Assembly: GCA_964653025.1 (NCBI GenBank)
Contig: CAZZBZ010000001.1
Coordinates: 39,826-103,825, forward strand
Direction: 5' to 3'
Source of the DNA: an uncultured Verrucomicrobiota bacterium
GTDB lineage: Bacteria; Verrucomicrobiota; Verrucomicrobiia; JABWAM01
Length of the DNA stretch: 64,000 nt
Shown here: positions 1 to 64,000 of the stretch, piece by piece
Layout: each line of letters begins with the position of its first letter
Position numbering within the stretch: position 1 is the first letter of the stretch
Position numbers and translations under genes: made by a program
Notes under the pieces: model-generated
What the model saw: the letters and a program-made list of their open reading frames with translations, nothing else
Told to the model about the DNA's origin: nothing
Databases searched by the model: none

Positions 1-148
1 ACTCCCTCGGGAGCCGCGGGGCGCACTTCTCACGGAGCAGTTTCTCGATGGCCGGCACGTAGCCGATCACCTCCTCGTAAAGCAGGCGCGGCACGCGGTC
101 CGTGCGCTCGTGCCGCAGGGCGGCCATGACGCGTTCACGCGGGGTCAC
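1..148 (-). CDS. URO-D (uroporphyrinogen decarboxylase / MtaA-like) family protein, N-terminal fragment; gene body runs off the window start
   Basis: Minus-strand translation from GTG at 148 gives VTPRERVMAALRHERTDRVPRLLYEEVIGYVPAIEKLLREKCAP. This resembles the conserved URO-D family N-terminus (TPRER..AAL.....DRVP). An in-frame TGA lies immediately upstream. Truncated by the window edge. Confidence 0.35.
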   Translation of the reverse strand, partial: MTPRERVMAALRHERTDRVPRLLYEEVIGYVPAIEKLLREKCAPRLPRE

Positions 149-227
149 GGTTCAGGAATTTGGAGTGGTCCCAGGCGGTCGCATGGGAAGGGGCGGGCCG
201 CAGCGGAGACGATGGGGCTGATCCGCC

Positions 228-986
228 TCACTGCCACACCCATGCGCTGCCTTGCTGCGGCGTGGTGTTGGCGTTCAGCTTCGCCTGGTCCATGTTCTCC
301 ACATGGCCGTCCAGGAAGCAGATGTTGGCGCTGCCACCGTGCCACTGAAACTGGACGCCTTCCACGTTGGCTCGAACGGGGGGACCCTGGCTTTGGTAGA
401 CGCCGAGCGGAGGACGCGTCGGGCCGTAGGGATACTGCAACGGGTATTCCCCCGAATCCATGAAGACCACCACGTTGGCATCCCCCTTGGCGAACGAACC
501 GGATACGGCCGAGTAGACAGAGGCAGCCCCTGACGCGGGGTCGTATTTGCCCAAACGAAAGTTGTAGGAGTAGTTCGCCTTGTCCATCCGCGAGCCGATG
601 CGGGTGGGGTTGGAGGGACACGCATACACGCTCACTGCGGGCTGGGAATCGAGCGTGAACTTTCCCTCGTTGGGGTTGCGCAAGATCCCGCTGCGGGGAC
701 CGAGCATGTCGTCCCAGAAGTACACGACGGTCGATTCCACCGCGTTGTAGTAGTAGTAGGGAGGAAGGACCCCATAGCTATCTTCGTACATCTTCACCGC
801 CAGGACGAGCTGACGCATGTTGTTGGCGCATGAGATGCGTTTCGCGGTTTCCCGGGCCTTCTTCAAGCTGGGCATCAGAAGGGCCGCAAGGATCGCGATG
901 ATCGCGACGACCACCAGAAGTTCGATGAGGGTAAAAGAAAATCTGGAAGCGGGAAGCAGGAAGCGGGAAGGGCAGCCAAAACGCAT
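228..986 (-). CDS. Prepilin-type N-terminal cleavage/methylation domain protein with DUF1559 (H-X9-DG) domain
   Basis: N-terminus [41 protein letters not shown] is a class III signal / pilin-like methylation motif. The C-terminus has [14 protein letters not shown], the H-X9-DG signature typical of the large DUF1559 families in Planctomycetes/Verrucomicrobia. Start chosen at the internal Met that precedes the pilin-like leader. Confidence 0.8.
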
Positions 987-1252
987 GGCAGGCTTCCTCT
1001 TTCGCCTCGTATCAAATCGGGGCATCGGAGCGCCGTCCTCGAACTCGATGAGCGTGAATCCGCCGTGGGCGTTCAAAATGCGCCGGGCTCCGAACCCGCA
1101 GGTTGAAATTGACGAGTCGTCACACACCACGGACCCATCTCAACCCTGCATCCCCACGATGACGACTCCATTCCGGTGGTCTGAACAACGAACCAACAAA
1201 CCCAGGCGGGGCCGCAAACGGAATGGCCGTCCGACCACACCGACTGCATCGC

Positions 1253-2164
1253 TCAGACTCGGGCCTGGCGCGCGCGGCGGGTACGGAGCACGACCAGCAA
1301 CGCCCCCGCGCCGACCAGGAGCGCCGCCGAAGGCTCGGGAATGGATGCCAGTTGCGATTGCCAGGTCTGGATCTCGCTGAGGGAAAGGACGCCCGATGCG
1401 TCCGTCGTGGAACCGAAAACACGAACCACGTCCATCTCGCCCACGAACGTGCGACTGGGGAGGTTGCAGTTCGCCCCAATGAAAAGCCCTACCGCGGCGG
1501 CGGGAACGTTGGTCGGCGCCGTCCAGACCTCGCTGAGGAACGAGGCATTGCTGTTTCCTCCACCTAGGGTGCCCCAGTAGAACTTCGTGCGGTAGTCCGA
1601 ACCCGAGCCGAAGCCATTGTAGGTCAACGCGAAGAACGTCCAGTTGGTGCCGTCCGCGAAGGACGAAGAGACGCCGGAAACCGACGCGTTGTTGATCCTG
1701 AACTTGAGTTGGTTGGTCCCGCTGCCACCCCCTCCAACGTTGGGAACCGCCAGCCCGAACCCACTGGACTTGTCCCCGTAACCGACGAGCCAACTGTCGT
1801 CGTCGTAGCTCTTGCCGGCCTCGGTCTTGAACCAGCCCATGATCGTGAGCGACTGGAGCGCCCCCAACGAGCCCGAGGTGTTCGCGGCCGTTGCGTTCGT
1901 CGTCGTTCGGTTGATGCTTCGCTGGTCCAAAGATCCGCCCGCCACACCGACGCCGTGGAGATTGGAGACCACCCAACCCGGATTCACGTACATGGTGGCG
2001 TTCAGGCCGGGGGCGAGCGAGCCGGAATTGGTGACCGTGGTCCCGGTTTCGTCAAAGTAGTACTCGACCAGGGGCGCAGCCGCCCGCCCTTGCGCCACGA
2101 AGAGCGCGCAGAGCAGCCCGACTCCGAGAAGGATCCTGCTGGCGTGGGAAGAGGTGTGGTTCAT
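1253..2164 (-). CDS. LamG/concanavalin A-like lectin domain protein with C-terminal PEP-CTERM sorting signal (predicted exosortase substrate)
   Basis: N-terminal signal peptide MNHTSSHASRILLGVGLLCALFVAQG. LamG-like core (LTIMGWFK ... FFALTYNG ... DVVRVFG). The C-terminus IPEPSAALLVGAGALLVVLRTRRARQARV is PEP motif + TM helix + Arg-rich tail. Confidence 0.8.
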   Translation of the reverse strand: MNHTSSHASRILLGVGLLCALFVAQGRAAAPLVEYYFDETGTTVTNSGSLAPGLNATMYVNPGWVVSNLHGVGVAGGSLDQRSINRTTTNATAANTSGSLGALQSLTIMGWFKTEAGKSYDDDSWLVGYGDKSSGFGLAVPNVGGGGSGTNQLKFRINNASVSGVSSSFADGTNWTFFALTYNGFGSGSDYRTKFYWGTLGGGNSNASFLSEVWTAPTNVPAAAVGLFIGANCNLPSRTFVGEMDVVRVFGSTTDASGVLSLSEIQTWQSQLASIPEPSAALLVGAGALLVVLRTRRARQARV

Positions 2165-2298
2165 AAGAGTTCTCCGTTTTCGGCTCCCCGTCTACCACCC
2201 CCCATGAGGCGGAACAAGGGGGAGGCGTTGGTTGTTTTTGCAGACCATTTCCAATCACCGTGGGGCGTCTCCCTCTTCCTCCCCCCCCGCTTACCGGT

Positions 2299-2361
2299 CG
2301 CCGTTGGCAGCGGCTCCTCCCTCACTCGAATCTCTGCCTGTAGGAGCCGTTGCCAACGGCG
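2299..2361. promoter_or_regulatory. Imperfect 19-bp inverted repeat (CGCCGTTGGCAGCGGCTCC ... GGAGCCGTTGCCAACGGCG) in the divergent promoter region between the PEP-CTERM LamG gene and the GntR-family regulator gene; candidate operator
   Basis: Read directly: arms at 2299-2317 and 2343-2361 are reverse complements with 1 mismatch, separated by a 25-bp spacer. Location between divergently transcribed genes. Confidence 0.4.
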
Positions 2362-2519
2362 ATCCTTTCAGCCGTTGATCGACCAAACCGTGAACCTGAA
2401 CCGCCAACCCCACTTTGGCCTGTTGGCCAGACCATCTGAACCTATTTGCTTCCCCGACGCCCTCCGGTCAGGCATGCTGCCGAACCGTGCGGGGGGAGCC
2501 TCCCCTCGCGAGGGCGACG

Positions 2520-3614
2520 ATGAAACTCCCGCAACGCACTTCCCTGATCGGCCAGGTCGTGGAGATCTTGCGCGGCGAGATCGCCTCGGGGCACTGGCAG
2601 ACCCGCCTCCCCGGGGAACGCGCCCTGGCGGACCATCTCCAGGTGAGCCGATCCACGCTGCGCGGCGCGCTGGAGCAGTTGCACCGCCGAGGCCTGATCG
2701 AGACGCGCCGCAAGCGGCACTGGCTCCGCGCCCCGTCTTCCAAGGGGCGACGCCCCGTGGCCAAGTCGCGCGTGATCGGATGGCTCTATGGCGAGGCGCA
2801 CGAGGACCTGTTGCCGTACAAGGTCCGCCACATTGACGAGGTTCGCCGCCACCTTCACGACGCGGGTTACGCGCTCGAGGTGCACTGCGCTCCCCACCTG
2901 CACCACCAGCACACGCACAAGAACCTCCACCCGATGGTCCGCCTCAGCGAGGCGAACGTCTGGATCCTCACCCAGACCCCCCTCTCCGTCCAGCAGTGGT
3001 TCCTCGAGGCGGGAAGCCCCACCCTGATTGCGGGAAGCCGGCATCCGGGGATCTCCCTGCCCGCGATTGACTTCGACTACCGCTCGATCAGCCGGCATGC
3101 CGCCGGCCTGTTCGCAAGCCACGGGCACCGTCGCGTCGGCTTCCTCACCCCCTCCCTCAAGCAACTGATCGGGGACCGCATCTCCCTGCAAGGATTCCAG
3201 GAAGGGATGGCCGCCGCCACCTCGCCGCATCCCGAAGTCGTTTTGGCGGAGCACGACAAGTCCCTTCCGCGAATCTGCTCGGCGGTCGAGTTCCTGGTCT
3301 GCGGGAAGAACCCCGTCACCGGGATCTTTGTCTCCCACCCGAACCATCTCCTCGCCGTGATCAGCCACTTGGGCAGGCTGCGGCTCCGCGTCCCGCAAGA
3401 GGTCTCGCTTGTCGCGCGCCAGCACGACACCCCCCTGGATTTCCTGGTTCCCTCGATCGCCTGCTATGAGTTCAACCACCATCACTACGCCATGCGCGTC
3501 TCCCAGATGGCGGTCCGCATGATCGAGGAGGGATCGATCCGAAACCGCCAGTTCACCCTCATGGGCCACTTCATCACGGGCGACTCCCTCGGGCGCGTGA
3601 AACGCTCCGCCTGA
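2520..3614 (+). CDS. GntR-family transcriptional regulator with C-terminal periplasmic-binding-protein-like (sugar-binding) effector domain
   Basis: N-terminal winged HTH (GERALADHLQVSRSTLRGALEQLHRRGLIE), then a LacI/PBP-like effector domain. Start placed at MKLPQRT; the longer 2415 ORF start is unsupported. Confidence 0.75.
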   Translation: MKLPQRTSLIGQVVEILRGEIASGHWQTRLPGERALADHLQVSRSTLRGALEQLHRRGLIETRRKRHWLRAPSSKGRRPVAKSRVIGWLYGEAHEDLLPYKVRHIDEVRRHLHDAGYALEVHCAPHLHHQHTHKNLHPMVRLSEANVWILTQTPLSVQQWFLEAGSPTLIAGSRHPGISLPAIDFDYRSISRHAAGLFASHGHRRVGFLTPSLKQLIGDRISLQGFQEGMAAATSPHPEVVLAEHDKSLPRICSAVEFLVCGKNPVTGIFVSHPNHLLAVISHLGRLRLRVPQEVSLVARQHDTPLDFLVPSIACYEFNHHHYAMRVSQMAVRMIEEGSIRNRQFTLMGHFITGDSLGRVKRSA

Positions 3615-3661
3615 CGCCGCGGCACCGGACGCAGGACCCGCTCGGGTTCAGTGTCCGGTTC

Positions 3662-4213
3662 TTGTGGCTTGTGACAGCGCCGGGCGGGTCGTATGATCGA
3701 CCCGTGAAGCGGGTTGCCGAGTTGCTGAACGAGATGCGTAAGGTTGGCGTCATCTCCAACTATGCCCTGTTTGGGGCGACCGCCCAGATGCGTTACACCG
3801 AGGCCGTGGCCACGCTGGACGCGGATGTCCTGGTCGCCGTGCCGCCCTCGGAACGTCTCGACATCCTGGCGCCCATCTACGCTTTCTGTACCGCGAAGGG
3901 GTATGGCACGGAAGGGGAAGCCGTGCGGGTGGGGGCATGGCCGGTTCAGTTTATCCCCGCGTTCAGTCCCTTGGCGGAAGCAGCCATCCAACGCGCCGAG
4001 ACGGCCGACTACGAAGGCACGCCCTTCCGTGTGGTTCGCGCCGACGATCTCGCCCTGCTGGCATTGAGCACCGGGCGGGCCAAAGATTTCGCACGTATTC
4101 TCGCCTTGCTGGAGAGTGCCAGCGTTTCCAGAGAAGGGATGGTTGTCCTTGCCCGCCCGCACGGGCTCGAAGAGGCATGGAGTCGCTTCGAAAGGCGATT
4201 TTTGAATGAATAG
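3662..4213 (+). CDS. Hypothetical protein, possible minimal nucleotidyltransferase-fold protein
   Basis: 183-aa ORF with good coding periodicity. G-x14-D-x-D spacing (LFGATAQMRYTEAVATLDADVLV) is reminiscent of MNT-fold NTases. No firm family assignment possible by eye. Confidence 0.4.
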   Translation: MWLVTAPGGSYDRPVKRVAELLNEMRKVGVISNYALFGATAQMRYTEAVATLDADVLVAVPPSERLDILAPIYAFCTAKGYGTEGEAVRVGAWPVQFIPAFSPLAEAAIQRAETADYEGTPFRVVRADDLALLALSTGRAKDFARILALLESASVSREGMVVLARPHGLEEAWSRFERRFLNE

Positions 4214-4385
4214 CACCCGTCAACTCCTGGAACGCCAGGCCGCATGGCAAAAGACGCGGATTCACCGTTCCTGGCCCGACAAGATTCGCGAGGCCGAAAG
4301 GCTTCGTGAGGCACTCGTGGAGTTGCGCCGGTCGCGCCCCGGTCGGGACAGAATCAATCAGCGCGAGCCGCGCCTCCCACAATAG
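4206..4385 (+). CDS. Small hypothetical protein (59 aa) translationally coupled to the upstream gene via an ATGA overlap
   Basis: ATG at 4206 overlaps the stop of the 3662-4213 ORF (gaATGAatag). Translation: MNSTRQLLERQAAWQKTRIHRSWPDKIREAERLREALVELRRSRPGRDRINQREPRLPQ. Below the 60-aa cutoff of the supplied track, found by reading the sequence. Confidence 0.3.
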   Translation: MNSTRQLLERQAAWQKTRIHRSWPDKIREAERLREALVELRRSRPGRDRINQREPRLPQ

Positions 4386-4523
4386 GAGAGGAGGCCAATC
4401 TGGGGTGTGGGAGGCGCGGCTCGTGCCAATCACAGGGCCATCGGAAAAAAACCGAAAGGCAAGGCTCCGCCGGACGCGTTTTCTCGCTCGAAATGCGCCT
4501 CTTCGCTCGTGGCGAATGCATGG

Positions 4524-6356
4524 CTACGGCTTGCGCGGCCCAAACTTCATCGGGGCGTCCCCGGCCTCGTAGGCCCCGAGATCGGGCGCCTTCCCGCGAA
4601 ACCCGTCGTTGAAGTTCGGCAAGCGTTCGCCAGCATCCACGGCCACGCTCTTCTCCCTCAGCCGCAGGTCGAGCGGGGGCAATGCCTGAGGCTTGTCCGA
4701 CATCGGTTCCCCTTTGAGAAATGCGTCGTAGTCCACCTCCACGGCATGCTCCTCGTAACCGGTGGCCTTGGTGAACTCCGCGAGGCTTGAGAAGACCGCC
4801 TCGACCTGCGGCGTGCCCGAGGAGGAAATCTGGGTTGGCTCGGCAAACCGCCACATGATCGCCCTTCCCGGGGGACAGCCCAGGACCCGATACCCGTTAT
4901 AATCCATGCTGGAAGTGGCCGGGGTCAGGGTCCCCGTCCAGATGTAGCCATCGGGCTGCCCGTCCATCCCGAGGAACAGGTTGTTGCGCAGGCGGGTGTT
5001 CTGCCAGATCGGGCCGTTGCGGAATCCATCCACGACCAGGAAGGTGTTGTGGTAGATGACGAGGCCGGCGGGATAGACATTCAACTTGAGCCCGGCACGG
5101 AGAATATTGAAGACCACGTTGCGGAAGATGTAGCCCGGGCCGGCGTAGACCGGTTGCGCGCTGATCCCCATGAAACAGTTCCATGCGAAGTTGCGGGAGA
5201 CGCGCAGGTTGTGGACCCCGTAATCCATCTCGAAGGCGTCGTCGATGCACTCGCTCACCTCGTTGTGGGAGAAGTCGATCGCGCAGCTCCGTTCCGCCCG
5301 GGGGCCTCGCGGATCGGTCCTGGCCACGTCGATCCCGTCCCAGAACCCCGACACCCTGTTCCATGACACGGCATGGCCCTGCCCCGCGATCCAGACGGCA
5401 TGGGATTGGCCGTATTTCTCGCCGCTTTCGTTGCGCGGAGTCCATTCCTTGGCGGGCCCGACGAAGACATTGTCCAGGATGCTGGCCTCGCGGCATTTTC
5501 CGGACATCAGCCAGATGGGGCCCTGGGACTGCTCGAGCTTGCACCGTTGGACCACCAGCCCGGCGCAGGAATCCCCCTCGTTCACGCGGACCAGGTTGTC
5601 CGCGTCGCGCAGGGTCAGGTCCTGGATCCAGGTGTGGTCGGCCCCTCTCAGCAACAGCACGCAGTTCCCATCCCCCTGGATCACCGCCTCGCCGTCCCCC
5701 GCCCCGCGGATCACGATCGGTTTGTCGGGGGTTCCCGCCTTGTCGAGAAGGAAGTCCACTTTCCCCGGCTCATGGGGGGCCGCCGCCGTGTGAACCCCCG
5801 CGTGGACGAGGATGCATTCGCCGGGCTTCACCTCGGCATAGGCCTCCTTGAGATCATTGAAAAACAGCTCCTGCTTTGCGCCTTCGAAACCGGCCGGGTA
5901 GAGGTGGAGCGTGCGCGTCGGCTTCGGCGCCCGGGGCTCCGCCCGGGTCCTGGCCTTCACGGTCTTCTCCGCACGCCCGCCGTCGGGATCGCTCATCGCA
6001 AGCTTCACCTCGTACCCGACCCCGGGCGCGAGGTCCACGACGCTCCCGGCAAAGAGGTTGCCGCAGGTGTACGCTTCCGCGGGCTTGTCCGAGCCGGTCT
6101 TCTCCCCCTTGATACGGAGAAGGGGATGCCCCTTTTTCCATTCCCCGCCGGCGGACGGGCGGTAGAGGACCTCGACGGTCGCGTTGCGGTTGTCGTCACC
6201 CGTCACATCCCACTCAAACCCGAGGCACTCGTGGGTGGGCGGCTCGACCACCAACTCTCCGGGCACCACCGCGTCCCCACCGCGCGCGACCGCGGCTGCG
6301 AGGAAAAGGAAAGCGGCCACCGCGACAGGGGAGCAAAACCTTGGAGAGATGCGCAT
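4524..6356 (-). CDS. Secreted right-handed parallel beta-helix repeat protein (pectin-lyase-fold; putative polysaccharide lyase/hydrolase or adhesin) with N-terminal FN3-like region
   Basis: Signal peptide MRISPRFCSPVAVAAFLFLAAAVARG. Repeated beta-helix coils (NVFVGPAKEW ... HNEVSECIDDAFEMDYGVHNLRVSRNFAWNCFMG ... IFRNVVFN ... VIYHNTFL). The long N-terminal extension of the raw ORF (to 6920) is rejected because it reads antisense through the adjacent gene and lacks a signal. Confidence 0.7.
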   Translation of the reverse strand: MRISPRFCSPVAVAAFLFLAAAVARGGDAVVPGELVVEPPTHECLGFEWDVTGDDNRNATVEVLYRPSAGGEWKKGHPLLRIKGEKTGSDKPAEAYTCGNLFAGSVVDLAPGVGYEVKLAMSDPDGGRAEKTVKARTRAEPRAPKPTRTLHLYPAGFEGAKQELFFNDLKEAYAEVKPGECILVHAGVHTAAAPHEPGKVDFLLDKAGTPDKPIVIRGAGDGEAVIQGDGNCVLLLRGADHTWIQDLTLRDADNLVRVNEGDSCAGLVVQRCKLEQSQGPIWLMSGKCREASILDNVFVGPAKEWTPRNESGEKYGQSHAVWIAGQGHAVSWNRVSGFWDGIDVARTDPRGPRAERSCAIDFSHNEVSECIDDAFEMDYGVHNLRVSRNFAWNCFMGISAQPVYAGPGYIFRNVVFNILRAGLKLNVYPAGLVIYHNTFLVVDGFRNGPIWQNTRLRNNLFLGMDGQPDGYIWTGTLTPATSSMDYNGYRVLGCPPGRAIMWRFAEPTQISSSGTPQVEAVFSSLAEFTKATGYEEHAVEVDYDAFLKGEPMSDKPQALPPLDLRLREKSVAVDAGERLPNFNDGFRGKAPDLGAYEAGDAPMKFGPRKP

Positions 6357-6471
6357 GGCGGGCATTGGACGGCGGGACACGGCCCCGCGACAACCGCAAT
6401 CCTCTGGTCTGGGAGACATACCATTGTTGTGGCCTCGCCTGCCCGCGAAGGGCGGGCTATCCAGATCGGCC

Positions 6472-7275
6472 ATGAAACGCTTGCTGATTTTGCTTTTCGG
6501 GGTCGCCCTCTCGATGACGCCGACCTTCCAGGGTTGGGCCGCCACCCCGATCGTGGAGTACCTCTTCAACGAGGCGGGCGATTCGCCCGCCAGCACGGGA
6601 TCGTCCGACATCCGCCTGGTCCTGGTCCAGAAAGGGGCGGCGGCCGCCGAACTCCCTTCGGCCGCCGGCAAGGGCGTGCGCGGGGGAACGGACCGCTGCC
6701 TCGACCAATGCCTTGTCGAGGAACCCGTGCGGGCTTGGGCCGCCCTCGCGGAACCCGACGAGACTCTCAACGGTCTTCTCTCCTTCACGTTGATGGGCTG
6801 GTTCAAGAAGGTGGGCGCCCCGCTTTCGTGCGACCACCACCTCTTCTGGATGGGGGAGAAGAACCGCTTCCTGCTGATGGGCTGGGACAACGCCGGGATG
6901 CGCCTGGGGTTCAACGGCAAGAACGCCTACTCGGGACCGAACGCCTACGCCGGGCTGGACGATTGGATCTTCTTCGCGGTGACGTACGACGGAACCCTCG
7001 AGAAGCAGAACGTAGGGTTCTACAAAGGGACCCTCTCCGAAGGAGCCCGGTTGATCGGCAAAGTCTCTTTCTTCGATGGCGCGCAGGGAGGGGCGATCCA
7101 TGAGGGCAGCGTGCGCCTCCAGATCGGTGGGGTCGATGCGGTCAGCCGGTGTTTCAAGGGGTTCCTGGACGAACTCCGCGTGTTCGGTTCGACGAAGGAC
7201 GCGAGCGGGGTCTTGGAAACGGACGAGATCCGCCAGTGGCAGGATAACGCCAAGCCTACCAAGCCCAGAAAATAA
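6472..7275 (+). CDS. LamG/concanavalin A-like lectin domain protein, paralog of the 1253-2164 gene but lacking the PEP-CTERM anchor
   Basis: Signal peptide MKRLLILLFGVALSMTPTFQGWA. Motifs shared with the 1253-2164 protein: PIVEYLFNEAG vs PLVEYYFDETG, FTLMGWFKK vs LTIMGWFKT, ELRVFGSTKDASGVLETDEIRQWQ vs DVVRVFGSTTDASGVLSLSEIQTWQ. Ends KPTKPRK with no PEP/TM tail. Confidence 0.75.
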   Translation: MKRLLILLFGVALSMTPTFQGWAATPIVEYLFNEAGDSPASTGSSDIRLVLVQKGAAAAELPSAAGKGVRGGTDRCLDQCLVEEPVRAWAALAEPDETLNGLLSFTLMGWFKKVGAPLSCDHHLFWMGEKNRFLLMGWDNAGMRLGFNGKNAYSGPNAYAGLDDWIFFAVTYDGTLEKQNVGFYKGTLSEGARLIGKVSFFDGAQGGAIHEGSVRLQIGGVDAVSRCFKGFLDELRVFGSTKDASGVLETDEIRQWQDNAKPTKPRK

Positions 7276-7333
7276 GTTTGACGCCTGCAGGACACCTTCC
7301 CGCCTCAAACGAGAACGCGTGGAAGGTCCCGGT

Positions 7334-7360
7334 AAAAAAACGCGAGGCGACTCCTCGCAG
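7334..7360 (-). terminator. Candidate intrinsic terminator for the minus-strand C45-peptidase gene
   Basis: Plus strand: A7 run (7334-7340) followed by the hairpin GCGAGG-cgact-CCTCGC. On the minus strand this reads stem-loop then T7. About 140 nt downstream of the 7503 stop. Confidence 0.45.
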
Positions 7361-7502
7361 AATTGATGAGGGGCCGTTGACCCCGTTCCGAAGGCTGCAT
7401 GTCCTCGCTGGACACCACCACGGTACGGCCGCAGCGAGGTCGTCTGCAGAAGAGGGGCACTGGAGGGCGGCCATGAATGGCGCGCCACTGAACTGGCACG
7501 GC

Positions 7503-8588
7503 TCAGGGATTCTTCAGGCCGTACCGTACAAATGGGGCAGCACAGGGATTCCCGATGGCGATCTCCATCTCGCCATCCGTAAGGTTGGCGACCACCGCCG
7601 CGGTGGTCCATCCCATGTCCTGATCACTCGGGTGGCGGCAGATCGAGAGCGGGAAGTCGGCGTGGTCCGCGAAAAACTCACGGAGGTCCCCTGCGCGCAG
7701 GTCCCCGACCTTCGAGGCCAGCAGCCGCTCCATGTTCTGTTGCCTTAGCGGTGAACTGGGGGACGGGAAGTCCTTCTCCTCCTCGCAGCGGAGCGATTCG
7801 CAAAGGATCGAGTTGGCGTGGGCGAACGCACGGCCCGAGACCTCGCGTACATCCACACGACCGTTGACGAACTCCAGACACACCGCCCGCCCCGTGGCGT
7901 CCCCCAGCAGCGCGCTCCCGTTGTCGAACGAAAGCCCCCGGATCGCCGACAGCACCTCCTCCAGGGAGCGCTTCTCCTTGATGAGGCAGCGGATCAGCAT
8001 CGTGGGCACGGTTTCCTCCACGGGAACTTTCCCAAAAAGAGAGTTGGCCACGTAACCCAGTCCCGCCGACGTCATACCGACATGGAAAAGCCAGCCGGGA
8101 TAGTTGAGCACCACGCAGGCGGGCCCCTCCGAGAAGCGCTGGGTCATGATCCGGTAGCGCTCCAGTGGCGCACTGGTGTCCTTGGTCTGGCCGAGGAACG
8201 CCTTACCCCCCTGCGTCGCCGCCCCGCTGCACGCCACCGAGGTGCATCCCTCGTGGAGGAAGGGATGGGTCTTGGTGCCGCCATGGACCGCGGCAAACAG
8301 CATCCACGCGTAGTCGAAGCCTCCCCCCACCGCCATGCCACGGATCTCCTCCACGCAACGCGGCACGTGTTTGTCGAAAAGAGGGTGCCATTCGGCCATT
8401 GCGTAATCGAGAACCCGCTTCTCACTCCACCCACGGCCTTTCGCGAACCCATCGAGGGCCACCTTCGCCTCCTTGACGATCGCATTCCGCAACGTCCGCC
8501 CATGCTGGCACCCAATCTCATGCGCAGAACCACTCCATGAATAGACCTGGTGTTTCCCTTCAACGCCCGCGGTGACTGCTGCCTCCAT
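7503..8588 (-). CDS. Peptidase C45 / acyl-CoA:6-aminopenicillanic acid acyltransferase family protein (Ntn-hydrolase superfamily)
   Basis: 361 aa. Candidate internal Ntn nucleophile context LHEGCTSVAC. Overall pattern (VLNYPGWLFHVGMTSAGL ... GNPCAAPF) matches the C45/choloylglycine-hydrolase-like fold. Assignment by recognition only. Confidence 0.6.
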   Translation of the reverse strand: MEAAVTAGVEGKHQVYSWSGSAHEIGCQHGRTLRNAIVKEAKVALDGFAKGRGWSEKRVLDYAMAEWHPLFDKHVPRCVEEIRGMAVGGGFDYAWMLFAAVHGGTKTHPFLHEGCTSVACSGAATQGGKAFLGQTKDTSAPLERYRIMTQRFSEGPACVVLNYPGWLFHVGMTSAGLGYVANSLFGKVPVEETVPTMLIRCLIKEKRSLEEVLSAIRGLSFDNGSALLGDATGRAVCLEFVNGRVDVREVSGRAFAHANSILCESLRCEEEKDFPSPSSPLRQQNMERLLASKVGDLRAGDLREFFADHADFPLSICRHPSDQDMGWTTAAVVANLTDGEMEIAIGNPCAAPFVRYGLKNP

Positions 8589-8760
8589 GCACGGAGGTTA
8601 TGGGGCGCAACTTTACCTCGCCAAGAGAAAGGCCTTGGTATGACGGTCGAACCAACTCCGAGGGGTTGTTTCGCAGGATGGTCCGCAAGAAGATGGAAGG
8701 CCCATGAAGATTTATGTGATGACCGACCTGGGGCGCCTCCCCCTCTAACCAACGCTTTGC

Positions 8761-10842
8761 ATGACCTGGATTGACTGGCTGATTGTCCTGGTGTCCGTGG
8801 GGATCGTGGGCGTGGTTGCGGTCGCCACGCAGCGCTACATGACGAGCGTGGCGGACTTCTGCTCCGCGAGCCGGGTGGCGGGGCGCTACGTGATCGCGAA
8901 CGCGCGCGGGGAGATGGGGATGGCCGTCGTGGGCCTGGTGGCGGGTTTCGAGGTCTTTTACCGGGCGGGATGGACGATGGGGTGGTGGGGGTTTATCAGC
9001 ATCCCCGTCGGGATGTTGATGATGCTGACGGGGTTCGTGGCCTACCGCTACCGCGAAACGCGGGTGATGACGATGGCGCAGTTTTTCGAGATCCGGTACA
9101 GCCGGGGATTCCGCCTCTTAGCGGGATTCATGGCGTTCGCGGGAGGGATCGTGAACTACGGGATCTTTCCCGCGGTGGCATCCCGATTCTTTGTCTACTT
9201 CTGCGGCCTGCCGCAGGACCTGCATTTCGGGGGAATGACGATCCCGACCTTCTCGGTGATCATGGCGCTCTATCTGGCGGTGGCGCTGATGGTGACGATT
9301 TCCGGGGGGCAGATCACGATCATGGTGACCGACTGTCTTGAGGGACTGATGTCCCTGGTGCTCTATTTCGTGGTGATCGTGGCGCTCTTATGGATGTTCT
9401 CGTGGAGCGAGGTGCACCAGGCGCTGGCGATGGCCCCACCGGGGCACTCGAAGATGGACCCGTTCGATACGAACCAGATCAAGGACTTCAACCTCTGGTT
9501 CGTACTGATCGGGGTGGTGGGGAGCGTGTACAACCACATGGCATGGCAGGGGGGGCACGCTTTTAACAGCGCGGCGAAGAACCCGCACGAATCGAAGATG
9601 GCGGGAATCGTTGGAAACTGGCGCGGGTTTGGGAAGGGGCTCTTCGTAACGCTACTCGGGATCGCGGCCTACACCTACCTGACACATCCCGACTTCGCGC
9701 AGGGGGCGGCGGCGGTGGACGGGGTGCTCTCGAAGATCGAGAATCCGCAGATTGCGAGCCAGATGCGGATGCCGGTCGCGTTGGGGCTACTTCTGCCGGT
9801 CGGGGTGAAGGGGGTGGTTTGCGCGCTGTTTGTGTTGGGGCTCATCGCCTGTGACAGCTCTTACATCCACTCGTGGGCGACGATTTTTGTCCAGGATGTG
9901 CTGGTGCCTCTCCGAAAGAAGCCCTTTTCCCAGAAGCAGCACCTGCTGCTCTTGCGCTTCGCGGTGATCGGCGTGGCGCTCTTTGGGTTTCTCTTCAGCC
10001 TTCTCTACCGTCAAACGGATTACATCATGATGTTCTTCGCGATCACGGGGGCCATCTATACCGGGGGGGCGGGAGCGGTGATCATCGGGGGGTTCTACTG
10101 GAAAAAGGGAACCAACGCGGCGGCCTGGACCGCCATGCTCACCGGGTCGTCGCTGGCGGTCTTCGGTATCCTTGTCCAGCAACCGGCAATCTGGAAGCAG
10201 GCTCCGGCGTTCATGCACTGGGTCATCGCCAACGTGCCTTTCATTGGCAACCTCGATTCCGTGAAGGCTTTCGTGGTAAATATGCCGTCAAAGTTTCCGA
10301 TCAACGGCCAGTGGATGTACCTGATCGCGATGTGCACGGCGGCGGGGCTCTACGTCATCGTCTCGCTACTCACCTTTCGAGAGGACTTCAACATGGACCG
10401 GATGCTGCATCGCGGAAAGTATGCCCTCGACCCGAAGGCGCAAGCGGATCTCCCGCCGGTCCTCAAGGGGTGGACCTTTAAGAAGTTTTTTGGGGTCGAC
10501 CACCAGTACACGACTGGGGACAAGGCAATTTCCTACACGCTCTTCGGTTGGAAGATGTTCTGGTTGGCCGTGGGCACGATCATCACGCTCTGGAACCTCG
10601 TGGATCGCTGGCCGCTCACCTGGTGGTCCACCTATTGGCGGGTCCACTCGATCTACATCCCGTTCGTTCTCGCGATCCCAACAACCATCTGGTTCCTCTG
10701 GGGCGGGATCCACGACTTGCGACTATTGTTCAAAGACCTCCGCTCAGCACAGCGCCAGGCGCACGACGATGGAACCGTGGTCGACCACCGAAACCTGGAC
10801 GAGGTGGAGGCGGAGAAGAAGGGAACGCCTCTGACGAAGTAG
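8761..10842 (+). CDS. Sodium:solute symporter (SSS) family transporter with extended C-terminal region
   Basis: Multi-TM protein. The N-terminal region (TSVADFCSASRVAGRYVIANA ... GMAVVGLVAGFEVFYRAGWTMGWWGF) matches the SSS family start. 693 aa with about 13 predicted helices. Confidence 0.7.
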   Translation: MTWIDWLIVLVSVGIVGVVAVATQRYMTSVADFCSASRVAGRYVIANARGEMGMAVVGLVAGFEVFYRAGWTMGWWGFISIPVGMLMMLTGFVAYRYRETRVMTMAQFFEIRYSRGFRLLAGFMAFAGGIVNYGIFPAVASRFFVYFCGLPQDLHFGGMTIPTFSVIMALYLAVALMVTISGGQITIMVTDCLEGLMSLVLYFVVIVALLWMFSWSEVHQALAMAPPGHSKMDPFDTNQIKDFNLWFVLIGVVGSVYNHMAWQGGHAFNSAAKNPHESKMAGIVGNWRGFGKGLFVTLLGIAAYTYLTHPDFAQGAAAVDGVLSKIENPQIASQMRMPVALGLLLPVGVKGVVCALFVLGLIACDSSYIHSWATIFVQDVLVPLRKKPFSQKQHLLLLRFAVIGVALFGFLFSLLYRQTDYIMMFFAITGAIYTGGAGAVIIGGFYWKKGTNAAAWTAMLTGSSLAVFGILVQQPAIWKQAPAFMHWVIANVPFIGNLDSVKAFVVNMPSKFPINGQWMYLIAMCTAAGLYVIVSLLTFREDFNMDRMLHRGKYALDPKAQADLPPVLKGWTFKKFFGVDHQYTTGDKAISYTLFGWKMFWLAVGTIITLWNLVDRWPLTWWSTYWRVHSIYIPFVLAIPTTIWFLWGGIHDLRLLFKDLRSAQRQAHDDGTVVDHRNLDEVEAEKKGTPLTK

Positions 10843-11177
10843 CCGATCCTCCCCCACTCTTCCGCACTGCCGCATGGGTGGGCATGCCTTTTCAGGGCTC
10901 GGGCGGAACCGGGGCTGTGGGCGGCGTGACGATCTCGAAGCGCGGGTCGCGCGGCGAGTCGAACCGCTCGGTCGTGGTGACACGGAGGATCCACGCAACC
11001 CCGACCGTATCGCGGCGGCGGACCGAGGCGCGGAGAGAACCCAACGGGCACGACGGAGCGTGCCCCTCCAAAGATCAGCCCCCACGACTTCTTGTGCCAG
11101 CTTCCCGCTTTGCGCGGCGCGATCTCCCAAAACGGCTCGCATCCCTGAACCGTCCCCGGTACCTATAGGCTTTTCCC

Positions 11178-12764
11178 ATGTCCTCCCCCTCCCTGAACTG
11201 GAAACGCTTCGCTGATCATTTCTGTGTGGTTCCCGCCCTCGGCGTGTCCCTCGACATCAGCCGCATGGGCTTCCGCGATGTTTTTTTTCAGGAAACCGCC
11301 CCGGCGATGCAGGCGGCCTTCGCCGCGATGGCCGAACTCGAGAAGGGCGCCCTCGCCAATCCCGACGAGAAGCGCAGGGTCGGCCACTACTGGCTCCGCG
11401 CCCCCGAGCTCGCGCCCGACCAGGAAATCGCTGCCGCCATCCGCGCCGCCCGTGAGGCGGTGACGCATTTCGCAAGGGAGGTCCGCTCCGGAAAGATCGC
11501 GTCGTCCTCGGGGAAGCCTTTCACGGACCTGCTGCTCGTCGGCATCGGCGGCTCCGCGCTCGGCCCCCAGCTCGTCAGCGCCGCGCTCGGTCATCCCGAC
11601 CGCGATCAACTCCGCCCCTGGTTCTTCGACAACACCGACCCCGACGGCATGGACGCCGTGCTCGCCGCGATCGGCTCACGCCTCACGACCACGCTGGTCC
11701 TCGTCATCTCGAAATCGGGCGGCACGAAGGAAACGCGCAATGGCATGGTCGAGGCCCGTCGCGCCATCGAGAAGCTCGGGATCCCCTTCCCGAAGCACGC
11801 GGTCGCCATCACTGGCAAGGGAAGCGATCTCTCAAAAATCGTGGCCGCCGAGGGGTGGCTCGCCGAGTTCCCCATGTGGGACTGGGTCGGCGGCCGCACC
11901 AGCCAGACCTCCACCGTCGGCCTCCTCCCCGCCGCGTTGCAAGGGCTCGACGTGGACGGGCTGATCGAGGGCGCACGGCTCATGGACGAGGCCACGCGCG
12001 TCGCCGAGGCCCGCCATAATCCCGCGGCTCTTCTCGCCCTCATGTGGCTGCACGCCACCGACGGGCGCGGCGCAAAGGACATGGTCATCCTTCCCTACAA
12101 GGATCGCCTCCTCCTGCTCAGCCGCTACCTCCAGCAACTCGTCATGGAGTCGATCGGCAAGGAACGCGACCTCCGCGGGCGGGTCGTCAACCAGGGAATC
12201 TCCGTTTACGGGAACAAGGGTTCCACCGACCAGCACGCCTACGTCCAGCAACTCCGGGACGGCGTTGACAACTTCTTCGTCACCTTCGTCCAGGTCCTCC
12301 GGGACCGCGACGGCGCGGAGTTCGAGGTGGAGCCGGGAATCACCTCGGGGGACTACCTCCACGGCTTCCTCCTCGGAACCCGCGCGGCGCTTGCGGAAAA
12401 GGAACGCCCCTCGATGACGCTCACCCTCCCGGACCTTTCGCCGCGAAGCCTCGGCGCGGTGATCGCGCTATTCGAGCGCGCCGTCGGCTTCTACGCCTCG
12501 CTCGTCGGGATCAACGCCTACCACCAGCCCGGCGTCGAGGCCGGCAAGAAGGCGGCCGGCGCGGTCCTCGAACTCCAGGGGCGCGTCGTCGGCGAACTCC
12601 GCAAGCGCGCGGGCCAACCTGCCACCTCCGAGGAACTGGCCTCCGCGCTCGGCGCCGATCCCGAGACGATCTTCCTCATCCTCCACCACCTCGCCGCCAA
12701 TCCCGGACGCGGCGTCTGCGCCGAGGGCACCGATCCCGCCACCGCCCACTTCTTCGCGGCCTAA
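11178..12764 (+). CDS. pgi: Glucose-6-phosphate isomerase
   Basis: 528 aa. PGI signatures [27 protein letters not shown], and a typical C-terminal region. Confidence 0.9.
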
Positions 12765-12796
12765 CCTGTATTTCTCACTATTCTCAAAAAAACCTC

Positions 12797-14014
12797 CTAG
12801 CGGCTCCTGTAGTCGTTGAGGTTGAGGGAGTTCAAGGTGGCGAGGGAAACGGGGCGGCCCTTGCGGGCCCACGGGGCGCCGAGATCCGAGAAGAGTCGGC
12901 CGCTGCGGCCGCTCTCCTCGACGAGAGCGTGGATGTCGGAGGCGTCATAGCCGGCGTTTTCCCCTTCCCCGTAGACGCGCGCATGCGCCTCCGGGATCGC
13001 GTGGATGCCCCCCGAGGAAACCAGCATCCCATTGGTCACGAGCACGTAGGGGCGAGTGTCGGCGAGGAAACTCGGGGGACGCGGGCTGCGGCTTTTCGCA
13101 TACTCGAGATAGTCGCGCCAGGCGGTGAGGATCCCGTCCTCCGTGATCGGCGGGGGCAGCGGCAGGTTGAGCGAGTTGCCGATGGCCTTACCATCGTCGG
13201 TCACCCACGCGCTCCCCTTCGAGCCGAAGACTTCGATGCGGACCCCGAGGTGCTTCTCACAGCAGTGAACAAGCGCCGCGGAAAACTCCACGTTTGAGTT
13301 GAAGCGACCGCGCAGGCATGCGGCGTCGTAACTCTCAACCGGGCGCGCCCGGTAGAGTTCGCCCTCCACCTCCGACGGCATCCCGAAGTCGTCCATGCCG
13401 TCCCCGCCAAGGAACATCAGGTTGTGGACCTGGTGCGCGAGAGCGTTGGTGGCCGGGCCATCAAAGACCGGTTCCTTGTCCAGCATGAGCCTCGCGGCCC
13501 AGGAGGAGCGCTGGTAGTACTTTGCGAGGCGGGGCCAGCAGGCCCGCACACGTACCGCGCGGACCTCCCCGAGCGCGCCCTCGACCTTCCACTTCTTGAG
13601 CTGGCGGATGTAGGGCGATGAAATCTGCTGGAAAGCCACGGCAACCTTGCGGCGCGCGTCCAGGGTCACGAGGTCGTTGAGTTGCTGGATGAGCGGGACC
13701 GGGGGCTTCTCGAGATAGACCATGCGCCCGCGGGCGAGGGCGGCGACCGTCATGCGATGGTGCAGATGGATCGGCGCAGGGATCACCACGGTATCGAGGT
13801 CGGATTCGGCCTTGAGCATCTCCTCAAGCGTGCCATGCCAGCGCACCCCGCGCGGGTCGAGGCGGGCCTTCACGTCCGCATGCTTGGACGGGGAGGTGGA
13901 GACCACGCACCGCAACTTTACACTTCCTTCGTTTTCCAGGGCATCAATGGCGCGAAGATGCGCGCTTCCGAAACCGCCAACCCCGACCATTCCGACATTC
14001 AGTGGATTATTCAT
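12797..14014 (-). CDS. Gfo/Idh/MocA-family NAD(P)-dependent oxidoreductase
   Basis: N-terminal Rossmann motif VGMVGVGGFGSAHL, EKP motif (MVYLEKPP), and the C-terminal alpha/beta domain typical of the family. Confidence 0.8.
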   Translation of the reverse strand: MNNPLNVGMVGVGGFGSAHLRAIDALENEGSVKLRCVVSTSPSKHADVKARLDPRGVRWHGTLEEMLKAESDLDTVVIPAPIHLHHRMTVAALARGRMVYLEKPPVPLIQQLNDLVTLDARRKVAVAFQQISSPYIRQLKKWKVEGALGEVRAVRVRACWPRLAKYYQRSSWAARLMLDKEPVFDGPATNALAHQVHNLMFLGGDGMDDFGMPSEVEGELYRARPVESYDAACLRGRFNSNVEFSAALVHCCEKHLGVRIEVFGSKGSAWVTDDGKAIGNSLNLPLPPPITEDGILTAWRDYLEYAKSRSPRPPSFLADTRPYVLVTNGMLVSSGGIHAIPEAHARVYGEGENAGYDASDIHALVEESGRSGRLFSDLGAPWARKGRPVSLATLNSLNLNDYRSR

Positions 14015-14136
14015 TGAAAGAGGAGGAGGTGCGAATTTCTAGCAGGCTGTTCCACAAGTCGCAAGGGGCACGCGTGGTTTTCCGCTAGCTTTGCGCTCCT
14101 GCCTCGGCGAGAAGGATCCCCCGACGACCCCGATCC

Positions 14137-15723
14137 ATGCTGATTCCCACACCAGAAGAGTTCCGCCGCCTTGCCTCCAAGGGGAACCTCGTTCCCGTGA
14201 GGGCGGAACTCCTCGCCGACACCGAGACCCCACTCAGCGCCTATCAGAAGCTCACTCGCACCCAACCTGGGAACACCTTCCTTTTCGAAAGCGTCGAAGG
14301 TGGCGAGCACATCGGTCGTTACTCATTCATCGGCCTCAACCCCCGCGCCATCCTCACCGTCTGTGGAGACCGCATGGTGATCGAGCGTGGAAAAGAATCT
14401 AAAAAGTCCCGCGCGCCCGCGGACCCCCTCCAGGCTGCCAAGGAACTCCTCGCCCCCTTCCGCCCCGTGCGCCTCCCGGGGCTCCCCCGATTTATCGGCG
14501 GACTCGTGGGCTACCTCGGCTTCGAGTACGTCTGCCGCATCGAGCCGGTCCCCCAGCCGCCGATCGACGACCTCGGCCTGCCCCTCCTCAAGTACCTCCT
14601 CATCGACACGCTGGTCATCTTCGACCGCGCGCGGCAGATCATTCAAATCGTTGCCAACGCGCACATCGAGGGAAACCCCGATGCGGCCTATGCCGATGCC
14701 GCAGCCCGCATCCGCGTCATTGAGCGGGCCCTCGCCATGCCGCTCGCGTCACCCCCCGCCGCGCTCCCGACGGAGATTCCCGACGCCGCCTTCTCCTCCA
14801 ACATGCCCAAGGACGAGTACCTCAGCATGGTCACCCGCGGAAAAAAATACATCAAGCAAGGGGACATCTTCCAGTTCGTGCCCTCTCAACGGTTCTCCGC
14901 ACCGACCCAGGCTACCCCGATTGAGATCTACCGCGCCCTGCGCACCATCAACCCATCGCCCTACATGTTCCTGATGCGGTTCCCCGACTTCTCGCTGGTC
15001 GGGGCCTCGCCCGAGATCCACGTCCGCTGCGAGGAGGGGCTCGTCGAAATCCGCCCGATCGCCGGCACCCGCCGCCGCGGCGCCACCGCGGAGGAGGACG
15101 AGCACCTCGAAAAGGACCTCCTCGCCGACCAGAAGGAGCGCGCCGAACACCTCATGCTCGTGGACCTCGCCCGCAACGACCTCGGTCGCGTCTGCGAGTT
15201 CAACAGCGTCACCGTCCCGCAGTTCATGACCGTCGAGCGCTACTCGCACGTGATGCACATTGTCTCCCAGGTCACGGGCCGCCTCCGTCCGGGCCAGGAT
15301 GCCTTCGACGTGATGCGCGCCTCCTTCCCCGCTGGCACGCTCAGCGGCGCTCCCAAGATCCGCGCGATGCAGATCATCTCCGAGCTCGAGCGCCGCGTCC
15401 GCGGCCCCTACGGCGGCGCCCTCGGCTACTTCGACTTCAACGGAAACCTCGACACCTGCATCACCATCCGCACCCTCGTCCTCAAGGACGGCGTGGCCCA
15501 TGTGCAGGCCGGCGGCGGCGTGGTGGACGACTCCACCCCGGAGGGCGAATACCAGGAGACCGTGAACAAGGCGCGGGCCCTCGTGAAGGCGCTCGCCCTC
15601 GCCGAGAGTTTTCGTGGAAAGCCGAAGGCCTCGCCCCCCGGGCGCAAGCCTCAGGGCCGCGCGAAGGCTGCCAGGCTGGCGAGGAAGTCCGCGGTCGTCC
15701 CGAAGTCGAAGCGTCGTTCCTGA
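14137..15723 (+). CDS. trpE: Anthranilate synthase component I
   Basis: Trp feedback motif FLFESVEGGEHIGRYSFIGLNP. Chorismate-binding domain with PKIRAMQIISELERRVRGPYGGALGYFDFNGNLDTCITIRT. Has an unusual Lys/Arg-rich ~40-aa C-terminal tail. No trpG/D adjacent. Confidence 0.85.
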   Translation: MLIPTPEEFRRLASKGNLVPVRAELLADTETPLSAYQKLTRTQPGNTFLFESVEGGEHIGRYSFIGLNPRAILTVCGDRMVIERGKESKKSRAPADPLQAAKELLAPFRPVRLPGLPRFIGGLVGYLGFEYVCRIEPVPQPPIDDLGLPLLKYLLIDTLVIFDRARQIIQIVANAHIEGNPDAAYADAAARIRVIERALAMPLASPPAALPTEIPDAAFSSNMPKDEYLSMVTRGKKYIKQGDIFQFVPSQRFSAPTQATPIEIYRALRTINPSPYMFLMRFPDFSLVGASPEIHVRCEEGLVEIRPIAGTRRRGATAEEDEHLEKDLLADQKERAEHLMLVDLARNDLGRVCEFNSVTVPQFMTVERYSHVMHIVSQVTGRLRPGQDAFDVMRASFPAGTLSGAPKIRAMQIISELERRVRGPYGGALGYFDFNGNLDTCITIRTLVLKDGVAHVQAGGGVVDDSTPEGEYQETVNKARALVKALALAESFRGKPKASPPGRKPQGRAKAARLARKSAVVPKSKRRS

Positions 15724-16535
15724 ATCGTCTCCCAGGCTCGGTAGCCCTCGCGCCGACACTGGATCTCCTGCGCGCGGGTGAGTTGGAACTCCCCTCCATC
15801 CCGTACCCCGTCGCGGATCATCTGCGCGAGCACATCGAAGATCGAAGGGGCCAGCGCATGCATCCCGAACCAGCCGAGAAACTCCCCATCCCCAAGCCCG
15901 TCCACACGCAGCCGCTCGCGGGCAACCTCGGGCGATGGCTTTTCTACAATGTCGGTCACTTCAATCACCCGCGGGTCCGCCGCCGTCCGTTGCCCCGCGA
16001 TCGTTCCGTAGCCGCACAACTGCTCCTCCGTGATCCGATTCACGGCCGATACCGAGCGACCACCCGCCCTGTCGAAGACCTCCGCGAGCGCCCGCGCGCA
16101 GGAGCCGCCGCCCGCCCCGCGAAAAAGGTGGTCTCCGAGCAGGAGCAGGAACGGCTCTCCCCGGGCAAAGTCGCGGGCCTGGTAGACCGCATGCCCGTAG
16201 CCTTCCTGTTCTCGCTGGAGGACGTAACGCAACCTCTCCCCTGCCCGTCCGAGGGCAAGAGCCTCCGCGTGAAGCGCCGGCTGCTTCTCGAGTCGGCGAA
16301 GGTAGTCCGTCGGCGGCGCGCGAAAATACCGTCGAAACGCCTCCTCCTCGCTCGGCTGGATGATGAGTGCGATCTCCTCGAAACCTGCCGCGAGAAGATC
16401 GGACACGTGATAGTGAACCAGCGCCCGCGCGATGCCGTCGGGCCCGACCACGGGAAAAAGCTCTTTCTTCACGGCCTGCGAGGCCGGGAAGAGGCGGGTC
16501 CCGAGGCCCGCCGCCGGGATCACCGCGCGTTTCAT
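15651..16535 (-). CDS. Sugar-1-phosphate nucleotidylyltransferase (UTP-glucose-1-phosphate uridylyltransferase / GalU-like)
   Basis: N-terminus MKRAVIPAAGLGTRLFPASQAVKKELFPV is the GalU/RmlA-type NTP-transferase signature. Convergently overlaps the trpE 3' end by about 70 bp. Alternative start at 16559. Confidence 0.75.
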   Translation of the reverse strand: MKRAVIPAAGLGTRLFPASQAVKKELFPVVGPDGIARALVHYHVSDLLAAGFEEIALIIQPSEEEAFRRYFRAPPTDYLRRLEKQPALHAEALALGRAGERLRYVLQREQEGYGHAVYQARDFARGEPFLLLLGDHLFRGAGGGSCARALAEVFDRAGGRSVSAVNRITEEQLCGYGTIAGQRTAADPRVIEVTDIVEKPSPEVARERLRVDGLGDGEFLGWFGMHALAPSIFDVLAQMIRDGVRDGGEFQLTRAQEIQCRREGYRAWETIQERRFDFGTTADFLASLAAFARP

Positions 16536-17986
16536 TCGCCGCGTTCCCCGGTTCTCCATCCCTTCGGCCCGAACCGATAGCGCAACGCCCCGAACTCGAG
16601 CGCCCCGGGCGAGGTTCCCTCGAAGAGGTCGGGGGCCACGCCCACGCGCCGCTTGTAGTCCTCCGCGATCCGAGGCAACTCGCGACGGAGGGCTTCCGTG
16701 TCCCCGAGGATCGCCACCGTGCCGCCAGAACCCCCGCCCGTGATCTTCGCCCCGTAAAGCCCCTTCCCGGGACCGCGGCGTCGCACCTCGCTCACGATCC
16801 AGTCCACTTCCTCGCAGGAGAGGCGGCAGTGGTCGCGGTAGCTCTCATGCGCGCCGTACATCTGCTCCCCAGCCTCCACAAGCCCCGCCCGCTCACCCTT
16901 GCCGGCCCGTTTCAGGCACTCCATGAAACGCAGGACGCGCTCGTTTTCGTGGACGGGGTGGGTTGTTGGCCCAACCACGCGGTAGACCGCATCCGGCTGG
17001 ATCGTCGTGGCGGGATCGTCATGCGAGCGGTGGCGCTCAAGAAACTCGGAGCCGAGGATCTTCTCGGGAAGAACCTTTCGCCACGCGGCCTCGAAGTCGG
17101 CCACGGAAATCTCAGCAAGGTGGGAAACCGGCGCCTGCCCTTTCGCGGCACGATGATCGTTGATGATCCGTCGCCCCATGAAGGCCCCGATGCGAACATC
17201 CCCGTACTGCGGTCCCGCCACGGAGTGTTTTACCATCGAGTTCATCCCCACCAGCGAGGTCCCCTCCGGAATTCCCACCTCCCCCTCCACCTGGCCCGGG
17301 CGGCAAAGGATGTGGGTGAGTTTTCCCTCCCTCCCGCTCGTCACCGCGATCTGGTCCATGATCCCGCAGGGGGCACCCACCACCTGGTTCTCCGCGAGCT
17401 GCCCGAGCTGCGCAAGGCGGGATGCGGAGAGTTTCATGCCAAGCCAGCTTTGCAGGCAGTGAATCGTGGCAATCTCGACCGCCGCCGAACTCCCAATCCC
17501 GACGTTCATCGGGACCCCGCTGAGGAGCAACAGGTTGAAGCCATAGTGAAGCGAGGCCGATTCCTCCTTGAGGAGCGTGAAGATGCTCCCCCCAACGTAG
17601 GCCGCCCAGGAGATGAGCGGGTTGCTGCGGCAGACCTCGCGGACCTGCTCGTAGGTCGCCATCCGATCTCCATTCGCGAAGTAATCGAGGGGGATACGCG
17701 TCTCGACCGGGAGGCTGCGGCGTGCCAGTTGCAGCGTGCGGATGCGGAGGGTGCGGTCGGTCCTCGGCTGGAGGGCGATCACGATTCCACGCCCAAGCGT
17801 CCCCTCACAGACGTTCGCGCCGGAGTAATCGGCGATGCCCCCGATGACGTCGAGGCGCGCCGGCACACGGACAAGGAGGATCTCCGCCGTGGAGAAGAAG
17901 CCCGCGAACCCGGTCTCGTCGCTGTGCGGCTTCTGGAGCAGCCGCTCGAACTCCGATACTTCCACCGGTAAGACGGTTGTTTTCAT
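16532..17986 (-). CDS. GHMP-family sugar kinase (unknown sugar-1-kinase; not GalK)
   Basis: 484 aa. GHMP motif PMNVGIGSSAAVEIATIHCL. N-terminal RVPARLDVIGGIADYSG differs from the galactokinase signature. Immediately upstream of the NTP-transferase (4-bp overlap), suggesting a kinase + pyrophosphorylase salvage pair. Confidence 0.7.
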   Translation of the reverse strand: MKTTVLPVEVSEFERLLQKPHSDETGFAGFFSTAEILLVRVPARLDVIGGIADYSGANVCEGTLGRGIVIALQPRTDRTLRIRTLQLARRSLPVETRIPLDYFANGDRMATYEQVREVCRSNPLISWAAYVGGSIFTLLKEESASLHYGFNLLLLSGVPMNVGIGSSAAVEIATIHCLQSWLGMKLSASRLAQLGQLAENQVVGAPCGIMDQIAVTSGREGKLTHILCRPGQVEGEVGIPEGTSLVGMNSMVKHSVAGPQYGDVRIGAFMGRRIINDHRAAKGQAPVSHLAEISVADFEAAWRKVLPEKILGSEFLERHRSHDDPATTIQPDAVYRVVGPTTHPVHENERVLRFMECLKRAGKGERAGLVEAGEQMYGAHESYRDHCRLSCEEVDWIVSEVRRRGPGKGLYGAKITGGGSGGTVAILGDTEALRRELPRIAEDYKRRVGVAPDLFEGTSPGALEFGALRYRFGPKGWRTGERGE

Positions 17987-18000
17987 GGAGAGCGGGAGAC

Positions 18001-18567
18001 CTACTTGCTCCCCGGCTTCACGGCCGGGATCGCCGCGAGATCGGGGGGAAGGTGATCGGCGGAAAAGGTTTCCACGTCCATCTTCACGAGCGAGAAGAAC
18101 GGCGCCCCGAAGTCCACCGGCCCGGAGGAACGATCCACCACCACCGCCACCGCGACAACCACGCCGCCCCGTGACCGGATGATGTCAAGGGTCTCCTGCA
18201 CGCGACCACCCTTCGTCACCACATCCTCCGCGACGAGAAAACGCTCCCCCTTGCCCACGGAAAATCCGCGCCGCAGGACAAGCTTCCCCTCCTCCTTCTC
18301 CGCAAAGATGTGGCGCTTGTCGAGGGACCGGGCCAGTTCCTGGCCGACAAACAACCCGCCGAGCGCGGGTGAAATCACCGCGTCCACCGCGATCCCCCGC
18401 AGCTTGTCCGCAAGCGCCTCACAAAGCCGCGAGGCGAGGCGCGCGTGCTGGAGGACCAGCGCGCACTGGAAGAACTGACGACTGTGCAGGCCGGAGCGCA
18501 GGACGAAGTGGCCATCCAGCAGCGCGCCCGACTGGCGAAAGGCATCGAGGGCCTCGTCCCGGGTCAC
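18001..18567 (-). CDS. pyrE: Orotate phosphoribosyltransferase
   Basis: 188 aa. PRPP-binding motif FLVAEDVVTKGGRVQE. Type I PRTase layout. Confidence 0.85.
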   Translation of the reverse strand: MTRDEALDAFRQSGALLDGHFVLRSGLHSRQFFQCALVLQHARLASRLCEALADKLRGIAVDAVISPALGGLFVGQELARSLDKRHIFAEKEEGKLVLRRGFSVGKGERFLVAEDVVTKGGRVQETLDIIRSRGGVVVAVAVVVDRSSGPVDFGAPFFSLVKMDVETFSADHLPPDLAAIPAVKPGSK

Positions 18568-18767
18568 TTGACCTCCTCGTACCAGGCCATCTGGATCGCT
18601 TCGAGAACCGCCTCGTTCGAGTCCTCGGGGTCGTCGTCGAAGCCCTCGAGCTCGGTCACCAGGATGTGCAGCTTTGGGAAGCTCAGCTTCAGGGGATCCT
18701 GTTCGGGGTACTTGTCCACGAGCGCCCAGGCAATCTCTTCCGTGTCCTTCCAGGTCAGCTTGTTCAT
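18564..18767 (-). CDS. iscX: IscX/YfhJ-like Fe-S cluster assembly protein
   Basis: 67 aa: MNKLTWKDTEEIAWALVDKYPEQDPLKLSFPKLHILVTELEGFDDDPEDSNEAVLEAIQMAWYEE. This aligns closely to E. coli IscX (W.D..EI..AL.D.YP..DP ... LE.FDDDP..SNE..LEAI..W). 4-bp overlap with pyrE. Confidence 0.75.
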   Translation of the reverse strand: MNKLTWKDTEEIAWALVDKYPEQDPLKLSFPKLHILVTELEGFDDDPEDSNEAVLEAIQMAWYEEVK

Positions 18768-18862
18768 GACGGCTGGTTTAGTCTACCTTTTCGCCAGAGG
18801 CAAGCCGTTGTCCGCGGCCCGCGCTTGCGCTCCGCGCAGGATGCGGCATTCTGCCCAATGCA

Positions 18863-18896
18863 TTGCCGATTTCTGATTGCCGATTTCTGATTTCCA
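18863..18896. repeat. Tandem heptamer array, ATTKSC family (GATTTCT GATTGCC GATTTCT GATTTCC)
   Basis: Read directly in the iscX-galK divergent intergenic region. Confidence 0.8.
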
Positions 18897-18935
18897 CCCT
18901 CCTCCCCAAACGCCCGTTTTCCCTTTTTTCCTCCG

Positions 18936-18985
18936 CTTCCCGCTTCCAGCTTGTAGCTTCTGGCTTGTCGCCTCCTCTCCTCCTT
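18936..18985. repeat. Tandem heptamer array (GCTTCCC GCTTCCA GCTTGTA GCTTCTG GCTTGTC GCCTCCT), forming the pyrimidine-rich galK leader
   Basis: Read directly. 7-bp periodicity over about 6 units, immediately upstream of galK. Confidence 0.75.
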
Positions 18986-19028
18986 CCCATTTTTCATTGG
19001 CCGTTTTACATTTCCCCTCCACCCTCCC

Positions 19029-27319: not shown

Positions 27320-28498
27320 TCAGGTTGGTTGTTTTTCGGATTTCGGGTTTCGGATTTCGTGTTTCCGCCCCGTTGGGGCGGCGGGGGCCTTGTAGCGGGC
27401 CAGAAAGTCGCGGCGGAAAACGCCAAACTTCCCGGCGCGGATCGCTTCGCGGATCCCACGCATCAGGGCGATATAGAACTGTAAATTATGCCAAGTGACC
27501 AGCCGTAAGGCGAGGATTTCCTCGGCATTAAAAAGATGGCGGATGTAGGCGCGGGAAAATCCGCGGCAGGCGGGGCATGGGCAGCCTTCCTGGATCGGAC
27601 CTTCGTCCTCGCGGTAGCGGCCCGCGCTGACGTGGAGGTAGCCGTCCGGCGTGAAGGCCACCCCGTTGCGTGCGACCCGCGTGGGGAGCACGCAATCGAA
27701 CATGTCCACCCCGCGCGCCACCATCTCGACCAGTTGCGGGGGAGAGCCAAGCCCCATCGCGTAGCGGGGGCGGTCCGAGGGAAGGTGGGGAACGCTCGCC
27801 TCGATGGCGTGCATCATCTCCGTCTCGGGTTCCCCGACGCTCACCCCACCGATCGCGTAACCGTCGAAACCGATCTCGACCAACCGGCGCGCACACTCTC
27901 CGCGGAGGGCGGCGTGGCTTCCTCCCTGCACGATCCCGAAGAGAAGGTTGGGAGAACCCGGGGCAAAGCGGACTTTCCAGTCGCGACATTCGGCGGCCCA
28001 GCGGAGGGAGCGTTCCACAGCCTCGCGAGCGACCGTCTCCTCGCAGGGCCAGGGAGGACATTCATCGAGGACCATCGCAATATCGGAGCCAAGCTTGTGC
28101 TGGATTTCCATCGCTTCCCGGGGCCCGAGGAAGCAGTCAGAGCCATCGAGGTGGGAGCGGAAGGCCACGCCGTGTTCCTGGACCGTTCGGAGGGGGGCGA
28201 GGCTGAAGACCTGGAAGCCGCCGCTGTCGGTGAGGATCGGCCTCCGCCAGCCCATGAAGCGGTGAAGACCACCCATGCGGGCCACCACGTCGGCCCCGGG
28301 GCGAAGGCTGAGATGGTAGGTGTTGGAGAGGAGAACCGAGACCCCGATCTCCTCAAGTTCGGAAGGTGCCATCGTCTTGACGGTACCCTGCGTGCCGACC
28401 GGCATGAAAACGGGAGTCTCGATCTCGCCGTGCGCGGTGCGCAGGCGGCCGAGGCGGAACCCCTCGGGGCCGGCGGTAACCTCAAAGGAGGCGGACAT
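27320..28498 (-). CDS. tgt: Queuine tRNA-ribosyltransferase (tRNA-guanine transglycosylase)
   Basis: MSASFEVTAGPEGFRLGRLRTAHGEIETPVFMPVGTQGTVK ... Zn-site CxCxxC (CPCPAC) ... H. The last ~20 codons (AAPTGRKHEIRNPKSEKQPT) are encoded by a heptamer array (27337-27368). Confidence 0.9.
   Translation of the reverse strand: MSASFEVTAGPEGFRLGRLRTAHGEIETPVFMPVGTQGTVKTMAPSELEEIGVSVLLSNTYHLSLRPGADVVARMGGLHRFMGWRRPILTDSGGFQVFSLAPLRTVQEHGVAFRSHLDGSDCFLGPREAMEIQHKLGSDIAMVLDECPPWPCEETVAREAVERSLRWAAECRDWKVRFAPGSPNLLFGIVQGGSHAALRGECARRLVEIGFDGYAIGGVSVGEPETEMMHAIEASVPHLPSDRPRYAMGLGSPPQLVEMVARGVDMFDCVLPTRVARNGVAFTPDGYLHVSAGRYREDEGPIQEGCPCPACRGFSRAYIRHLFNAEEILALRLVTWHNLQFYIALMRGIREAIRAGKFGVFRRDFLARYKAPAAPTGRKHEIRNPKSEKQPT
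27337..27368. repeat. Tandem heptamer array (GGATTTC GGGTTTC GGATTTC GTGTTTC), overlapping the 3' tail codons of tgt
   Basis: Read directly. Confidence 0.75.
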
Positions 28499-28508
28499 AC
28501 CCGGGACC

Positions 28509-30482
28509 TCAGCCTTCCGCGCGCGGGGCATGCGTGGCGGAGGAGCGCAGCAGGCGCAGGCTGTTGAAGACGACGAGGACCGTGCTTCCCTCGTGGCCGA
28601 TGACGCCGAGGGCGAGCTTCAGCTTGGCGAAGAAGGTTGCTGCGATAAGGGCGAAGATCACCCCGATGGCGAAGATGAGATTCTGGCGGATGATCGCCTG
28701 GGTGCGTCTCCCGAGGCGGATGATCTCCGGCACACGCTCGATGTCATCGCCCATGAGGACGACATCGGCGTTCTCCATCGCGGTGTCGCTCCCGCTTGCG
28801 CCCATCGCCACGCCGACGGAGGCGGTGACAAGTGCGGGCGCGTCATTCACGCCGTCGCCGACCATGGCGACGGTGCCGTGTTTTTCCATGAGCTCGCGGA
28901 CGGCCTCGACTTTCTGGTGAGGGAGGAGGCTGGCGCGGAAGTCCGATAGGCCGAGCTTCTTTGCAAACTCGGAGGCGGAGGCGTGGTGGTCGCCCGTGAG
29001 CATCACGGTCTGGATCCCCATCTGGGTGAGCTCCGAGATCGCGCGGATGGCGCCGGGACGGAGGCTGTCGGCAACGCCAAAAACGGCGAGAGGTCCCTGG
29101 CGAGCGGCGACGAGGCAGGTGAGACCGCGCGAGCGAAACTCCACGAGGGTGTCGCGGACCCAGGGTTGCATCCCGCCGTGGAGGCAGACGAAGGCTTCGC
29201 TTCCGACGCGGACCATCCCTCCCTTGACGACCCCCTCGACGCCCAGTCCGGGCCACATGCGACTTTCGGCGGCGCGCTCGAAGACGAGGCCCTGCCTTTT
29301 CGCCTCGTCCACGATCACCTGGGCGAGGGGGTGCTGGGAGTTGAGTTCGACGGCGGCGGCATCCCCGAGAATCGTCGAGGCATCGAGGCCGTCGGCGTAA
29401 CGCACCTCGGCGAGGCGTGGCTTGCCCTGGGTGAGGGTGCCGGTTTTGTCGAAGGCGACGGCCCGGCACTGGCCGAGGATCTCGATGGAGTGCCCTCCCT
29501 TGAAGAGCATGCCGCGGCGCGCGCCGCAGGCGATGGCGGCGAGCACGGCGGAGGGGATCGAGAGGACGAGGGCGCAGGGCGAGGCCACCACCATGAGGGT
29601 CATGGCGCGGTAGAGGCTGAGGTCCCAGCTCATGCCCACGAGAAAACGGGCGCCGAGGAAGGTGAGAAGCGTGCCCGCGAGGATGACCCAGGTGTAGGGT
29701 CCCCCATATTTCTCGATGAGGCGCTCGGTCGGGGCCTTCTGGTGCTGGGCTTCGTCAATGATACGGAAGATCTTGGCGAGCGCGGTGTCACTGGCCTCCC
29801 GGTCGGTCTTCACGCGGATCAGGCCATGCCCGTTGATGCTTCCCGCGAGGACACGTCGCCCGGGACCCTTGTCCACCGGCATGGCTTCGCCGGTGAGGCT
29901 GCTTTCGTCCACGGAGGTGATCCCGTCGAGGATCACGCCATCTCCCGCGATGCGCTCGCCGGGATGCACGAGGATCACGTCGCCGATGTGGAGGGAGGAG
30001 ACGGGGACGACCTCCTCCTTTCCGTCGCGCAGGACCGTGGCCTCCGAAGGGCTGAGCTTCATCAGGGAGCGGATCGCGCGGCGGGTGCGCCCACTCGCGT
30101 AGCCCTCGAGGGCACCGCTGAAGGAGAAGAGAAACATCAACACCGCGCCCTCCGCTTCGGCGCCAACGCAGGCCGCGCCAAGGGCGGCGAAGACCATCAG
30201 GAAGTTGACGTTGAATCGAAACCCGCGGAGATCCTTGAGTACGCCGAGCATCGGGAAAAACCCCCCCGTGAGATAGGAGAGGATGTAGAGGGCATGCGTG
30301 ACATGGAGGGGGAAGTCGGGCAGCGCGCGCTGGCCCATCCACCCGGCCACGAGCGCGGCGAGGCAGATGATCGAAAGGACGAACTGCACACGCAGTTGTC
30401 GGCGTTCGCCCACCTCATCGGCATCCACGGGCGCGGGGATGGATTTTTTCTCAGGACAACAGGAACCGAGGGATGAACTCAT
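28509..30482 (-). CDS. P1B-4-type heavy-metal (Co2+/Zn2+-type) translocating P-type ATPase
   Basis: DKTGTLT phosphorylation motif. GDGVNDAPAL. SPC motif in TM4 (VVASPCALVLS). HEGST in the last TM (GVIGHEGSTVLVVFN). No long N-terminal metal-binding domain, only CCPEKK near the N-terminus. Start at MSSSLGSCCPEK. Confidence 0.85.
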   Translation of the reverse strand: MSSSLGSCCPEKKSIPAPVDADEVGERRQLRVQFVLSIICLAALVAGWMGQRALPDFPLHVTHALYILSYLTGGFFPMLGVLKDLRGFRFNVNFLMVFAALGAACVGAEAEGAVLMFLFSFSGALEGYASGRTRRAIRSLMKLSPSEATVLRDGKEEVVPVSSLHIGDVILVHPGERIAGDGVILDGITSVDESSLTGEAMPVDKGPGRRVLAGSINGHGLIRVKTDREASDTALAKIFRIIDEAQHQKAPTERLIEKYGGPYTWVILAGTLLTFLGARFLVGMSWDLSLYRAMTLMVVASPCALVLSIPSAVLAAIACGARRGMLFKGGHSIEILGQCRAVAFDKTGTLTQGKPRLAEVRYADGLDASTILGDAAAVELNSQHPLAQVIVDEAKRQGLVFERAAESRMWPGLGVEGVVKGGMVRVGSEAFVCLHGGMQPWVRDTLVEFRSRGLTCLVAARQGPLAVFGVADSLRPGAIRAISELTQMGIQTVMLTGDHHASASEFAKKLGLSDFRASLLPHQKVEAVRELMEKHGTVAMVGDGVNDAPALVTASVGVAMGASGSDTAMENADVVLMGDDIERVPEIIRLGRRTQAIIRQNLIFAIGVIFALIAATFFAKLKLALGVIGHEGSTVLVVFNSLRLLRSSATHAPRAEG

Positions 30483-30571
30483 GGGCGGGGAGGATGACGG
30501 CCCGAATGGCGGGGGAAAAGCGAAAAACGATTCGCTTTGCCTTGGGCCCTGTTTTTCGCTTCCGTTCCAGC

Positions 30572-31561
30572 ATGGCGCCACGTCTTTCGAACCACGCCCT
30601 GGGGCGAGCGCGCAAGGTCCTCGACATCGAGGTCGAGGCCCTGAGGCAGGTGCGTCGCAACCTGGGCCCCTCCTTCCTGCGCGCGATCAGCCTGATGCGC
30701 GCCTGCGTGGAGGCGCGCGGAAAGATCGTGGTGAGCGGCATTGGGAAATCAGGGCTCATCGGCCACAAAATCTCCGCCACGCTGACAAGCACCGGGGCGC
30801 CCAGCGTCGTCCTCGACGCGACCGACGCCCTCCACGGCGATCTCGGCGTCCTCAACGAGGGCGACGTGGCGCTCCTTCTCAGCAACAGCGGGGAGACGGA
30901 TGAACTCCTGCGCATCCTGCCGGCCCTCAAGCGGCTCGATGCGCGAATCGTTTCCATTATCGGACGCGCCGGTTCCACCCTGGGACGGCACAGCGACGCG
31001 GTGCTCAATGCCCGTGTGACGCGCGAGGCCTGCCCGCATAATCTCGCCCCCACGGCGAGCACCACGGCGATGCTCGCGCTCGGGGACGCCCTCGCGATGG
31101 CGCTGCTCGAGGAGCGCGGCTTCCGCAAAGAGGATTTCGCCCGCTACCACCCCGCGGGCGCGCTGGGGCAGGCCCTGCTCCTCAAGGCGCGCGACCTCGT
31201 CCGCCCGCCGGGGCGCTGCGCGGTGGTGGGCCCGAAGTCCACGGTGTCCGAGGGGCTGTCGCTCATGGCAAAGGCCCGCTCGGGCTGCGTGATGGTTCGC
31301 GGCCAGGGCAACCGCCTCGCGGGAATTTTCACCCACGGAGATTTTGCGCGGCACTATGCGAAGAACCGGGACGTCGGAGGCGTCGCCCTTGGGAAGGTGA
31401 TGACCCGCCGACCGATCACGATCCGTGGCGACGCCCTCGCGGCGGAGGCGGTGCGCCTCCTTCGGCGCCACCAGATTGACGACCTCGTGGTCGTGGACGC
31501 GGGGCGTCGAATCGTGGGCCTGATCGATTCGCAGGACCTGCCGCGATTGCGCCTGGTGTGA
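30572..31561 (+). CDS. KpsF/GutQ/KdsD-family arabinose-5-phosphate isomerase (SIS domain + tandem CBS domains)
   Basis: SIS domain (GKIVVSGIGKSGLIGHKISATLTSTGAPS ... LLSNSGET). C-terminal CBS pair (ITIRGDALAAEAVRLLRRHQIDDLVVVD). Confidence 0.85.
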   Translation: MAPRLSNHALGRARKVLDIEVEALRQVRRNLGPSFLRAISLMRACVEARGKIVVSGIGKSGLIGHKISATLTSTGAPSVVLDATDALHGDLGVLNEGDVALLLSNSGETDELLRILPALKRLDARIVSIIGRAGSTLGRHSDAVLNARVTREACPHNLAPTASTTAMLALGDALAMALLEERGFRKEDFARYHPAGALGQALLLKARDLVRPPGRCAVVGPKSTVSEGLSLMAKARSGCVMVRGQGNRLAGIFTHGDFARHYAKNRDVGGVALGKVMTRRPITIRGDALAAEAVRLLRRHQIDDLVVVDAGRRIVGLIDSQDLPRLRLV

Positions 31562-31588
31562 AGGTTGTGGTAGGTAAACGCCCCCCCC

Positions 31589-32056
31589 ATGAACGAATCC
31601 TTCCTCGAAAAACTGCGTTTCAACGCCGATGGGCTCATTCCTGCCATCCTCCAGGAGCGGAAGACCGGCCGCATCCTCATGATGGCCTGGATGAACCGCG
31701 ACTCGCTCCTCAAGACGATCGAGACAAAGCGCACCTGGTTCTGGAGCCGCTCGCGGCAGAAGTACTGGATGAAGGGAGAATCGAGCGGGCACGTCCAGCG
31801 CGTCGAGAAGGTCTCCTTCGACTGCGACGGCGACACGCTCCTCATCGAGGTCGAGCAGGTGGGTGCCGCGTGCCACGAGGGCTACAAGAGCTGCTTCTTC
31901 CGAGATATTTCGGGCGAGGGAGAGATCTCCACCAACGACGAGCCCCTCGTAAAACCCGAGGTGGTTTACAAGGACAAGGTCCGCGAGGCCCGACGACAGG
32001 AAAAACAAAAGGACGGATCGGAAAGCTCGGTGGACCCGGGCCGCAGCACGGCCTGA
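31589..32056 (+). CDS. hisI: Phosphoribosyl-AMP cyclohydrolase
   Basis: [26 protein letters not shown] ... [19 protein letters not shown] ... [26 protein letters not shown]. About 40-aa Lys/Glu-rich C-terminal extension. Confidence 0.85.
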
Positions 32057-32066
32057 CGAGATTTGC

Positions 32067-33203
32067 ATGCGGACGTCGCCTCCACCGGTCGGGACGCACC
32101 TTTTCATCGGGATTCCCGGTCCCGACCTCGACCCTCCCACAGCGGCACTCCTGCGCGCGGTGCGTCCCGGTGGGATCATCCTTTTCGGGCGCAACGTCCG
32201 CACCGCGCCCCGCCTCGCCCGTCTCACCGTACGCCTGAGAAAGCTCCTGGGGGAAGATCTGCTCATCTGCCTCGATCATGAGGGAGGGCGGGTGAACCGC
32301 CTCAAGGACCTGACGGGCGCTGTTCCTTCCGCCCCACAACTCGCGCACCTCGGGTCGGAAGCCCTGGCCCGCGAGCACGGCAAGCTGACCGGCCGACTCC
32401 TGCGGGAACTCGGAGTGAACACCAACCTCGCCCCCGTTCTGGACCTGTGGCTGCGTCCCGGCACGGATAACTCGGTGCCCGACCGCTGTTGGTCGCGCGC
32501 CCCGCGCACCGTCTCGCGGTTCGCCGGCGCGTTTCTCCGCGGCATGCAGGCCGAGGGCGTGCTGGGCTGCGGCAAGCACTTCCTCGGCTACGGGGCCGCG
32601 GACAAGGACCCGCACAAGGTCCTTCCGCGCGTGAATCGCTCCCGGGCGGAACTCGAGCGGGAGGACCTGCTCCCTTACGCGAAGCTGTGGAACGGAGGCG
32701 ACGGCCCACTTCGGATGATCATGCTTTCCCACGCCCACTTGCGCGCCTATCACCGCGGCCGCCTGACGCCAGCCTGCGTCTCCCCACGACTCGTGGGGAA
32801 CCTCCTTCGCCACAAGATGGGGTTCTCGGGGGTCACGATCACCGACGACCTCGAGATGGGGGCGATCACGCGGACGATGCCCATGGGCGAAGCGGTGGTC
32901 GGCTGCCTACGGAACGGAGTGGACCTCGTCCTGATCTGCCATACGGCAAAGGCGATCCGCGAGGGGCACCGTGCGGCGATGGCCGCAGCGCGAAAGGGAA
33001 TCTTGTGCGACGCGGACCTGACGCCTTCGCGGAAGCGCCTCGCGTGGCTGAAGGGGCAACTCGCGCCCTCTCCATTTTTTTCGGAGCGCCGCTTCGAGAC
33101 TGTGCTCCGCGACATTCGCCGCTTCACGACCCGGGTCTTCGCTCGTCTTCCCACAGATTTGAAAGTCATGGATGCCCGCTGGGGTCCGATCGGTGAGAAA
33201 TAA
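32067..33203 (+). CDS. Glycoside hydrolase family 3 N-terminal domain protein (beta-N-acetylhexosaminidase, NagZ-like)
   Basis: GH3 motif KHFLGYGAADKDPH (cf. KHFPGHG). Upstream RPGGIILFGRN, D-x-EGG ... Single-domain, about 378 aa, like NagZ. Confidence 0.75.
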   Translation: MRTSPPPVGTHLFIGIPGPDLDPPTAALLRAVRPGGIILFGRNVRTAPRLARLTVRLRKLLGEDLLICLDHEGGRVNRLKDLTGAVPSAPQLAHLGSEALAREHGKLTGRLLRELGVNTNLAPVLDLWLRPGTDNSVPDRCWSRAPRTVSRFAGAFLRGMQAEGVLGCGKHFLGYGAADKDPHKVLPRVNRSRAELEREDLLPYAKLWNGGDGPLRMIMLSHAHLRAYHRGRLTPACVSPRLVGNLLRHKMGFSGVTITDDLEMGAITRTMPMGEAVVGCLRNGVDLVLICHTAKAIREGHRAAMAAARKGILCDADLTPSRKRLAWLKGQLAPSPFFSERRFETVLRDIRRFTTRVFARLPTDLKVMDARWGPIGEK

Positions 33204-33284
33204 GAGAGGATTCACGCATCCGTTTTTGGGGGTCTGTCGAATCGGGTTGACTCCCTTGTGCAACGAGTGGAATTTCTCGCCCCC

Positions 33285-34292
33285 ATGAAGAATCCTGCTT
33301 GCGTCGCGATTTTGGGCGCCACCGGTGCGGTGGGCGTCGAGGTTTTGAAGACCCTCGAGAAGAGGAACTTTCCCGTCAAGGAACTCATCCTGCTCGCCTC
33401 GGGCCGCTCCGAGGGGAAGACCATGGAGTTCCGCGGCAAGAAGATCGCCGTGAAGGCGGTGACCCCGTCCTCTTTCGCGGGTGTGGATATTGCGATTTTC
33501 AGCGCAGGGGCGACCCGCTCCCGCGAGTTCGCTCCACATGCGGTGAAGGCGGGCGCGGTGGTCGTGGACAATTCCTCGGCTTTTCGCATGGATCCGGGGG
33601 TCCCGCTCGTGGTGCCGGAGGTGAACGGAGGCGACCTGACCCTTCACAAGGGGATCATCGCGAACCCGAACTGCTCGGCAGCGATCATGTGCGTGCCGCT
33701 CTGGCCGCTGCATCGCGCGGCGCGGATCCGTCGCATCGTGGTCTCCACCTACCAGGCCGCCAGCGGGGCCGGCGCGAAGGCGATGGCCGAGCTTGAGGCG
33801 CAGGCACGAGATGTGCTCGCCGGCAAGCCGGCGAAGAAGGAGGTGTTTCCCCACCAGATCGCGTTCAACGTATTCTCCCACAATACGAGCGTGGCCGACA
33901 ACGGCCTCAACGAGGAGGAGAACAAGATGATCGAGGAGACCCGGAAGATGTTCCACGAGCCGAACCTCTCCATCTGCCCCACCTGCATCCGTGTGCCGGT
34001 CTTCCGCGCACACGCGGAGAGCCTCGTGATCGAGACCGAGCGCAAGCTGGGGGTCGACGAGGCGCGTGCGATTCTTTCCCGTGCCCCCGGCGTGAAGCTG
34101 GTGGACGACCGTGCGAAAAACCACTTTCCGATGCCGATCGAGGCGACCGGACATGACGAGATTCTCGTCGGCCGCATCCGCGAAGACCCATCGATCCCGA
34201 ATGGCCTGGCGCTGTTCGTCGCCGGCGACCAGCTCCTCAAGGGCGCAGCGCTCAACGCCGTGCAGATCGCCGAGCTTCTTTTGAAGCGCTGA
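33285..34292 (+). CDS. asd: Aspartate-semialdehyde dehydrogenase
   Basis: VAILGATGAVGVEVLK ... NCSAAIMCVPLWPLH (active-site Cys) ... VSTYQAASGAG ... C-terminal ASADH dimerisation domain. Confidence 0.9.
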   Translation: MKNPACVAILGATGAVGVEVLKTLEKRNFPVKELILLASGRSEGKTMEFRGKKIAVKAVTPSSFAGVDIAIFSAGATRSREFAPHAVKAGAVVVDNSSAFRMDPGVPLVVPEVNGGDLTLHKGIIANPNCSAAIMCVPLWPLHRAARIRRIVVSTYQAASGAGAKAMAELEAQARDVLAGKPAKKEVFPHQIAFNVFSHNTSVADNGLNEEENKMIEETRKMFHEPNLSICPTCIRVPVFRAHAESLVIETERKLGVDEARAILSRAPGVKLVDDRAKNHFPMPIEATGHDEILVGRIREDPSIPNGLALFVAGDQLLKGAALNAVQIAELLLKR

Positions 34293-35339
34293 TCAGGGGA
34301 CCACCACCGGACGGTCGATCCAGAAAGGGAGCTGCATGCCGCGGCGGAAGGCGGCGAGGGATTTCGGCGAGGAGTTGATGCGGAGGTTACTCCAGGTCTC
34401 ATCGGCATTCTGCCAGCGTTCGTGCCAGTAGACCGCGGCCTTGAGGCGAGGATAGTCCCTCGGCATGCGGTCAAATGCCTCCTCGAAGAAGGCATCCTTA
34501 CTTCCCTGGTTTGGAAACTCCCCGACGCCCCACTCGGCAAACATGATTGGCTTGGTCGGGTGCAGTCTCACGATCTCGTCGTAGGGCATCCGCGCGACAT
34601 CCGTGAAGGTAAGCCAGCCTCCCTTGGAGTTTTGTTTTCCGTAAACACTGAGGCCAAGCCAGTCCACCACATCGTCCCCGGGGTAGTAGGTTTGTATGGT
34701 GTTCCACGAGGCGACCGGCCAGGAGTAGTTCTGGGCGTGGTAGACCCACTCCACGTTGCGGGCGCCCTCGGCGCGCACGATGCCGACGACTCGACGGTAG
34801 GCGGCGATAAAGCGTTCGGGGCCGTCGGCTTTCTTCGGGTCACCGAAGCGGCGGGTTTCCCCGCCGCCCTGCACGGGACCGCCCCACGGGAACCAGTCGC
34901 CGTTCATTTCGATCCCAAAGGCCACGAGGAGCGGGATGCGGGTCGCACGAGCCTTCCGCGCCCAGTCGCGGAGGTAAGCGTCGAACTTCCCCTCGATGAT
35001 CCGGTCGAGGGAATACTCGGGTTGGGGCTCGTTCTGGCGGTAGGGCGGCCCCCACGGCGACCAGAAGATGAGAGGGATGGCGTTTGCGCCCCGCACGACC
35101 TCGACCTGGGCGGAGGGAAATCCCTTCCGTCCCCAATAACTGGAAAAGGCGACGATCGCCTGGCGCCGCCCCGAAAGCTTCTCGAAGGCGGAGATGGTGG
35201 ACGGGGTCAGGTCGTCCTCGGCCTCGCCGAGATCCATGTAGGCGCCGACGTAGGCACCGCGCGGGGGGATGGCGAGGTGCTGGGCGAGAACCGCAAGCGT
35301 CGATGCAAGGAAGAGGATAAGGAAGGGAAGGCGTATCAT
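34293..35339 (-). CDS. Secreted glycoside hydrolase, GH26-like (clan GH-A), last gene of the EPS/exosortase cluster
   Basis: Signal peptide MIRLPFLILFLASTLAVLA. GAYVGAY ... ipLIfwspW ... GKFDAYLRDWA ... LLVAFGIEMNGDWFPWGG matches the GH26 core pattern (..R.gHE.NG.W.pWg). 4-bp overlap with the upstream synthase gene. Confidence 0.6.
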   Translation of the reverse strand: MIRLPFLILFLASTLAVLAQHLAIPPRGAYVGAYMDLGEAEDDLTPSTISAFEKLSGRRQAIVAFSSYWGRKGFPSAQVEVVRGANAIPLIFWSPWGPPYRQNEPQPEYSLDRIIEGKFDAYLRDWARKARATRIPLLVAFGIEMNGDWFPWGGPVQGGGETRRFGDPKKADGPERFIAAYRRVVGIVRAEGARNVEWVYHAQNYSWPVASWNTIQTYYPGDDVVDWLGLSVYGKQNSKGGWLTFTDVARMPYDEIVRLHPTKPIMFAEWGVGEFPNQGSKDAFFEEAFDRMPRDYPRLKAAVYWHERWQNADETWSNLRINSSPKSLAAFRRGMQLPFWIDRPVVVP

Positions 35340-38300
35340 GCGGGAGGGGAGTCTACGTGGACGGTGGCGGTGCGGGGGACTTTTCCCCAGGAAACCAGCG
35401 CCCCGCGAAGGGCGCGGCGGAAAGCGCCCCAGACGACGATGCAGAGGAGGGGGCGGTAGACGAATCGCTGGGGCAGGACCCAGAGGGCCCGGCGTATAGG
35501 TTCGCGGTCGAGTCGAAGGGCGAGCATGGCGAGGAGGGTATCCGAGAGGAGGAAGGCGAGGAGGAAGAGGAGGACAAGGCTGCCCCCGCCGCCGAGGACG
35601 GAGAGGATGACGAGCAGGTCCACGATAGGGGACATGGCGGTGAGAAGAACTTGAAAAAACCAGAGGCTGGGCATCGCGATCCAGCCAAGAGTGCCGGCGC
35701 GCGGGTTGAACAGGGCCTCACGGTGTTTCCAGAGGCATTGGAGGGTGCCGAAGGCCCAACGGAAGCGCTGGCGAAGGAGACCCTTCACCGTTTCCGGGCA
35801 CTCGGTCCAGCCGATGGCGCGATCCGCGTAGGCCACTCGCCAGCCATCCCTTCGGATTTGCATGGTGAGATCGGTATCCTCGGCGAGGGTGTCGGCGGTG
35901 AATCCGCCGGCTTTCGCGACGGCTTCGCGACGATAGGCACCAATGGCCCCCGGCACCACGGTGATGCAGTTGAGGAGGTCGAAGGCGCGGCGGTCGAGGT
36001 TGAAGCCCGAGGTGTATTCCAGGGACTGGAACTTCGCGAGCCAACGGCGGCGGTTGCCCACCCTGGCGTTTCCCGAGACCGCACCGACATTCGGATTGGC
36101 GAGGAGGGGTGGCACGAGGCGAGCCAGCGCACCGCGGCCGATACGGGTATCCGCATCGATGGAGACGAGAAGGTCGTAGCGGGCCGCGGCGATTGCGGCG
36201 CCCAGGGCACCCGCCTTACCGGTGTTTTGCTGGGAGATTCGGCGGACGCGCGGGTCAGTGGCGAAGGCGACGGAGATGACCACGGCGGTGGCGTCGGAGG
36301 AGCCATCGTCCACGACAACGACCTCGAGGGTACCCGGGTAACCACAGTCGAGGACTGCTCGGATCGCAGCCTCGATCACGCGTTCCTCGTTATAGGCGGC
36401 GATGACCACGCTCACAGGCGGGAAGGAGGACGGTGGCGGAAGCGGGGGTCGCCGTGCCTGCCAGAGCGCGAGGGCCGCGATGGCGAGGGAGCGCAGGATC
36501 ACGAGGATCGTGGCGACAATGAGAAAGGCCCAGATGAACTCGATGAAGCCATGGACAACCGAGAGGCCAAAGCTGGTGGCAAGGATGGTATGGCGCTCGG
36601 CATTCGGGGCCGGGGGCATCATCTGGTCGTGGGGTATGCCGGCGAGCTCGCTGGCGGTGACGAATCGCACGGGGCGATGGTGAGAGTCGCGCAGCCAGCG
36701 GATCATGGGACGCAGGGCCTCGACCGTCTGGCGGCGATCCCCTCCCCCATCGTGGAGGAGGACGACCGATCCCTCCGAACGGAGCTGCTGCACGCGTCGA
36801 AGGATTTCGGCGGTGCCGGGGCGCTCCCAGTCCCGGGGGTCGATGTTCTCGCAGAGGGTGAGATAACCGAGTTCCTGCGCGCGGAGGATGGGACGGATCT
36901 CGGCCATCGTCTGGGGACGCGAATCGGCGGAGTAAGGCGGGCGGAAGAGGATGGTCGAGCGGCCGGTGATCGACTCGATGAGCCGCTGCGTGGCATTGAG
37001 TTCGAGGTCAAGTTGGACGCGGGGGGTCTCCGAAAGGTCGGGGTGGGTGTAGGTGTGGACCCCGACCTCGTGCCCTTCACGGACCATGCGGACGAGAAGG
37101 TCGGGGTTTTTCTCGGCGGCGCTGCCGACGATGAAAAAGGTGGCCGTCACCCCCTCGGCCTTCAGGATATCGAGAATCTGTGGCGTCCAGTGGCGGTCGG
37201 GTCCGTCATCGAAGGTGAGGGCGATCCAGTTGGGGGAGACGATACCGCCGTGCTCGACGCGGAGGGGTTTCGGGGGATCGAGATAGCGGACGCGAACGCG
37301 ACCGGAGGGGAGGCGTTCAAAGGTGCGCAGGCCCGACTCACGCTCCGGGTGGATGCGGAGGATCTCTCCCTCGCCGACGTGGACGACTTCGTCGGGAAGC
37401 CTGATCCGGTTAAGAGGTTCCCAGTCGCTTTCCGAGGTCGCACGGCGGCGGGCGAGGACGAGGGCGTCCCACAGGGAGGGATCTTCATCACCGAGTTTCC
37501 AAACAGCGATGCCGGCAACGCCTGCGGAGCGGGCGGCGCGGACCTGGTTGAGGGCGGTGGCCGCGTCAAGGAACCAGACGGTGTGCTGTTCGTCGTCCTT
37601 CGCGTAGGAGAAAGTGGGGTTGCCCTCCTCCCCCGCCCAATCAATTCCCACGGGTTCAGCGCTGTCGGCGAGGCTCATGACCTCGGCAAAGGAGAGGTCC
37701 CTGCCCACAGGGCCGCCGAGAGGCCAATCGCACCCGAAGTTGCCGATGGCGGCAATCCACTGGCCGGGGCGACCAAACTCGAGCATTCGGTGGAGCCAGC
37801 GCTCGAACCATGGCTGCGAGGCGAGCGCACCGGGCGGGTCGTGGCGCGAGTTTTCGTTACAAAGCATCGCAATGAGGTAGTCGGCGTGCTCCACGAGACG
37901 GTCGAGGTCGAAGACGAGGGCGTCCCAGCCGACGGGGACGCAGATCATGAAGAGGAGGCCCTCCTCATGGCAGCGGGTGGCAAAACGGATGAGGAAGTCG
38001 TTGAAGGCATCGCTGTAGGAGGGATCGACCTCCTCGAAGTCCACGGCCAACCCCTCGCAGCGAGCGGATTTCACAAGACGAAGGGCCTTCTCAATAAATG
38101 CGGTGCGGTCAGCCTCGGGGCCGGTGACCAGTGCGGCCATGAGGTCCCCTCGCCACCCTTCAAACTCGTTCGTGAGCAGGGCAATGATCTTGAGGTCGTG
38201 CTGGTGGGCGAGGTGACGAGTCTCTGGTTCCGCGGCAAAGGCGAGGTCGAGGTTTTCGTTGGCGATCGTGATCCAGCGTGGGCAGAGGTGGGTAAGGTGG

Positions 38301-38699
38301 GGCGCCGCACGATCGAGCGCGGCGAGGGTGGAGGGGTTTTCCTCGGGAAGGAAACCGAGGGTGATGGGCTCCGGGGGACGGGGAAAGGCCGCACTCGCGG
38401 AACGCCGGCGATCTCGCTCCGCTGTGCCGAGCGAGTGGCGGAGGGCGGGGGTTTCACTGCGCCGCATCGCGCGGCGCGTATCCCGGAGGGGATGTTGGAG
38501 GCCGCGCAACTGGGAACGGAGGGTAGCGACCGAGGAGGGAAGGCGAAGGAAGGGTTGCTCGAGCAGCGAGCGCGCAAATAACAACGCAGCGGCAAAGAGG
38601 ACAAAGCACCCCAGGAGCGCCGCTACGCGGATGATCTTCCAGCGAAGGCCGCGGGCATCGTGGAAGATAAACTGGCGCGTGGGCGCGGGGACGGTCATC
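35336..38699 (-). CDS. Multidomain membrane polysaccharide synthase/modifier: N-terminal TM + GH18-like (chitinase-fold) domain + CE4 polysaccharide deacetylase (NodB) + processive GT2 synthase (QxxRW) + C-terminal TM bundle
   Basis: About 1121 aa from MTVPAPTRQF, followed by a TM helix. GH18-like block (GLAVDFEEVDP ... GIAVWKLGDEDPSLWD). CE4 block (IALTFDDGPDRHWTPQILDILKAEGVTATFFIVG ... HEVGVHTYTHP ... LLHDGGG). GT2 block (VSVVIAAYNEE ... VVVVDDGSSD ... SIDADT ... QRFRWAFG). Then multiple C-terminal TM helices. The ORF upstream of the chosen start would overlap the preceding gene by about 370 bp and is rejected. Confidence 0.75.
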
Positions 38700-38715
38700 T
38701 CGGGGGACGGAAAGC

Positions 38716-41289
38716 TCAGAACCACGTTCGACGGGAACGGGAGGAGGCGAGCCCGACGTCGTGGGCCGCGAGCTCCACGATCTGGGCCACGCGGTGGCGG
38801 AGTCGCGTGCTCGCCCAGAGGAGGGCGGTAAGCCAGACGGGGACAGCGCAGAACCAGGCGCCGATGAGGCGGTAGCCCTCGGGGGAGGTCGTGGCCTCGA
38901 ATCGGAGCCATGCGAGAAGGCTCAGGACGGCGACGGGGATCCCGACCATCCGCGAGAAGAGAGTGGGGATCGGGTGGAGGCGAATGCGGGTGAGGCGCTT
39001 GCCATCGCCATGTTCCTCGGTGAGGGAGAGGAGACGGACCTGCCACCATCGGTTGCCGTAGACCTGGTAGTCCCAGTTGGTCCAACCCGTGTCGGCGGAG
39101 TACTTCCAGCCCTCCTGGTCGAGGCGCTTCTTGAAGGAAGAGAGGAAATGCTCACGGCCCGAGCCAGAATCGCTCCAGAAGGTGAGCAGGGCGGGACGGT
39201 CCCATTTCACGACCTGGGCACTACTGGGAGCGGGGGCACCGACGATCTTGCGCGGGGTGCGTTTCTTGCGGACCCAGGTGGAGTAACGGGCCCAGCCTCG
39301 GGCGACCGGCTGCCAGAAGGCGAGGGCGGCAATGAGGAGGCGGCTCCACGGGCGGCGGTAGCGCGTCTCGATCCTCGCGCGGAGCGCATAGGAGACCGCG
39401 ATGCCAAGGGATCCGGCAAACATCGCGGCAGGGAGGTACCAGATCGCATGCACCTGCAGCGAGACGAGAAGGGCCGCGAGGGCCATGGCATTCCACTCAA
39501 GGCTGCCCATGAAGAGCACGACATCCGAGGTACGCCCGGGATAGACGCACTGGAAAAGGCCCATTCCAAAGACGCCATGGTAGATGATGGGACGGTGGAC
39601 GACAGAGGAGAAGTTGGCGCCGCCGTAGACGCGGCCGCGCCAGCGGGCGGAGCCGGTCGGCCCGAAGTAGACGAGGTGCTTAAAGCGGAGCAGGGCCTCG
39701 GCCTCGCCATAGCCCTCCTGCTGCTTGAGGTAGGCGCGGACATTGAAGCGGCGGTGATGCCAGACGATGGCGGAGGGGCTGAACCCGATGCGGTACCCCT
39801 GCTGCATGAGCCGCCAGCAGAGATCGACATCGTCGCCCGCCTTGCGGTATTCGGGATCGAAGCCGCCGACGAGATCGAGCGCCCACTTGTGGAAGGCCAT
39901 GTTGCAGCCGGGGATATGCTCGGCCTCCACGTCGTCGATGAGCACGTGGCTGGGCTGGCCCGGGGAGGCGGCAACGCAGGCCTGCACCCAGTTCCGCGCG
40001 GGGGGCGAGATATTCGGACCGCCAACGGAGGCAAAGCCTCCCTGATCGAGCGTGCCGACAAGATAGTAGAGCCAGTCCTTGTCTGCCATGCAGTCACTGT
40101 CGATGTAGGCGATGATCTCGCCGTGCGCGGCCTGCATTCCCACGTTGCGAGCCACGCTCAGGCCGAGGTTCTCTTGGTGGAGGTAGCGGACCTTGGAAAA
40201 CTCGCGGGCAATGGACTCCGTATTGTCGGTGGAGCCATCGTCCACGAGGAGGACCTCGAAGTCGGGATAGTCCATCTGGAGGAGAGAGGTGAGGCATGCC
40301 TCGAGCGTGCGAGCGCCGTTATAGGAGCAGACCACCACGGAGACCGGGGGGGTGCGCGGGAGGGGGACACGGGTGTTGCCCTCAAAAAGGGAGTGGACCC
40401 GGGCGAGGGCTTTTTTGGGCCTTCGATCCGCGCCCACGAGGCCGAACTTCCAGTCTTCGATGAGGTGCCCACCGGTGAACCACTCGTCGGTCCACGAGAA
40501 GAGGATTGTGCCAGCGAGGCCAAGGCGGGCGACCGCGCTGATGTGCCAGCCCAGCAGTTCAGCCTGTTCCTCCTCGGAGTGGCGCACGGTGTCCATGCCA
40601 AACTCGCTGATGATGAGGGGCTTCTCCCCGGCAAGGTTCTGCAGGCGGGCGAGGTAACCCTCGAAGTCCCGCTGGCGATGCAGGTAGACATTGTACGAGA
40701 AGAAATCCACGGCATTCGGCAGGAGGTACTCAGTGGGAGGATAGTTCGCGTAGGTGAGGAGCGGACGGGGGTCGGCTTGGCGGGCGGCGTCTACGAGATC
40801 CTCGAGGAAGGCCTCGACCTTTCGGGACCCGTACCAGCGGACGATGCTGGTCGGGATCTCGTTGCCCACCGCCCAGGCGAATAGCGCGGGATGGCCCCGT
40901 CGCTCGCGGGCGGCGCTCTCCACGCGACGGAGGATGGATCGGCGGCTCCGCCGCCCATCGAGGAAACAGACGTGCTGCTCCCATGGAATCGTGGCGTACG
41001 CCTTGAGCCCCGCACGCTCGCACTCGTCAAGGAACCAGACCGGAGGAGGGTGGTAAAGGCGGACCGTGTTGATGCCTGCCGCAGTCATCTGCGTGAAGTC
41101 GGCGCGCACCTTCGCGGGTTCCGGAAGGAATATGGGGGCGCCCCCCTCATCACGGGGCGGGAACGGCCCGTAAGTCACCCCCTTGACGAAGAACTTACGC
41201 CCGCCGTGGAAGAAAAACTTCGAGTTGGCGACGATGCGAGGGGCGCTCGTGCGAACGACTTCAACTTCGTCCATGGAATCCTGAGACAT
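38716..41289 (-). CDS. Fused glycoside hydrolase (clan GH-A TIM barrel) + family 2 glycosyltransferase with C-terminal membrane domain
   Basis: 857 aa. N-terminal GH-A block with acid/base FAWAVGNEIP and nucleophile LIISEFGMD. GT2 block PPVSVVVCSYNGARTLEACLTSLLQMDYPDFEVLLVDDGSTDNT ... YIDSDC. About 6 TM helices in the C-terminal 300 aa. Confidence 0.7.
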   Translation of the reverse strand: MSQDSMDEVEVVRTSAPRIVANSKFFFHGGRKFFVKGVTYGPFPPRDEGGAPIFLPEPAKVRADFTQMTAAGINTVRLYHPPPVWFLDECERAGLKAYATIPWEQHVCFLDGRRSRRSILRRVESAARERRGHPALFAWAVGNEIPTSIVRWYGSRKVEAFLEDLVDAARQADPRPLLTYANYPPTEYLLPNAVDFFSYNVYLHRQRDFEGYLARLQNLAGEKPLIISEFGMDTVRHSEEEQAELLGWHISAVARLGLAGTILFSWTDEWFTGGHLIEDWKFGLVGADRRPKKALARVHSLFEGNTRVPLPRTPPVSVVVCSYNGARTLEACLTSLLQMDYPDFEVLLVDDGSTDNTESIAREFSKVRYLHQENLGLSVARNVGMQAAHGEIIAYIDSDCMADKDWLYYLVGTLDQGGFASVGGPNISPPARNWVQACVAASPGQPSHVLIDDVEAEHIPGCNMAFHKWALDLVGGFDPEYRKAGDDVDLCWRLMQQGYRIGFSPSAIVWHHRRFNVRAYLKQQEGYGEAEALLRFKHLVYFGPTGSARWRGRVYGGANFSSVVHRPIIYHGVFGMGLFQCVYPGRTSDVVLFMGSLEWNAMALAALLVSLQVHAIWYLPAAMFAGSLGIAVSYALRARIETRYRRPWSRLLIAALAFWQPVARGWARYSTWVRKKRTPRKIVGAPAPSSAQVVKWDRPALLTFWSDSGSGREHFLSSFKKRLDQEGWKYSADTGWTNWDYQVYGNRWWQVRLLSLTEEHGDGKRLTRIRLHPIPTLFSRMVGIPVAVLSLLAWLRFEATTSPEGYRLIGAWFCAVPVWLTALLWASTRLRHRVAQIVELAAHDVGLASSRSRRTWF

Positions 41290-41306
41290 AAACAGCGGCC
41301 GATTTT

Positions 41307-42611
41307 TCAGAGACGGACCCGATCCTTGAATGCGTTGATGCCCTTGATCAGGTCCACGGCGCGATCGAGTTGGACGTCACGCACGGGAGTTTTCTTGCTG
41401 CCATCAGGAAGGAACTCTTCGGGCTTGGGCTCGTCCTTCTTCGTGGGGTCGGCAGCCTGGCTGCGTTGGAGGAGGATCTGGTTCCACTCCTCGTCGCTCA
41501 TGGGGACGGCGATGTCGGGGGTGATCCCGTGCTCGTGGATGACCTTGCGGCTGGGGGTGTAGTACTTCGCGGTGGTGAGACGGATGGCACAGTTGCCCTT
41601 CACGGGGATCACGCTCTGGACGGAGCCCTTCCCGAAGCTGGTCTCGCCAACAATCACGGCGCGCCGGGTGTCCTGAAGGGCACCGGCCACGATCTCGGAG
41701 CCGCTGGCGCTGCCCTCGTTGATCAAGACGACGAGCGGATAGTCGGGGTGAGGCTTGGCAGAGCGGACGCGGTATTCCTGTTTCACGGCGGGATTGCGTC
41801 CCTCGGTAAAGACGACGAGGTCGCCCTTGGGAAGGAACTTGCCCGCGACGTCCACAGCGGAATCGAGAAGGCCGCCGGGATTATTACGCAAATCCAGGAC
41901 CAGGCCGTTGAGTCCGTCTTTTTCGAGCTTCTGCAGGGCCTTTTCGAATTCGTCGGCGGTGGGCTCGTTAAACTGGACGATGCGGACATAGCCAATCTTA
42001 CTCTCCATGACGCGGGCGTCCTTGACGCTCTCCACCTTGATCATGGCGCGGATAATCGGGATATCCTTCACCTCGCGGCTACTGGGGCGGAGAATGGTAA
42101 TCGTGACCTTGGTGCCCGGGACGCCGCGGAGCTGCTTGACGGCATCGCCGAGGGGCAGGCGGTCGGTGGACTTGCCCTCGATGCGGATGATCTTGTCGTT
42201 GGGGAGGAGCCCGGCCTTGAAACCGGGGGTGTCCTCCATGGGAGAGATGACCGTGAGGATGCCATCCTTCATCCCCACGACAACCCCGATGCCGCCGAAC
42301 TGGCCGCCCGTCTCCTGCTTCATCTCCTCGTAGCCGGTGGGCTCCATGAACTGGCTGTGGGGGTCAAGCCCGCCGAGCATTCCCTTGAGGGCGCTGTAAG
42401 TAAGGTCCTGGTAACTGAGTTTGGAGCCATCCACATAGTCCTTGCGGATGATTTCCATGACGCTCGTGAAGAGCTCGACGTTGCGGTAGGCGGACTCCTT
42501 CTCCTTGTCCTTGTCGTCCGCGGCCGCGGAGAGGGTCTGGACACGCCACCCGAGAACGAGATTTCCAAGGAGGAGGAGTAGGACCAGGAAGGCGGGCAAT
42601 CGTCGACGCAT
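41307..42611 (-). CDS. ctpA: Carboxyl-terminal processing protease (S41 family, CtpA-like) with PDZ domain
   Basis: Signal/TM N-terminus. PDZ (GIGVVVGMKDGILTVISPMEDTPGFKAGLLPNDKIIRIEG). S41 catalytic region (VLINEGSASGSEIVAGALQD ... GETSFGKGSVQ). Confidence 0.85.
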   Translation of the reverse strand: MRRRLPAFLVLLLLLGNLVLGWRVQTLSAAADDKDKEKESAYRNVELFTSVMEIIRKDYVDGSKLSYQDLTYSALKGMLGGLDPHSQFMEPTGYEEMKQETGGQFGGIGVVVGMKDGILTVISPMEDTPGFKAGLLPNDKIIRIEGKSTDRLPLGDAVKQLRGVPGTKVTITILRPSSREVKDIPIIRAMIKVESVKDARVMESKIGYVRIVQFNEPTADEFEKALQKLEKDGLNGLVLDLRNNPGGLLDSAVDVAGKFLPKGDLVVFTEGRNPAVKQEYRVRSAKPHPDYPLVVLINEGSASGSEIVAGALQDTRRAVIVGETSFGKGSVQSVIPVKGNCAIRLTTAKYYTPSRKVIHEHGITPDIAVPMSDEEWNQILLQRSQAADPTKKDEPKPEEFLPDGSKKTPVRDVQLDRAVDLIKGINAFKDRVRL

Positions 42612-42625
42612 GGGGATGGCGGGGA

Positions 42626-43585
42626 TCAAACCTTGTCTTTGAAGAAGTCGATGGTTTTCTGAAGGCCCTCGGCGAGTTGGACGCGGGGCTCCCAACCGAG
42701 AAGCTTCCTGGCGAGAGAGATATCGGGGCGGCGCTGCTTCGGGTCATCCACGGGGAGCGGTTTCTCGACAAGGGTGCTTCGGCTTCCGGTCACGCGGATG
42801 ATCTGCTCGGCAAACTGGCGGACGGTGAGCTCGGCGGGGTTGCCGATGTTGACGGGGCCGTGATGGGGCGAGGTCGCGAGGCGGAAGATGCCATCAATGA
42901 GATCGCTCGCGAAGCAAAAGCTGCGGGTCTGGGAACCGTTCCCGAAGATGGTGAGAGGTTCGCCGCGAAGGGCCTGGCCGATGAAGGCGGGAACGACACG
43001 CCCGTCGCGCAGGCGCATGCGGGGGCCATAGGTGTTGAAGATACGGACCACCTTGACGTCCACGCCATGGGCGCGGTGGTAGGCGAAAGTCATGGCCTCG
43101 GCGAAGCGCTTGGCCTCGTCGTAGACACCGCGCGGGCCGATCGGGTTCACGTTGCCCCAATAGTCCTCGGTCTGGGGGTGGACGAGCGGGTCGCCGTAGA
43201 CCTCGGAGGTGGAGGCGAGGATGAAGCGGGCGTTCTTGGAATGCGCGAGGCCAAGGGCCTTGTGGGTGCCGAGAGACCCGACCTTGAGGGTCTGGATGGG
43301 AAGCTCGAGGTAGTCGATCGGGCTGGCGGGGGAGGCGAAGTGGAAGATGAAGTCCACGGAGCCCGGGTAGAAAAGGTATTCGGTGACATCCTGATGGATG
43401 AAGCGGAAGTGGGAGTTGCCGGCGAGGTGGGCGATATTCTCGATGTTGCCGGTGATGAGGTTGTCGAGGGCGACGACAAAGTGGCCCTCGGCGAGAAGGC
43501 GATCGCAGAGGTGGGAGCCGAGGAAGCCGGCGCCTCCGGTGACGATGGAGACGGGATGCGCTTTGGAGGGAGTGGGATTGGTCAT
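42626..43585 (-). CDS. uxs: UDP-glucuronate decarboxylase (UDP-xylose synthase)
   Basis: [33 protein letters not shown] ... [40 protein letters not shown] ... [11 protein letters not shown] ... DGRVV ... GNGSQTRSF. Near-colinear with eukaryotic and bacterial UXS. Confidence 0.85.
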
Positions 43586-43598
43586 GGGGAAAGGGGGT

Positions 43599-44993
43599 TC
43601 AGCGGGCGCCAGCGCCCGTGAGAACCACAGGGATTGTTTTCATGAGGATTTTCAAGTCGAGCCAGAAACTCCAGTTGTCCACGTACTCGAGATCGAGGCG
43701 GGCCCACTCGTCGAAACTGTGGATGCGATTGCGGCCGCTGACCTGCCAGAGGCAGGCGAGGCCGGGTTTCACGCTGAGGCGGCGGCGGTGGTGGAGCTTG
43801 GAAATCTGATGGGTTTCATAGACCGGGAGGGGGCGTGGGCCGACGAGGCTCATCTCACCCTTCAAGACATTCCAAAATTGGGGGAACTCATCAATGCTGG
43901 TGCGGCGCAGGAATGCGCCGACGCGGGTAATACGGGGGTCCTTGCCGATCTTGAAGACGGGTCCGTCCATCTCGTTGAAGGCGACGAGCTCGGAGCGGAG
44001 CATATCGGCATTGGAGACCATGCTGCGAAACTTGAACATGCGGAACACGCGGCCGCGAAGGCCGCTCCGTTCCTGGACAAAGAAGATCGGGCCGCGGGAC
44101 TCAATGCGGATGGCGATCGCGGCGAGCGTCATGAGGGGAAGGGTCAGGATCAGGCTGAGGACGGAGACGGTAATGTCGAGCAGGCGCTTGGCAAGGAACT
44201 GCCAGAGGGAGGGATGCCTGGCAACGAAGAGGATGGTGGGGTGACCAAGAATCGTCTCGAAGCTGGCGGTCGCGAGGTGGGGTTTGAGGGCCTCGCTGAG
44301 GAGCCATGCCTCGACACCCTGAAGCTCGCAGATGGTTACGGCCTTTTGGATCCCCTCGAAGCCGGCGTGAGGAACGCGAAAGATGACGGCGCTGATCGGC
44401 TCGCGGTTGAGCCAGTCGGAGACGGAAGTCTCCAGGCTGTCGAGGATCGAGACCTCGCCCACGACGGTGAGGTTCATCTCGGTTTGCAAACAAATCTGCT
44501 CCCTCAGGGCAATCAGGTGCTCGGGGGAGCCGACGAGGAGAACGCCGGAGGGCGGGCTTTTGCCCTGAAAGAAGAAGTCGAGGACATCCCTGAGGAAGAA
44601 GTGGCGGAGAGAGATCAGGGCGAAACCGATTGCGGCAAAGAGGATCACCACGCCGCGGGCGAGGTTGCCCATCTTGAACATGAAGATGAGGAGGCCGCAC
44701 ATCAGCAGCAGCAGGAACATTGCCTGGCCAAGGCAGAAGAAGAAGGTGCCCGGCTTGTCGAGAAGACCCCTTCGGTAAACCAAGCAGGAATCGAGGATCA
44801 ACGGGCCGAGGATCACCACGAAGACCAGCAGAGGGGCAAATCCCTCGAAGGAGCTGATGCGCGGAAGATCCCATCCCGGCAGGTCGGAGGCACGGAAACG
44901 TAGACCGTGGCCGCCCCAGAGGGCGAACCCCAGCAGAACGCCGTCAGCGAGCTGGGAGAGGAGGCTGCGCAGTTCTTTTTGTTGCGAGAGCAT
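43599..44993 (-). CDS. Polyprenyl-phosphate sugar phosphotransferase (WbaP/EpsB-type 'bacterial sugar transferase'; exosortase-associated priming glycosyltransferase)
   Basis: N-terminal multi-TM region. C-terminal catalytic domain ... [26 protein letters not shown] ... [21 protein letters not shown]. Start at MLSQQ; the upstream extension is unsupported. Confidence 0.8.
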
Positions 44994-45001
44994 GGAGTTT
45001 T

Positions 45002-45694
45002 CTATCCCGTCGTCTTCTGAAAGAGGGGAACGGCCTGTTGGAGAAAACTCCGCAGAGCCTCCTCGGTTTCTTTCTCGCGTCCGGGAGGCGGGTTCACAAT
45101 CAGGGCCACGTACGCCCAACGGTGATGCACGTTGAAGAAGATGCGGTCGAAGGCCGTCCAGAGCACGCGGTTCAGGTGGCGCGGGGTGAGGCGGTTCTTG
45201 CCCACGAACCAGTAGCAGTACCAGTTGCGGGAGGAAACCGATCTCCCATCGGGCGCCTTCCCCTCCCGCGAGATCACGAGGCGCATCAGGTCGAGGTTGT
45301 ACACGCGGGGAGAGGACATCGGCACGCGGAGGAGGCCTCCCTGGCTAAGGCGCCAGCCCTGGCCGACAAGGCAGGCCTCGGCGGCATGGATGCTGGAGCG
45401 GTCGCGCCCGCTCAGGACGAGCCCGAGGAAGATCTCCCGCCCTTTCGGGTCGCGGTAGACCTTGCGGGCGAACTCGGTATCCGCACCGAGATAGTCGCGT
45501 TCGATCTGGGAGACGGGGGCGTCCTGGCCAACCCAGTCGCCAATTCGTGTGGGGAGTTGCATCGAGACCCCCGCGATGGCCTCGGCCGCCACGTCGGTGG
45601 TCTTGAGCGTGACGGCGAGGGTGGCGAGCACCAGCGCGATGAGGATCGCGGTCAGTGCGAGGGGATGGGATGGGCCCCGTGGGGAGAGTTTCAT
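45002..45694 (-). CDS. epsI: EpsI-family exosortase-associated protein
   Basis: 230 aa. Single N-terminal TM (LALTAILIALVLATLAVTL), then a periplasmic domain. Positioned immediately downstream of the exosortase, as in XrtA/EpsH-EpsI systems. Confidence 0.65.
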   Translation of the reverse strand: MKLSPRGPSHPLALTAILIALVLATLAVTLKTTDVAAEAIAGVSMQLPTRIGDWVGQDAPVSQIERDYLGADTEFARKVYRDPKGREIFLGLVLSGRDRSSIHAAEACLVGQGWRLSQGGLLRVPMSSPRVYNLDLMRLVISREGKAPDGRSVSSRNWYCYWFVGKNRLTPRHLNRVLWTAFDRIFFNVHHRWAYVALIVNPPPGREKETEEALRSFLQQAVPLFQKTTG

Positions 45695-45703
45695 GAGGGC
45701 GGG

Positions 45704-46858
45704 TCAGGGCTTGGTGACAGGGGTGGACTGGGGCAGCCGCTGGGGAAGGGCGGCGAGGAAACGCACCTTCGCGACGGCATAGTCGGCGTTAATCAAACGG
45801 CTGACTCCGACGAGAAGCAGGACGACCACGAGGAAGATGAGGAAGCCGAACCACTCGTGGACCACGTTTCCGGCCTTCTGACCAAAGCACTGGGCGGCGA
45901 TGATGATCGAGGTGATGCGGACGATGTTGCCGGCCACGGCGAGAGGGAGGCCCGAGAGGCAGAGCACAATCTTCTTCCACGCTTCCCGCTGGGTCACGTA
46001 GCCGTAAATAAGCGAGAGCATGATAATCGCTGTGAGCGAGCGGATCCCGCTGCAGGCCGGGGCGACGTCGTACTGGTAGGCCCCGGTGGGGTCGAAGATG
46101 CGGGTGCCGTCGCGCATCACGCCGATCCCGAGGGCCTGGCCGATGTCGGTGGAGACGATCGTCACCAGCATGCGCATCGGGAAGGCGACGAGCGTTTCGA
46201 GGAAGTTCATGGGGATCATGAACACGAGAAAGGCAAACGGAAAAGCCATGGCCCGGGCCCTGCGAAACCCCTGCAGGCACACGACAAGGGACCAGAGCAG
46301 GAGGAGGAGGGCGAGGACGCTGGCGCGCGGGATCTGCCCGCGCATCCCCATCCAGTGGAGGAGGAGGGCAAAGAGGGCGGGGATGAGGCCCCGCGAGTCG
46401 GGGGCGGCGGGGCATTCGAGGATGGCCTTGCGGTTCCACCAGAGCAGGCCGAGCGAGATGAACGGGACGAGGGGGCCGTGGGAGCTGTCGTAGATGGGGT
46501 CGTTCCAGGCGATCCAGAGCCAGTTGAAGAGGGAGGTGCCGAATTTACTGACCCAGATGCTATTTCCCGCCTTAAAAAACAGCAGGGAGACGCATCCCAG
46601 CAGGACCATCGCCAGCCAGAAGCTCGCGCGACGAAGGCGTCGAGGCAGATCGGCGAGCGCAGCGACTTCCCGCAGGAAAGAGGAGAGTTCGGCGCGAAAG
46701 TGCCAAGCAGCGGCCGCGAGCCCGGCGAGCACAACCAGGATGACCGACGGGTTGGATGCGCCCCCTTCCACTTGCGCGGCATCCCCTGCCGCGAAGAGCG
46801 GGGAGACGGTCCCGAGGAGGGACAGGATGACCGACGGGAGGTATCTGCGACGGCTCAT
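45704..46858 (-). CDS. Exosortase (Xrt/EpsH family transmembrane transpeptidase)
   Basis: 8-TM protein with conserved exosortase motifs ... APACSGIRSL (active-site Cys) ... NIVRITSIIIAA (Arg) ... 384 aa. Confidence 0.8.
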   Translation of the reverse strand: MSRRRYLPSVILSLLGTVSPLFAAGDAAQVEGGASNPSVILVVLAGLAAAAWHFRAELSSFLREVAALADLPRRLRRASFWLAMVLLGCVSLLFFKAGNSIWVSKFGTSLFNWLWIAWNDPIYDSSHGPLVPFISLGLLWWNRKAILECPAAPDSRGLIPALFALLLHWMGMRGQIPRASVLALLLLLWSLVVCLQGFRRARAMAFPFAFLVFMIPMNFLETLVAFPMRMLVTIVSTDIGQALGIGVMRDGTRIFDPTGAYQYDVAPACSGIRSLTAIIMLSLIYGYVTQREAWKKIVLCLSGLPLAVAGNIVRITSIIIAAQCFGQKAGNVVHEWFGFLIFLVVVLLLVGVSRLINADYAVAKVRFLAALPQRLPQSTPVTKP

Positions 46859-46888
46859 GCAAATGTCTGGCGTGGATTCATGTTTGGG

Positions 46889-49402
46889 TCAGTTCGCTCC
46901 CGCGTGCTCTGCCTGCAAGCGGCGGAGACGCTCCTCGGCCTCGGTGCGGCAGGGGAGCTTGGCATCGATCATTCGACGCAAAACCCGTGCCGCCCCGCGC
47001 CAATCCTTCTGGCTCTCCAGGATCCGCTCGGCTTCGAGCCCACCGCGGCAGATCCAGTAGAACTCACGACCCTCGGGGGTCCCACTCGGGGCAGGCTTCT
47101 CATACAGCGGAGCGAGGTGACTTTCCAGCGCCTTTGTAAGGTCGCCCATCGTTTCCCAGGTCTTCCCCATCTCGACGAGGGCCTGGTTGCGAAGGGCGGC
47201 ATCGGCTTTGGGAGAATCGAGGACCGTCTTGAAGGCGGCAAGCGCTTCCTCGTTGCGCTTGAGTTGGCGCAGGCACTGGCCGCGACGGCCCTGCGCCTCG
47301 ATTACCCGCTCGGGGAGTGGCTGAGGCTTGCCGGTCTCGACAGGCTTGACGAGATCCTCAAAGACTTTGAGGGATTCCTGGAACTTGCCGCGCTCCGCGA
47401 GGATGTCGCCGTAAAGAAACCACGCTTCGGGGACCCAGGGCGAATCGGGGTAATCCTTCACGAGCGCCTCGATGAGGCGCCGCGCATCGTCCCTGGCCTG
47501 CCCGAGGCGATGGGCGGCGCGCGCGGCAAAGTAGGTGGCCTCCGGGGCCAGCGGGTGAGCGGGGGCGTTTTTTCGAAGGAGCTCGAACTGCTCCTGGGCC
47601 TTCGCGTGATTGCGAGCGCGATCGTACCAGGCCCCGAGCCAGAACTGCGCCTCGATGGCGGCGGGGGAACGCGGGAAGGCCCGTACGACGCCCTCGAACT
47701 CGGCGACCGCCTTTTCGGGGGACTCGGTATGTTCCATGCAATGCGCACGGACGAGCATGGCGCGGGGAGCGAGATCGTGCTTGGGAAACCTTTCGAGAAA
47801 GGTCGAGGCGGCCTCGGAACCTTCCTTCACCCTTCCGATCGCGTGAAGCGTCTCGGCGTAATCGAGCCATGTGCGGGGAGCGATGGGGGAGTTGGGAAAC
47901 TGGTCGAGGAGGGCGCGGAGCGCCTCCGCGGCCTTCGTGGGTTGTCCTTGGCGGCGGGAGGCGTCCGCTGAGAGAAGAAGAAACTCGGCGCCAAGGCGTC
48001 CGGAGGGGAAGGCGGCAGTGTGTGCGGCTTGAAGGCGGGCCACCTCGGCGGGCTTTCCCGCACGAAGCCACGCACTCGCCCCCTGGTAAAGCGCCTGCTC
48101 GGGCACAGCAGGGTCGATGCCCTTGACCTGCGCGGCCTTCGCAAAGGCGTCGGCCGCGGCCTCGAACTGCTGGCGCTCCATATTGAGGTCGCCGATCTTC
48201 AGCAATGCCTCCGCCTGCACCTGCGGGGTGCGCGCGCGGTCGGCGGCCTTCTGAAACTCAGAGGCGGCAGACTCGAACTTCTTGTCCTCGAGGAAGACCC
48301 ATCCAAGCTGGAGGTGGGCCTGGTCGTTCCATGCGCCGTTGGGATACTTCTCGAAGAAGTCCTGAAAGGCCTGGATCGCTTGATCGCGACGATCGGCGCG
48401 CTTCCAGAGGACACCGACCTGAAGGAAGAGCGCCTCACCAAAAGAGGTCCCCTTCGCCTCGCCTGCCCACTCGGCAAGGCGGTCGGCGAGCACGCGCGGT
48501 TTGTCGAGCTTGAGATAGGCCCCGGTCAGGGCGTCGACGCAGCGGAGGCGGAATGAGGAATCGGTGCTGGTGCGGAAGGCTTGCTCATATTGGGCGGCGG
48601 CCGCGGCCTGATTGCCGGCGGCGGCCTCAATCTCGCCGAGACGCAAGCGCGCAAGGGGAGCAATGCTGCGAGCCTCGGGATTCTCCGATTTTGCGATGGA
48701 CTCAAAGCGGGCGCGCGCCGACTCGGTCAGTTTACGTTCCAACTCGACCTCCCCGAGGGAGAGGGCGGCCTGGAAGCCGATGCCGCTTTTTGCCTCCTCC
48801 TTCGCGAGGCGGCCGAGGACCTGCGCGGCCTCGTCGTACTTCTTTTGCTGGGCAAGGCAGGTGCCGAGGGAGAGGGTGGCCTGCGCGGCAATGTCCTTGC
48901 GGGATTCCTTTTGCAGGGCACGGAACATCTCCTGGGCGGCATCGAACTTGCGGTCGAGCGCCAGGGCGCGCGCCATCCCGTAGCGCGCCTCCGGCAGATA
49001 ACGGCTCTTCGGGAAGTTTTTGGAGAAGGCCTCAAACGTCTTTGATGCGGCCTCGCCGAGCCCCCCCCGCAACTGGGCCTCGCCCAAGAGCAGGGAGAGG
49101 CCGTCCTGCCATTCGGGGCTGGAGGAGGGAAGAACCGATTCGATCGCAAGCTGTGCCCCCTGCCAGTCGCCGGCATTGAGGCGGGCCCGGGCGAGGAGCC
49201 AGGAACCCTCATCCCGCGCCTCCGATTGAGGAAACTGGGTGAGGAGCTTCTCGAACTGCGCGGCGGCCACCTCGTTCAGATGGTCCTCAAGCGCCTTGCG
49301 CCCGAACGCGATCAGGCGCTTTTCCTCTTTCGAAAGGTCGGCGTGCGCCACCGTGGCCAGCGAGGCCACCGCGAGGAGCAGAGCAAAGAATGCGCAGTTC
49401 AT
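46889..49402 (-). CDS. Large secreted TPR-repeat protein (PrsT-like PEP-CTERM-system TPR protein)
   Basis: 837 aa. Signal peptide [21 protein letters not shown], then about 20 TPR-like repeats throughout. Located directly upstream of the exosortase, as PrsT is in PEP-CTERM/EPS loci. 4-bp overlap with uvrA. Confidence 0.55.
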   Translation of the reverse strand: MNCAFFALLLAVASLATVAHADLSKEEKRLIAFGRKALEDHLNEVAAAQFEKLLTQFPQSEARDEGSWLLARARLNAGDWQGAQLAIESVLPSSSPEWQDGLSLLLGEAQLRGGLGEAASKTFEAFSKNFPKSRYLPEARYGMARALALDRKFDAAQEMFRALQKESRKDIAAQATLSLGTCLAQQKKYDEAAQVLGRLAKEEAKSGIGFQAALSLGEVELERKLTESARARFESIAKSENPEARSIAPLARLRLGEIEAAAGNQAAAAAQYEQAFRTSTDSSFRLRCVDALTGAYLKLDKPRVLADRLAEWAGEAKGTSFGEALFLQVGVLWKRADRRDQAIQAFQDFFEKYPNGAWNDQAHLQLGWVFLEDKKFESAASEFQKAADRARTPQVQAEALLKIGDLNMERQQFEAAADAFAKAAQVKGIDPAVPEQALYQGASAWLRAGKPAEVARLQAAHTAAFPSGRLGAEFLLLSADASRRQGQPTKAAEALRALLDQFPNSPIAPRTWLDYAETLHAIGRVKEGSEAASTFLERFPKHDLAPRAMLVRAHCMEHTESPEKAVAEFEGVVRAFPRSPAAIEAQFWLGAWYDRARNHAKAQEQFELLRKNAPAHPLAPEATYFAARAAHRLGQARDDARRLIEALVKDYPDSPWVPEAWFLYGDILAERGKFQESLKVFEDLVKPVETGKPQPLPERVIEAQGRRGQCLRQLKRNEEALAAFKTVLDSPKADAALRNQALVEMGKTWETMGDLTKALESHLAPLYEKPAPSGTPEGREFYWICRGGLEAERILESQKDWRGAARVLRRMIDAKLPCRTEAEERLRRLQAEHAGAN

Positions 49403-52335
49403 GGTTTCAGGGGTGCGGCGGCCGCGGCGCCGGCCGCCGGCAACCCGGTGCGACGCTTCAGCTTCGGTGCGAGGTGTCGTCCCGTGTGGGAATCGGGACA
49501 GGCTGCCACGGCCTCGGGGGTCCCGGCGACTACGATCTGGCCTCCCGCGTCGCCCCCCTCGGGTCCAAGGTCGATCACCCAGTCGGCCGACTGGATGACA
49601 TCGAGATTGTGCTCGATGACGAGCAGGGTGTTGCCGGTCGAGCGAAGGCGCATCAACACCTCGAGGAGCTTCTCGATGTCGGCGAAGTGGAGCCCCGTCG
49701 TTGGCTCGTCAAGGATGTAGAGGGTGCGTCCGGTCGAGCGGCGGGCCAACTCGGCGGCGAGTTTCACGCGCTGGGCCTCGCCGCCGGAAAGGGTGGTCGC
49801 CTGCTGCCCGAGGTGGAGGTAGCCGAGCCCGACCTCCCCGAGGACCGAGAGAGATTCGCGGAGGGAGGGGATGCCACGGAAAAACTCGATCGCCTCGTCC
49901 ACCGTCATATTCAGCACTTCAGCGACGTTGCGCCCCTTGTAAGTGACCTCGAGGGTTTCACGGTTGTAGCGTTGGCCGCGGCAGGCCTCGCACTCCACGT
50001 AGACGTCGGGCAGAAAATGCATCTCAATCTTGAGGATGCCGTCGCCGCTGCAGCGTTCGCAGCGGCCGCCGCGCACATTGAAGCTGTAGCGCCCCGGGCC
50101 GTAGCCGCGCACCTTCGAGGCAGGAAGGGCGGCGAAGAGGTCACGAATCAACCCGAAGGCGCCGGTGTAGGTGAGGGGGTTGGAGCGCGGGGTGCGACCA
50201 ATCGGGGACTGGTCAATAACGATCACCTTGTCGAGAAACTCCGATCCCTCGATGCGCTCGTGCTTGCCGGGACGCTCCTTCGAACCGTGAAACTGGCGTT
50301 GGAGGGCGCGCCGCAGGATATCGTCCACGAGGGTGCTCTTCCCCGATCCGCTCACCCCGGTCACGCAGGTGAGGAGCCCGAGTGGAATCTCGGCGGTGAT
50401 GCCCTTGAGGTTATTCTCGCGGGCACCGACGACGCGAAGCCATTTGTCCTGCGGGTGAATGCGGCGGCGTGGCGCGACGAGGCCGATCTCGCCCGAGAGG
50501 TAGCGTCCGGTGAGCGAGCGGGGATTGGCAAGCACCTCGGCCACCGTGCCCTCGGCCACGAGTTCCCCGCCGTGAACGCCAGCACCGGGGCCGAGGTCCA
50601 CCACGTGGTCGGCGGCGCGGATCGTCTCCTCATCATGCTCGACGACAATCACGGTGTTGCCCAGGTCCCGCAGACGGGTGAGGGTGCCGAGCAGGCGCTG
50701 ATTGTCGCGTTGGTGGAGGCCGATGGAGGGCTCGTCGAGAACGTAGATGACGCCGGAGAGGCGGGATCCGATTTGGGTGGCAAGCTTGATGCGCTGCGCC
50801 TCCCCACCGGAGAGGGTGGCGCTCTCGCGGTCGAGGGTGAGGTAGCCGAGGCCAACCTCATCGAGAAACTCGATGCGGGAGGTCACCTCGCGGAGGGCCT
50901 GCCGGGCGATGGCCTGCTGTTGGGGGTCGAGGGCCAGCCCCGCAAAAAAGCGGAGCGCGTCGCGCACGGAGAGGCGGGAGAGGTCGATGATGGACCTGTC
51001 GCCAAGGGTGACGGCGAGGCTCTCGCGCTTGAGGCGGGCGCCGTTGCAGGTGCCGCAGTGTTGGAAAGTCTGGTACCCTCGGAGGCGTTTCCGGGTGAAC
51101 TCGCTCGCGGTTTCGGTGAGGAGCCGTTGGAGCTGGGGGATGACCCCCTCGAAGGGCTTCGCGATCGCGTGAGGTTTCCCGTTGCGGGTCATCTTGAAGG
51201 TGACCTCCTGTCCGCTCGTGCCATGGAGAATCGCGGTATGCGCTGCCTCGGGGAGAGACTTCCAAGGGGTATCCATGTCGGCGCCAAGGTGCGCGCAGAC
51301 GCTGCGGAGGAGCATCTTGTAGTAGGCGATGAGGCGTCTCCCCCCGCGTCGCCAGGGCTGAACCGCGCCATCGTTCACGCTCTTCTCAGGATCGGGAACG
51401 ACAAGGTCTGTGTCGAAGATCATCTCCTGACCGATCCCGTGGCAGGCAGGACAGGCCCCGTAGGGGCTGTTGAAGGAGAAGTGGCGCGGAGTGAACGCGC
51501 CGAGGCTGATGCCGCAGGCGACGCAGGCGTTCATCGTGCTGTGGAGCGCTTCGTCCCAGGGCGCGCCGTTGCTGGCGGCCCCGTTCTTCGGGGTCGGGCG
51601 GGTGAGGGCAAGGAGAATGCCCTGGCCCCACTGGAGCGAGGTTTCCACGGACTCGGCGATGCGGGAGCGGAAGCGCGGGTCGCACGGGAGGCGGTCCACG
51701 ACCACCTCGATGTCGTGGTTGCGGGATTTGTCGAGGAGGAGGGTCACCCCGTGGCGGTCGAAGATCCGATCCATCTCGTGCATCTCGCCGTCCACGCGCA
51801 CGCGGACAAAACCCTGGTTGCGGACCCTTTCGAGGACATCGCGAAACTCCCCTTTTTTCCGCTGTACGAGCGGGGCGAGAAGCATGAGTTGCTGGCCCGC
51901 GACGTTGGTAAGGATGCGGTCCACGATATCCTGCGGGGTCTGGGTGTGGATCGACTTGCCGCACTTCGGGCAGTGGGGCTGGCCGATGGCGGCGTAGAGG
52001 AGGCGCAGGAAGTCGAAGATCTCGGTGGTCGTGGCGATCGTGGAGCGGGGATTTGACCCGGAGGAGCGTTGCTCGATCGCGATCGCGGGGGAAAGGCCCT
52101 CGATGAAATCCACGTCCGGCTTTTGCATCTGGTCGAGAAACTGGCGGGCGTAGGCCGAGAGGCTTTCGACGTACTTGCGTTGCCCCTCGGCAAAGATCGT
52201 GTCGAAGGCCAACGAGGACTTCCCGCTCCCGCTGAGACCGGTGACGACAACGAGGCGGTTCCTCGGGATCCTCAGGGAGAGGTTCTTAAGGTTGTGCTGC
52301 CGCGCGCCCCCGATGCTGATGCACTCCTGCTCCAT
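49399..52335 (-). CDS. uvrA: Excinuclease ABC subunit A
   Basis: 978 aa. Two ABC ATPase modules ([14 protein letters not shown] ... / [11 protein letters not shown] ...). Zn-finger CxxC pairs. LSGGEAQR signature motifs. Confidence 0.95.
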
Positions 52336-52470
52336 GGAAAGAACCCAGAATCATGCCACAAAACAGGTAAAACCGAAACGTCGAACTGGCGCCCGGCGCC
52401 TTTCGTTGGGTGCCTTCCGGTTTCTCTTGCGAGAAAGGGTCGTAAATCGCACGATGCGCCCTGTTTTCCC

Positions 52471-53382
52471 ATGGCAACCCCTCTCAGTTTCTGGATCGCA
52501 TTCCACGTCGGCGTCTTCGCCGTGCTGGCGGTAGATCTTTGCCGAAAGCCGGGTGCGGTCTCCTACCGCGAAGCGGGGATCTGGAGCGCGATCTGGGTGG
52601 CCCTCTCCCTCGGATTCAACGCGGTCGTCTGGCGACTGAAAGGCCCCGACAAGGCACTGGAGTTCCTGACGGGCTACCTCGTCGAATACTCGCTGAGCGT
52701 GGACAACGTCCTCGTGTTCGTCCTGGTGATGGAGTACTTCCGCGTCCCCGCCGCCTACCAGCACCGTGTGCTTTTCTGGGGCGTGTTCGGGGCCATCGTC
52801 CTTCGCGGGGCGATGATCGCCGTGGGGGTGGTGCTCGTCCACCAGTTCCAATGGGTCCTCTATGTCTTCGGGGCATTCCTCGTCTTCACGGGGATCAAGA
52901 TGTTTTTCTCCGGCGATGAGGGGGTCGATTTGGAAAACAATGGAATCCTGCGCTGGTGCAAACGCATCATGCCGGTGACCCACGACTACGTCGGGGCAAA
53001 GTTCATTGTGCGGAATGGGGCGTTCTGGGCCTTTACCCCGCTCGCGCTCGTCCTGGTCTTCGTGGACTTCATCGACATCGTGTTCGCGGTGGACTCGATC
53101 CCCGCGATCTTCGCCATCACGCAGGATTCATTCATCGTCTACACCTCCAACATCTGCGCCATCCTTGGCCTGCGCTCACTCTACTTCCTGATCTCGGGAG
53201 CGGTGCGACGGTTGGTCTTCCTGAAAATGGGGCTCTCCATCGTCCTCTCGTTCATCGGGATGAAGATGCTCGTGGCCCACTGGTGGGCGCTCCCGACCTG
53301 GCTCGCGCTTCTCGTCGTGGCCCTGATCCTTGGCGTGTCGGCCATCGCCTCGCTGGTCTCCGAACGTCACGGTAAACGCTAG
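52471..53382 (+). CDS. TerC-family integral membrane protein
   Basis: Start [23 protein letters not shown]. TerC motifs [15 protein letters not shown] and [12 protein letters not shown]. About 9 TM helices. The raw ORF's upstream extension is rejected. Confidence 0.85.
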
Positions 53383-53401
53383 CCTGGATTTTTCACGATA
53401 T

Positions 53402-53490
53402 CCCGATCCCGCCGTGGGACACGGCGGGCTACCGGGGAAAACACGATCTCCTTGGTAGCCCGTGCTGTCCCTAGCACGGGATCCGTCGGA
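53402..53490. repeat. REP/REPIN-like element: two inverted GTAG-hairpin units (CCCGCCGTG-gga-CACGGCGGG-CTACC and GGTAG-CCCGTGCT-gtccct-AGCACGGG) between convergent terC and DUF4340 genes
   Basis: Read directly. Shares the 17-mer CCCGATCCCGCCGTGGG and the GGTAGCCCG ... hairpin with a second copy at 62763-62900. Stems differ by compensatory substitutions. Confidence 0.7.
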
Positions 53491-53523
53491 ATGGACTCGG
53501 TGGGCAGGACGGGCTGTCCTCCA

Positions 53524-55404
53524 TCACTTCGCGGCGGGAGCGTTCGTCGAAACCGCGGAAGCCGCAAGAGACGGTTTCGTGAGAAAGTCGGCAGTCAGGA
53601 TCAGAAAATCATCGCGGGTGATCTGGGTGAGGAGCAGCTGATTCTTCCAGATGAGGCTGTTCGTGCCACCGACCTCGCGGGCGACCACCAACTCCTGGGT
53701 CACCGTCTTGCCCTCAACCTCGCAGGTCAGCATCAGGACCGCGGCGGGCGGGTCGAAGCCCTGCTGCTTCGCGGTTTCATTGAGCGCGACGCCTTCGATC
53801 CTCGCCACCTCGAAGCGCTGAAAGCGGTTAAGAAGCCGCTGCCACGGGGTCTCATTCAGAACGCCCGAGGCACCCTCACCCACCCTCCATTTGCCCTCCT
53901 TCGTCTTTTCCATGACAAGGGTGGACTTCCCCTTCTTCACGGTCACCGACTTGATTGTGTCCTTCTTGATCTCGAAAAGCACGCGGGAGCGCAGTTCCAG
54001 CGCACTTTTCGGAAGCGCGGCGGCATCGGCAGCGTCCACGGCGTAAATCGAGGATTCGTCGGCGCGCTTCACGTAAGCAAGCTTCTTCACGGGATCGGCC
54101 TTGCCCACCGCAAGGTCAAGAAGCACGGTCGCAGCGGCGCTGGCCACGGCGGGAGGGGCGTTGGTCTCCGCGGGTGCGGGGACCTTGGGCTCGCCGGCGC
54201 GGTCGCGCAAGACTACCTGCCCAAGCGGAGCCTTGAGTCCGTACTTGTCGAGGTCGGTGAGGACGTCGGCCGCAAACTCCTTCACCTGCATTCCTGAGAG
54301 GCGTGCGAGGAACTTGTCCACGAGCTCGTTGTCGGCGGCCACCTTCTCGGGCTGGATAATCCGCCACTGGTCATTCGTCTTCTGGAGGAGAAGGGTCGCG
54401 GCGCGGTTGCGCACCTCGATCTCGCGAATGTCGGCGGCCGCGAAAGGGGCGACGTCACGGTCGCGGATCTCGTTGAGTGGGCGCGCCGCATCGGCGGCGA
54501 AGGCAACCGGGACGGAGACGATGGAGTTCTGGCCCTTCACGCGGGCAGCAAGCTTCTTGTCGTCGGACTTGAGCTTCGCGCCGAGAGTGAGGGTATTGAC
54601 CGCGTCCTGTTTCTCAATGCGAACGCTGATCTCCTGCGAGGGCTCCTCAATGCCGTATTCCCGCGAGGCAGCGGGGTCCTCGCTCAGGAAATCGTCGGCA
54701 CGCAGCGAGGCCAGTTGACGAAGAAACTCCTCCACCCTGTTGCGATCGGCGCGGGCGTTGAGGGGCTGGACGATCCGCCAGTTCTGATTGGTACGCGCGA
54801 GCTCGACAAGTTTGCCCGCGGCCCGCAACTCGATGCGCTGAACCTGGTCTCCCGTAAACTCGAAGAGCGAGCGCTCGCGGTAATCCTCGATCTTCTTCTC
54901 GATGCGAGTCGCAAGGTACTTGTCCACGAGGTGGACCTCCTTGCTCCCCTTCACCTGGACGTAGAGGGCGTCCCCCTGGCGCGCCTCGTTTCCGAGGAAG
55001 AGGGTGCTCTCGGATTTTGGGGTGCGAAGGGTGACGGATGCGCGAGGCTTCTCGAGTCCGTAGTCGGCAAGGGTAAGCTTTGCCTCGGAGATGGCGCGCT
55101 CGGAAAGGCGGCGGCGGCTCTCAAGAAACTCAAGGCCACTGAGGATCCCGTCCATCTCGCCCGAGGCAGCGCGCACCTGGAGGGGACGGGAGAAGGACCA
55201 CTTGCCCTGCTTGCGATCGAAGACAAAGTCGCGGTCGGCACCCTTGATCTCAAGGCGAGTGACGTCGACGGCCTTGAAGTCGAGGACGCGCCTCTGTTGC
55301 TCGGAAGCCTGGTCGGTGGTGGGGAGCTTCTTTTTCGCAAGGAAATACCCTCCCGCGACCAGTGCCGTGAGCAGGAGAAGGGTGAGCGTGCTCTTGATTT
55401 TCAT
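53524..55404 (-). CDS. GldG-associated periplasmic protein (DUF4340-like), terminal gene of the Gld-like ABC operon
   Basis: 626 aa. N-terminal TM anchor (LTLLLLTALVAGGYFLA), then a long soluble region with repeated modules. Position after gldG-like as in the conserved gldA-gldF-gldG-DUF4340 arrangement. Family call is by synteny and recognition only. Confidence 0.5.
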   Translation of the reverse strand: MKIKSTLTLLLLTALVAGGYFLAKKKLPTTDQASEQQRRVLDFKAVDVTRLEIKGADRDFVFDRKQGKWSFSRPLQVRAASGEMDGILSGLEFLESRRRLSERAISEAKLTLADYGLEKPRASVTLRTPKSESTLFLGNEARQGDALYVQVKGSKEVHLVDKYLATRIEKKIEDYRERSLFEFTGDQVQRIELRAAGKLVELARTNQNWRIVQPLNARADRNRVEEFLRQLASLRADDFLSEDPAASREYGIEEPSQEISVRIEKQDAVNTLTLGAKLKSDDKKLAARVKGQNSIVSVPVAFAADAARPLNEIRDRDVAPFAAADIREIEVRNRAATLLLQKTNDQWRIIQPEKVAADNELVDKFLARLSGMQVKEFAADVLTDLDKYGLKAPLGQVVLRDRAGEPKVPAPAETNAPPAVASAAATVLLDLAVGKADPVKKLAYVKRADESSIYAVDAADAAALPKSALELRSRVLFEIKKDTIKSVTVKKGKSTLVMEKTKEGKWRVGEGASGVLNETPWQRLLNRFQRFEVARIEGVALNETAKQQGFDPPAAVLMLTCEVEGKTVTQELVVAREVGGTNSLIWKNQLLLTQITRDDFLILTADFLTKPSLAASAVSTNAPAAK

Positions 55405-55429
55405 CGGCGGCAGTGGGCGCGAAAGGCGA

Positions 55430-56914
55430 TCACTTGCGACGTCGGACCCAGACCACGAAACCGATCGCCGCTACGGCGGCGGGAATCCCCACCACCATCG
55501 TGAGAAAAATGCCGCGACGCTGGAAGGCGTCGAGATTGAGGTTGAACTCCTGCGGGGCTTTCGCCGCGATGCCGAGGAGCTGCTGGCGCTTGAGGAGCCA
55601 GTTCACGGCGTTCATAAAGAGGTCGGCGTTGCCCCCGGTCAGGGAGTCGTTCCGGGCGAAACGACTCGATCCAAAGACCACGAGGCGCATCCCCTCGCGC
55701 TCCATCTCGCCGGCCGCGCTCGGCTCGACAGCAACCGCCACGGGCACCGGCCCCTTGCGATCCTTGTCGTCGAGTTGCGCCTTCTGGTCGCGCTGGAGTT
55801 TGCCGACATCGCTCTCCGCCCACGAACCGGCCGGGGTGCGCACCAGCACGGTCACGCGGCGGGCGGGATCGTTCGCGGAGGCGGCGTCCACGGAACGAGC
55901 CAAGGGGAGAAAGGTGGCGATCTCCTCCTTGCGAAGACTGTCGGTTACAGGATGCGTGCCGTAATCGGCGCAGGGAACGCTGGTGAGAAGGGCCTCGCCC
56001 CCGAGGCGGTCGCGGATACGGATGAGGAGGACATCGTTGCCGGCCCTTACCCCATGGTCGACAAGAAGCTTCTCGATGCCGGTGTCGTAGCGGAAGCCGT
56101 CGAGCAGGAGCAGGACACGACCATTCGCCGCGAGGAAGTCGGCAATCGCCCTGATCTCGAAGTCGGCGAAAGGCTTCTGGGGGCCGCAGACGATGAGCAC
56201 ATCGCAGTCCTTCGGTACGCTCTGGGCGGTGGCAAGATTGAGCTTCTCGACTCGCAGGTTGTCGCGGCGGAGAAGGGTGGAGACCTTCGAAAAACCGGTC
56301 TTGGGTTCAAAGTCGTCGAAACTCCCCTCCCCGTGCCCCTCGAGGAAGCAGACCTTCGCCTGTTTCTCCTCGAGGACGTTCTGGATCGCGGAGGTGAACT
56401 GCTGCTCCCCCTTGAAGGCACGAATCCTCCCGCCTCCGCCGCCCATGGGCGACGAGCGATCGAACTCCACGAGGTCGGTTACCTGCACGAACTTGTTGCG
56501 GCTCTTGTGAACGAAGACCACCACGTTCGGGACGCGTACACCGTACTCCTTGGCCAGCTTCTCGGCATTGAGGGGATCGCGATCCGGATCCACGTAGCGA
56601 ACCTTCACCTGCTTCGAGAGGTTGCCGTACTCGGCGAGCAGGTTCTGGACGTCGTCGAAAACCTTCTGGGTGATCGGGTCGCGGCTGTCGGGCTGGAAGA
56701 AGACGATGATCTCAACCGGGGCGCGGAGGCTCTTCACGAGCTCGACCGTCTTGCCGGAGAGCTTGTAGTAGTCGCTCTTGGAGAGGTCGAGTTTCGACGG
56801 GTGCCAGCGCTGGATGCCAAGGTTGGCGAAAACCACCAGGGCCCCCGCGAGGAGGACCTGGAGGACGACATTGAAGCCGATCGCAAAGCGGCGGGGAGCA
56901 GAGCCTTTGTCCAT
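55430..56914 (-). CDS. GldG-like ABC-transporter auxiliary (substrate-binding-like) component
   Basis: 494 aa. N-terminal TM (FNVVLQVLLAGALVVFANL), large periplasmic domain, C-terminal TM (GIFLTMVVGIPAAVAAIGFVVWV). Architecture typical of GldG. Confidence 0.7.
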   Translation of the reverse strand: MDKGSAPRRFAIGFNVVLQVLLAGALVVFANLGIQRWHPSKLDLSKSDYYKLSGKTVELVKSLRAPVEIIVFFQPDSRDPITQKVFDDVQNLLAEYGNLSKQVKVRYVDPDRDPLNAEKLAKEYGVRVPNVVVFVHKSRNKFVQVTDLVEFDRSSPMGGGGGRIRAFKGEQQFTSAIQNVLEEKQAKVCFLEGHGEGSFDDFEPKTGFSKVSTLLRRDNLRVEKLNLATAQSVPKDCDVLIVCGPQKPFADFEIRAIADFLAANGRVLLLLDGFRYDTGIEKLLVDHGVRAGNDVLLIRIRDRLGGEALLTSVPCADYGTHPVTDSLRKEEIATFLPLARSVDAASANDPARRVTVLVRTPAGSWAESDVGKLQRDQKAQLDDKDRKGPVPVAVAVEPSAAGEMEREGMRLVVFGSSRFARNDSLTGGNADLFMNAVNWLLKRQQLLGIAAKAPQEFNLNLDAFQRRGIFLTMVVGIPAAVAAIGFVVWVRRRK

Positions 56915-56939
56915 GTTCGAATGAAGTTGAGAAATTTGG

Positions 56940-57689
56940 TCAGGTCTTCCACTGGCGCGACTGCACGATGCGGTGCGTCACAAAAAGGAAGAAGCCGGTG
57001 CCGGTAAAGTAGAAGACGACCCGCTTCCACTCCACCACCCCGCGGGAAAGCTCCTGCATGTGGGCAAGGATCGAGAAGGACTCAAAAAACTCACGACTCT
57101 GACCGGCGGCGTTCAGATAGAAGTAGATGCCGGCAAAGAACAGTCCGCAGCTCATCGCGAATGAAATCACGGCCGCGATGATCTGGTTGCGCGTGCTCGC
57201 CGAAGCCATGCATCCGATCGCCACGAGAAGCATCCCCATCATGAACAGCCCGAAATAGCCCCCCGCCACGGGGCCGATGTCCAGCGGGGTCTTATCGTGC
57301 GAGAAGTGGCGCAACACCCAGACGTAAGCCAGGGTCGGCAGCCAGATCAGGCAGAAGAAAAAGAGGCCGCTCAGGAACTTTGCCGCCACGTACTCCGCAT
57401 CGCGCAACGGGGCGGTCATCAGCGCCTCAATCGTACCCGTGCGCTTCTCGTCCGCGAAAAGCCGCATGGTGATCACCGGCGGCACGACCAGCAGGATGAT
57501 CCAGGTGAACATCCCGTTGAAGAACCACATCAGCGGCGTGTAATCGCTCGGGCCCTCCGTCAGGATCGTCACGATCATATTGAAACTGATGCCCGTCAGA
57601 CCCAGCACGCACACCCCCACGATATAGGCGATCGGGGAACAGAAATACGCGAGCAACTCGCGCCTGAACAGGATGGCAACGTTTCTCAT
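56940..57689 (-). CDS. ABC-2-type transporter permease (GldF-like)
   Basis: 249 aa, 6 TM helices. ABC-2 permease pattern with the conserved EKR.GT.E.L.. motif (ADEKRTGTIEALMTAPL). Confidence 0.75.
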   Translation of the reverse strand: MRNVAILFRRELLAYFCSPIAYIVGVCVLGLTGISFNMIVTILTEGPSDYTPLMWFFNGMFTWIILLVVPPVITMRLFADEKRTGTIEALMTAPLRDAEYVAAKFLSGLFFFCLIWLPTLAYVWVLRHFSHDKTPLDIGPVAGGYFGLFMMGMLLVAIGCMASASTRNQIIAAVISFAMSCGLFFAGIYFYLNAAGQSREFFESFSILAHMQELSRGVVEWKRVVFYFTGTGFFLFVTHRIVQSRQWKT

Positions 57690-57693
57690 AATC

Positions 57694-58629
57694 CTAGTCG
57701 TCTTCCGTGGTGATTTGGACGAAGACGTCCTCGAGAGTCTGGTGGCGGCGTGTCAACTCGCGGATTCCCCAACCGCGCCCGCGGGCTGCCGCGGCCGCCG
57801 CCTCACGCAGGTCTTCCTCGCGCTGGGGATGCACCGTCACGCGACAGTACCCACCCTCGAGCGTCTCGGCGTCCGCGCCGCGCGCGCCGGGGAGAATCCC
57901 GAGTGCCGCTTTCGCCGCCTGCGCTTCAGCGCGCAGTTCGATCACCGTCTCGCCCCCTCCCATGCGAAGTCGCTTGAGGTTCTCCGGCGTGTCGCTGGCC
58001 ACAATCTTTCCACGGTTGATGATCAACACCCGCGAGCACGTCATTTCCACCTCGGTCAGGATATGTGTCGAGAGGAGCACCGTGTGCGTGCGCGCGAGGT
58101 CCTTGATCATTGCGCGCACCTGGCGGATCTGGTTCGGGTCGAGCCCGATCGTCGGCTCGTCGAGAATGATCAACTCGGGGTCGTGGACGAGCGCGTCCGC
58201 GAGCCCGACGCGCTGGCGGTAGCCCTTGGAAAGTTGGCCGATAATTTTACGGGTAACGTCGGCGATGCCACAGCGCTCGCTCACCTCCTGCACGCGCGCC
58301 TTGCGCCGCGAACGCGGCACCCCCTTGAGCGCCGCGCGGAAGTGCAGGTACTCGCAAACCCGCATCTCGGGATAGAGCGGGACATTCTCGGGCATGTAAC
58401 CAATGCGGCGACGCACCTCCAGCGGCTGCTGGTGGATGTCGAAGCCGGCCACGATCGCCGTGCCCGAGGTCGCCGGCATGAAGCAGGAAAGCATGCGCAT
58501 CGTCGTGCTCTTCCCTGCCCCGTTCGGGCCGAGGAAGCCGACGATTTCGCCCTTCTGGACGGAAAAGGTGAGGCCATGGACCGCCGTAAAACCCGCGTAA
58601 CGCTTGACGAGATTGTCGACCTGGATCAT
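57694..58629 (-). CDS. ABC transporter ATP-binding protein (GldA-like)
   Basis: Walker A GPNGAGKST. Signature LSKGYRQRVGLA. Walker B LIILDEPTIGLD. H-loop. 311 aa. Confidence 0.9.
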   Translation of the reverse strand: MIQVDNLVKRYAGFTAVHGLTFSVQKGEIVGFLGPNGAGKSTTMRMLSCFMPATSGTAIVAGFDIHQQPLEVRRRIGYMPENVPLYPEMRVCEYLHFRAALKGVPRSRRKARVQEVSERCGIADVTRKIIGQLSKGYRQRVGLADALVHDPELIILDEPTIGLDPNQIRQVRAMIKDLARTHTVLLSTHILTEVEMTCSRVLIINRGKIVASDTPENLKRLRMGGGETVIELRAEAQAAKAALGILPGARGADAETLEGGYCRVTVHPQREEDLREAAAAAARGRGWGIRELTRRHQTLEDVFVQITTEDD

Positions 58630-58739
58630 GGGATGAAGGGCGGAATGAAAACTCGAAGTATGGAGAAAATTGTGCGCCAGTCAAGATCCTTGCCGTTCGC
58701 GCTTGAACGCCCCAGCGCAGGGCTGGTACAAGCCCCGTC

Positions 58740-59783
58740 ATGTCACGCAACGGAATTCTCGCCGCCGGCAACTGGATCGTGGACCGCATCAAGACCGTGG
58801 ATCGCTGGCCGGAGCAGGATGCCCTCGCCCTGATCGAGAGCGAGGGGCGGGGCAGTGGGGGCTCGCCCTTCAATCTTCTCCTCGGGCTGTCGCGCCTCAA
58901 GGCGGGCCTCCCCCTCGATGGCATCGGGCTCGTGGGCGACGATGCGGACGGAGTCTTTATCCTCGATGAGTGCCGCAAGGCCGGTGTGGGCATCCGCTTC
59001 CTCCGCAAGCTGCCCGGGCAGCCCACTTCCTACACTGACGTGATGACGGTGAAGTCCACCGGCCGCCGCACCTTCTTCCACAACCACGGTGCCAACGCGT
59101 TCCTGGCCGAGCCGCACTTTGACCCGGACGCCTCGAACGCCCGCATCTTTCACCTGGGATATCTTCTCCTCCTGAACTCGCTCGACATGCCTGATCCGGA
59201 GTTCGGCACGCGGGCGGCCCGGGTCCTCGCGCGGTACCGCGGGGCCGGCTTCAAGACGAGCGTGGACGTGGTCAGCGAGCTTTCCGACCGGTTCGGTCGC
59301 GTGGTGGCGCCCGCCCTGCCGCAGGTGGATTACCTCATCCTGAACGAACTCGAGGCGGGGCACACCACGGGCATCCCCCTACGCCAAGGTGAAAAGATCG
59401 ACGATGCCGCCCTACCGCGCGCGGCCCAAGCGTTGTTCGAGATGGGAGTCCGCGAATGGGTGATCATCCATTTTCCCGACGGGGCCTTCGCGCGCTCGCG
59501 ATCGGGCGAGGAGTTCGCCTCGCGGTCCTTCGAGTACCCGGAGGGATGGATTCGCAGCACCGTGGGCGCGGGAGATGCCTTTTGCGGCGGCGTACTTTAC
59601 GGACTCCACGAGGGCTGGGGAATGCAGGCGTGCCTCCGTCTCGGTGCGTGTAGCGCAGCTGCCAGCCTTTCGCACTCCACGTGCACCGAGGGAATTCTCC
59701 CCCTGAAGGAGACGCTCGCCCTGGCGGATCGCTTCCCCCCTCGTCATCTTTTCCCACTTTCCTCAGCGCGCCTCCTCATGTAG
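58740..59783 (+). CDS. PfkB-family carbohydrate kinase (ribokinase-like)
   Basis: N-terminal ribokinase-fold region. C-terminal anion-hole motif STVGAGDAFCGGVLYGL. Confidence 0.8.
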   Translation: MSRNGILAAGNWIVDRIKTVDRWPEQDALALIESEGRGSGGSPFNLLLGLSRLKAGLPLDGIGLVGDDADGVFILDECRKAGVGIRFLRKLPGQPTSYTDVMTVKSTGRRTFFHNHGANAFLAEPHFDPDASNARIFHLGYLLLLNSLDMPDPEFGTRAARVLARYRGAGFKTSVDVVSELSDRFGRVVAPALPQVDYLILNELEAGHTTGIPLRQGEKIDDAALPRAAQALFEMGVREWVIIHFPDGAFARSRSGEEFASRSFEYPEGWIRSTVGAGDAFCGGVLYGLHEGWGMQACLRLGACSAAASLSHSTCTEGILPLKETLALADRFPPRHLFPLSSARLLM

Positions 59784-59793
59784 GTTGTCATCC

Positions 59794-61623
59794 ATGGCGT
59801 TCCGTTTTCCGTTCTCCAAGTCAAAGGAACCGTTGCCGACGGCGTCTTCGGCCCCGCCCTCGCTCCCGCCCGCGGCGATCCCGAAATCATCCCTCCAGCC
59901 GCCTCAGTTGGTCGCCGCTCCCTCCTCCACCATGGTTCGCCCCTTGAACCAGGTGAAAGCGATCGTTCCCGGTCAGGGCACCCTCGCCACCGCACTGAAA
60001 GCCGCCACCGCCCAGCCCCCGCCCATCGTCTCGGGAGGATCCCAATCCGCGGTATTCAAGCCCAGGGTCAACGTCACCCTCGGGAGAGCAGTTCCTCCCG
60101 CCACGACGATTCCCCGCTTGCCCTCGACCAACGCGGAAACCCCGCCATCTTCCGGATCGGATGCCCCCTCCTCCATTGATTTTTCGTTCGCGGATCTCGC
60201 ACCCCTCCTCCCCGACAACCTCGTGCTCGCCAGTGCTCCGCACGGCACGCTCCCCACCACCGTTTCCATCCCCATGTCGGAGATCCTTCCCCAGCTTGCC
60301 ACGGGCAAGGTGCAGGTCCACCTCTCCTCGATCACCCATGGGATCCCGCCCGAGGCCATCGACCCCGCGATCGCATCCAGCGGGGATATCCGCATCAAGA
60401 TTCCCCTGCACCTGATCATCCCCAGGCTTCCTGCCTCGGCGATCTCGCTTCCTTCCTCCCAGTCCAAGCAGGAACTCGATCCCAAAATCGCCGCTCCCTT
60501 TACCGAGCGGGACGCCTCACACGCCGCCACCACGCCACCGGCCGACTCCCCCGAAGCTGCGCCGCCCACGGCTCCCGTCCAGATCCAACCCCTCCCGCCG
60601 CGCGCACCGGTGCCTCCTCCATCGAAACCCGTGCGGGCGACCCCCCCCCCGGCCCTTCCTTCCGCAACGCCAAAGCCGTTCGTGGCCCCAACGACACCGT
60701 CCGCAGGCGTCGGCCCGACCCTCCTCGCACCTTCCGGCCTCAAACTTCCCTCGATTCCGAAGCCTCCCAGTCCGTCTCCGTCACCCGCCGTACGCCCCCC
60801 GGTTCCTGCCGTTCCACCGATCTCCACCACGCCCAGATCCGTCTCCATCCCCCCGTGCCCCCCGGCCGCCATGCCCGCTCCCGCGGCTCCCAGGACCGCA
60901 ATCGCCCCAATCCTCTCGCCCGCCGCCGCCCCACGCGCAATGCCGACGCTCCGATCCTCTCAGCCTCCCGCGGTGCCGAGACCCCTTTTAATCCCGCCCG
61001 CTCCGCCGGCCGCGATGCCGGTCTCCGTACCTCCCCTGAACATCAAGCTCCCGCCAATACGGACCGCTCCGACCCCACCGATCTCGGCCCCCTCGATTTC
61101 GACCCCATCGCTCCCGAAGAGTGCACCGCTCACGCCCGAGGCATTTCTTGCTCCGAAACCCTTGCCCCGCCCCTCGAAGGTCATCGCCGTGGCCCCCCCA
61201 GGCAAGGAGGAACCCTCGATCCTCCAGTTGTTGGGCCTGCCGGCAACGCAAACGTTCCGCCTGCAGGACCTCGTGGAGTTGGCGCGCCAAAAGCTCGACG
61301 TCCCCGGCCTCCTCGTTGCCGCACAGGACGGCCTCCCACTCGCCGGCAAGATGCCGGAGGGACTCGACGCGAACGCGTGGAGCGGGATCGGGCCGCAACT
61401 CTTCCGTAAGTTCAGCCATGAGGGCAAGGCCCTCGAACTCGAAAAGCCGCGCCGCTGCCTCCTCGGCCTCGGACCAAACTGGTTCACCCTCTGGAGCGAG
61501 CAGGGCATCTACCTGATTTGCTGCCACGGCGCCGAGAAGGTAAACCCCGAGTTTGACCAGGCCAGCTCGATGCTGGCCGCCGGGCTCGCCCGCTTCTGCA
61601 AGCAGCACGCCACCGCGGCGTAG
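59794..61623 (+). CDS. Proline/alanine/serine-rich low-complexity protein (~450 aa) with a C-terminal Roadblock/LC7-like (MglB/MglC-like) domain
   Basis: Long PxxP-rich region (PPAAMPAPAAP ..., SPSPSPAVRPPVPAVPP ...). C-terminal about 130 aa (LVELARQKLDVPGLLVAAQDGLPLAGKMPEG ... WFTLWSEQGIYLICCHGAEKV) has a roadblock-like alternation. Sits immediately upstream of mglA. Start taken at ATG 59794 (the raw ORF begins at TTG 59785). Confidence 0.5.
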   Translation: MAFRFPFSKSKEPLPTASSAPPSLPPAAIPKSSLQPPQLVAAPSSTMVRPLNQVKAIVPGQGTLATALKAATAQPPPIVSGGSQSAVFKPRVNVTLGRAVPPATTIPRLPSTNAETPPSSGSDAPSSIDFSFADLAPLLPDNLVLASAPHGTLPTTVSIPMSEILPQLATGKVQVHLSSITHGIPPEAIDPAIASSGDIRIKIPLHLIIPRLPASAISLPSSQSKQELDPKIAAPFTERDASHAATTPPADSPEAAPPTAPVQIQPLPPRAPVPPPSKPVRATPPPALPSATPKPFVAPTTPSAGVGPTLLAPSGLKLPSIPKPPSPSPSPAVRPPVPAVPPISTTPRSVSIPPCPPAAMPAPAAPRTAIAPILSPAAAPRAMPTLRSSQPPAVPRPLLIPPAPPAAMPVSVPPLNIKLPPIRTAPTPPISAPSISTPSLPKSAPLTPEAFLAPKPLPRPSKVIAVAPPGKEEPSILQLLGLPATQTFRLQDLVELARQKLDVPGLLVAAQDGLPLAGKMPEGLDANAWSGIGPQLFRKFSHEGKALELEKPRRCLLGLGPNWFTLWSEQGIYLICCHGAEKVNPEFDQASSMLAAGLARFCKQHATAA

Positions 61624-61633
61624 CCAATCCGCC

Positions 61634-62278
61634 ATGTCGATCATCAACTACGGCAGCAAGGAGATTCAGTTCAAGATCGTCTACTACGGTCCCTCGCTGT
61701 GCGGAAAGACGACCAACCTGCAGTACATCCACTCCCAGGCCGCCCCGGAGAATAAGGGCGACATGGTCTCTCTCGCCACCGCCGCCGACCGCACCCTCTT
61801 CTTCGACTTTCTCCCGCTGAACGCCATCGCGATCAAGGGCTTTCGCACCAAGTTTCAGCTCTACACCGTCCCCGGGCAGGTCATTTACAACACCACCCGC
61901 CAACTCGTCCTCCGCAGCGTGGACGGCATTGTCTTCGTGGCTGACTCCCAGTGGGAAAAAATGGAGGAGAACATCGAAAGTTTCCGAAACTTCGAGGAGA
62001 ACCTTCTCAAGCAGAACACCTCCCTCGACGACGTCCCTTACATCCTCCAGTACAACAAACGCGACCTCCCGAACGTGGCGCCCGTCAACTACATGGAGTA
62101 CGTGCTCAACAACCGGACCATGCGCGTGCAGTCGTTCGAATCCTCGGCTGCGACCGGCCAGAACGTCTTCGCCTCCCTCAACGCGATTTCTCGCCTGCTG
62201 CTTTTTAAGTTCACCCGGGAAAGCGACCTCGCCGACAAACGTTCCAAAACCACCGTGCTCATGTCCACGGTCCGCTGA
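61634..62278 (+). CDS. mglA: Ras-like small GTPase MglA (gliding-motility/polarity GTPase)
   Basis: [35 protein letters not shown] ... [11 protein letters not shown] ... LYTVPGQV ... [10 protein letters not shown] ... QYNKRDLPN is near-colinear with Myxococcus xanthus MglA ([35 protein letters not shown] ...). About 20-aa C-terminal extension. Confidence 0.9.
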   Translation: [214 protein letters not shown]

Positions 62279-62282
62279 CCCC

Positions 62283-62759
62283 ATGGAGACCATCCCGTTT
62301 CTCACCAAGGAAGATGTCGCCGAGATCGACAGCCTTCTCGGCGACTACCTCCAGAAGTCCGACGCCAACTTCACGATCGTGATCGATCGCGGGGGCACCG
62401 TGATCGCCCAGTGCGGTGAGGGAGAGAGCGCGGACATCACGATCATCGCCGCCCTCGCCGCCGGCTCCTTCGCCGCCACCAAGGAACTTGCCCGCCGCAT
62501 CGGGGAGTCTGAATTCAGCGCCCTCTACCACCAGGGAAGCAACTACCACATCTTCATGAGTTCGCTCGACGAGCACACGATCATCATCACTCTCTTCGAC
62601 GAGAAGACCACCGTCGGCCTCGTCCGCTTCTACACCGTCAACGTCACCCCCGCGCTCAGCACCCTCCTCGACCGACTTCGCAACCGCGGCGCATCGAACG
62701 CTCCCGAGCTTTCCGCCACCGGTGCATTGGCCCCCTTCGGCCCCGGCACCCGGAACTAA
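62283..62759 (+). CDS. mglB: MglB (Roadblock/LC7-domain GTPase-activating protein for MglA)
   Basis: 158 aa. FTIVIDRGGTVIAQCGE ... AALAAGSFAATKELARRIGESEFSALYHQGSNYHIFMSSLDEHTIIITLFDEKTTVGLVRFYT parallels M. xanthus MglB (VVFLVDKNGQLISSAG ... ASLTAGNVAAMGGLAKLIGENEFPNQFHEGAKDSLYMTIVG ... VIFDNRTSLGLVRLRI). 4-nt gap after mglA. Confidence 0.8.
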   Translation: METIPFLTKEDVAEIDSLLGDYLQKSDANFTIVIDRGGTVIAQCGEGESADITIIAALAAGSFAATKELARRIGESEFSALYHQGSNYHIFMSSLDEHTIIITLFDEKTTVGLVRFYTVNVTPALSTLLDRLRNRGASNAPELSATGALAPFGPGTRN

Positions 62760-62762
62760 CCC

Positions 62763-62900
62763 CCGATCCCGCCGTGGGCTTGCCACGCGTGGGACACAGC
62801 GGGCGACCCCATCACCACGGCCACGCCTTACCGGTAGCCCGTCGTGTCCCTACGACGGGTCTTCTCCGACAGATCCCGTGCTGGGACAGCACGGGCTACC
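62763..62900. repeat. REP/REPIN-like element, second copy: degenerate 5' part + GGTAG-CCCGTCGT-gtccct-ACGACGGG hairpin + inverted unit CCCGTGCTG-gga-CAGCACGGG-CTACC, between convergent mglB and the O-antigen-ligase-like gene
   Basis: Read directly. Stem GTCGT/ACGAC here versus GTGCT/AGCAC in the 53454-53480 copy, a compensatory double change that preserves the hairpin. Shared loop GTCCCT and 5' GGTAG. Confidence 0.7.
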
Positions 62901-63989
62901 ATGGGTAGGCGGCGGTGTCCCTTGGCAGAAAGAATTGGAGGGGCATGCTCCGTCGTGCCCGTGCGAAGCTGAGTGTTCACAAAACCCGACAGAACTGCAA
63001 CGCGCCCCGAGCGCCCCGAGCAGCACGAAGGCCGGCCACGCGTTCCCCACCAGGTAGAGATCGAAATCCACGAGCGAATGGATCGCAAAGGCCACGAGCC
63101 CGGCCCACACGAGTGTCCAGGGCCAGCGCTCTCGAACGGGGACGGTCCGCACGCGTCGCCACACGGCGAACAGGGTCCCCGGCAGCAGCACCGCGAAGGC
63201 CGCGAAACCCACGATCCCGCTATCGCACCACATCTGGAGATAGCTGTTGTGAACGAGTCGCGTATTCTCCGCATCCCACGCCTTGTAGCGGGGATAAAGT
63301 TTTGAAAAAGTGCCCGGCCCACTTCCCAGCACCGGGTAGTCCAGTCCGATCCGCCACGCGGCGCGCCAGTAATCCACCCGTGCCGAGAGGGTCCGCTTCC
63401 CCTTCTCGACCCCGCGCTGCCCGTAACCCGCCGCGAAACCGATCGTACCCAGAAGGAGAACCCCCACCGCAATCCCGATCGCCAGCCTTCGCCGAACCCC
63501 CCCCGCCAGCGAGAGGACAAGGGCGGTCGCGACCAGCGCCGCATAGCCCCCCTTCGACTGTGATTTCCAGAGGCAGAAAAGCAACGCAAGCCCCAGGGTC
63601 GTCCCAAGGGCAAGACGGAGGCGGAAGTTGCCTTCCCCTCTCCCCATCAAAACCCACGCCGCCACCAGAAAAATCGTGGTCGCCACGTACCCTCCGAGGG
63701 CATTGGGATAGACGAATGTCGCGAACACCCGCCCCCGGCTCACCCGCTCCCAGAGTTCGGGCATCCCCGCCCCCATCTCAGGGTGAGACTCGAGGAATTT
63801 CCGTGTCTCTTCCAGACCGCCAGTCGCCTGCCCGATCCCCGACCATGCCACGAGACATGCACCCACAAGCCAGCCCCCCAGCAGCCAGCGCAGCCCACGG
63901 TCGTCCCTCCCCAGCGCGCACCCGAGGACGTAGCCGACCACAAGCGATGCAAAGAGCGCCATCACCGCCCCACTCAGCGGGCGATCCAT
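62850..63989 (-). CDS. O-antigen ligase / Wzy_C-domain polymerase family membrane protein
   Basis: About 10 TM helices. Wzy_C signature ... RLVHNSYLQMWCDSGIVGFAAFAVLL ... The C-terminal ~45 aa of the ORF (Cys/Pro-rich) reads through the REP-like element and may not be genuine coding sequence. Confidence 0.65.
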   Translation of the reverse strand: MDRPLSGAVMALFASLVVGYVLGCALGRDDRGLRWLLGGWLVGACLVAWSGIGQATGGLEETRKFLESHPEMGAGMPELWERVSRGRVFATFVYPNALGGYVATTIFLVAAWVLMGRGEGNFRLRLALGTTLGLALLFCLWKSQSKGGYAALVATALVLSLAGGVRRRLAIGIAVGVLLLGTIGFAAGYGQRGVEKGKRTLSARVDYWRAAWRIGLDYPVLGSGPGTFSKLYPRYKAWDAENTRLVHNSYLQMWCDSGIVGFAAFAVLLPGTLFAVWRRVRTVPVRERWPWTLVWAGLVAFAIHSLVDFDLYLVGNAWPAFVLLGALGARCSSVGFCEHSASHGHDGACPSNSFCQGTPPPTHGSPCCPSTGSVGEDPS

Positions 63990-64000
63990 GGTAAAGGCCG

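Follow-up and report, generated by a model that had tools for sequence, protein, structure and literature searches.

Gene content and packing of the run

The window, by which we mean the whole 64,000-nucleotide stretch of DNA that was analysed, carries nine consecutive minus-strand genes at 34293-49402, as the preliminary description had it, each with an ATG start and with a length that agrees with the call in an 87%-identical relative (locus L003). Only the synthase is a residue shorter than first given (1120 aa, not 1121). The genes, their neighbours and the other features are the following:

1253..2164, minus strand: candidate exosortase substrate, 303 aa, C-terminus IPEPSAALLVGAGALLVVLRTRRARQARV, a PEP-CTERM tail (motif scan)
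33258..34292, plus strand: asd, aspartate-semialdehyde dehydrogenase (Pfam), the convergent downstream boundary gene
34293..35339, minus strand: secreted GH26 hydrolase, 348 aa, signal peptide (PF02156, 43 bits; cut-off 20)
35336..38698, minus strand: three-domain membrane synthase, 1120 aa, GH18-like, CE4 and PgaC-like GT2 (Pfam, NCBIfam, PDB, fold)
38716..41289, minus strand: GH-A TIM barrel with GT2 and C-terminal membrane domain, 857 aa (Pfam GH2_C 40, GH72 28, GT2 117 bits)
41290..41306, no strand: 17-bp junction of the exosortase and synthase blocks, a rearrangement breakpoint relative to close relatives
41307..42611, minus strand: S41 C-terminal processing peptidase (Ctp), 434 aa, PDZ domain, signal anchor (PF03572, 191 bits; TIGR00225, 341, cut-off 219)
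42626..43585, minus strand: UDP-glucuronate decarboxylase, that is, UDP-xylose synthase (UXS), 319 aa (human UXS1 structures, 1e-107)
43599..44993, minus strand: polyprenyl-phosphate glycosyl-phosphotransferase (priming transferase), 464 aa (PF02397, 231 bits; TIGR03025, 364, cut-off 296)
45002..45694, minus strand: EpsI, the exosortase partner, 230 aa, one N-terminal membrane helix (PF11984, 77 bits; TIGR02914, 52, cut-off 43)
45704..46858, minus strand: exosortase of unnamed subtype, 384 aa (PF09721, 182 bits; TIGR02602, 142, cut-off 106)
46889..49402, minus strand: periplasmic TPR protein, 837 aa, signal peptide, repeated YbgF/CpoB-type units (Pfam TPR families)
49399..52335, minus strand: uvrA (Pfam UvrA domains), the upstream boundary gene, its stop overlapped by 4 bp by the TPR-gene start

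From the TPR gene to the GH26 gene the intergenic spacings are 30, 9, 8, 13, 14, 17, 17 and -4 bp. The tight spacing described earlier therefore stands as regards the gaps, none of which exceeds 30 bp, but not as regards the 4-bp overlaps: the sole one inside the nine genes is that of the synthase and GH26 genes, a further one joining uvrA to the TPR gene at the upstream end. Once uvrA is counted the co-directional run comprises ten genes, headed by one for DNA repair, whose translation is coupled to that of the TPR gene although the two are functionally unrelated; since the overlap is the same, packing is no proof of common function in this genome. At the opposite end the asd stop codon abuts that of the GH26 gene, and this adjacency is retained in loci L002, L003 and L170. 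Terminator-like signals across the run were not above chance level, and a scan with a consensus not calibrated for Verrucomicrobia found no promoter-like sites in it. Because the gaps are too short for promoters, the nine genes are probably co-transcribed in this lineage. The Wzy_C gene previously noted at 62.8 kb is a real ORF (62850-63989, 72 bits), but 13 kb of housekeeping genes lie between it and the cluster. We also note that co-directional genes with gaps of at most 30 bp may be co-expressed and, hence, may cooperate functionally to some extent in the lineage.

Components of the run

Exosortase, EpsI, priming transferase and UXS form a conserved unit. Across 24 related exosortase loci (21 clusters at 70% identity), EpsI is the gene immediately 3' of the exosortase in all, the priming transferase comes after EpsI in 23, and UXS follows the transferase, in the window's order and with ~70% identity, in 17, an eighteenth locus having just a weak SDR match, upstream. 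The exosortase, which falls below the NCBIfam cut-off for every named Xrt subtype (XrtA, 150 against 208), carries the catalytic Cys269/Arg273 motif (CSGIR) and His334; across 14 relatives C269 and R273 never vary, and at least 90% have H334. Both it and EpsI pass their curated models, and UXS matches human UXS1 structures over its full length (363 bits; next-best family, 4e-42), so these three calls of the preliminary description hold. The 464-aa transferase serves the exosortase cassette as priming enzyme; its Bac_transf domain and TIGR03025 assignment are sound, but it fails TIGR03013 (180 bits against a cut-off of 393). The Wzx/Wzy-like logic read into the locus comes down to this lone enzyme, as the cluster contains no flippase, polymerase, export, chain-length or porin gene. 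Since UXS moves with the exosortase, EpsI and priming transferase genes, UDP-xylose is tied to the exosortase cassette and not to the synthase, and the xylosylated GlcNAc backbone envisaged earlier loses its basis.

The S41 protease, rightly described before as CtpA, follows UXS in L003, L004, L006, L171 and L172 and occurs in none of the 24 more distant exosortase loci; it is joined to the cassette in the window's clade only. The TPR gene stays beside uvrA in L004 and L171, and is missing from L006 and from all 24 distant loci. Its product matches TIGR02795 in 7-9 stretches; the PrsT-like identity once given to it is ruled out by the absence of any TIGR02917 match, even at E<=10. The candidate substrate is the sole motif-scan match within the window, and its tail has weak NCBIfam matches to PEP-CTERM families.

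The 857-aa protein is, as first proposed, a GH-A+GT2 fusion, with a TIM barrel of GH2_C type (Pfam), and its fold resembles GH2 glucuronidases and a GH157 beta-1,3-glucanase. All 58 sequences compared have N143-E144 and E229, no membrane segment is found ahead of residue 590, and the prediction places both soluble domains in the cytoplasm. It belongs to a stand-alone family, common and highly conserved in Verrucomicrobiota: at least 8000 candidate relatives scored, all at E<=1e-10, the best 120 of 8000 being 52-98% identical over the full length, and the gene is solitary amid housekeeping genes in two other genomes. In relatives it has an upstream region of its own (~260-280 bp), which is gone in the window.

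The three-domain synthase consists of a membrane helix, a periplasmic GH18-like domain (~100-480), a CE4 deacetylase (~490-690), another membrane helix, a cytoplasmic PgaC-like GT2 (~760-1000) and C-terminal membrane helices (AF2 pLDDT 88). Pfam assigns CE4 (117 bits) and GT2 (113 bits); the GH18 match is weak (23.5 bits, under the 29.6 cut-off), and the call is backed by a PDB sequence match to 5jh8 (7e-13) and by fold (SleL, 6e-22; 5jh8, TMt 0.87), which upholds the fusion reported earlier. Fold matches comprise SleL, the chitinase 5jh8, the Bc1960 deacetylase, and hyaluronan and cellulose synthases, and every catalytic motif is retained (D220xE222, TFDDG, HTYTH, RPPY, DPRDW, LLHD, DDGS, DADT, ED and QRFRW). 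The 'YD' motif of the GH18-like domain is replaced by 'CN' in the window's clade and the catalytic Glu is missing in 16 of 66 relatives, so this domain may be non-catalytic. GH18 and NodB-type CE4 families normally act on beta-1,4-GlcNAc.

The synthase is 34% identical to E. coli PgaC over 338 residues (E 2e-50), and its residues 493-1121 are ~40% identical to actinobacterial CE4+GT2 proteins of MatB architecture. With the motifs kept, these comparisons support a poly-GlcNAc synthase of MatB/PgaC type that carries its modifying domains in tethered form, and bear out the processive GlcNAc-type synthase with its own deacetylase that had been predicted. For the product, a beta-1,6 (PNAG-like) linkage is somewhat favoured over beta-1,4. 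The best NCBIfam model for the GT2, PgaC_IcaA, scores 211 bits, below the curated cut-off of 422, but double the 107 bits of NodC; this and the identity to PgaC weigh against a beta-1,4 chitin/chitosan-like oligomer or polymer made by NodC/NodB logic. Such a product is possible but less likely: the tethered GH18 fold (SleL, chitinases) comes from families acting on beta-1,4-GlcNAc, the CE4 is of NodB/PgdA type (NodB model, 138 bits; PgaB CE4, just E 0.019) and Pfam Chitin_synth_2 is over its cut-off. However, the GH18 domain may be inactive here, and MatB poses the same puzzle: although its CE4 is most similar to enzymes that act on beta-1,4 linkages, the polymer it makes is PNAG-reactive and is cleared by dispersin B (PMC5972031).

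The GH26 hydrolase, secreted as described before, matches C. thermocellum Lic26A over its full length (2e-24), and both catalytic glutamates (IEMNG, AEWG) are retained in 9 of 9 partner sequences. It is the partner of the three-domain synthase, joined to it in the closest relatives of the latter: its gene lies immediately 3' of the synthase gene in L001-L003, L009-L011, L082 and L170, and the two are fused in a 1556-aa Desulfamplus protein (P0031). Taken as a set, the HMM searches proposed earlier succeeded for TIGR02602, TIGR02914, CE4, GT2 and GH26 and failed for TIGR02917 and TIGR03013, GH18 staying under its Pfam cut-off.

Synteny and reading of the whole run

Either side of the 17-bp junction is differently neighboured in GCA_020849895.1, JGI 3300010356 and GCA_029558365.1. 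All nine genes are kept in L003, and the exosortase and synthase blocks are joined only in the window and in this 87% relative. GCA_020849895.1 has uvrA-TPR-SDR-exosortase-EpsI-priming transferase-UXS-Ctp on contig 67 and GH-A/GT2-synthase-GH26-asd on contig 66, and the blocks are split likewise in JGI sample 3300010356/GCA_029558365.1; these two relatives, with the blocks on different contigs, are 73-78% identical. Each block also occurs by itself: GCA_964475835.1 has exosortase-EpsI-priming transferase-UXS-Ctp and no synthase within 10 kb, and GCA_023269615.1 has synthase and GH26 alone. At 80 species-level synthase loci no exosortase or EpsI gene lies within 10 kb, which on fragmentary metagenomic contigs does not equal absence from the genome; GH26 is found in 5 of them, GH-A/GT2 in 1, and no further neighbour is widely conserved. 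Conversely, synthase, GH26, GH-A/GT2, Ctp and TPR genes are each absent from all 24 related exosortase loci. The synteny comparison suggested at the outset thus finds the two blocks not co-conserved, contrary to the coupling first proposed, and conservation does not support the nine genes as a single new integrated pathway.

We consider it likely that separately inherited envelope modules make up the 15-kb run as a mosaic, packed head to tail between uvrA and asd by a recent rearrangement in one Verrucomicrobiia lineage. (i) The first would be a PEP-CTERM protein-sorting cassette, exosortase-EpsI-priming transferase-UXS, with the S41 protease and TPR protein added in the window's clade: Sec-exported proteins would be cut at the PEP-CTERM tail by the exosortase (Cys/Arg/His), the priming transferase would build a polyprenyl-PP-sugar, and UDP-xylose from UXS may enter a short lipid-linked glycan accompanying sorting. 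(ii) The second, the single GH-A+GT2 gene, would combine a hydrolase/transglycosylase-like barrel with a transferase, both facing the cytoplasm, and its product, which it would both synthesise and remodel, is probably an oligo- or polysaccharide of beta-glucan type. (iii) The third would be a self-contained synthase of the MatB/PgaC kind, whose cytoplasmic GT2 (D, DxD, ED, QxxRW) would polymerise UDP-GlcNAc and pass the chain across the membrane within its own helices; the CE4 domain, tethered in the periplasm, would remove part of the chain's N-acetyl groups, the GH18-like domain would bind or trim the chain and the secreted GH26 would process it; no mechanistic step would link this module to the exosortase.

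Rather unlikely, in our judgement, is a recent operon fusion in which mechanistically independent modules came under one promoter, so that PEP-CTERM surface proteins would be produced along with two matrix glycans in a biofilm or envelope programme. With gaps of 8-30 bp there is no space for intergenic promoters, the scans returned no promoter-like site and no terminator-like sites above chance, the GH-A/GT2 gene has lost its upstream region, and the joined arrangement persists in a second population (the 87% relative); however, uvrA is packed alike, so compaction may be neutral, promoters can sit inside upstream coding sequence, and the consensus used was uncalibrated for Verrucomicrobia. The one pathway originally proposed, with a GlcNAc polymer started on a lipid carrier, decorated with xylose, deacetylated in part and then exported or anchored via the PEP-CTERM/exosortase machinery, is very improbable: it has in its favour the tight co-directional packing, the order kept in the 87% relative and the usual place of exosortase genes within polysaccharide loci including deacetylases and sugar transferases (PMC1569441), whereas its halves are unlinked in two relatives, neither occurs at the other's loci (0/80 and 0/24), UXS co-varies solely with the exosortase cassette, a processive synthase of the QxxRW kind does not require a primer on a lipid, and uvrA is equally tightly packed.

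Comparison with known systems

The link between exosortases and polysaccharide loci was the founding observation of the family in 2006, when Haft et al. listed polysaccharide deacetylases and sugar transferases among the usual neighbours (PMC1569441); the general association is therefore not new. Like their EpsH/XrtA system, the window has, within a locus of polysaccharide type, an exosortase (Cys/Arg/His) with EpsI and then a Bac_transf priming transferase after it, and PEP-CTERM substrates are scattered elsewhere in the genome, one candidate being within the window. However, the two differ: (i) the curated XrtA model does not accept the exosortase, and the transferase is not of TIGR03013 type; (ii) PrsK, PrsR and PrsT are lacking in the cluster, as are chain-length, flippase, polymerase and export genes; (iii) the fourth conserved gene of the cassette is a UDP-xylose synthase, to which the window's clade has added an S41 protease.

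The 857-aa protein resembles the NdvB-type cyclic beta-1,3-glucan synthases (GH17+GT2; PMC10237404) in that a TIM barrel of clan GH-A, a GT2 and a membrane domain of several helices share one ~860-aa polypeptide, and its Pfam and fold matches include the beta-1,3-glucan-active GH72 and GH157. In contrast to them it has no GH17 match, its GT2 is nearest to MftF/EpsD-type models, and it lacks a signal peptide and membrane helices between barrel and GT2, so that its barrel is predicted to be cytoplasmic, not periplasmic.

With PgaABCD of E. coli the synthase shares a GT2 related to PgaC and, as logic, the combination of synthase, periplasmic deacetylase and periplasmic glycoside hydrolase, all working on one chain. 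Here, however, all three activities are on a single polypeptide, the GT2 does not reach the equivalog cut-off for PgaC, the deacetylase is of NodB type (matching PgaB at just E 0.019), and the hydrolase domain is GH18 instead of GH153 and N-terminal to the deacetylase. The cluster lacks the PgaA porin/TPR protein and PgaD; with PgaD missing, c-di-GMP control is not evident.

MatAB of Streptomyces makes PNAG (PMC5972031), and CE4-GT fusions are recorded in PNAG-like operons without pgaA or pgaD (PMC7112194). Unlike MatAB, the synthase has an additional N-terminal GH18-like domain of ~380 residues and a GH26 partner, and belongs to a diderm host, with no outer-membrane porin gene nearby; no MatA counterpart was identified, the likeness being to MatB (SCO2962) by architecture. 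What it has in common with both MatAB and the CE4-GT fusions is a locus without PgaA or PgaD and an extracytoplasmic CE4 fused with a PgaC-like GT2, a membrane helix lying between the two.

The nine-gene run and its boundaries

Nine minus-strand genes, all starting with ATG and all showing the GC variation across codon positions that real genes have, follow one another in the window, which has a G+C content of 65% and, by cluster membership, derives from an uncultured Verrucomicrobiia MAG. Their lengths are those called in L003, a metagenomic relative that is 87% identical, and the spacings between them are 30, 9, 8, 13, 14, 17, 17 and -4 bp. Coordinates, codon pattern and profile matches bear out, with small corrections, the preliminary description of this run and of its domain types. 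The run of minus-strand genes begins at uvrA and not at the TPR gene:

49399-52335, minus strand: uvrA
34293-49402, minus strand: nine genes, from the uvrA side to the asd side, for a TPR protein, an exosortase, EpsI, a priming sugar transferase (PGT), a predicted UDP-xylose synthase (UXS), an S41 protease, an 857-aa GH-A/GT2 protein, a 1120-aa synthase (GH18-like, CE4 and GT2 domains) and a GH26 protein

The uvrA stop and the TPR start overlap by 4 bp (ATGA, 49399-49402), and the same adjacency is kept in the relatives L004 and L171 (73-78% identity), so the exosortase block has kept this DNA-repair gene as its upstream neighbour. On the far side asd is convergent with the GH26 gene, and the two stop codons abut. 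The flanks are housekeeping in character, with secDF, yajC, tgt, a P-type ATPase, hisI, a GH3 gene, terC and an ABC transporter. A scan of 33.5-53 kb, with consensus sequences that are uncalibrated for Verrucomicrobia, returned no promoter-like site, and terminator-like sites were about as frequent as expected by chance. Co-transcription of the nine genes in the source organism is plausible; since uvrA is packed equally tightly, however, compactness alone carries little weight for a shared function. This is a caution for genome scans in general: in this compact genome tight co-directional packing reaches as far as uvrA, and is thus no evidence that genes work together.

Other parts of the window also deserve mention. 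Four minus-strand genes at 53524-58629 (DUF4340, a GldG-like ABC_transp_aux protein, an ABC-2 permease and an ABC ATPase) resemble gliding-associated or uncharacterised ABC export systems. Two ORFs with gene-like codon bias, at 4524-6920 (minus strand, 798 aa) and 59785-61623 (plus strand, 612 aa), have no Pfam or NCBIfam match, the latter partly overlapping a Ras/Arf-like small GTPase ORF at 61553-62278. At 15651-17986 (minus strand), a GHMP sugar kinase lies beside a nucleotidyl transferase, and together they could provide a salvage pathway from a sugar, by way of its 1-phosphate, to a nucleotide sugar.

One system or several modules

The preliminary description had read the nine genes as one hybrid pathway, coupling a PEP-CTERM/exosortase module to a possibly xylosylated GlcNAc polymer. 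Had this been so, the cluster would have represented a new link between a secreted polymer and the sorting of proteins; on the evidence, it is not one. We surveyed 80 loci encoding synthase relatives in GTDB species representatives, and 24 metagenomic loci (21 clusters at 70% identity) encoding related exosortases (36-45% identical), each with 5 kb or more of sequence downstream. No exosortase or EpsI gene lies within 10 kb of the synthase in any of the 80, and the GH-A/GT2 gene accompanies it in one. Conversely, none of the 24 exosortase loci carries the synthase, the GH26, GH-A/GT2 or TPR genes, or the S41 protease. A xylosylated GlcNAc backbone is likewise unsupported: the UXS gene follows exosortase-EpsI-PGT (17 of the 24 loci), in a unit conserved without the synthase.

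Gene order across relatives, proposed at the outset as a check, also splits the run: (i) all nine genes stand together in L003 (synthase 87%). (ii) GCA_020849895.1 (78%) has GH-A/GT2-synthase-GH26-asd on contig 66, where the upstream genes are unrelated, and uvrD-uvrA-TPR-SDR-exosortase-EpsI-PGT-UXS-S41 on contig 67, where unrelated convergent genes come next. (iii) In JGI sample 3300010356 (about 73%), a prepilin peptidase gene precedes the synthase block (L170), and the exosortase block is on a different contig (L171). (iv) GCA_029558365.1 (L172) has the exosortase block, and the gene after its S41 protease is not GH-A/GT2. (v) GCA_964475835.1 (exosortase 51%) has three SDR genes and then exosortase-EpsI-PGT-UXS-S41-tsaD. 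(vi) GCA_023269615.1 (synthase 56%) has synthase and GH26 only, preceded by a phosphohexomutase gene. The breakpoint corresponds in the window to the 17-bp gap at 41290-41306.

Neither do the nine genes form a Wzx/Wzy-dependent pathway, a logic that had been suggested in part: a priming transferase is present, and Wzx, Wzy, Wzc and Wza domains are absent from all nine. The Wzy_C ORF of the window is 13 kb from the cluster, beyond housekeeping genes. This O-antigen-ligase-like ORF (62850-63989, minus strand) lies near the window end, may be incomplete, and matches the 'exosortase A system-associated O-glycosylation ligase' model weakly (43 bits, cut-off 188).

Taken together, these neighbourhoods and the locus counts define three conserved units: exosortase-EpsI-PGT-UXS; the GH-A/GT2 gene alone; and the synthase, joined by GH26 in its own subclade. 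On this gene-order evidence, the nine-gene cluster is best read as modules of known kinds, some of them in new variants, brought side by side in one lineage.

The exosortase cassette

The exosortase belongs to its family by TIGR02602 (142, cut-off 106) and PF09721 (182), and its roughly eight hydrophobic segments are those of a multi-pass membrane protein. It carries conserved CSGIR and HEW motifs, with C269 and R273 invariant and H334 at least 90% conserved. It is not XrtA (TIGR03109, 150 versus a cut-off of 208), and its scores are far under the cut-offs for XrtD, W, V, B, C, N, T, S, G, J and O. Its neighbour scores 52.2 against the EpsI model TIGR02914 (cut-off 42.8). Both family assignments had been anticipated, as had that of the SDR protein, which matches human UXS1, a UDP-glucuronate decarboxylase, over residues 13-317 (1e-107, 363 bits), the next-best SDR family reaching only 4e-42; by this full-length similarity the gene is predicted to encode a UDP-xylose synthase. 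Two other proposed assignments failed. The PGT passes the general exopolysaccharide priming family TIGR03025 (364, cut-off 296) but not TIGR03013, the sugar transferase of XrtA/PEP-CTERM systems (179.5, with 393 required). The TPR protein (837 aa, with a signal peptide) consists of YbgF/CpoB-type units; its best models are the TPR units of YbgF/CpoB, PorW and BamD, and it is not the PEP-CTERM TPR lipoprotein PrsT, as TIGR02917 gives no match even at E<=10. The S41/PDZ protein is a C-terminal processing peptidase.

Among the 24 exosortase loci, EpsI adjoins the exosortase downstream in all and the PGT follows in 23; in the 17 with a UXS gene its product is about 70% identical, and an 18th locus has merely a weak SDR match, upstream. 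Genes for SDR epimerases/dehydratases stand between the TPR gene, or whichever genes lie upstream, and the exosortase in L004 (one, 9009-10004), L171 (one, 9003-10004) and L006 (three, 7133-10004); the window and L003 have none at that place, suggesting that a sugar-modifying gene was lost in this lineage. About 1 kb upstream of the exosortase, 11 of 27 loci carry a gene of about 258 aa (for example L141, 7389-8165), assigned to GT26 (WecG/TagA-like) by sequence appearance only; it is absent from the nine cluster genes and from the flanking genes scanned with Pfam.

PEP-CTERM substrates are usually unclustered with the exosortase cassette. The 27 loci gave one convincing case of a conserved PEP-CTERM substrate gene beside it, and the window encodes one PEP-CTERM protein, at 1253-2164 (minus strand). 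Adjoining the latter is a prepilin-type protein (228-1130, minus strand) with a C-terminal H-X9-DG motif; both kinds of protein are typical of Verrucomicrobia.

Exosortase genes amid polysaccharide genes, including Bac_transf and polysaccharide deacetylase, are part of the family's original description (PMC1569441). In the literature searched, no paper mentions both exosortase and UDP-glucuronate decarboxylase, and the steady presence of UXS in the cassette appears to be unreported. It is conceivable, albeit doubtful, that exosortase-EpsI-PGT-UXS marks an exosortase subtype, as yet undescribed, in Verrucomicrobiota and their relatives, and that in this subtype a lipid-linked xylose glycan would be either the acceptor or a decoration of PEP-CTERM proteins. 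As acceptor, the xylose-containing lipid-linked glycan would receive the cleaved PEP-CTERM proteins from the exosortase; as decoration, the xylose-containing glycan would modify them. If true, this would supply a first concrete chemical clue to the attachment point of exosortase substrates. The consistent tie of UXS to one exosortase subtype offers a testable way towards the acceptor or glycan that PEP-CTERM sorting uses.

The synthase, its GH26 partner and the GH-A/GT2 protein

By hydropathy, residues 24-42 and 725-743 of the synthase are membrane helices with a long extracytoplasmic stretch between them; the GT2 domain follows, and then further helices from residue 1017 on. The AlphaFold model of the protein has a pLDDT of 88. 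The CE4 domain, as first proposed, is clear from PF01522 (117, cut-off 23), from its fold (TMt 0.86 to the peptidoglycan deacetylase Bc1960) and from five motifs (TFDDG495, HTYTH548, RPPY586, DPRDW620, LLHD647) that are invariant in 66 relatives. Invariant in the same 66 are the GT2 motifs DDGS797, DADT848, ED940 and QRFRW977, which place the domain in the processive membrane class, and its fold matches hyaluronan and cellulose synthases, membrane helices included. The proposed GH18-like domain stands as a fold (SleL, 6e-22; chitinase 5jh8, TMt 0.87), clearly GH18, but its PF00704 score (23.5) is under the cut-off of 29.6. Of the DxxDxDxE motif the protein has D220-x-E222 alone; 50 of the 66 relatives retain the Glu and 16 replace it, and the clade of the window has CN in place of YD. 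This domain may therefore bind instead of cut. It is not a PgaB-type GH153 in reversed order, since PgaB matches marginally and over the CE4 part only, and GH18 structures are among the matches listed.

The reading of a GlcNAc-type synthase is upheld: PgaC_IcaA (TIGR03937) is the best NCBIfam model (210.6 bits), and the GT2 domain shares 34% identity with E. coli PgaC (2e-50). The protein is not a PgaC/IcaA equivalog, for which the cut-off is 422, and pgaD, pgaA and any other outer-membrane porin gene are absent from the cluster. From its domains we infer a self-contained synthase-dependent system, whose product would be a partly de-N-acetylated GlcNAc polymer. The GT2 domain points to a beta-1,6 linkage; the tethered GH18-like and CE4 domains, which come from families acting on beta-1,4 bonds, point to beta-1,4.

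Hosts of synthase relatives include Verrucomicrobiota, Desulfobacterota, Alphaproteobacteria, Acidobacteriota, Gemmatimonadota, Bacteroidota and Firmicutes; Actinobacteria have the CE4 and GT2 part only. This single-polypeptide 'hydrolase-deacetylase-synthase' is widespread, across at least 8 phyla, and uncharacterised, and may explain deacetylated GlcNAc matrix polymers in bacteria without pgaABCD. No neighbour is broadly conserved across the 80 loci apart from a membrane protein of about 480 aa, upstream of the synthase in 12 (for example L022, 7942-9507), with 12 of 13 copies on the opposite strand; it is the sole recurrent neighbour outside the GH26 subclade.

Within that subclade, the GH26 gene lies directly downstream of the synthase (5/80 loci, all among the closest relatives). 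The GH26 call holds: the protein has a signal peptide, scores 43 with PF02156 (cut-off 20), and keeps both catalytic glutamates (IEMNG, AEWG), as do all 9 partner sequences. Among solved structures it is nearest to the C. thermocellum lichenase Lic26A (2e-24, full length). In P0031, a 1556-aa Desulfamplus protein, a GH26 domain is fused to the synthase C-terminus; this natural fusion is independent evidence that both genes work together. The linker of P0031 still resembles a lipoprotein signal (…LSLFAIGC).

The GH-A/GT2 protein combines a clan GH-A TIM barrel (GH2_C and GH72 matches), a GT2 domain and C-terminal membrane helices. Its model (pLDDT 76) matches GH2 glucuronidases and a GH157 beta-1,3-glucanase, and the acid/base N143-E144 and nucleophile E229 of the clan are invariant in 58 sequences. 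It lacks a signal peptide and, up to residue 590, any hydrophobic segment, so barrel and GT2 are both predicted to be cytoplasmic. At least 8000 scored candidates pass E<=1e-10, the best 120 of them being 52-98% identical over full length, and in two other genomes the gene stands alone among housekeeping genes. This abundant verrucomicrobial protein would place an apparently active glycosidase barrel on the cytoplasmic side.

NdvB-type cyclic glucan synthases, which have GH17 and GT2, are alike in domain composition but in nothing else: their GH17 barrel is periplasmic (PMC10237404), and with no GH17 match and the wrong topology the GH-A/GT2 protein is not a glucan synthase of that type. For the three-domain synthase, CE4-GT fusions in Gram-negative PNAG-like loci without pgaA and pgaD were noted earlier (PMC7112194), and among characterised proteins the closest in architecture is MatB of Streptomyces, which joins an extracellular CE4 to a PgaC-like GT2 and makes a product that behaves as PNAG (PMC5972031).

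Follow-up and report, generated by a model that had tools for sequence, protein, structure and literature searches.

A 1120-residue membrane protein of an uncultured Verrucomicrobiota bacterium combines a GH18 barrel, a CE4 deacetylase, and a PNAG-type synthase on one chain

The window analyzed here, a stretch of 64,000 nucleotides from an uncultured Verrucomicrobiota bacterium, encodes a 1120-aa membrane enzyme whose GH18 and deacetylase domains are located outside the membrane and whose PNAG-type synthase domain is located inside. Synthase-dependent exopolysaccharide systems, e.g., Pga, Ica, Pel, Bcs, and alginate, are usually composed of several proteins, and the coupling of synthesis to deacetylation and cleavage is an open mechanistic question. 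We lean toward the interpretation that the protein is a self-contained machine of this kind, of the PgaC/IcaA/MatB type, with deacetylation by the CE4 domain and with a clade-specific change of the GH18 domain that is accompanied by GH26 hydrolysis. MatB has already established the principle of such a fusion, and databases already contain the architecture. The gene, its domains, and its neighbors are as follows.

34293..35339, minus strand: downstream secreted GH26 enzyme, 348 aa, Lic26A/CelH-like (Pfam, 2bv9 match, signal peptide, synteny)
35336..38698, minus strand: whole gene for the protein with GH18, beta-sandwich, CE4, TM, GT2, and TM bundle (ORF, Pfam, homologues, AF2)
38560..38698, minus strand: residues 1-46, cytoplasmic N-terminus and TM helix 1 (18-46) (alignment, hydropathy, AF2)
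38384..38559, minus strand: residues 47-105, Arg-rich, poorly conserved linker (AF2, alignment)
37439..38383, minus strand: residues 106-420, GH18 (beta/alpha)8 barrel of the SleL/YaaH/YdhD/5jh8 subgroup (phmmer, Foldseek, motifs, dN/dS)
37235..37438, minus strand: residues 421-488, small beta-sandwich linker domain, strands 438-484 (AF2, pLDDT 85-90)
36614..37234, minus strand: residues 489-695, CE4/NodB-type deacetylase with all five motifs (Pfam, NodB model, PDB, Foldseek, alignment)
36449..36613, minus strand: residues 696-750, a single long helix (699-748) that includes TM helix 2 and leads back into the cytoplasm (hydropathy, AF2)
35714..36448, minus strand: residues 751-995, catalytic domain of a GT2 processive synthase (Pfam, PgaC_IcaA model, alignment, PgaC identity, Foldseek)
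35339..35713, minus strand: residues 996-1120, C-terminal TM bundle, helices 999-1035, 1039-1063, and 1068-1098 (hydropathy, AF2, Foldseek, MatB alignment)
38716..41289, minus strand: upstream gene for an 857-aa protein whose clan-A-like TIM barrel is cytoplasmic and which also has a GT2 domain without QxxRW and C-terminal TM helices (17 nt from the synthase gene)

Within the longest ORF (35336..39085), the ATG at 38698 was taken as the start because it is used by all close homologues, each of 1120 aa; with the stop codon at 35336-35338, the end at 38699 and the 1121 residues given in the first-pass annotation are each off by one. All motifs cited there were located in the protein (TFDDGP at 495-500, H548/H552, DDGSSD at 797-802, DAD at 848-850, QRFRW at 977-981, and DFEEV at 220-224), and the AF2 model (pLDDT 89.1, pTM 0.71) reproduces the proposed order of GH18-like domain, CE4, TM, GT2, and TM bundle, to which it adds the N-terminal TM helix (18-46) and the beta-sandwich (438-484). 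CE4 and GT2 were identified with Pfam, and GH18 with phmmer against PDB plus Foldseek. A positively charged N-terminus and a single TM helix on either side of the GH18-CE4 block (hydropathy, AF2) support this topology, and the membrane-coupled arrangement suggested before holds. TM helix 1 (pLDDT about 90) is associated with a conserved N-terminal motif, (V/I)-F12-x-D14-x-x-G-(R/K)-R19-W20, of which F12 and R19 are each found in 75 and D14 in 71 of the 79 aligned homologues that served for all conservation counts. The linker behind it has the lowest identity in this alignment and is disordered at residues 61-82 (pLDDT below 50), and the beta-sandwich has no Pfam match.

With respect to the synthase, the motifs D798-G-S-S-D802, D848-A-D850, E940-D941, and Q977-R-F-R-W981 are invariant in the 79 homologues. 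The expected GT2-synthase signature was detected by Pfam families with 89-113 bits, the score of 113 bits being far above its cut-off, and the TM helices before and after the domain together with a fold like that of HAS (9yq5, 8smn) and BcsA (4p00; Foldseek E 1e-14 to 1e-17) place it among the GT2 processive membrane synthases. In all of the sequence comparisons, the core resembles PgaC/HmsR more than it does NodC: NCBIfam models gave 210.9 bits on PgaC_IcaA versus 107.4 on NodC, tblastn gave 104-130 bits for pgaC/hmsR versus 62-84 for nodC, and identity to E. coli PgaC is 34% (E 3e-54). Against the reading we prefer, the score of 210.9 bits does not reach the cut-off of the PgaC_IcaA equivalog TIGR03937 (422.3), on which E. 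coli PgaC scores 648 and a PNAG-making MatB orthologue, with 197 bits, likewise stays below.

The closest functional precedent is MatB (SCO2962) of Streptomyces, a tested CE4-TM-GT2 fusion (van Dissel et al. 2018, PMC5972031). Both proteins are single chains with an N-terminal TM helix, an extracellular CE4 domain, one TM helix, a cytoplasmic PgaC-like GT2 domain, and a C-terminal TM bundle, and a Streptomyces MatB orthologue aligns collinearly with residues 492-1114 (631 columns, 40% identity, E 5e-144). The NCBIfam score profile of this orthologue is the same as that of our protein, and its locus (LysR, MatA, MatB, acyltransferase) fits the published mat cluster. The product of MatAB is a dispersin-B-sensitive PNAG, that of MatB behaved as beta-1,6 PNAG rather than as a beta-1,4 glycan stained by calcofluor, and the CE4 domain was assigned to polymer deacetylation (PMC5972031). 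MatB, however, lacks the GH18 barrel and the beta-sandwich, needs the small protein MatA, and is followed by an IcaC-like acyltransferase. Neither a matA-like gene upstream nor an icaC-like gene downstream is present at the Verrucomicrobial locus, where the neighbors encode the 857-aa GH-like and GT2 protein and the GH26 enzyme, and the N-terminal region has no similarity to MatA. Since MatB is a known CE4-TM-GT2 fusion, joining a synthase to a deacetylase has a precedent, and what is new is the additional GH18 domain. Deacetylase-glycosyltransferase fusions had also been noted by bioinformatics (PMC7112194).

The CE4 domain has a complete metal-binding and catalytic set (TFD497D498GP, H548-x3-H552, R586-P-P-Y589, D623-W624, and L-L-H649-D), in which D497, D498, H548, H552, R586, D623, and H649 are invariant in the 79 homologues, with Tyr at position 589 in 70 and Trp at 624 in 78 of them. 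Its identity, on which the earlier reading of the protein depended, was confirmed by 117.6 bits in Pfam, well above the cut-off of 23.1, and by 138 bits on the NodB model. Structural matches include 7y51 (E 1.4e-33), 4l1g (Foldseek, TM 0.85), and the CE4 enzyme Bc1960.

The N-terminal barrel belongs to GH18 despite a Pfam score of 23.8 bits on PF00704, below the gathering cut-off of 29.6; for most homologues a match to PF00704 is precomputed. In line with the assignment by the first-pass annotation, phmmer against PDB retrieved GH18 structures (5jh8 at E 1.8e-13, and also 4wiw, SleL 4s3j, YaaH 4s3k, and YdhD 3cz8), as did Foldseek (4s3k at E 2.5e-22; 5jh8 with TM 0.87 and rmsd 2.6 Å). The barrel of SleL, YaaH, YdhD, and the C. 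violaceum protein 5jh8 is thus that of our protein (TM up to 0.87), and they share the reduced motif G-x3-D-F-E without the middle Asp; these relatives, in contrast, are soluble or LysM bearing, act on spore cortex or chitin-like substrates, and retain M-x-Y-D where our protein has M-L-C-N. The sequence DFEEV had been taken as an argument against hydrolysis, but D220-x-E222 corresponds to the last Asp and the catalytic Glu of DxxDxDxE, so that the Glu sought in the barrel is present as E222. Asp is kept at position 220 in 73 and Glu at position 222 in 74 of the 79 homologues, and the middle Asp, which is Ala in our protein, is absent in all family members and equally in the SleL, 5jh8, and 4wiw subgroup. 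The argument is weak, since the catalytic Glu is kept and the SleL subgroup, which is active, typically lacks this Asp as well. It speaks against the reading we prefer that, for both periplasmic domains, the nearest relatives have beta-1,4-linked GlcNAc substrates or peptidoglycan as their targets.

The Tyr-Asp pair of the MxYD motif is required for substrate-assisted catalysis in GH18. In our protein this position reads M278-L-C280-N281 and aligns with IMSYDE, VMTYDH, and IMTYDW of solved structures. Tyr-Asp is intact in 54 of the 79 relatives, Cys-Asn is found in the clade of our protein, and loss of the Tyr is concentrated in the Verrucomicrobial clade. A weakened or nonhydrolytic GH18 domain therefore retains support for this clade only, on account of Cys280-Asn281 and not of DFEEV. 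Judging by a dN/dS of 0.15, the same as for GT2, the domain is under purifying selection here even though Tyr-Asp has been replaced by Cys-Asn.

The start codon of the downstream GH26 gene overlaps the stop codon of the synthase gene (ATGA). The encoded enzyme scores 43.3 bits in Pfam (cut-off 20.2), and the match to Lic26A 2bv9 (E 1.9e-24) aligns both catalytic Glu residues (IEMNGDWFPW with HEANGDWYPW and MFAEWG with IIAEFA). The gene follows the synthase in five out of five Verrucomicrobial contexts and in none of six others. Cys-Asn in GH18 and a linked GH26 gene distinguish the clade from other GH18-CE4-GT2 proteins. Tyr loss and a GH26 gene do not coincide in every case, as homologue P0007 has kept Tyr-Asp and yet is accompanied by a GH26 gene. 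The GH26 enzyme most resembles a beta-1,3-1,4-glucanase and not a hydrolase of GlcNAc polymers, an observation that also runs against our preferred reading. It is uncertain whether the upstream 857-aa protein is part of the same system; its gene adjoins the synthase gene only in a homologue of 78% identity and is absent in P0007, P0009, and P0015.

Pga and Ica follow the same logic of synthase-dependent poly-GlcNAc production with a GT2 synthase, a CE4 de-N-acetylase, and a periplasmic TIM-barrel glycoside hydrolase. The contrast drawn previously is correct, i.e., these functions reside on separate proteins and PgaB carries CE4 before its GH domain (PMC5933820). PgaB has the order CE4-GH153 and is located at the outer membrane, whereas in our protein GH18 precedes CE4 and both are tethered to the inner membrane. 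Its periplasmic part matches the CE4 domain of PgaB with 26% identity over 129 aa and has no match to the C-terminal GH153 half. Searches for PgaD, PgaA, and a c-di-GMP module of the system found none, no small PgaD/IcaD-like membrane gene lies between the flanking genes (17-nt gap upstream, 4-nt overlap downstream), and the synthase gene has no linked component for export across the outer membrane, a further point against the preferred reading.

In the mechanism that we propose, the cytoplasmic GT2 domain would processively polymerize UDP-GlcNAc, a substrate that we infer, to give a product with beta-1,6 or beta-1,4 linkages. The growing chain would pass through a channel of the protein's own TM helices, as the fold suggests, for which the C-terminal bundle, TM1, and TM2 are the expected components. 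The TM1-TM2 segment of about 650 residues would be periplasmic, with CE4 and GH18 tethered above the channel exit. Partial de-N-acetylation by CE4 would make the chain cationic and adhesive as it emerges, as is the case for dPNAG, and the GH18 barrel would contact the chain that CE4 modifies. In most of the family, GH18 domains with the full catalytic set probably cleave or release the polymer, the role of GH153 in PgaB, whereas for the Cys-Asn domain of the Verrucomicrobial clade, binding or guidance of the chain, or only weak cleavage, is more likely. The cotranscribed, secreted GH26 enzyme would then provide hydrolysis and may supply the hydrolase role in Verrucomicrobia; the polymer would presumably still have to cross the outer membrane.

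A chitin- or chitosan-type machine, in which GT2 produces a beta-1,4 GlcNAc chain, CE4 converts it to a chitosan-like polymer, and GH18 trims it as a chitinase-type hydrolase or transglycosylase, is in our view unlikely. It would be consistent with GH18 relatives that have a chitinase fold or are of the SleL type and whose substrates contain beta-1,4 GlcNAc linkages, with a CE4 domain whose highest scores are to the NodB, PdaB, and PgdA models and to structures of chitin or peptidoglycan deacetylases instead of PgaB, with a weak Chitin_synth_2 match (42.9 bits), and with a Sphingomonas family member that reaches 127 bits on NodC. The GT2 core, however, is consistently nearer to PgaC/HmsR, and MatB combines the same seemingly beta-1,4-like CE4 profile and Chitin_synth_2 match with a beta-1,6 PNAG-like product (PMC5972031).

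Even less probability is given to an action of GH18 and CE4 on peptidoglycan, where local cutting and deacetylation of the wall would provide a path or an anchor for the nascent polymer. The closest solved relatives are indeed peptidoglycan hydrolases of the spore cortex (SleL, YaaH, YdhD) and peptidoglycan GlcNAc deacetylases (Bc1960, PgdA, PdaC), and the family is present in thick-walled Bacillota, but diderms with thin walls have it just as often, Pfam detected no LysM or other module for peptidoglycan binding, in contrast to SleL and YaaH, and the short inner-membrane leash suits a substrate leaving the channel; the homologous CE4 of MatB, moreover, is assigned to deacetylation of the polymer (PMC5972031). 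Similarly improbable is a GH18 domain that serves as a noncatalytic binding or chain-length-ruler module throughout the family, which generalizes the proposal of the first-pass annotation. The middle Asp is missing in all members and the clade of our protein has also lost Tyr-Asp, but the conservation of Glu (74/79), the adjacent Asp (73/79), and Tyr-Asp (54/79) matches that of an active enzyme on which selection acts, and SleL-type proteins, which lack the same Asp, are called cortex-lytic hydrolases in the titles of 4s3j and 4s3k.

Another point against the preferred reading is that, across the CAZy families, no GH18 enzyme is known that cuts beta-1,6 PNAG. A bolder version of the exopolysaccharide reading, which we consider rather doubtful, is that GH18-CE4-GT2 proteins are a portable one-gene system in which GH18 acts for the first time as the dedicated processing hydrolase in a synthase-dependent pathway, possibly on a beta-1,6 or mixed substrate, and that the Verrucomicrobial domain turned into a nonhydrolytic chain guide after GH26 took over cleavage. 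If true, one polypeptide would, with no partner at all, make a GlcNAc polymer, export it, de-N-acetylate it, and cut or transglycosylate it. The family would extend GH18 to a role in biosynthetic processing, and the Verrucomicrobial clade, with Tyr-Asp lost and GH26 gained, represents a natural experiment in hydrolase hand-over. Three activities on one chain, often from a solitary gene that is even present on a conjugative plasmid, would constitute a minimal system suited for structural work (cryo-EM of synthesis and modification on one particle) and for the engineering of partly deacetylated GlcNAc polymers.

The database survey for the tri-domain order that had been suggested revealed a widespread layout, with at least 70 clusters at 50% identity in many phyla and also on a Bacillus plasmid; homologues have the same architecture over the whole length at 33-87% identity. 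In genomes such as those of Bacillus and Sphingomonas, as well as on a conjugative plasmid, the gene is solitary, which fits a self-sufficient enzyme. No functional study of GH18-CE4-GT2 proteins was found in the literature; the combination was tabulated under this name in a 2012 genome paper, e.g., for Acetivibrio cellulolyticus ZP_09465738 (PMC3413522). Members from Neobacillus, Sphingomonas, and Verrucomicrobia are annotated as "polysaccharide deacetylase family protein" or "glycosyltransferase."

The G+C content of the window is about 65%, spurious open reading frames (ORFs) are numerous, and the gene map was cleaned with a codon-position G+C filter. The longest frame of the target ORF spans 35336-39085 on the minus strand, and translation from the ATG at 38698 yields 1120 aa, which equals the length of the closest relatives (73 to 100% identity). 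The ORF proposed in the first-pass annotation is real and lies on the minus strand, its coordinate 38699 and its length of 1121 aa each being one too high, and every motif quoted there is present in the protein. Pfam places a CE4 domain at residues 489-592 (117.6 bits) and several GT2 families at residues 760-1050 (up to 113 bits). The GH18 match at residues 195-403 stays below threshold (23.8 bits versus a cut-off of 29.6), but the assignment is solid nonetheless, since a phmmer search against the PDB retrieved 5jh8 (E = 1.8e-13) as well as 4wiw, SleL (4s3j), YaaH (4s3k), and YdhD (3cz8). With 79 homologues as input, AlphaFold2 gave a confident model (mean pLDDT, 89.1; pTM, 0.71); in Foldseek searches with it, the first domain matched SleL (E = 2.5e-22) and 5jh8 (TM score, 0.87; rmsd, 2.6 A), the second the peptidoglycan deacetylase Bc1960 (TM score, 0.85), and the third hyaluronan and cellulose synthases. 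The fusion of GH18-like, CE4, and GT2 domains, initially described from the sequence alone, is confirmed as a real, well-defined feature, and that structural description was correct.

Layout of the target protein in the AlphaFold2 model
Residues 18-46, transmembrane (TM) helix 1
Residues 61-82, disordered Arg-rich linker
Residues 112-415, GH18 barrel
Residues 438-484, beta-sandwich
Residues 491-693, CE4
Residues 699-748, single long helix (TM helix 2)
Residues 762-990, GT2
Residues 999-1098, three or four C-terminal TM helices

The CE4 and GT2 domains are predicted to be active, because their catalytic residues are conserved throughout an alignment of 79 sequences of the family. Invariant are the base and metal ligands of CE4 (D497, D498, H548, and H552 in 79/79), its residues R586, D623, and H649, and in GT2 D798/D802, D848-x-D850, E940-D941, and Q977-x-x-R980; the Trp of QxxRW (W981) is found in 78 of the 79. 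The positively charged N terminus, the single TM helix on either side of the GH18-CE4 block, and the positive residues directly after TM helix 2 argue for a cytoplasmic N terminus, periplasmic GH18 and CE4 domains, and a cytoplasmic GT2 domain. The protein would then represent a PgaC-like synthase with a periplasmic block of about 650 residues inserted between its two N-terminal membrane helices. Immediately before TM helix 1, a cytoplasmic motif, (V/I)-F-x-D-x-x-G-(R/K)-R-W (residues 11-20; window 38639-38668, minus strand), is modelled at high confidence. It is nearly universal in the tri-domain proteins (F12 in 75/79, D14 in 71/79, and R19 in 75/79) but missing from MatB, and might serve the GT2 domain in docking or regulation.

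Among characterised enzymes, Streptomyces MatB comes closest; it consists of an extracellular CE4 domain, one TM helix, and an intracellular GT2 domain and is needed together with MatA for a dispersin-B-sensitive, F598-reactive PNAG (PMC5972031). A MatB orthologue is collinear with residues 492-1114 of the query (40% identity; E = 5e-144), and the query is, as judged from this alignment, in effect a MatB with an N-terminal GH18 domain and beta-sandwich. The gene order LysR, small ORF, MatB, and acyltransferase was confirmed for Streptomyces mat loci, and MatA as a split-off GH18 domain was ruled out, the small mat ORF having no similarity to the N terminus or GH18 region of the query. The GT2 part shares 34% identity with Escherichia coli PgaC, whereas PgaB matches weakly in CE4 and its GH153 half does not match at all.

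The query, whose exact sequence stems from a Verrucomicrobiia MAG, belongs to an uncharacterised family. A word-indexed search recovered more than 100 full-length proteins of 1060 to 1300 aa that likewise have these three Pfam families, all bearing generic database names, from Verrucomicrobia, Chthoniobacterales, Acidobacteria, Gemmatimonadota, Armatimonadota, Sphingomonas, Competibacteraceae, and Neobacillus/Bacillus. When the GH18 and beta-sandwich region was searched exhaustively, 131 representatives were returned at E <=1e-30, and 72 of the best 150 matches also carry a CE4 motif and QxxRW, so some 70 clusters at 50% identity, if not more, share the tri-domain layout. The initial claim of novelty was therefore overstated, since MatB-type fusions are known and the layout is frequent in databases. 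In the literature, we found only a single printed instance of the string "GH18-CE4-GT2," in a 2012 table for Acetivibrio cellulolyticus (PMC3413522), and a general remark by Bundalovic-Torma et al. on operons without pgaA and pgaD in which PgaB-like deacetylases are joined to GT domains, PNAG itself being unconfirmed (PMC7112194). Longer variants comprise P0144 (1541 aa), P0145 (1549 aa), and P0168 (1513 aa); P0144 and P0145 have the GH18 match at about residues 550-890 and two GH18-like stretches. The longer variants seem to be architectures extended at the N terminus by additional modules.

With respect to the polymer, the PgaC_IcaA model gives the query 210.9 bits and the NodC model 107.4 bits, and the orthologue of the PNAG-making MatB reaches 197 bits on the former; both proteins fall short of the 422-bit equivalog cut-off, which E. 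coli PgaC clears at 648 bits. The GT core matched annotated pgaC/hmsR genes on plasmids at 104 to 130 bits and annotated nodC genes at 62 to 84 bits. We therefore lean, with modest confidence, toward a PNAG-like synthase. A chitosan-like product, which we regard as less likely, would agree with the resemblance of both periplasmic domains to enzymes of beta-1,4 GlcNAc substrates; moreover, no GH18 enzyme is known to cleave beta-1,6 PNAG. The beta-1,4 bias of the CE4 domain is not decisive, however, because the CE4 domain of MatB has the same bias (PMC5972031).

Alignment to solved GH18 structures identifies D220-F-E222 as the last Asp and the catalytic Glu of DxxDxDxE, and within the family this D and E are found in 73/79 and 74/79 sequences, respectively. 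The middle Asp is gone across the whole family, but likewise from 5jh8 (INVDFE), 4wiw (VVIDFE), and SleL (IHFDFE), which belong to a subgroup with cortex-lytic members. The reading of DFEEV as the sign of a binding or "chain-length ruler" module thus fails, the catalytic Glu being present as E222, and the GH18 domain of the family is probably an active enzyme. The query itself has M278-L-C280-N281 at the MxYD position, compared with IMSYDE, VMTYDH, and IMTYDW in the structures. While D-x-E and Y-D occur together in 54 of the 79 sequences, C-N replaces Y-D in the query and its four closest relatives, and His replaces Tyr in 11 more, nearly all from a Verrucomicrobia/Chthoniobacterales-like clade. 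The domain is not decaying: GH18 identity within the query clade (73 to 83%) is similar to that of GT2 (74 to 89%), and a rough dN/dS was computed relative to the 78% homologue (GH18, 0.15; GT2, 0.16; CE4, 0.05; values approximate at dS of about 1). The GH18 copy of the query appears to be constrained yet catalytically altered or weakened, and the clade-specific loss of Y-D partly rescues the earlier idea of a nonhydrolytic domain, albeit for a reason other than DFEEV.

Genes around the target in the window
46889-49402, minus strand, 837-aa TPR protein
45704-46858, minus strand, exosortase of the EpsH subfamily, below the XrtA cut-off
45002-45694, minus strand, EpsI
43599-45119, minus strand, EPS priming glycosylphosphotransferase
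42626-43585, minus strand, NAD-dependent epimerase/dehydratase
41307-42695, minus strand, S41 C-terminal processing protease
38716-41289, minus strand, 857-aa TIM-barrel and GT2 protein
35336-38698, minus strand, target
34293-35339, minus strand, secreted GH26 enzyme, its ATG overlapping the stop of the target
Beyond the GH26 gene, convergent housekeeping genes

The two GT2 genes are immediately preceded by an exosortase-type locus (41307-49402, minus strand). Its exosortase, EpsI, TPR, and priming-transferase genes were considered as part of the same system, but we treat the arrangement as adjacency, because they are absent beside the 78% homologue and likewise in every other homologous locus examined. 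The 857-aa gene accompanies the target homologue only in this closest relative among the loci examined, and neither it nor the exosortase genes appear to be conserved partners. The surroundings of the operon were also scanned for promoters and terminators, and no signal exceeded the shuffled expectation.

The GH26 gene, in turn, lies directly 3' of the synthase gene in all five Verrucomicrobial contexts (the window and homologues at 78%, 56%, 53%, and 43% identity), often with its start overlapping the synthase stop, while the remaining neighbourhood varies; it adjoins the synthase in none of six genomes or plasmids from other phyla.

Further copies of the GH26 gene
13360-14412 in L003, the locus of the 78% homologue
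10380-11510 in L088, a further Verrucomicrobial homologue locus
10372-11490 in L089, likewise

The GH26 protein of the window carries a signal peptide and aligns over its whole length with Clostridium thermocellum Lic26A (E = 1.9e-24), including both catalytic Glu residues. Y-D is kept in only 5 of 26 sequences of the GH26-bearing clade versus 50 of 53 elsewhere, and this concentration of the Tyr loss suggests that the hydrolase role may have been handed over from GH18 to GH26. The correlation is imperfect, because the Verrucomicrobial homologue P0007 has both an intact Y-D and a GH26 gene.

Outside the Verrucomicrobia, the homologue lacks EPS neighbours in six contexts, i.e., Bacillus sp. T3, Sphingomonas phyllosphaerae, a Competibacteraceae MAG, a Pyrinomonadaceae MAG, one further genome, and a conjugative Bacillus nitratireducens plasmid, which is consistent with a self-sufficient enzyme. 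On the latter (pBM02-1, NZ_CP047367.1; locus L090, 4721-8071), a 1116-aa homologue with a 53% identical GT2 core stands alone next to spore-germination genes, which suggests that the single-gene system is horizontally mobile.

The observed domain identity and order, residue conservation, MatB homology, and gene linkage can be accommodated in a mechanism whose substrate, linkage, geometry, and GH18 and GH26 targets are putative. The GT2 site would polymerise UDP-GlcNAc in the cytoplasm, and the chain would cross the membrane via a channel built from the protein's own helices and exit under the tethered CE4 domain, where some acetyl groups would be removed. The GH18 cleft would bind the chain and, in most family members, cleave or release it; in the query clade it probably just holds or guides a chain that would be cut by the secreted GH26 enzyme.

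In L003, an Alginate_exp gene (AlgE-like outer-membrane porin; 4458-5879, minus strand) is located on the other strand, two genes upstream of the synthase pair, and its product is a candidate for the exit through the outer membrane; the scanned part of the window showed no equivalent. The 857-aa protein has no signal peptide. At its N terminus is a clan-A-like TIM barrel with weak matches to GH2_C and GH72, joined to a GT2 domain in which DDGSTD and DSD are present but QxxRW is not, and C-terminal TM helices follow. Its top NCBIfam match is the mycofactocin glycosyltransferase MftF, below cut-off, and the joining of a cytoplasmic GH-like domain to a membrane GT2 is unusual. A 241-aa ORF (61553-62278, plus strand) with weak Ras/Arf small-GTPase Pfam matches (32 and 31 bits) possibly encodes an MglA-like bacterial small GTPase. 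Four genes at 53524-58629 (minus strand), encoding an ABC ATPase, an ABC-2 permease, an ABC_transp_aux/DUF7088 protein, and a DUF4340 protein, resemble in layout a gliding-associated or uncharacterised ABC export system.

What the first reader, a model, noticed from the sequence alone, without database searches (positions are those of the whole stretch)
38716..41289. Glycoside hydrolase (clan GH-A) fused to a membrane GT2; hydrolase and transferase in one polypeptide upstream of the synthase
Both GH-A catalytic motifs (NEI acid/base, ISEFG nucleophile) appear intact, followed by a DxD GT2 and a 6-TM C-terminal domain. A retaining hydrolase fused to a transferase inside an EPS locus is unusual. 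It could be a transglycosylase/branching enzyme, or a quality-control trimming activity.
Basis: partly seen in the sequence, partly recalled or inferred. Interest (0 to 1): 0.55.

Follow-up and report, generated by a model that had tools for sequence, protein, structure and literature searches.

The report
Cytoplasmic glycanase fused to membrane glycosyltransferase
The gene really does encode a sugar-cutting enzyme domain joined to a sugar-adding enzyme and a membrane anchor, but this design is the standard form of a large, uncharacterised protein family found across the Verrucomicrobiota, and it is not specifically tied to the neighbouring polysaccharide synthase.

Summary

The C-terminus has four membrane helices, not six. 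They form two hairpins around a Trp-rich soluble insert, and all soluble parts are predicted to be cytoplasmic.

The fusion is not rare. All 68 full-length representatives carry it, and all but one of the source-named relatives are labelled Verrucomicrobiota. The gene is usually solitary among housekeeping genes. The adjacent CE4/GT2 synthase and GH26-like gene are kept only in a relative 82% identical. Other lineages pair the gene with an MsbA-like ABC exporter (fused to it in one protein) or with a GT-C transferase.

Best reading: a self-contained synthase plus processing enzyme on the cytoplasmic face, analogous to NdvB and Cgs but not a member of either. The substrate is unknown.

The parts
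38716..41289 (-). Whole ORF, 857 aa: GH-A domain + GT2 + membrane anchor
   Evidence: GC3 is 0.83. A 98%-identical homologue (P0001) and thousands of others exist.
40390..41247 (-). Clan GH-A (β/α)8 barrel, GH157-like (aa 15-300)
40858..40863 (-). N143-E144, predicted acid/base (end of β4)
   Evidence: Aligned to the 'NE' of GH2 and GH157. N in 144/149 and E in 148/149 representatives. Verified by translation.
40603..40605 (-). E229, predicted nucleophile (β7, 'ISEFG')
   Evidence: Aligned to E224 of LaGH157, the residue replaced in the E224A crystal form 9g4n. E in 145/146 representatives.
39670..40362 (-). GT2 (GT-A fold) catalytic domain, aa 310-540
40093..40101 (-). D397-S-D399, DxD metal/nucleotide-sugar motif
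   Evidence: D397 and D399 are invariant in A1 and >=90% conserved in A2. Verified by translation.
39829..39837 (-). G485-D486-D487 within 'AGDDVDxCWR', candidate catalytic-base motif (TED-like)
   Evidence: Invariant in A1 and >=90% in A2. It served as the search pattern that recovered 599 loci. The role as catalytic base is inferred from GT2 knowledge, not tested.
39526..39669 (-). Highly conserved but low-confidence segment, aa 541-588
   Evidence: Invariant residues H571, G572, G575, G577, F579, Q580, Y583, P584. pLDDT is about 30-45 in both models.
39382..39522 (-). TM hairpin 1 (TM1 ~590-612, TM2 ~615-636)
   Evidence: Hydropathy. Helices 597-612 and 618-637 in the model.
39265..39351 (-). 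Amphipathic/interface helix, aa 647-675, flanked by Arg/Lys clusters
   Evidence: Q660, P661, R664, G665, R668, Y669 are invariant.
38965..39207 (-). Trp-rich α/β insert, aa 695-775, no Pfam family; predicted cytoplasmic
   Evidence: Strands and helix in the model. W705, R712, W728, D733, G735, W736, W739, D740 are invariant in close homologues. The insert gave no Pfam hit of its own.
38806..38961 (-). TM hairpin 2 (TM3 ~777-797, TM4 ~806-828)
   Evidence: The TM parts are only 16-22% identical across the family, compared with 41% for GH-A and 51% for GT2.
35336..38698 (-). Downstream co-operonic gene (1120 aa): N-terminal TM, extracytoplasmic GH18-like + CE4 deacetylase, TM, PgaC-like GT2, C-terminal TM. 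A lineage-specific neighbour, not a conserved partner.
   Evidence: Kept only in L003.
34293..35339 (-). GH26-like protein with signal peptide; last gene of the trio
   Evidence: Kept only in L003.

Best explanation
The gene encodes a membrane-anchored, cytoplasm-facing two-enzyme protein of a Verrucomicrobiota-wide uncharacterised family.

Shown:
- A GH157-like clan GH-A barrel with a complete retaining-type catalytic set (R77, N143-E144, N200, Y202, E229, W270).
- It is joined by a short linker, with no membrane segment, to a GT-A fold GT2.
- The GT2 resembles polymerising, sugar-acceptor GT2s.
- Two poorly conserved TM hairpins and a Trp-rich insert follow.

Inferred mechanism:
1. The GT2 uses a nucleotide sugar to build or extend a β-linked oligo- or polysaccharide at the inner face of the membrane. 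A glucan is the leading guess, because the nearest GH relatives (GH157, GH158, GH72) all act on β-1,3-glucan and the nearest curated GT2 model (MftF) makes β-1,4-gluco-oligomers.
2. The GH-A domain attacks that chain through a glycosyl-enzyme intermediate on E229.
3. It passes the chain to water or to another hydroxyl. The outcome would be release, length control, branching or cyclisation.
4. The four TM helices anchor the enzyme rather than form a channel.
5. Export or onward use is done by separate proteins that differ between lineages: an MsbA-like ABC exporter, a GT-C transferase, or none nearby.

In this window the gene has been placed in an operon with a PgaC-like/CE4 synthase and a GH26-like hydrolase. 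That pairing is recent and is not needed for the family's function.
For: Domain identity.

Catalytic residues are conserved over 150 representatives of 50%-identity clusters and over alignments A1 and A2.

The fusion is obligatory in all full-length representatives.

There is no signal peptide and no TM helix between the domains. There are four TM helices with Arg/Lys-rich cytoplasmic loops.

Conservation is 41% for GH-A and 51% for GT2, compared with 16-22% for the TM parts. This fits an anchor, not a channel.

A separate exporter is indicated in two ways. An overlapping MsbA-like ABC gene lies directly downstream in L005, L063, L065, L074 and L086. One protein, P0156, fuses GH-A, GT2 and an ABC exporter.

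Named precedents for GH+GT glucan synthases are NdvB (PMC10237404) and Cgs/ChvA (my own knowledge).
Against: - No biochemical data exist for any member, as far as the held literature shows.
- Substrate and linkage are inferred from remote relatives only, at 18-20% identity to GH157.
- Hydrolysis versus transglycosylation cannot be read from sequence.
- GT-C genes directly downstream in 17 loci, and the exporter scoring best as MsbA-like, point towards a lipid-linked product. That fits the soluble-glucan (Cgs/NdvB) picture less well.
- Topology is predicted, not measured.
- The conserved 541-588 segment is unmodelled and could contribute to a membrane passage.
Confidence: 0.4

Rival explanations
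1. Lipid-linked route. The GT2 glycosylates a polyprenyl-phosphate or another membrane lipid acceptor, either once (as GtrB/ArnC/DPMS do) or as a short chain. An MsbA/PglK-like ABC protein flips the lipid-linked glycan, and a GT-C transferase uses it as donor in the periplasm. The GH-A domain edits or recycles the lipid-linked glycan on the cytoplasmic face, or uses the β-glycosyl phosphate as an activated donor for transglycosylation.
For: A GT-C protein follows the gene, often overlapping it, in 17 of the 84 fetched loci (16 of the 73 that entered the clustering). Two of the four members tested pass the Pfam cutoffs for GT87 or PMT. The ABC partner scores best as MsbA (437-458 bits), with NdvA-type glucan exporters at 346-358 bits. 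A GT-A domain followed by two TM hairpins is a layout I recall from archaeal DPMS. DPMS appears among the sequence and structure hits.
Confidence: 0.25
2. The protein is an accessory of the neighbouring PgaC-like/CE4 synthase in the exosortase-linked EPS locus. It would branch or trim that polymer (quality control), or supply a primer for it.
For: Gaps of 17 nt to the genes on both sides, and terminator-like sites no more frequent than in shuffled sequence, indicate co-transcription. The same trio (GH-A/GT2, CE4/GT2, GH26-like) is kept in an 82%-identical Verrucomicrobiae MAG.
Against: The pairing is absent from 80 other Verrucomicrobial genomes, in the up to 8 kb held on each side of the gene, and from six homologues looked up individually. 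In L003 the trio is not next to any exosortase genes. The GH-A domain is predicted cytoplasmic, while the synthase's polymer emerges outside. The synthase already carries extracytoplasmic GH18-like and CE4 domains and is followed by a secreted GH26-like enzyme. The nearest GH relatives act on β-glucans, not on GlcNAc polymers.
Confidence: 0.12
3. The GH-A domain is catalytically silent. It would be a carbohydrate-binding or ruler module that holds the acceptor or nascent chain for the GT2, with no bond cleavage.
For: Non-catalytic GH-like modules exist in other systems (my own knowledge). No activity has been shown for this family.
Against: Both catalytic Glu, the Asn before the acid/base, and R77, N200, Y202 and W270 are kept at 86-100% across clusters that share only 33-50% identity. 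Binding alone would not be expected to preserve this pattern.
Confidence: 0.08

Closest known systems
NdvB / pseudomonad 'Orphan' cyclic β-1,3-glucan synthase (GH17 + BcsA-like GT2; PA1163)
   Same: One polypeptide of about 860 aa. An N-terminal clan GH-A domain related to β-1,3-glucan-active enzymes is followed by a GT2 and TM helices. The proposed logic is that the GT2 makes the chain and the GH cuts and transfers it (PMC10237404).
Cgs (ChvB/NdvB of Agrobacterium/Sinorhizobium/Brucella) cyclic β-1,2-glucan synthase with the ChvA/NdvA ABC exporter
   Same: GT and GH-type domains both work in the cytoplasm on one membrane protein. The product is exported by an adjacent type-I ABC half-transporter (my own knowledge). 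Here an ABC_membrane/ABC_tran gene overlaps the 3' end in five loci and is fused in P0156.
   Different: Cgs is about 2,800 aa with GT84, a cyclisation domain and a GH94 phosphorylase. It has no sequence or fold relationship to the GH157-like and GT2 domains here. The exporter here scores better as MsbA than as ChvA.
GH157 endo-β-1,3-glucanases (LaGH157, PDB 9FZ9/9G4N/9G5G; BcellWH2_01931)
   Different: Only 18-19% identity. Known GH157 enzymes are about 530-aa cell-surface or secreted catabolic enzymes of Bacteroidota, with an extra C-terminal region. Here the barrel alone is fused to a GT2 and is predicted cytoplasmic.
MftF (mycofactocin oligo-glucosyltransferase, GT2)
   Same: Best-scoring curated GT2 model (TIGR03965, 163 bits over aa 309-539). 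It is a cytoplasmic GT2 that adds a short β-1,4-glucan chain iteratively (PMC7491314).
   Different: The score is far below the equivalog cutoff of 280. There are no mycofactocin genes nearby, and MftF has no GH domain.
Minimal cellulose-synthase-like / polymerising GT2s (PcManGT 6YV7, K4CP 2Z86, hyaluronan synthase 8SMM/8SNC, GlfT2 4FIX)
   Different: 15-26% identity. None carries a GH domain. HAS and BcsA have N-terminal TM helices and a conserved channel, which this protein lacks.
Three-component periplasmic glycosylation systems (GtrB/ArnC/CsbB GT2 + flippase + GT-C)
   Same: A membrane GT2 is followed by a GT-C gene in 17 loci.

Membership tests
Clan GH-A glycoside hydrolases | (β/α)8 barrel fold | tested here: met
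Clan GH-A glycoside hydrolases | Acid/base Glu after a conserved Asn at the end of β4 | tested here: met
   N143-E144 aligns to the NE of GH2 and GH157. N in 144/149 and E in 148/149 representatives.
Clan GH-A glycoside hydrolases | Nucleophile Glu at the end of β7 | tested here: met
   E229 aligns to 'SEYG' of GH2 and to E224 of LaGH157. E in 145/146 representatives.
Clan GH-A glycoside hydrolases | Glycosidase or transglycosylase activity with retention | not testable with these tools
   Needs an enzyme assay.
CAZy family GH157 | Significant sequence similarity to founding members over the catalytic domain | tested here: inconclusive
   The family profile hits LaGH157 at E 5e-20 over about 260 residues, the best of all PDB chains. 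Identity is only 18-19%, and the CAZy/dbCAN family models were not available.
CAZy family GH157 | Secreted or cell-surface endo-β-1,3-glucanase of about 530 aa, with a region C-terminal to the barrel | tested here: not met
   There is no signal peptide. The barrel ends near aa 300 and the GT2 starts at aa 310.
GT2 glycosyltransferases | GT-A fold with DxD and a nucleotide-binding DDG | tested here: met
NdvB-type cyclic β-1,3-glucan synthase | GH17 domain | tested here: not met
NdvB-type cyclic β-1,3-glucan synthase | Signal peptide, periplasmic GH domain, and a TM region between GH and GT2 | tested here: not met
   No hydrophobic segment before aa 589 apart from a buried barrel helix. The NdvB layout is taken from PMC10237404.
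NdvB-type cyclic β-1,3-glucan synthase | BcsA-like multi-TM translocation channel | tested here: not met
   Four TM helices in two hairpins, only 16-22% identical across the family.
MftF (TIGR03965) | Score above the equivalog cutoff | tested here: not met
   162.9 bits against a cutoff of 280.
PgaC/IcaA PNAG synthase (TIGR03937) | Score above the equivalog cutoff | tested here: not met
   96 bits against a cutoff of 422 for this ORF. The downstream gene scores 211 bits, also below the cutoff.
Polyprenyl-phosphate sugar synthases (DPMS/GtrB/ArnC) | Closest structural and sequence relatives among GT2s | tested here: not met

The most novel reading that the evidence does not exclude
This family may be a phylum-wide, core Verrucomicrobial glycan synthase of a new type. 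A cytoplasmic GH157-like retaining enzyme would be an obligatory catalytic partner of a GT2. It could act, for example, as the cyclising, branching or en-bloc-transferring step on a (possibly lipid-linked) β-glucan. The product would then be exported by interchangeable partners (ABC exporter, GT-C). That would make a third, independent invention of the 'GT + GH' synthase principle, after NdvB and Cgs, and would give a handle on an unknown conserved envelope glycan of the Verrucomicrobiota.
Probability: 0.25. Interest if true: 0.75.

Novelty: new variant of a known kind. Interest (0 to 1): 0.5.

Why it matters
GH+GT fusion synthases are known from only a few systems: NdvB for cyclic β-1,3-glucan and Cgs for cyclic β-1,2-glucan. 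In those systems the GH module decides the architecture of the product.

Here a different GH family (GH157-like) and a different GT2 type are joined in a different topology, with both domains cytoplasmic. The fusion is conserved with intact catalytic residues across the orders of Verrucomicrobiota named in the database records, mostly as a lone gene among housekeeping genes. That pattern suggests a basic, still unknown envelope or periplasmic glycan of a major soil and freshwater phylum.

A cultured carrier exists for testing (Chthoniobacter flavus Ellin428, locus L081).

For this window specifically, the practical message is negative. The gene should not be read as an accessory of the adjacent EPS synthase without experimental support.

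Tried and rejected
1. Reading the coordinates on the + strand gives a frame with a stop. The gene is on the - strand.
2. The mechanical ORF 35336..39085 (TTG) overlaps the finding by 370 nt. It is rejected in favour of ATG 38698, which lies 17 nt after the stop.
5. A search for a conserved partner by clustering all flanking ORFs of 83 loci found only phylogenetically local synteny: aminotransferase (23 loci), QueA (20 loci) and GT-C (16 loci). No universal partner emerged, and scattered ABC ATPases were not positionally conserved.
6. A tblastn search against plasmids found only GT2-domain hits.
7. Literature searches for 9FZ9, LaGH157 and GH-GT2 fusions found no paper describing this family.
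9. The promoter and terminator scan gave nothing above background.
10. Cluster names and taxonomy for distant representatives were uninformative. A second homologue search with a 34%-identical member showed that this clade too is Verrucomicrobial.
Full report
**1. What is at the coordinates**

The interval 38716-41289 holds one 857-aa ORF with an ATG start, on the minus strand. The + strand reading of the same interval contains a stop. The minus-strand translation shows 'VGNEI' at aa 141-145 and 'ISEFG' at aa 227-231. Third-position GC of 0.83 fits a real gene in this 65% GC window.

The gene sits in a run of minus-strand genes. There are 17-nt gaps to the S41 peptidase gene upstream (41307-42695) and to the next gene downstream. 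Terminator-like sites are no more frequent than in shuffled sequence.

**2. Domain anatomy**

Pfam gives a GH2-type TIM barrel (aa 60-236, E 3e-10), GH72 glucanosyltransferase (aa 19-83, E 2e-6) and GT2 models (aa 314-625, best 1e-33).

A Kyte-Doolittle scan finds four hydrophobic helices (about 590-612, 615-636, 777-797, 806-828). It finds none at the N-terminus and none between the two catalytic domains.

Two AlphaFold2 models agree (full length, pLDDT 76.8; aa 300-857, pLDDT 75.1). They show:
- a β/α barrel at aa 19-302;
- a GT-A domain at aa 316-540;
- a disordered but highly conserved stretch at aa 541-588;
- a TM hairpin;
- a long amphipathic helix at aa 647-675;
- an α/β insert at aa 700-775, rich in invariant Trp and Asp;
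- a second TM hairpin.

Arg/Lys clusters follow TM2, the amphipathic helix and TM4. By the positive-inside rule, all soluble parts therefore face the cytoplasm. This is inference, not measurement.

**3. The N-terminal domain is a GH157-like GH-A enzyme with an intact active site**

Single-sequence phmmer against PDB aligns the NE motif and 'SEFG' with the acid/base and nucleophile motifs of GH2 glucuronidases.

A profile of the domain (A4) hits the GH157 endo-β-1,3-glucanase from Labilibaculum antarcticum (9fz9) best, at E 5e-20. Next come GH2 (5e-13), GH158 (2.6e-10) and GH72 (1.5e-6). E229 aligns with E224, the residue replaced in the E224A crystal form (entry titles).

Conservation across 150 representatives of 50%-identity clusters:

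| Residue | Conserved in |
|---|---|
| R77 | 134/136 |
| N143 | 144/149 |
| E144 | 148/149 |
| N200 | 150/150 |
| Y202 | 129/150 (plus 20 Phe) |
| E229 | 145/146 |
| W270 | 132/137 |

This is the classical GH-A constellation. Its preservation argues for catalysis, not mere binding.

**4. The GT2 domain**

D350-D351-G352, D397-x-D399 and 'AGDDVDxCWR' (484-493) are invariant among close homologues and at least 90% conserved among distant ones.

The best curated model is MftF, at 163 bits against a cutoff of 280. PgaC, NodC, CelA and ArnC score far lower. MftF adds a cellulose-like oligoglucose chain (PMC7491314).

Across the family, the GH-A domain is 41% identical, the GT2 51%, and the TM parts only 16-22%. 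I take this to mean the TM helices anchor the enzyme rather than form a conserved channel.

**5. How common is the fusion?**

- The full protein finds at least 8000 database proteins at E<=1e-10. The best 120 are all 791-921 aa, with 88-100% coverage.
- The GH domain alone finds 442 clusters (50% identity) at E<=1e-30 and 1420 at E<=1e-10.
- All 68 representatives of >=780 aa also contain the GT2.
- Nearly all hits that carry a source name are Verrucomicrobiota: Verrucomicrobiae, Chthoniobacterales, Terrimicrobiaceae, Udaeobacter, Verrucomicrobiales, including Chthoniobacter flavus Ellin428 and isolate BCK34.
- A clade only 34% identical to the window protein is also Verrucomicrobial. There Pfam no longer even detects the GH domain.

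So the architecture is the norm for a phylum-wide family annotated only as 'glycosyltransferase'.

**6. Genomic context**

In the window, the gene follows an exosortase-type block: a TPR protein, exosortase, DUF3485/EpsI, a priming sugar transferase, an epimerase and an S41 protease. It precedes two genes:
- a 1120-aa protein with an N-terminal TM, extracytoplasmic GH18-like and CE4 domains, a PgaC-like GT2 and C-terminal TM helices;
- a GH26-like protein with a signal peptide.

An 82%-identical Verrucomicrobiae MAG keeps exactly this trio, but with unrelated genes upstream and no exosortase.

tblastn of the window's neighbour proteins against 84 fetched loci finds the CE4/GT2 and GH26-like genes only in that one relative. 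Homologues at 66%, 58%, 54% and 34% identity lie among housekeeping genes.

Clustering all flanking ORFs shows only local synteny, apart from two informative partners:
- (a) A polytopic protein of about 440 aa lies directly after the gene, often overlapping it, in 16-17 loci. Two of the four members tested pass the Pfam cutoffs for GT87 or PMT, so it has a GT-C fold.
- (b) An ABC_membrane/ABC_tran half-transporter overlaps the 3' end in L005, L063, L065, L074 and L086. In L005 and L086 a 394-aa protein follows; the L005 copy gives a weak Glyco_trans_1_2 hit (E 0.00097, below the cutoff). This transporter scores best as MsbA-like (437-458 bits, below the cutoff) and next as NdvA-type glucan exporters.

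One database protein (P0156, 1421 aa) fuses GH-A, GT2 and such an ABC exporter. Others add a second GT2 (P0139) or an NHL propeller (P0143, P0145). Neither a GT-C nor this exporter is found in the window.

**7. Interpretation**

Shown: a complete retaining-type GH-A active site and a complete GT2 active site lie on one chain and on the same side of the membrane. Both are conserved across a phylum. The anchor is variable, and the partners for export or onward transfer are interchangeable.

Inferred:
- The GT2 makes a β-linked chain at the inner membrane face.
- The GH-A domain processes it by hydrolysis or, more attractively, transglycosylation (release, length control, branching or cyclisation).
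- Other proteins export it.

β-Glucan is the leading guess for the substrate, because GH157, GH158 and GH72 all act on β-1,3-glucan and MftF makes β-1,4-gluco-oligomers. This rests on relatives about 18-20% identical, and GH2 and GH5 enzymes score nearly as well.

The closest functional analogues are NdvB (GH17 + GT2; PMC10237404) and Cgs/ChvA (my own knowledge). The protein fails the defining features of both, so it may work like them but is not a member of either.

The main rival is a lipid-linked route, suggested by the GT-C neighbours and the MsbA-like exporter. The pairing is lineage-specific. The topology is wrong for a periplasmic polymer. That synthase also already has its own extracytoplasmic GH18-like and CE4 domains plus a secreted GH26-like enzyme.

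**8. Novelty and score**

I found no paper describing this family. No curated NCBIfam model reaches its cutoff, and Pfam recognises only the generic GT2 and GH2_C/GH72 domain models. The principle of a GH fused to a GT synthase is known.

The GH family, the GT2 type, the all-cytoplasmic topology and the phylum-wide housekeeping-like distribution are new in combination. I therefore rate it 'new variant of a known kind'.

Interest is moderate at 0.5. The fusion is real, conserved and untested, and a cultured organism is available. But it is not a peculiarity of this window, and its chemistry is still unknown.

Noticed in passing
window 35336-38698 (-): A 1120-aa single-chain 'synthase plus modifier'. 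It has an N-terminal TM, a GH18-like domain (weak, E 5e-5), a CE4 polysaccharide deacetylase (E 5e-34), two TM helices, a PgaC/IcaA-like GT2 (211 bits, below cutoff) and a C-terminal TM. The deacetylase and GH18-like parts are predicted to lie outside the membrane. The mechanical ORF list extends it to a TTG at 39085, but the real start is ATG 38698.
   Followed up: partly
window 34293-35339 (-): A GH26-like protein (Pfam E 4e-11) with a clear N-terminal signal peptide. Its start overlaps the stop of the CE4/GT2 gene. It is probably the periplasmic or secreted hydrolase of that synthase. No NCBIfam family matches.
   Followed up: partly
window 43599-49402 (-): An exosortase-type block: TPR protein (46889-49402), exosortase (XrtA-like, below cutoff; 45704-46858), DUF3485/EpsI (45002-45694) and a polyprenyl glycosylphosphotransferase (43599-45119). 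An epimerase (42626-43585) and an S41 C-terminal processing protease (41307-42695) follow. UvrA lies immediately upstream (49399-52335). In the 82% relative, the GH-A/GT2 trio is not next to such a block.
   Followed up: partly
L008:4810-6132, L011:10580-11935, L023:10477-11859 and 13-14 further loci: A GT-C-fold membrane glycosyltransferase of about 440 aa (GT87 or PMT hits in 2 of 4 tested) lies directly after, and often overlaps, the GH-A/GT2 homologue. The N-terminal loop reads 'PSDELFRYQWEG'. It is not present in the window.
   Followed up: partly
L005:10391-13398, L086:8547-11491; also L063, L065, L074: In L005 and L086 there is a three-gene arrangement with overlapping stops and starts: the GH-A/GT2 homologue, an MsbA-like ABC half-transporter, and a 394-aa protein (weak Glyco_trans_1_2 hit in L005; no Pfam hit on record and no NCBIfam hit in L086). 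In L063, L065 and L074 only the ABC gene was seen. Protein P0156 (1421 aa) fuses GH-A, GT2 and such an ABC exporter into one chain.
   Followed up: partly
window 39526-39669 (-), aa 541-588: This segment has many invariant residues (H571, G572, G575, G577, F579, Q580, Y583, P584), yet pLDDT is 30-45 in both models. It could be a mobile gating or interface loop between the GT2 and the membrane.
   Followed up: no
window 38965-39207 (-), aa 695-775: A Trp/Asp-rich α/β insert between the two TM hairpins ('EGWKYSADTGWTNWDYQVYGNRWW'). It has no Pfam family and looks like a small carbohydrate-binding module. It is well conserved among close homologues but only 23% identical family-wide.
   Followed up: no
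proteins P0139, P0143, P0145 (database relatives): Architectural variants of the family. P0139 has an extra N-terminal GT2. P0143 and P0145 have a C-terminal NHL-repeat β-propeller after the TM region.
   Followed up: no
window 53524-58629 (-): An ABC ATPase, an ABC-2 permease, an ABC_transp_aux (GldG-like) protein and a DUF4340 protein. It resembles a gliding-motility-type ABC system and is unrelated to the finding.
   Followed up: no
L016, L065, L070 (genome contigs titles): Homologues 51-52% identical carry the labels 'Candidatus Limnocylindria', 'Aliarcobacter sp.' and 'Akkermansia muciniphila' MAGs. Given their similarity to Chthoniobacterales sequences, these labels may reflect mis-binning or mislabelling rather than a true taxonomic spread.
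   Followed up: no

Follow-up and report, generated by a model that had tools for sequence, protein, structure and literature searches.

Inverted doublets of GTAG-tagged REP hairpins in a Verrucomicrobiae genome, probably copied by a REP-associated tyrosine transposase

REPs are well studied in Proteobacteria. Those of E. coli are longer than the repeats described here, have a bulged stem (group 2) and reach documented copy numbers in the hundreds. Inverted REP pairs (REPINs) were reportedly recognized as the duplicated unit by Bertels and Rainey in 2011. To our knowledge, the REPs of the PVC superphylum have barely been described, the published cases being limited to Opitutus terrae and a few Planctomycetes.

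The closest described systems belong to the GTAG-tagged REP superfamily, for which Di Nocera, De Gregorio and Rocco defined 24 families in 2013 (PMC3733652). Its members are palindromes of 20-40 nt that have stems of 6-13 bp, short loops and dimer spacers of 20-100 bp, are mostly extragenic and typically reach tens to hundreds of dispersed copies per genome, or more. The superfamily includes dimers with the GTAG heads inside or outside, sub-families with complementary stems, G-T pairs and stop codons supplied by the repeat. Four families (GTAG-17 to GTAG-20) occur in the verrucomicrobium O. terrae, where GTAG REPs are abundant and linked to Oter_2468, a REP-associated tyrosine transposase (RAYT, also TnpA-REP), and several occur in Planctomycetes; RAYT genes are flanked by the same REPs (PMC3733652). 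For group-3 TnpA-REP enzymes acting on short, perfectly palindromic REPs, GTAG is needed for cleavage and single loop bases are essential, while stem swaps are tolerated and mismatches are harmful; the enzymes cut the folded single strand at a CT close by (PMC8266576). The REPSm/SMAG element of Stenotrophomonas maltophilia, for example, consists of GTAG, an 8-bp perfect palindrome and a 3-nt loop (PMC8266576).

Here we analyzed a 64-kb stretch of DNA (the window; 64.6% GC) from an uncultured Verrucomicrobiota bacterium, in which the original prediction had placed a GTAG-tagged, structure-selected element of the REP/REPIN type in two copies. The window contains four perfect units and one decayed unit at two sites. 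All four perfect copies follow the pattern GGTAG-CCCG-NNNN-G-TCC(C)-Y-NNNN-CGGG, with a unit size of 25-27 nt and a perfect stem of 8-9 bp. The build is thus almost that of REPSm/SMAG, with GTAG, a 9-bp perfect palindrome and a 3-4-nt loop, although the loop and stem sequences differ. Traits of the GTAG superfamily recur as well, namely an unpaired GTAG at one end, a palindrome, complementary stem changes and G-T pairs.

Site 1 carries two hairpin units in inverted orientation, exactly as first described. Unit A (53408-53433, minus strand; 37.3 bits in the covariance model introduced below) combines GGTAG with the 9-bp perfect stem CCCGCCGTG/CACGGCGGG and the loop TCC; its plus-strand letters are CCCGCCGTG-GGA-CACGGCGGG-CTACC and its minus-strand reading is GGTAGCCCGCCGTGTCCCACGGCGGG. 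Unit B (53454-53480, plus strand; 45.6 bits) combines GGTAG with the stem CCCGTGCT(G)/(T)AGCACGGG and the loop (G)TCCC(T), and can alternatively be split as GGTAG-CCCGTGCTG-TCCC-TAGCACGGG. Both GTAG heads face a spacer of 20 nt (53434-53453), with which partial pairing of the heads is possible. The whole doublet runs from GATC to GATC (53405-53483) and folds into either separate short hairpins or one long imperfect hairpin of the REPIN type.

Site 2 is more complex than the second copy of the original prediction. The GGTAG flank and the loop are present there in unit C (62833-62859, plus strand; GGTAGCCCGTCGTGTCCCTACGACGGG; 48.7 bits), with the stem CCCGTCGT(G)/(T)ACGACGGG and the loop (G)TCCC(T), but the left hairpin, here called unit A' (62768-62808, minus strand), is not intact. 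Unit A' is homologous to unit A, scores 14.7 bits and folds with a z-score of only -1.4; its loop region is lengthened by an insertion of 15 nt, its stem has a G-to-A change and its head reads GGTCG in place of GGTAG (CTACC to CGACC). A third, perfect unit, which had not been spelled out, lies 15 nt beyond unit C: unit D (62875-62900, minus strand; GGTAGCCCGTGCTGTCCCAGCACGGG on that strand; 36 bits), with GGTAG, the stem CCCGTGCTG/CAGCACGGG and the loop TCC. The arrangement is therefore A(-)/B(+) at site 1 and A'(-)/C(+)/D(-) at site 2, where C and D form a doublet with the GTAG heads outside, as opposed to inside in the doublet of site 1.

The two sites share the 17-mer CCCGATCCCGCCGTGGG (53402-53418 and 62762-62778), as had been claimed, except that the second copy starts at 62762 rather than 62763; at site 2 it forms the left end of unit A'. 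When both sites are aligned, the A-B and A'-C doublets prove homologous, with 76% identity over 125 columns, which indicates that the doublet, and not a single hairpin, was duplicated. Between units B and C the stem differs by a true double compensatory swap (GC/GC to CG/CG), again as predicted.

These units are far in excess of chance. The window contains five occurrences of GGTAGCCCG against 0.44 expected. GTAG joined to a perfect hairpin of 8 bp or more is seen four times, whereas 300 dinucleotide-preserving shuffles of the window average 0.017 such cases and never exceed one. A covariance model (R1) built from family members and run on the window gives the four units 36-49 bits, and no other part of the window scores above 17.3 bits. 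The 17.3-bit match, a GGTAGCCCG occurrence within the TerC gene (52645-52678; position 52670), has a large irregular loop and was treated as chance. As single-stranded DNA, each intact unit folds into the hairpin described (-9.2 to -12.2 kcal/mol, z -3.7 to -5.3), with unit A at -12.2 kcal/mol (z -4.85) and unit B at -9.3 kcal/mol (z -3.7).

Site 1 is intergenic: a plus-strand gene of the TerC family has its stop at 53382 and a minus-strand DUF4340 gene has its own at 53524, and the doublet takes up most of the 141 nt that separate them. At site 2, which comes after a plus-strand Roadblock/LC7 gene with its stop at 62759, the only overlap is with the odd C-terminal tail of a minus-strand Wzy_C-type (O-antigen ligase-like) ORF. 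The last ~45 codons of this ORF (...GARCSSVGFCEHSASHGHDGACPSNSFCQGTPPPTHGSPCCPSTGSVGEDPS; 62850-62990, minus strand) traverse unit D and a second repeat described below, are rich in Cys, Ser and Pro and resemble non-coding DNA that has been translated; it seems that the natural 3' end of the gene was replaced or extended by the repeats. Its first stop codon is a TAG in the loop of unit C, a stop supplied by the repeat as in the GTAG superfamily. Both copies had been placed between convergent genes, which holds strictly for copy 1 only, since the Wzy_C ORF runs through unit D into unit C.

Within this ORF tail lies one copy of the second repeat, ACGGGCACGACGGAGC(G/A)TGCCCCTCCAA, found at 62935-62962 (minus strand) and 11044-11071 (plus strand) with 27 of 28 positions identical. 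A copy in a relative (L183, 15201-15228; ATGGACACGACGGAGCGTGTCCCTCCGT) shows a compensatory change from GGGCAC/GTGCCC to GGACAC/GTGTCC, so this repeat is also structured, with a conserved 8-nt loop. Its opposite strand reads GGAG plus a hairpin, so the repeat could be a REP-like element with a different tag. The window also contains AT-rich intergenic arrays of 7-nt units (GATTTCT, GATTGCC or GATTTCG) at 18848-18896, 22176-22210, 22391-22423 (inverted) and 27333-27367. One inverted pair of arrays brackets ~180 nt (22211-22390), and the arrays could be protein-binding arrays near promoters.

The same DNA is also present in assembly GCA_049318025.1 (contig JBMOHD010000018.1), which starts at window position 62968. 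Short-read contigs of the window organism end within unit B at 53462 (L002) and next to the second repeat at 62968. Such breaks at the repeats are as expected for multi-copy sequence, and are only suggestive of it.

The best named relatives of the UvrA encoded in the window are MAGs labeled 'Verrucomicrobiae bacterium', and it is 64% identical to UvrA of Limisphaera. The host is therefore a Verrucomicrobiae (Limisphaera-like) MAG, in contrast to O. terrae, which belongs to the Opitutales. In O. terrae, REP insertions were found within both uvrA genes (PMC3733652), while the window uvrA contains no unit of the GGTAG/TCC(C) family. UvrA length in the clade (window 49399-52335, minus strand; homologues P0027-P0146) varies from 937 to 1034 aa through low-complexity linker insertions such as LNPAGKMPSSTAGGDARHHAE and GDAREKFKGVLRVACCV.

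We also scanned 185,579 species genomes with the pattern GGTAGCCCG-NNNN-GTCCC-N(4,5)-CGGG, which matched at least 95 stretches. The repeat occurs in several Verrucomicrobiota and Lentisphaerota genomes ranging from 42 to 72% GC. Three parts do not change among these, namely the GGTAG head, the CCCG/CGGG clamp and the TCC(C) loop, and covariation is seen in the four middle pairs of the stem. Every intact window unit and every family member from other genomes has the GGTAG. Since the pattern put no constraint on the middle of the stem, the matches provide an unbiased test of pairing. All four free positions pair in 10 of the 16 Verrucomicrobiota or Lentisphaerota matches listed, compared with 1 of the 62 listed from outside the PVC group (Fisher p = 6e-8).

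Covariation was measured on 11 distinct 27-mers, leaving out the 26-mers. Changes on both sides are found in four of nine pairs. The share of paired cells is 97%, whereas column shuffles give 83.6% and none of 500 reaches 97%; in registers slid by 1-3 columns the share is 31-53%. In 8 of the 11 the loop is closed by a G-T pair. Such a pair is tolerated only on the GGTAG strand, so this strand may be the one to fold.

The Verrucomicrobiota MAG CAZNSF01 (~42% GC) has at least nine loci among the matches listed, with variable stems (TCGT, TTGT, TCAC, TTGC, CGCT and others) and a constant head and loop. Three of its doublets (L023 204-274, L043 1370-1430 and L079 709-773) are heterodimers of the stem classes CCCGNNNNG and GCGGTGNTG with a common GTCCCT loop, resembling the Y/Z REP pairs of E. 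coli BIMEs, and its repeats stand out as islands of ~65-70% GC within AT-rich intergenic DNA. Other genomes likewise contain single units and inverted doublets; in the latter the heads lie inside or outside and 6-20 nt separate the two units. Doublets or clusters are found at L017, L023, L035, L048, L068 and L079, the one at L035 being an alternating cluster of three units. By a crude ORF map, copies elsewhere are mostly intergenic and lie between convergent, tandem or divergent genes, so convergent placement is not a property of the family. From these data and those of the window we conclude that the repeat is real, that it makes up a family shared by several genomes, that its hairpin is under selection and that extragenic doublets are its form of organization.

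Planctomycetaceae SH248 (CP197413.1; L022, L041, L047, L053, L076 and L094) and a Planctomyces MAG (SXPC01; L004, L008, L020, L040, L059, L062 and L083) have a cousin of the repeat that is nearly invariant, GGTAGCCCGGGTTGTCCC(C)AACCCGGG with CGTGCCGCTTCG after it. Its head and loop are identical to those of the Verrucomicrobia family, whereas its stem is invariant. The cousin, in the form GGTAGCCCGGGTTGTCCC(C)AACCCGGGCGTGCCGCTTCG, often lies ~100 nt from an inverted GGTAGTCCGGGTTGTCCCAACCCGGACGGCGA.

There is no copy of the repeat in ~69 kb from three relatives of the window organism (UvrA 75-85% identical), among them 23 kb of a relative with UvrA 85% identical. With two sites per 64 kb in the source and none in the ~69 kb of relatives, the density is modest. 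Synteny of uvrA with TerC is not conserved in the relatives compared.

Comparison with named families of O. terrae and P. mendocina places the repeat outside them. The peptides encoded by intragenic REPs of O. terrae (GTGVPPV, VGPALAAG, VAGV...) are incompatible with GTAGCCCGNNNNGTCCC in any frame, so the window repeat, which differs in sequence, is not among GTAG-17 to GTAG-20. The P. mendocina REP GTAGCCCGGATGCAATCCGGG (Nunvar 2010), considered as a member of the same family, shares only the head. The window repeat is thus a new sequence family of a known kind, the GTAG REPs, in a phylum from which such repeats have already been reported.

The window contains no RAYT gene, in agreement with the original prediction; none was returned by an HUH...Y..NP regular expression, by two profile HMMs with filters disabled or by tblastn with nine published RAYT/TIRYT sequences. 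A weak tblastn match (38282-38488) falls within a 1249-aa ORF, in the frame of that ORF, and was attributed to chance. The 95 loci listed from the genome scan (mostly 8-kb blocks, ~15 of them from Verrucomicrobiota or Lentisphaerota) and the ~69 kb from three relatives likewise contain no RAYT. Scans of viral contigs yielded no RAYT and a single DNA match, which is due to chance.

We also collected RAYTs from elsewhere together with the REPs that flank them. Oter_2468 was rebuilt from the alignment in PMC3733652 and 24 relatives of it were found; RAYTs of this type are flanked by GTAG-GGCCTSAC-cttgc or GTAG-GGGCGCAG-tcttg units (GTAG-GGCC.../GGGCGC...-cttg) and not by the window family. Metagenomes were scanned with the RAYT alignment and 80 loci were kept; in most of them GTAG hairpins stand on both sides of the gene, and none of the 80 carries GGTAGCCCG...TCCC units. 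The same holds for the loci of six REP-flanked RAYT proteins, P0010, P0019, P0147, P0256, P0149 and P0240/P0150. A Verrucomicrobia contig of 3.4 kb (L191, GCA_003218525.1) has Y1_Tnp/RAYT genes at 532-999 (minus strand) and 2521-3018 (plus strand), ~1.5 kb apart, each adjoining GTAG hairpins of a different sequence.

The REPs of nearest build belong to the RAYT clade P0147/P0150/P0256 from metagenome contigs, whose genes are flanked by units of GCGTAG, 9 bp and TCCT or TCCC. The upstream unit of the P0147/P0256 clade, GTAGgCCCGCCGGtccCCGGCGGG, is a few bases from unit A, and these REPs (GCGTAG-G(C/T)(C/G)CGCCGG-TCCT-CCGGCG...) likewise combine GTAG with 9 bp and a TCCY loop. They differ in having a stem register displaced by one base, GCGTAG rather than GGTAG as the head and another host genome, and assigning them to the same family would go against the covariance-model consensus.

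Taken together, the recurrence of the units, their covariation, the doublets, the extragenic copies and the RAYT-flanking REPs of the same build all support the reading of the element as a GTAG-tagged, structure-selected REP/REPIN-like repeat. We consider it probable that these are REPs of the GTAG superfamily arranged in inverted doublets similar to REPINs and BIMEs, copied by a RAYT and acting as hairpins in RNA. Each unit consists of an unpaired GGTAG, a 9-bp GC-rich stem on a fixed CCCG/CGGG base, four freely covarying middle pairs and a fixed TCC(C) loop. In the mechanism that we propose, it most likely originated as single-stranded hairpin DNA copied by a RAYT of the Y1/HUH type. Such an enzyme, if of the kind that acts on short perfect palindromes, would recognize the GTAG tag and the loop while accepting swaps in the stem, which would explain the pattern of fixed and covarying positions. 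A constant loop and GTAG beside a stem that can be swapped agree with what TnpA-Sm and TnpA-Mb were measured to recognize (PMC8266576). This match with group-3 TnpA-REP suggests that the units are substrates, or former substrates, of such an enzyme; a RAYT would have mobilized them in the window genome. The copied unit would be the doublet, as in REPINs; in E. coli REP/BIMEs and Pseudomonas fluorescens REPINs, too, the inverted pair is the duplicated unit, alternating arrays occur and copies lie in 3' UTRs. Once inserted in or near 3' untranslated regions, the doublets would most likely act at the RNA level, as stable hairpins that block 3' exonucleases or read-through. Counting against the proposal, no RAYT locus that we retrieved carries exactly the REP sequence of the window, and no RAYT turned up in the window, in the 95 loci or in the ~69 kb from relatives; the modest density and the decay of unit A' also speak against it.

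Three rivals are each less likely than this explanation. The main one, which we regard as quite unlikely, is that the repeats are true REPs whose RAYT has been lost from the lineage, so that they are now immobile and slowly decaying, perhaps co-opted as binding sites for host proteins in the way that E. coli BIMEs are binding sites for gyrase and IHF. One unit, A', is indeed decaying, so the family may be a relic, and the low density and the lack of copies in 23 kb of the closest relative point the same way, as does the lack of a RAYT in any sequence reached for the lineage. The part of the genome covered amounts to only a few per cent, however, and all but one of the five units have kept a perfect palindrome and an intact GGTAG, as would be expected from recent activity or strong selection. 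Loss of REPtrons is known from many E. coli strains (PMC3733652).

Host-evolved hairpins that serve as bidirectional terminators or attenuators, purely for termination or protection of mRNA 3' ends between convergent genes and without any transposase, are improbable. Both window sites lie at 3' ends of genes, the hairpins are very stable and inverted doublets place a hairpin on both transcripts; a GC-rich hairpin soon after stop codons is also shared with Rho-independent terminators. However, no unit is followed by a T-run (flanks ATCCGTCGG, TCTTCTCC, ATCGGGAT and ATCTGTCGG) and a terminator scan found nothing at either site; lacking a T-tract, the sites are not canonical terminators. What distinguishes them further is their behavior as a repeat family and the conserved unpaired 5' tag and loop, which remain invariant over genomes of 42-72% GC and which a terminator does not need. 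Copies elsewhere also lie between divergent or tandem genes, and the homologous flanks and spacer ends of the two window sites indicate duplication rather than independent origin. A search of the whole window against Rfam at gathering score gave no match, and the matches at the two sites at E <= 10 are sub-threshold, involve only miRNA or sRNA models and were set down to chance.

When folded as RNA, the inverted units of each doublet preferentially come together in one long imperfect hairpin, at -71.9 kcal/mol (z -4.0) for site 1 and -78.1 kcal/mol (z -4.15) for site 2. A MITE moved by a DDE transposase would likewise form one long inverted repeat, but this origin is hardly credible given that no target-site duplication flanks either doublet, that the arms are themselves palindromes carrying GTAG, that single units and alternating clusters occur and that opposite head arrangements, with GTAG inside or outside, misfit the fixed ends of a MITE.

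Returning to REPs copied by a RAYT, a bolder extension, which we hold to be unlikely, is that the design of GGTAG, CCCG clamp and TCC(C) loop has stayed nearly unchanged across Verrucomicrobiota, Lentisphaerota and Planctomycetota, either because the RAYT was co-inherited or transferred with it or because a host factor maintains it without a RAYT. In the first case, a single RAYT lineage would have been inherited together with its REP since before these phyla split, or would have moved between them. In the second, a conserved host factor would have taken over the hairpin, and the REP family would be maintained by the host and not by a transposase.

The finding itself opens no new kind of biology and is ordinary rather than surprising. 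For those who annotate Verrucomicrobia MAGs it gives reason for caution, as the repeats break short-read assemblies and can extend or truncate the ends of ORFs, as in the Wzy_C tail. In this family, natural variation also shows cleanly and directly which positions are fixed (tag, clamp and loop) and which are free (the middle of the stem), which yields a prediction of what the cognate transposase should recognize.
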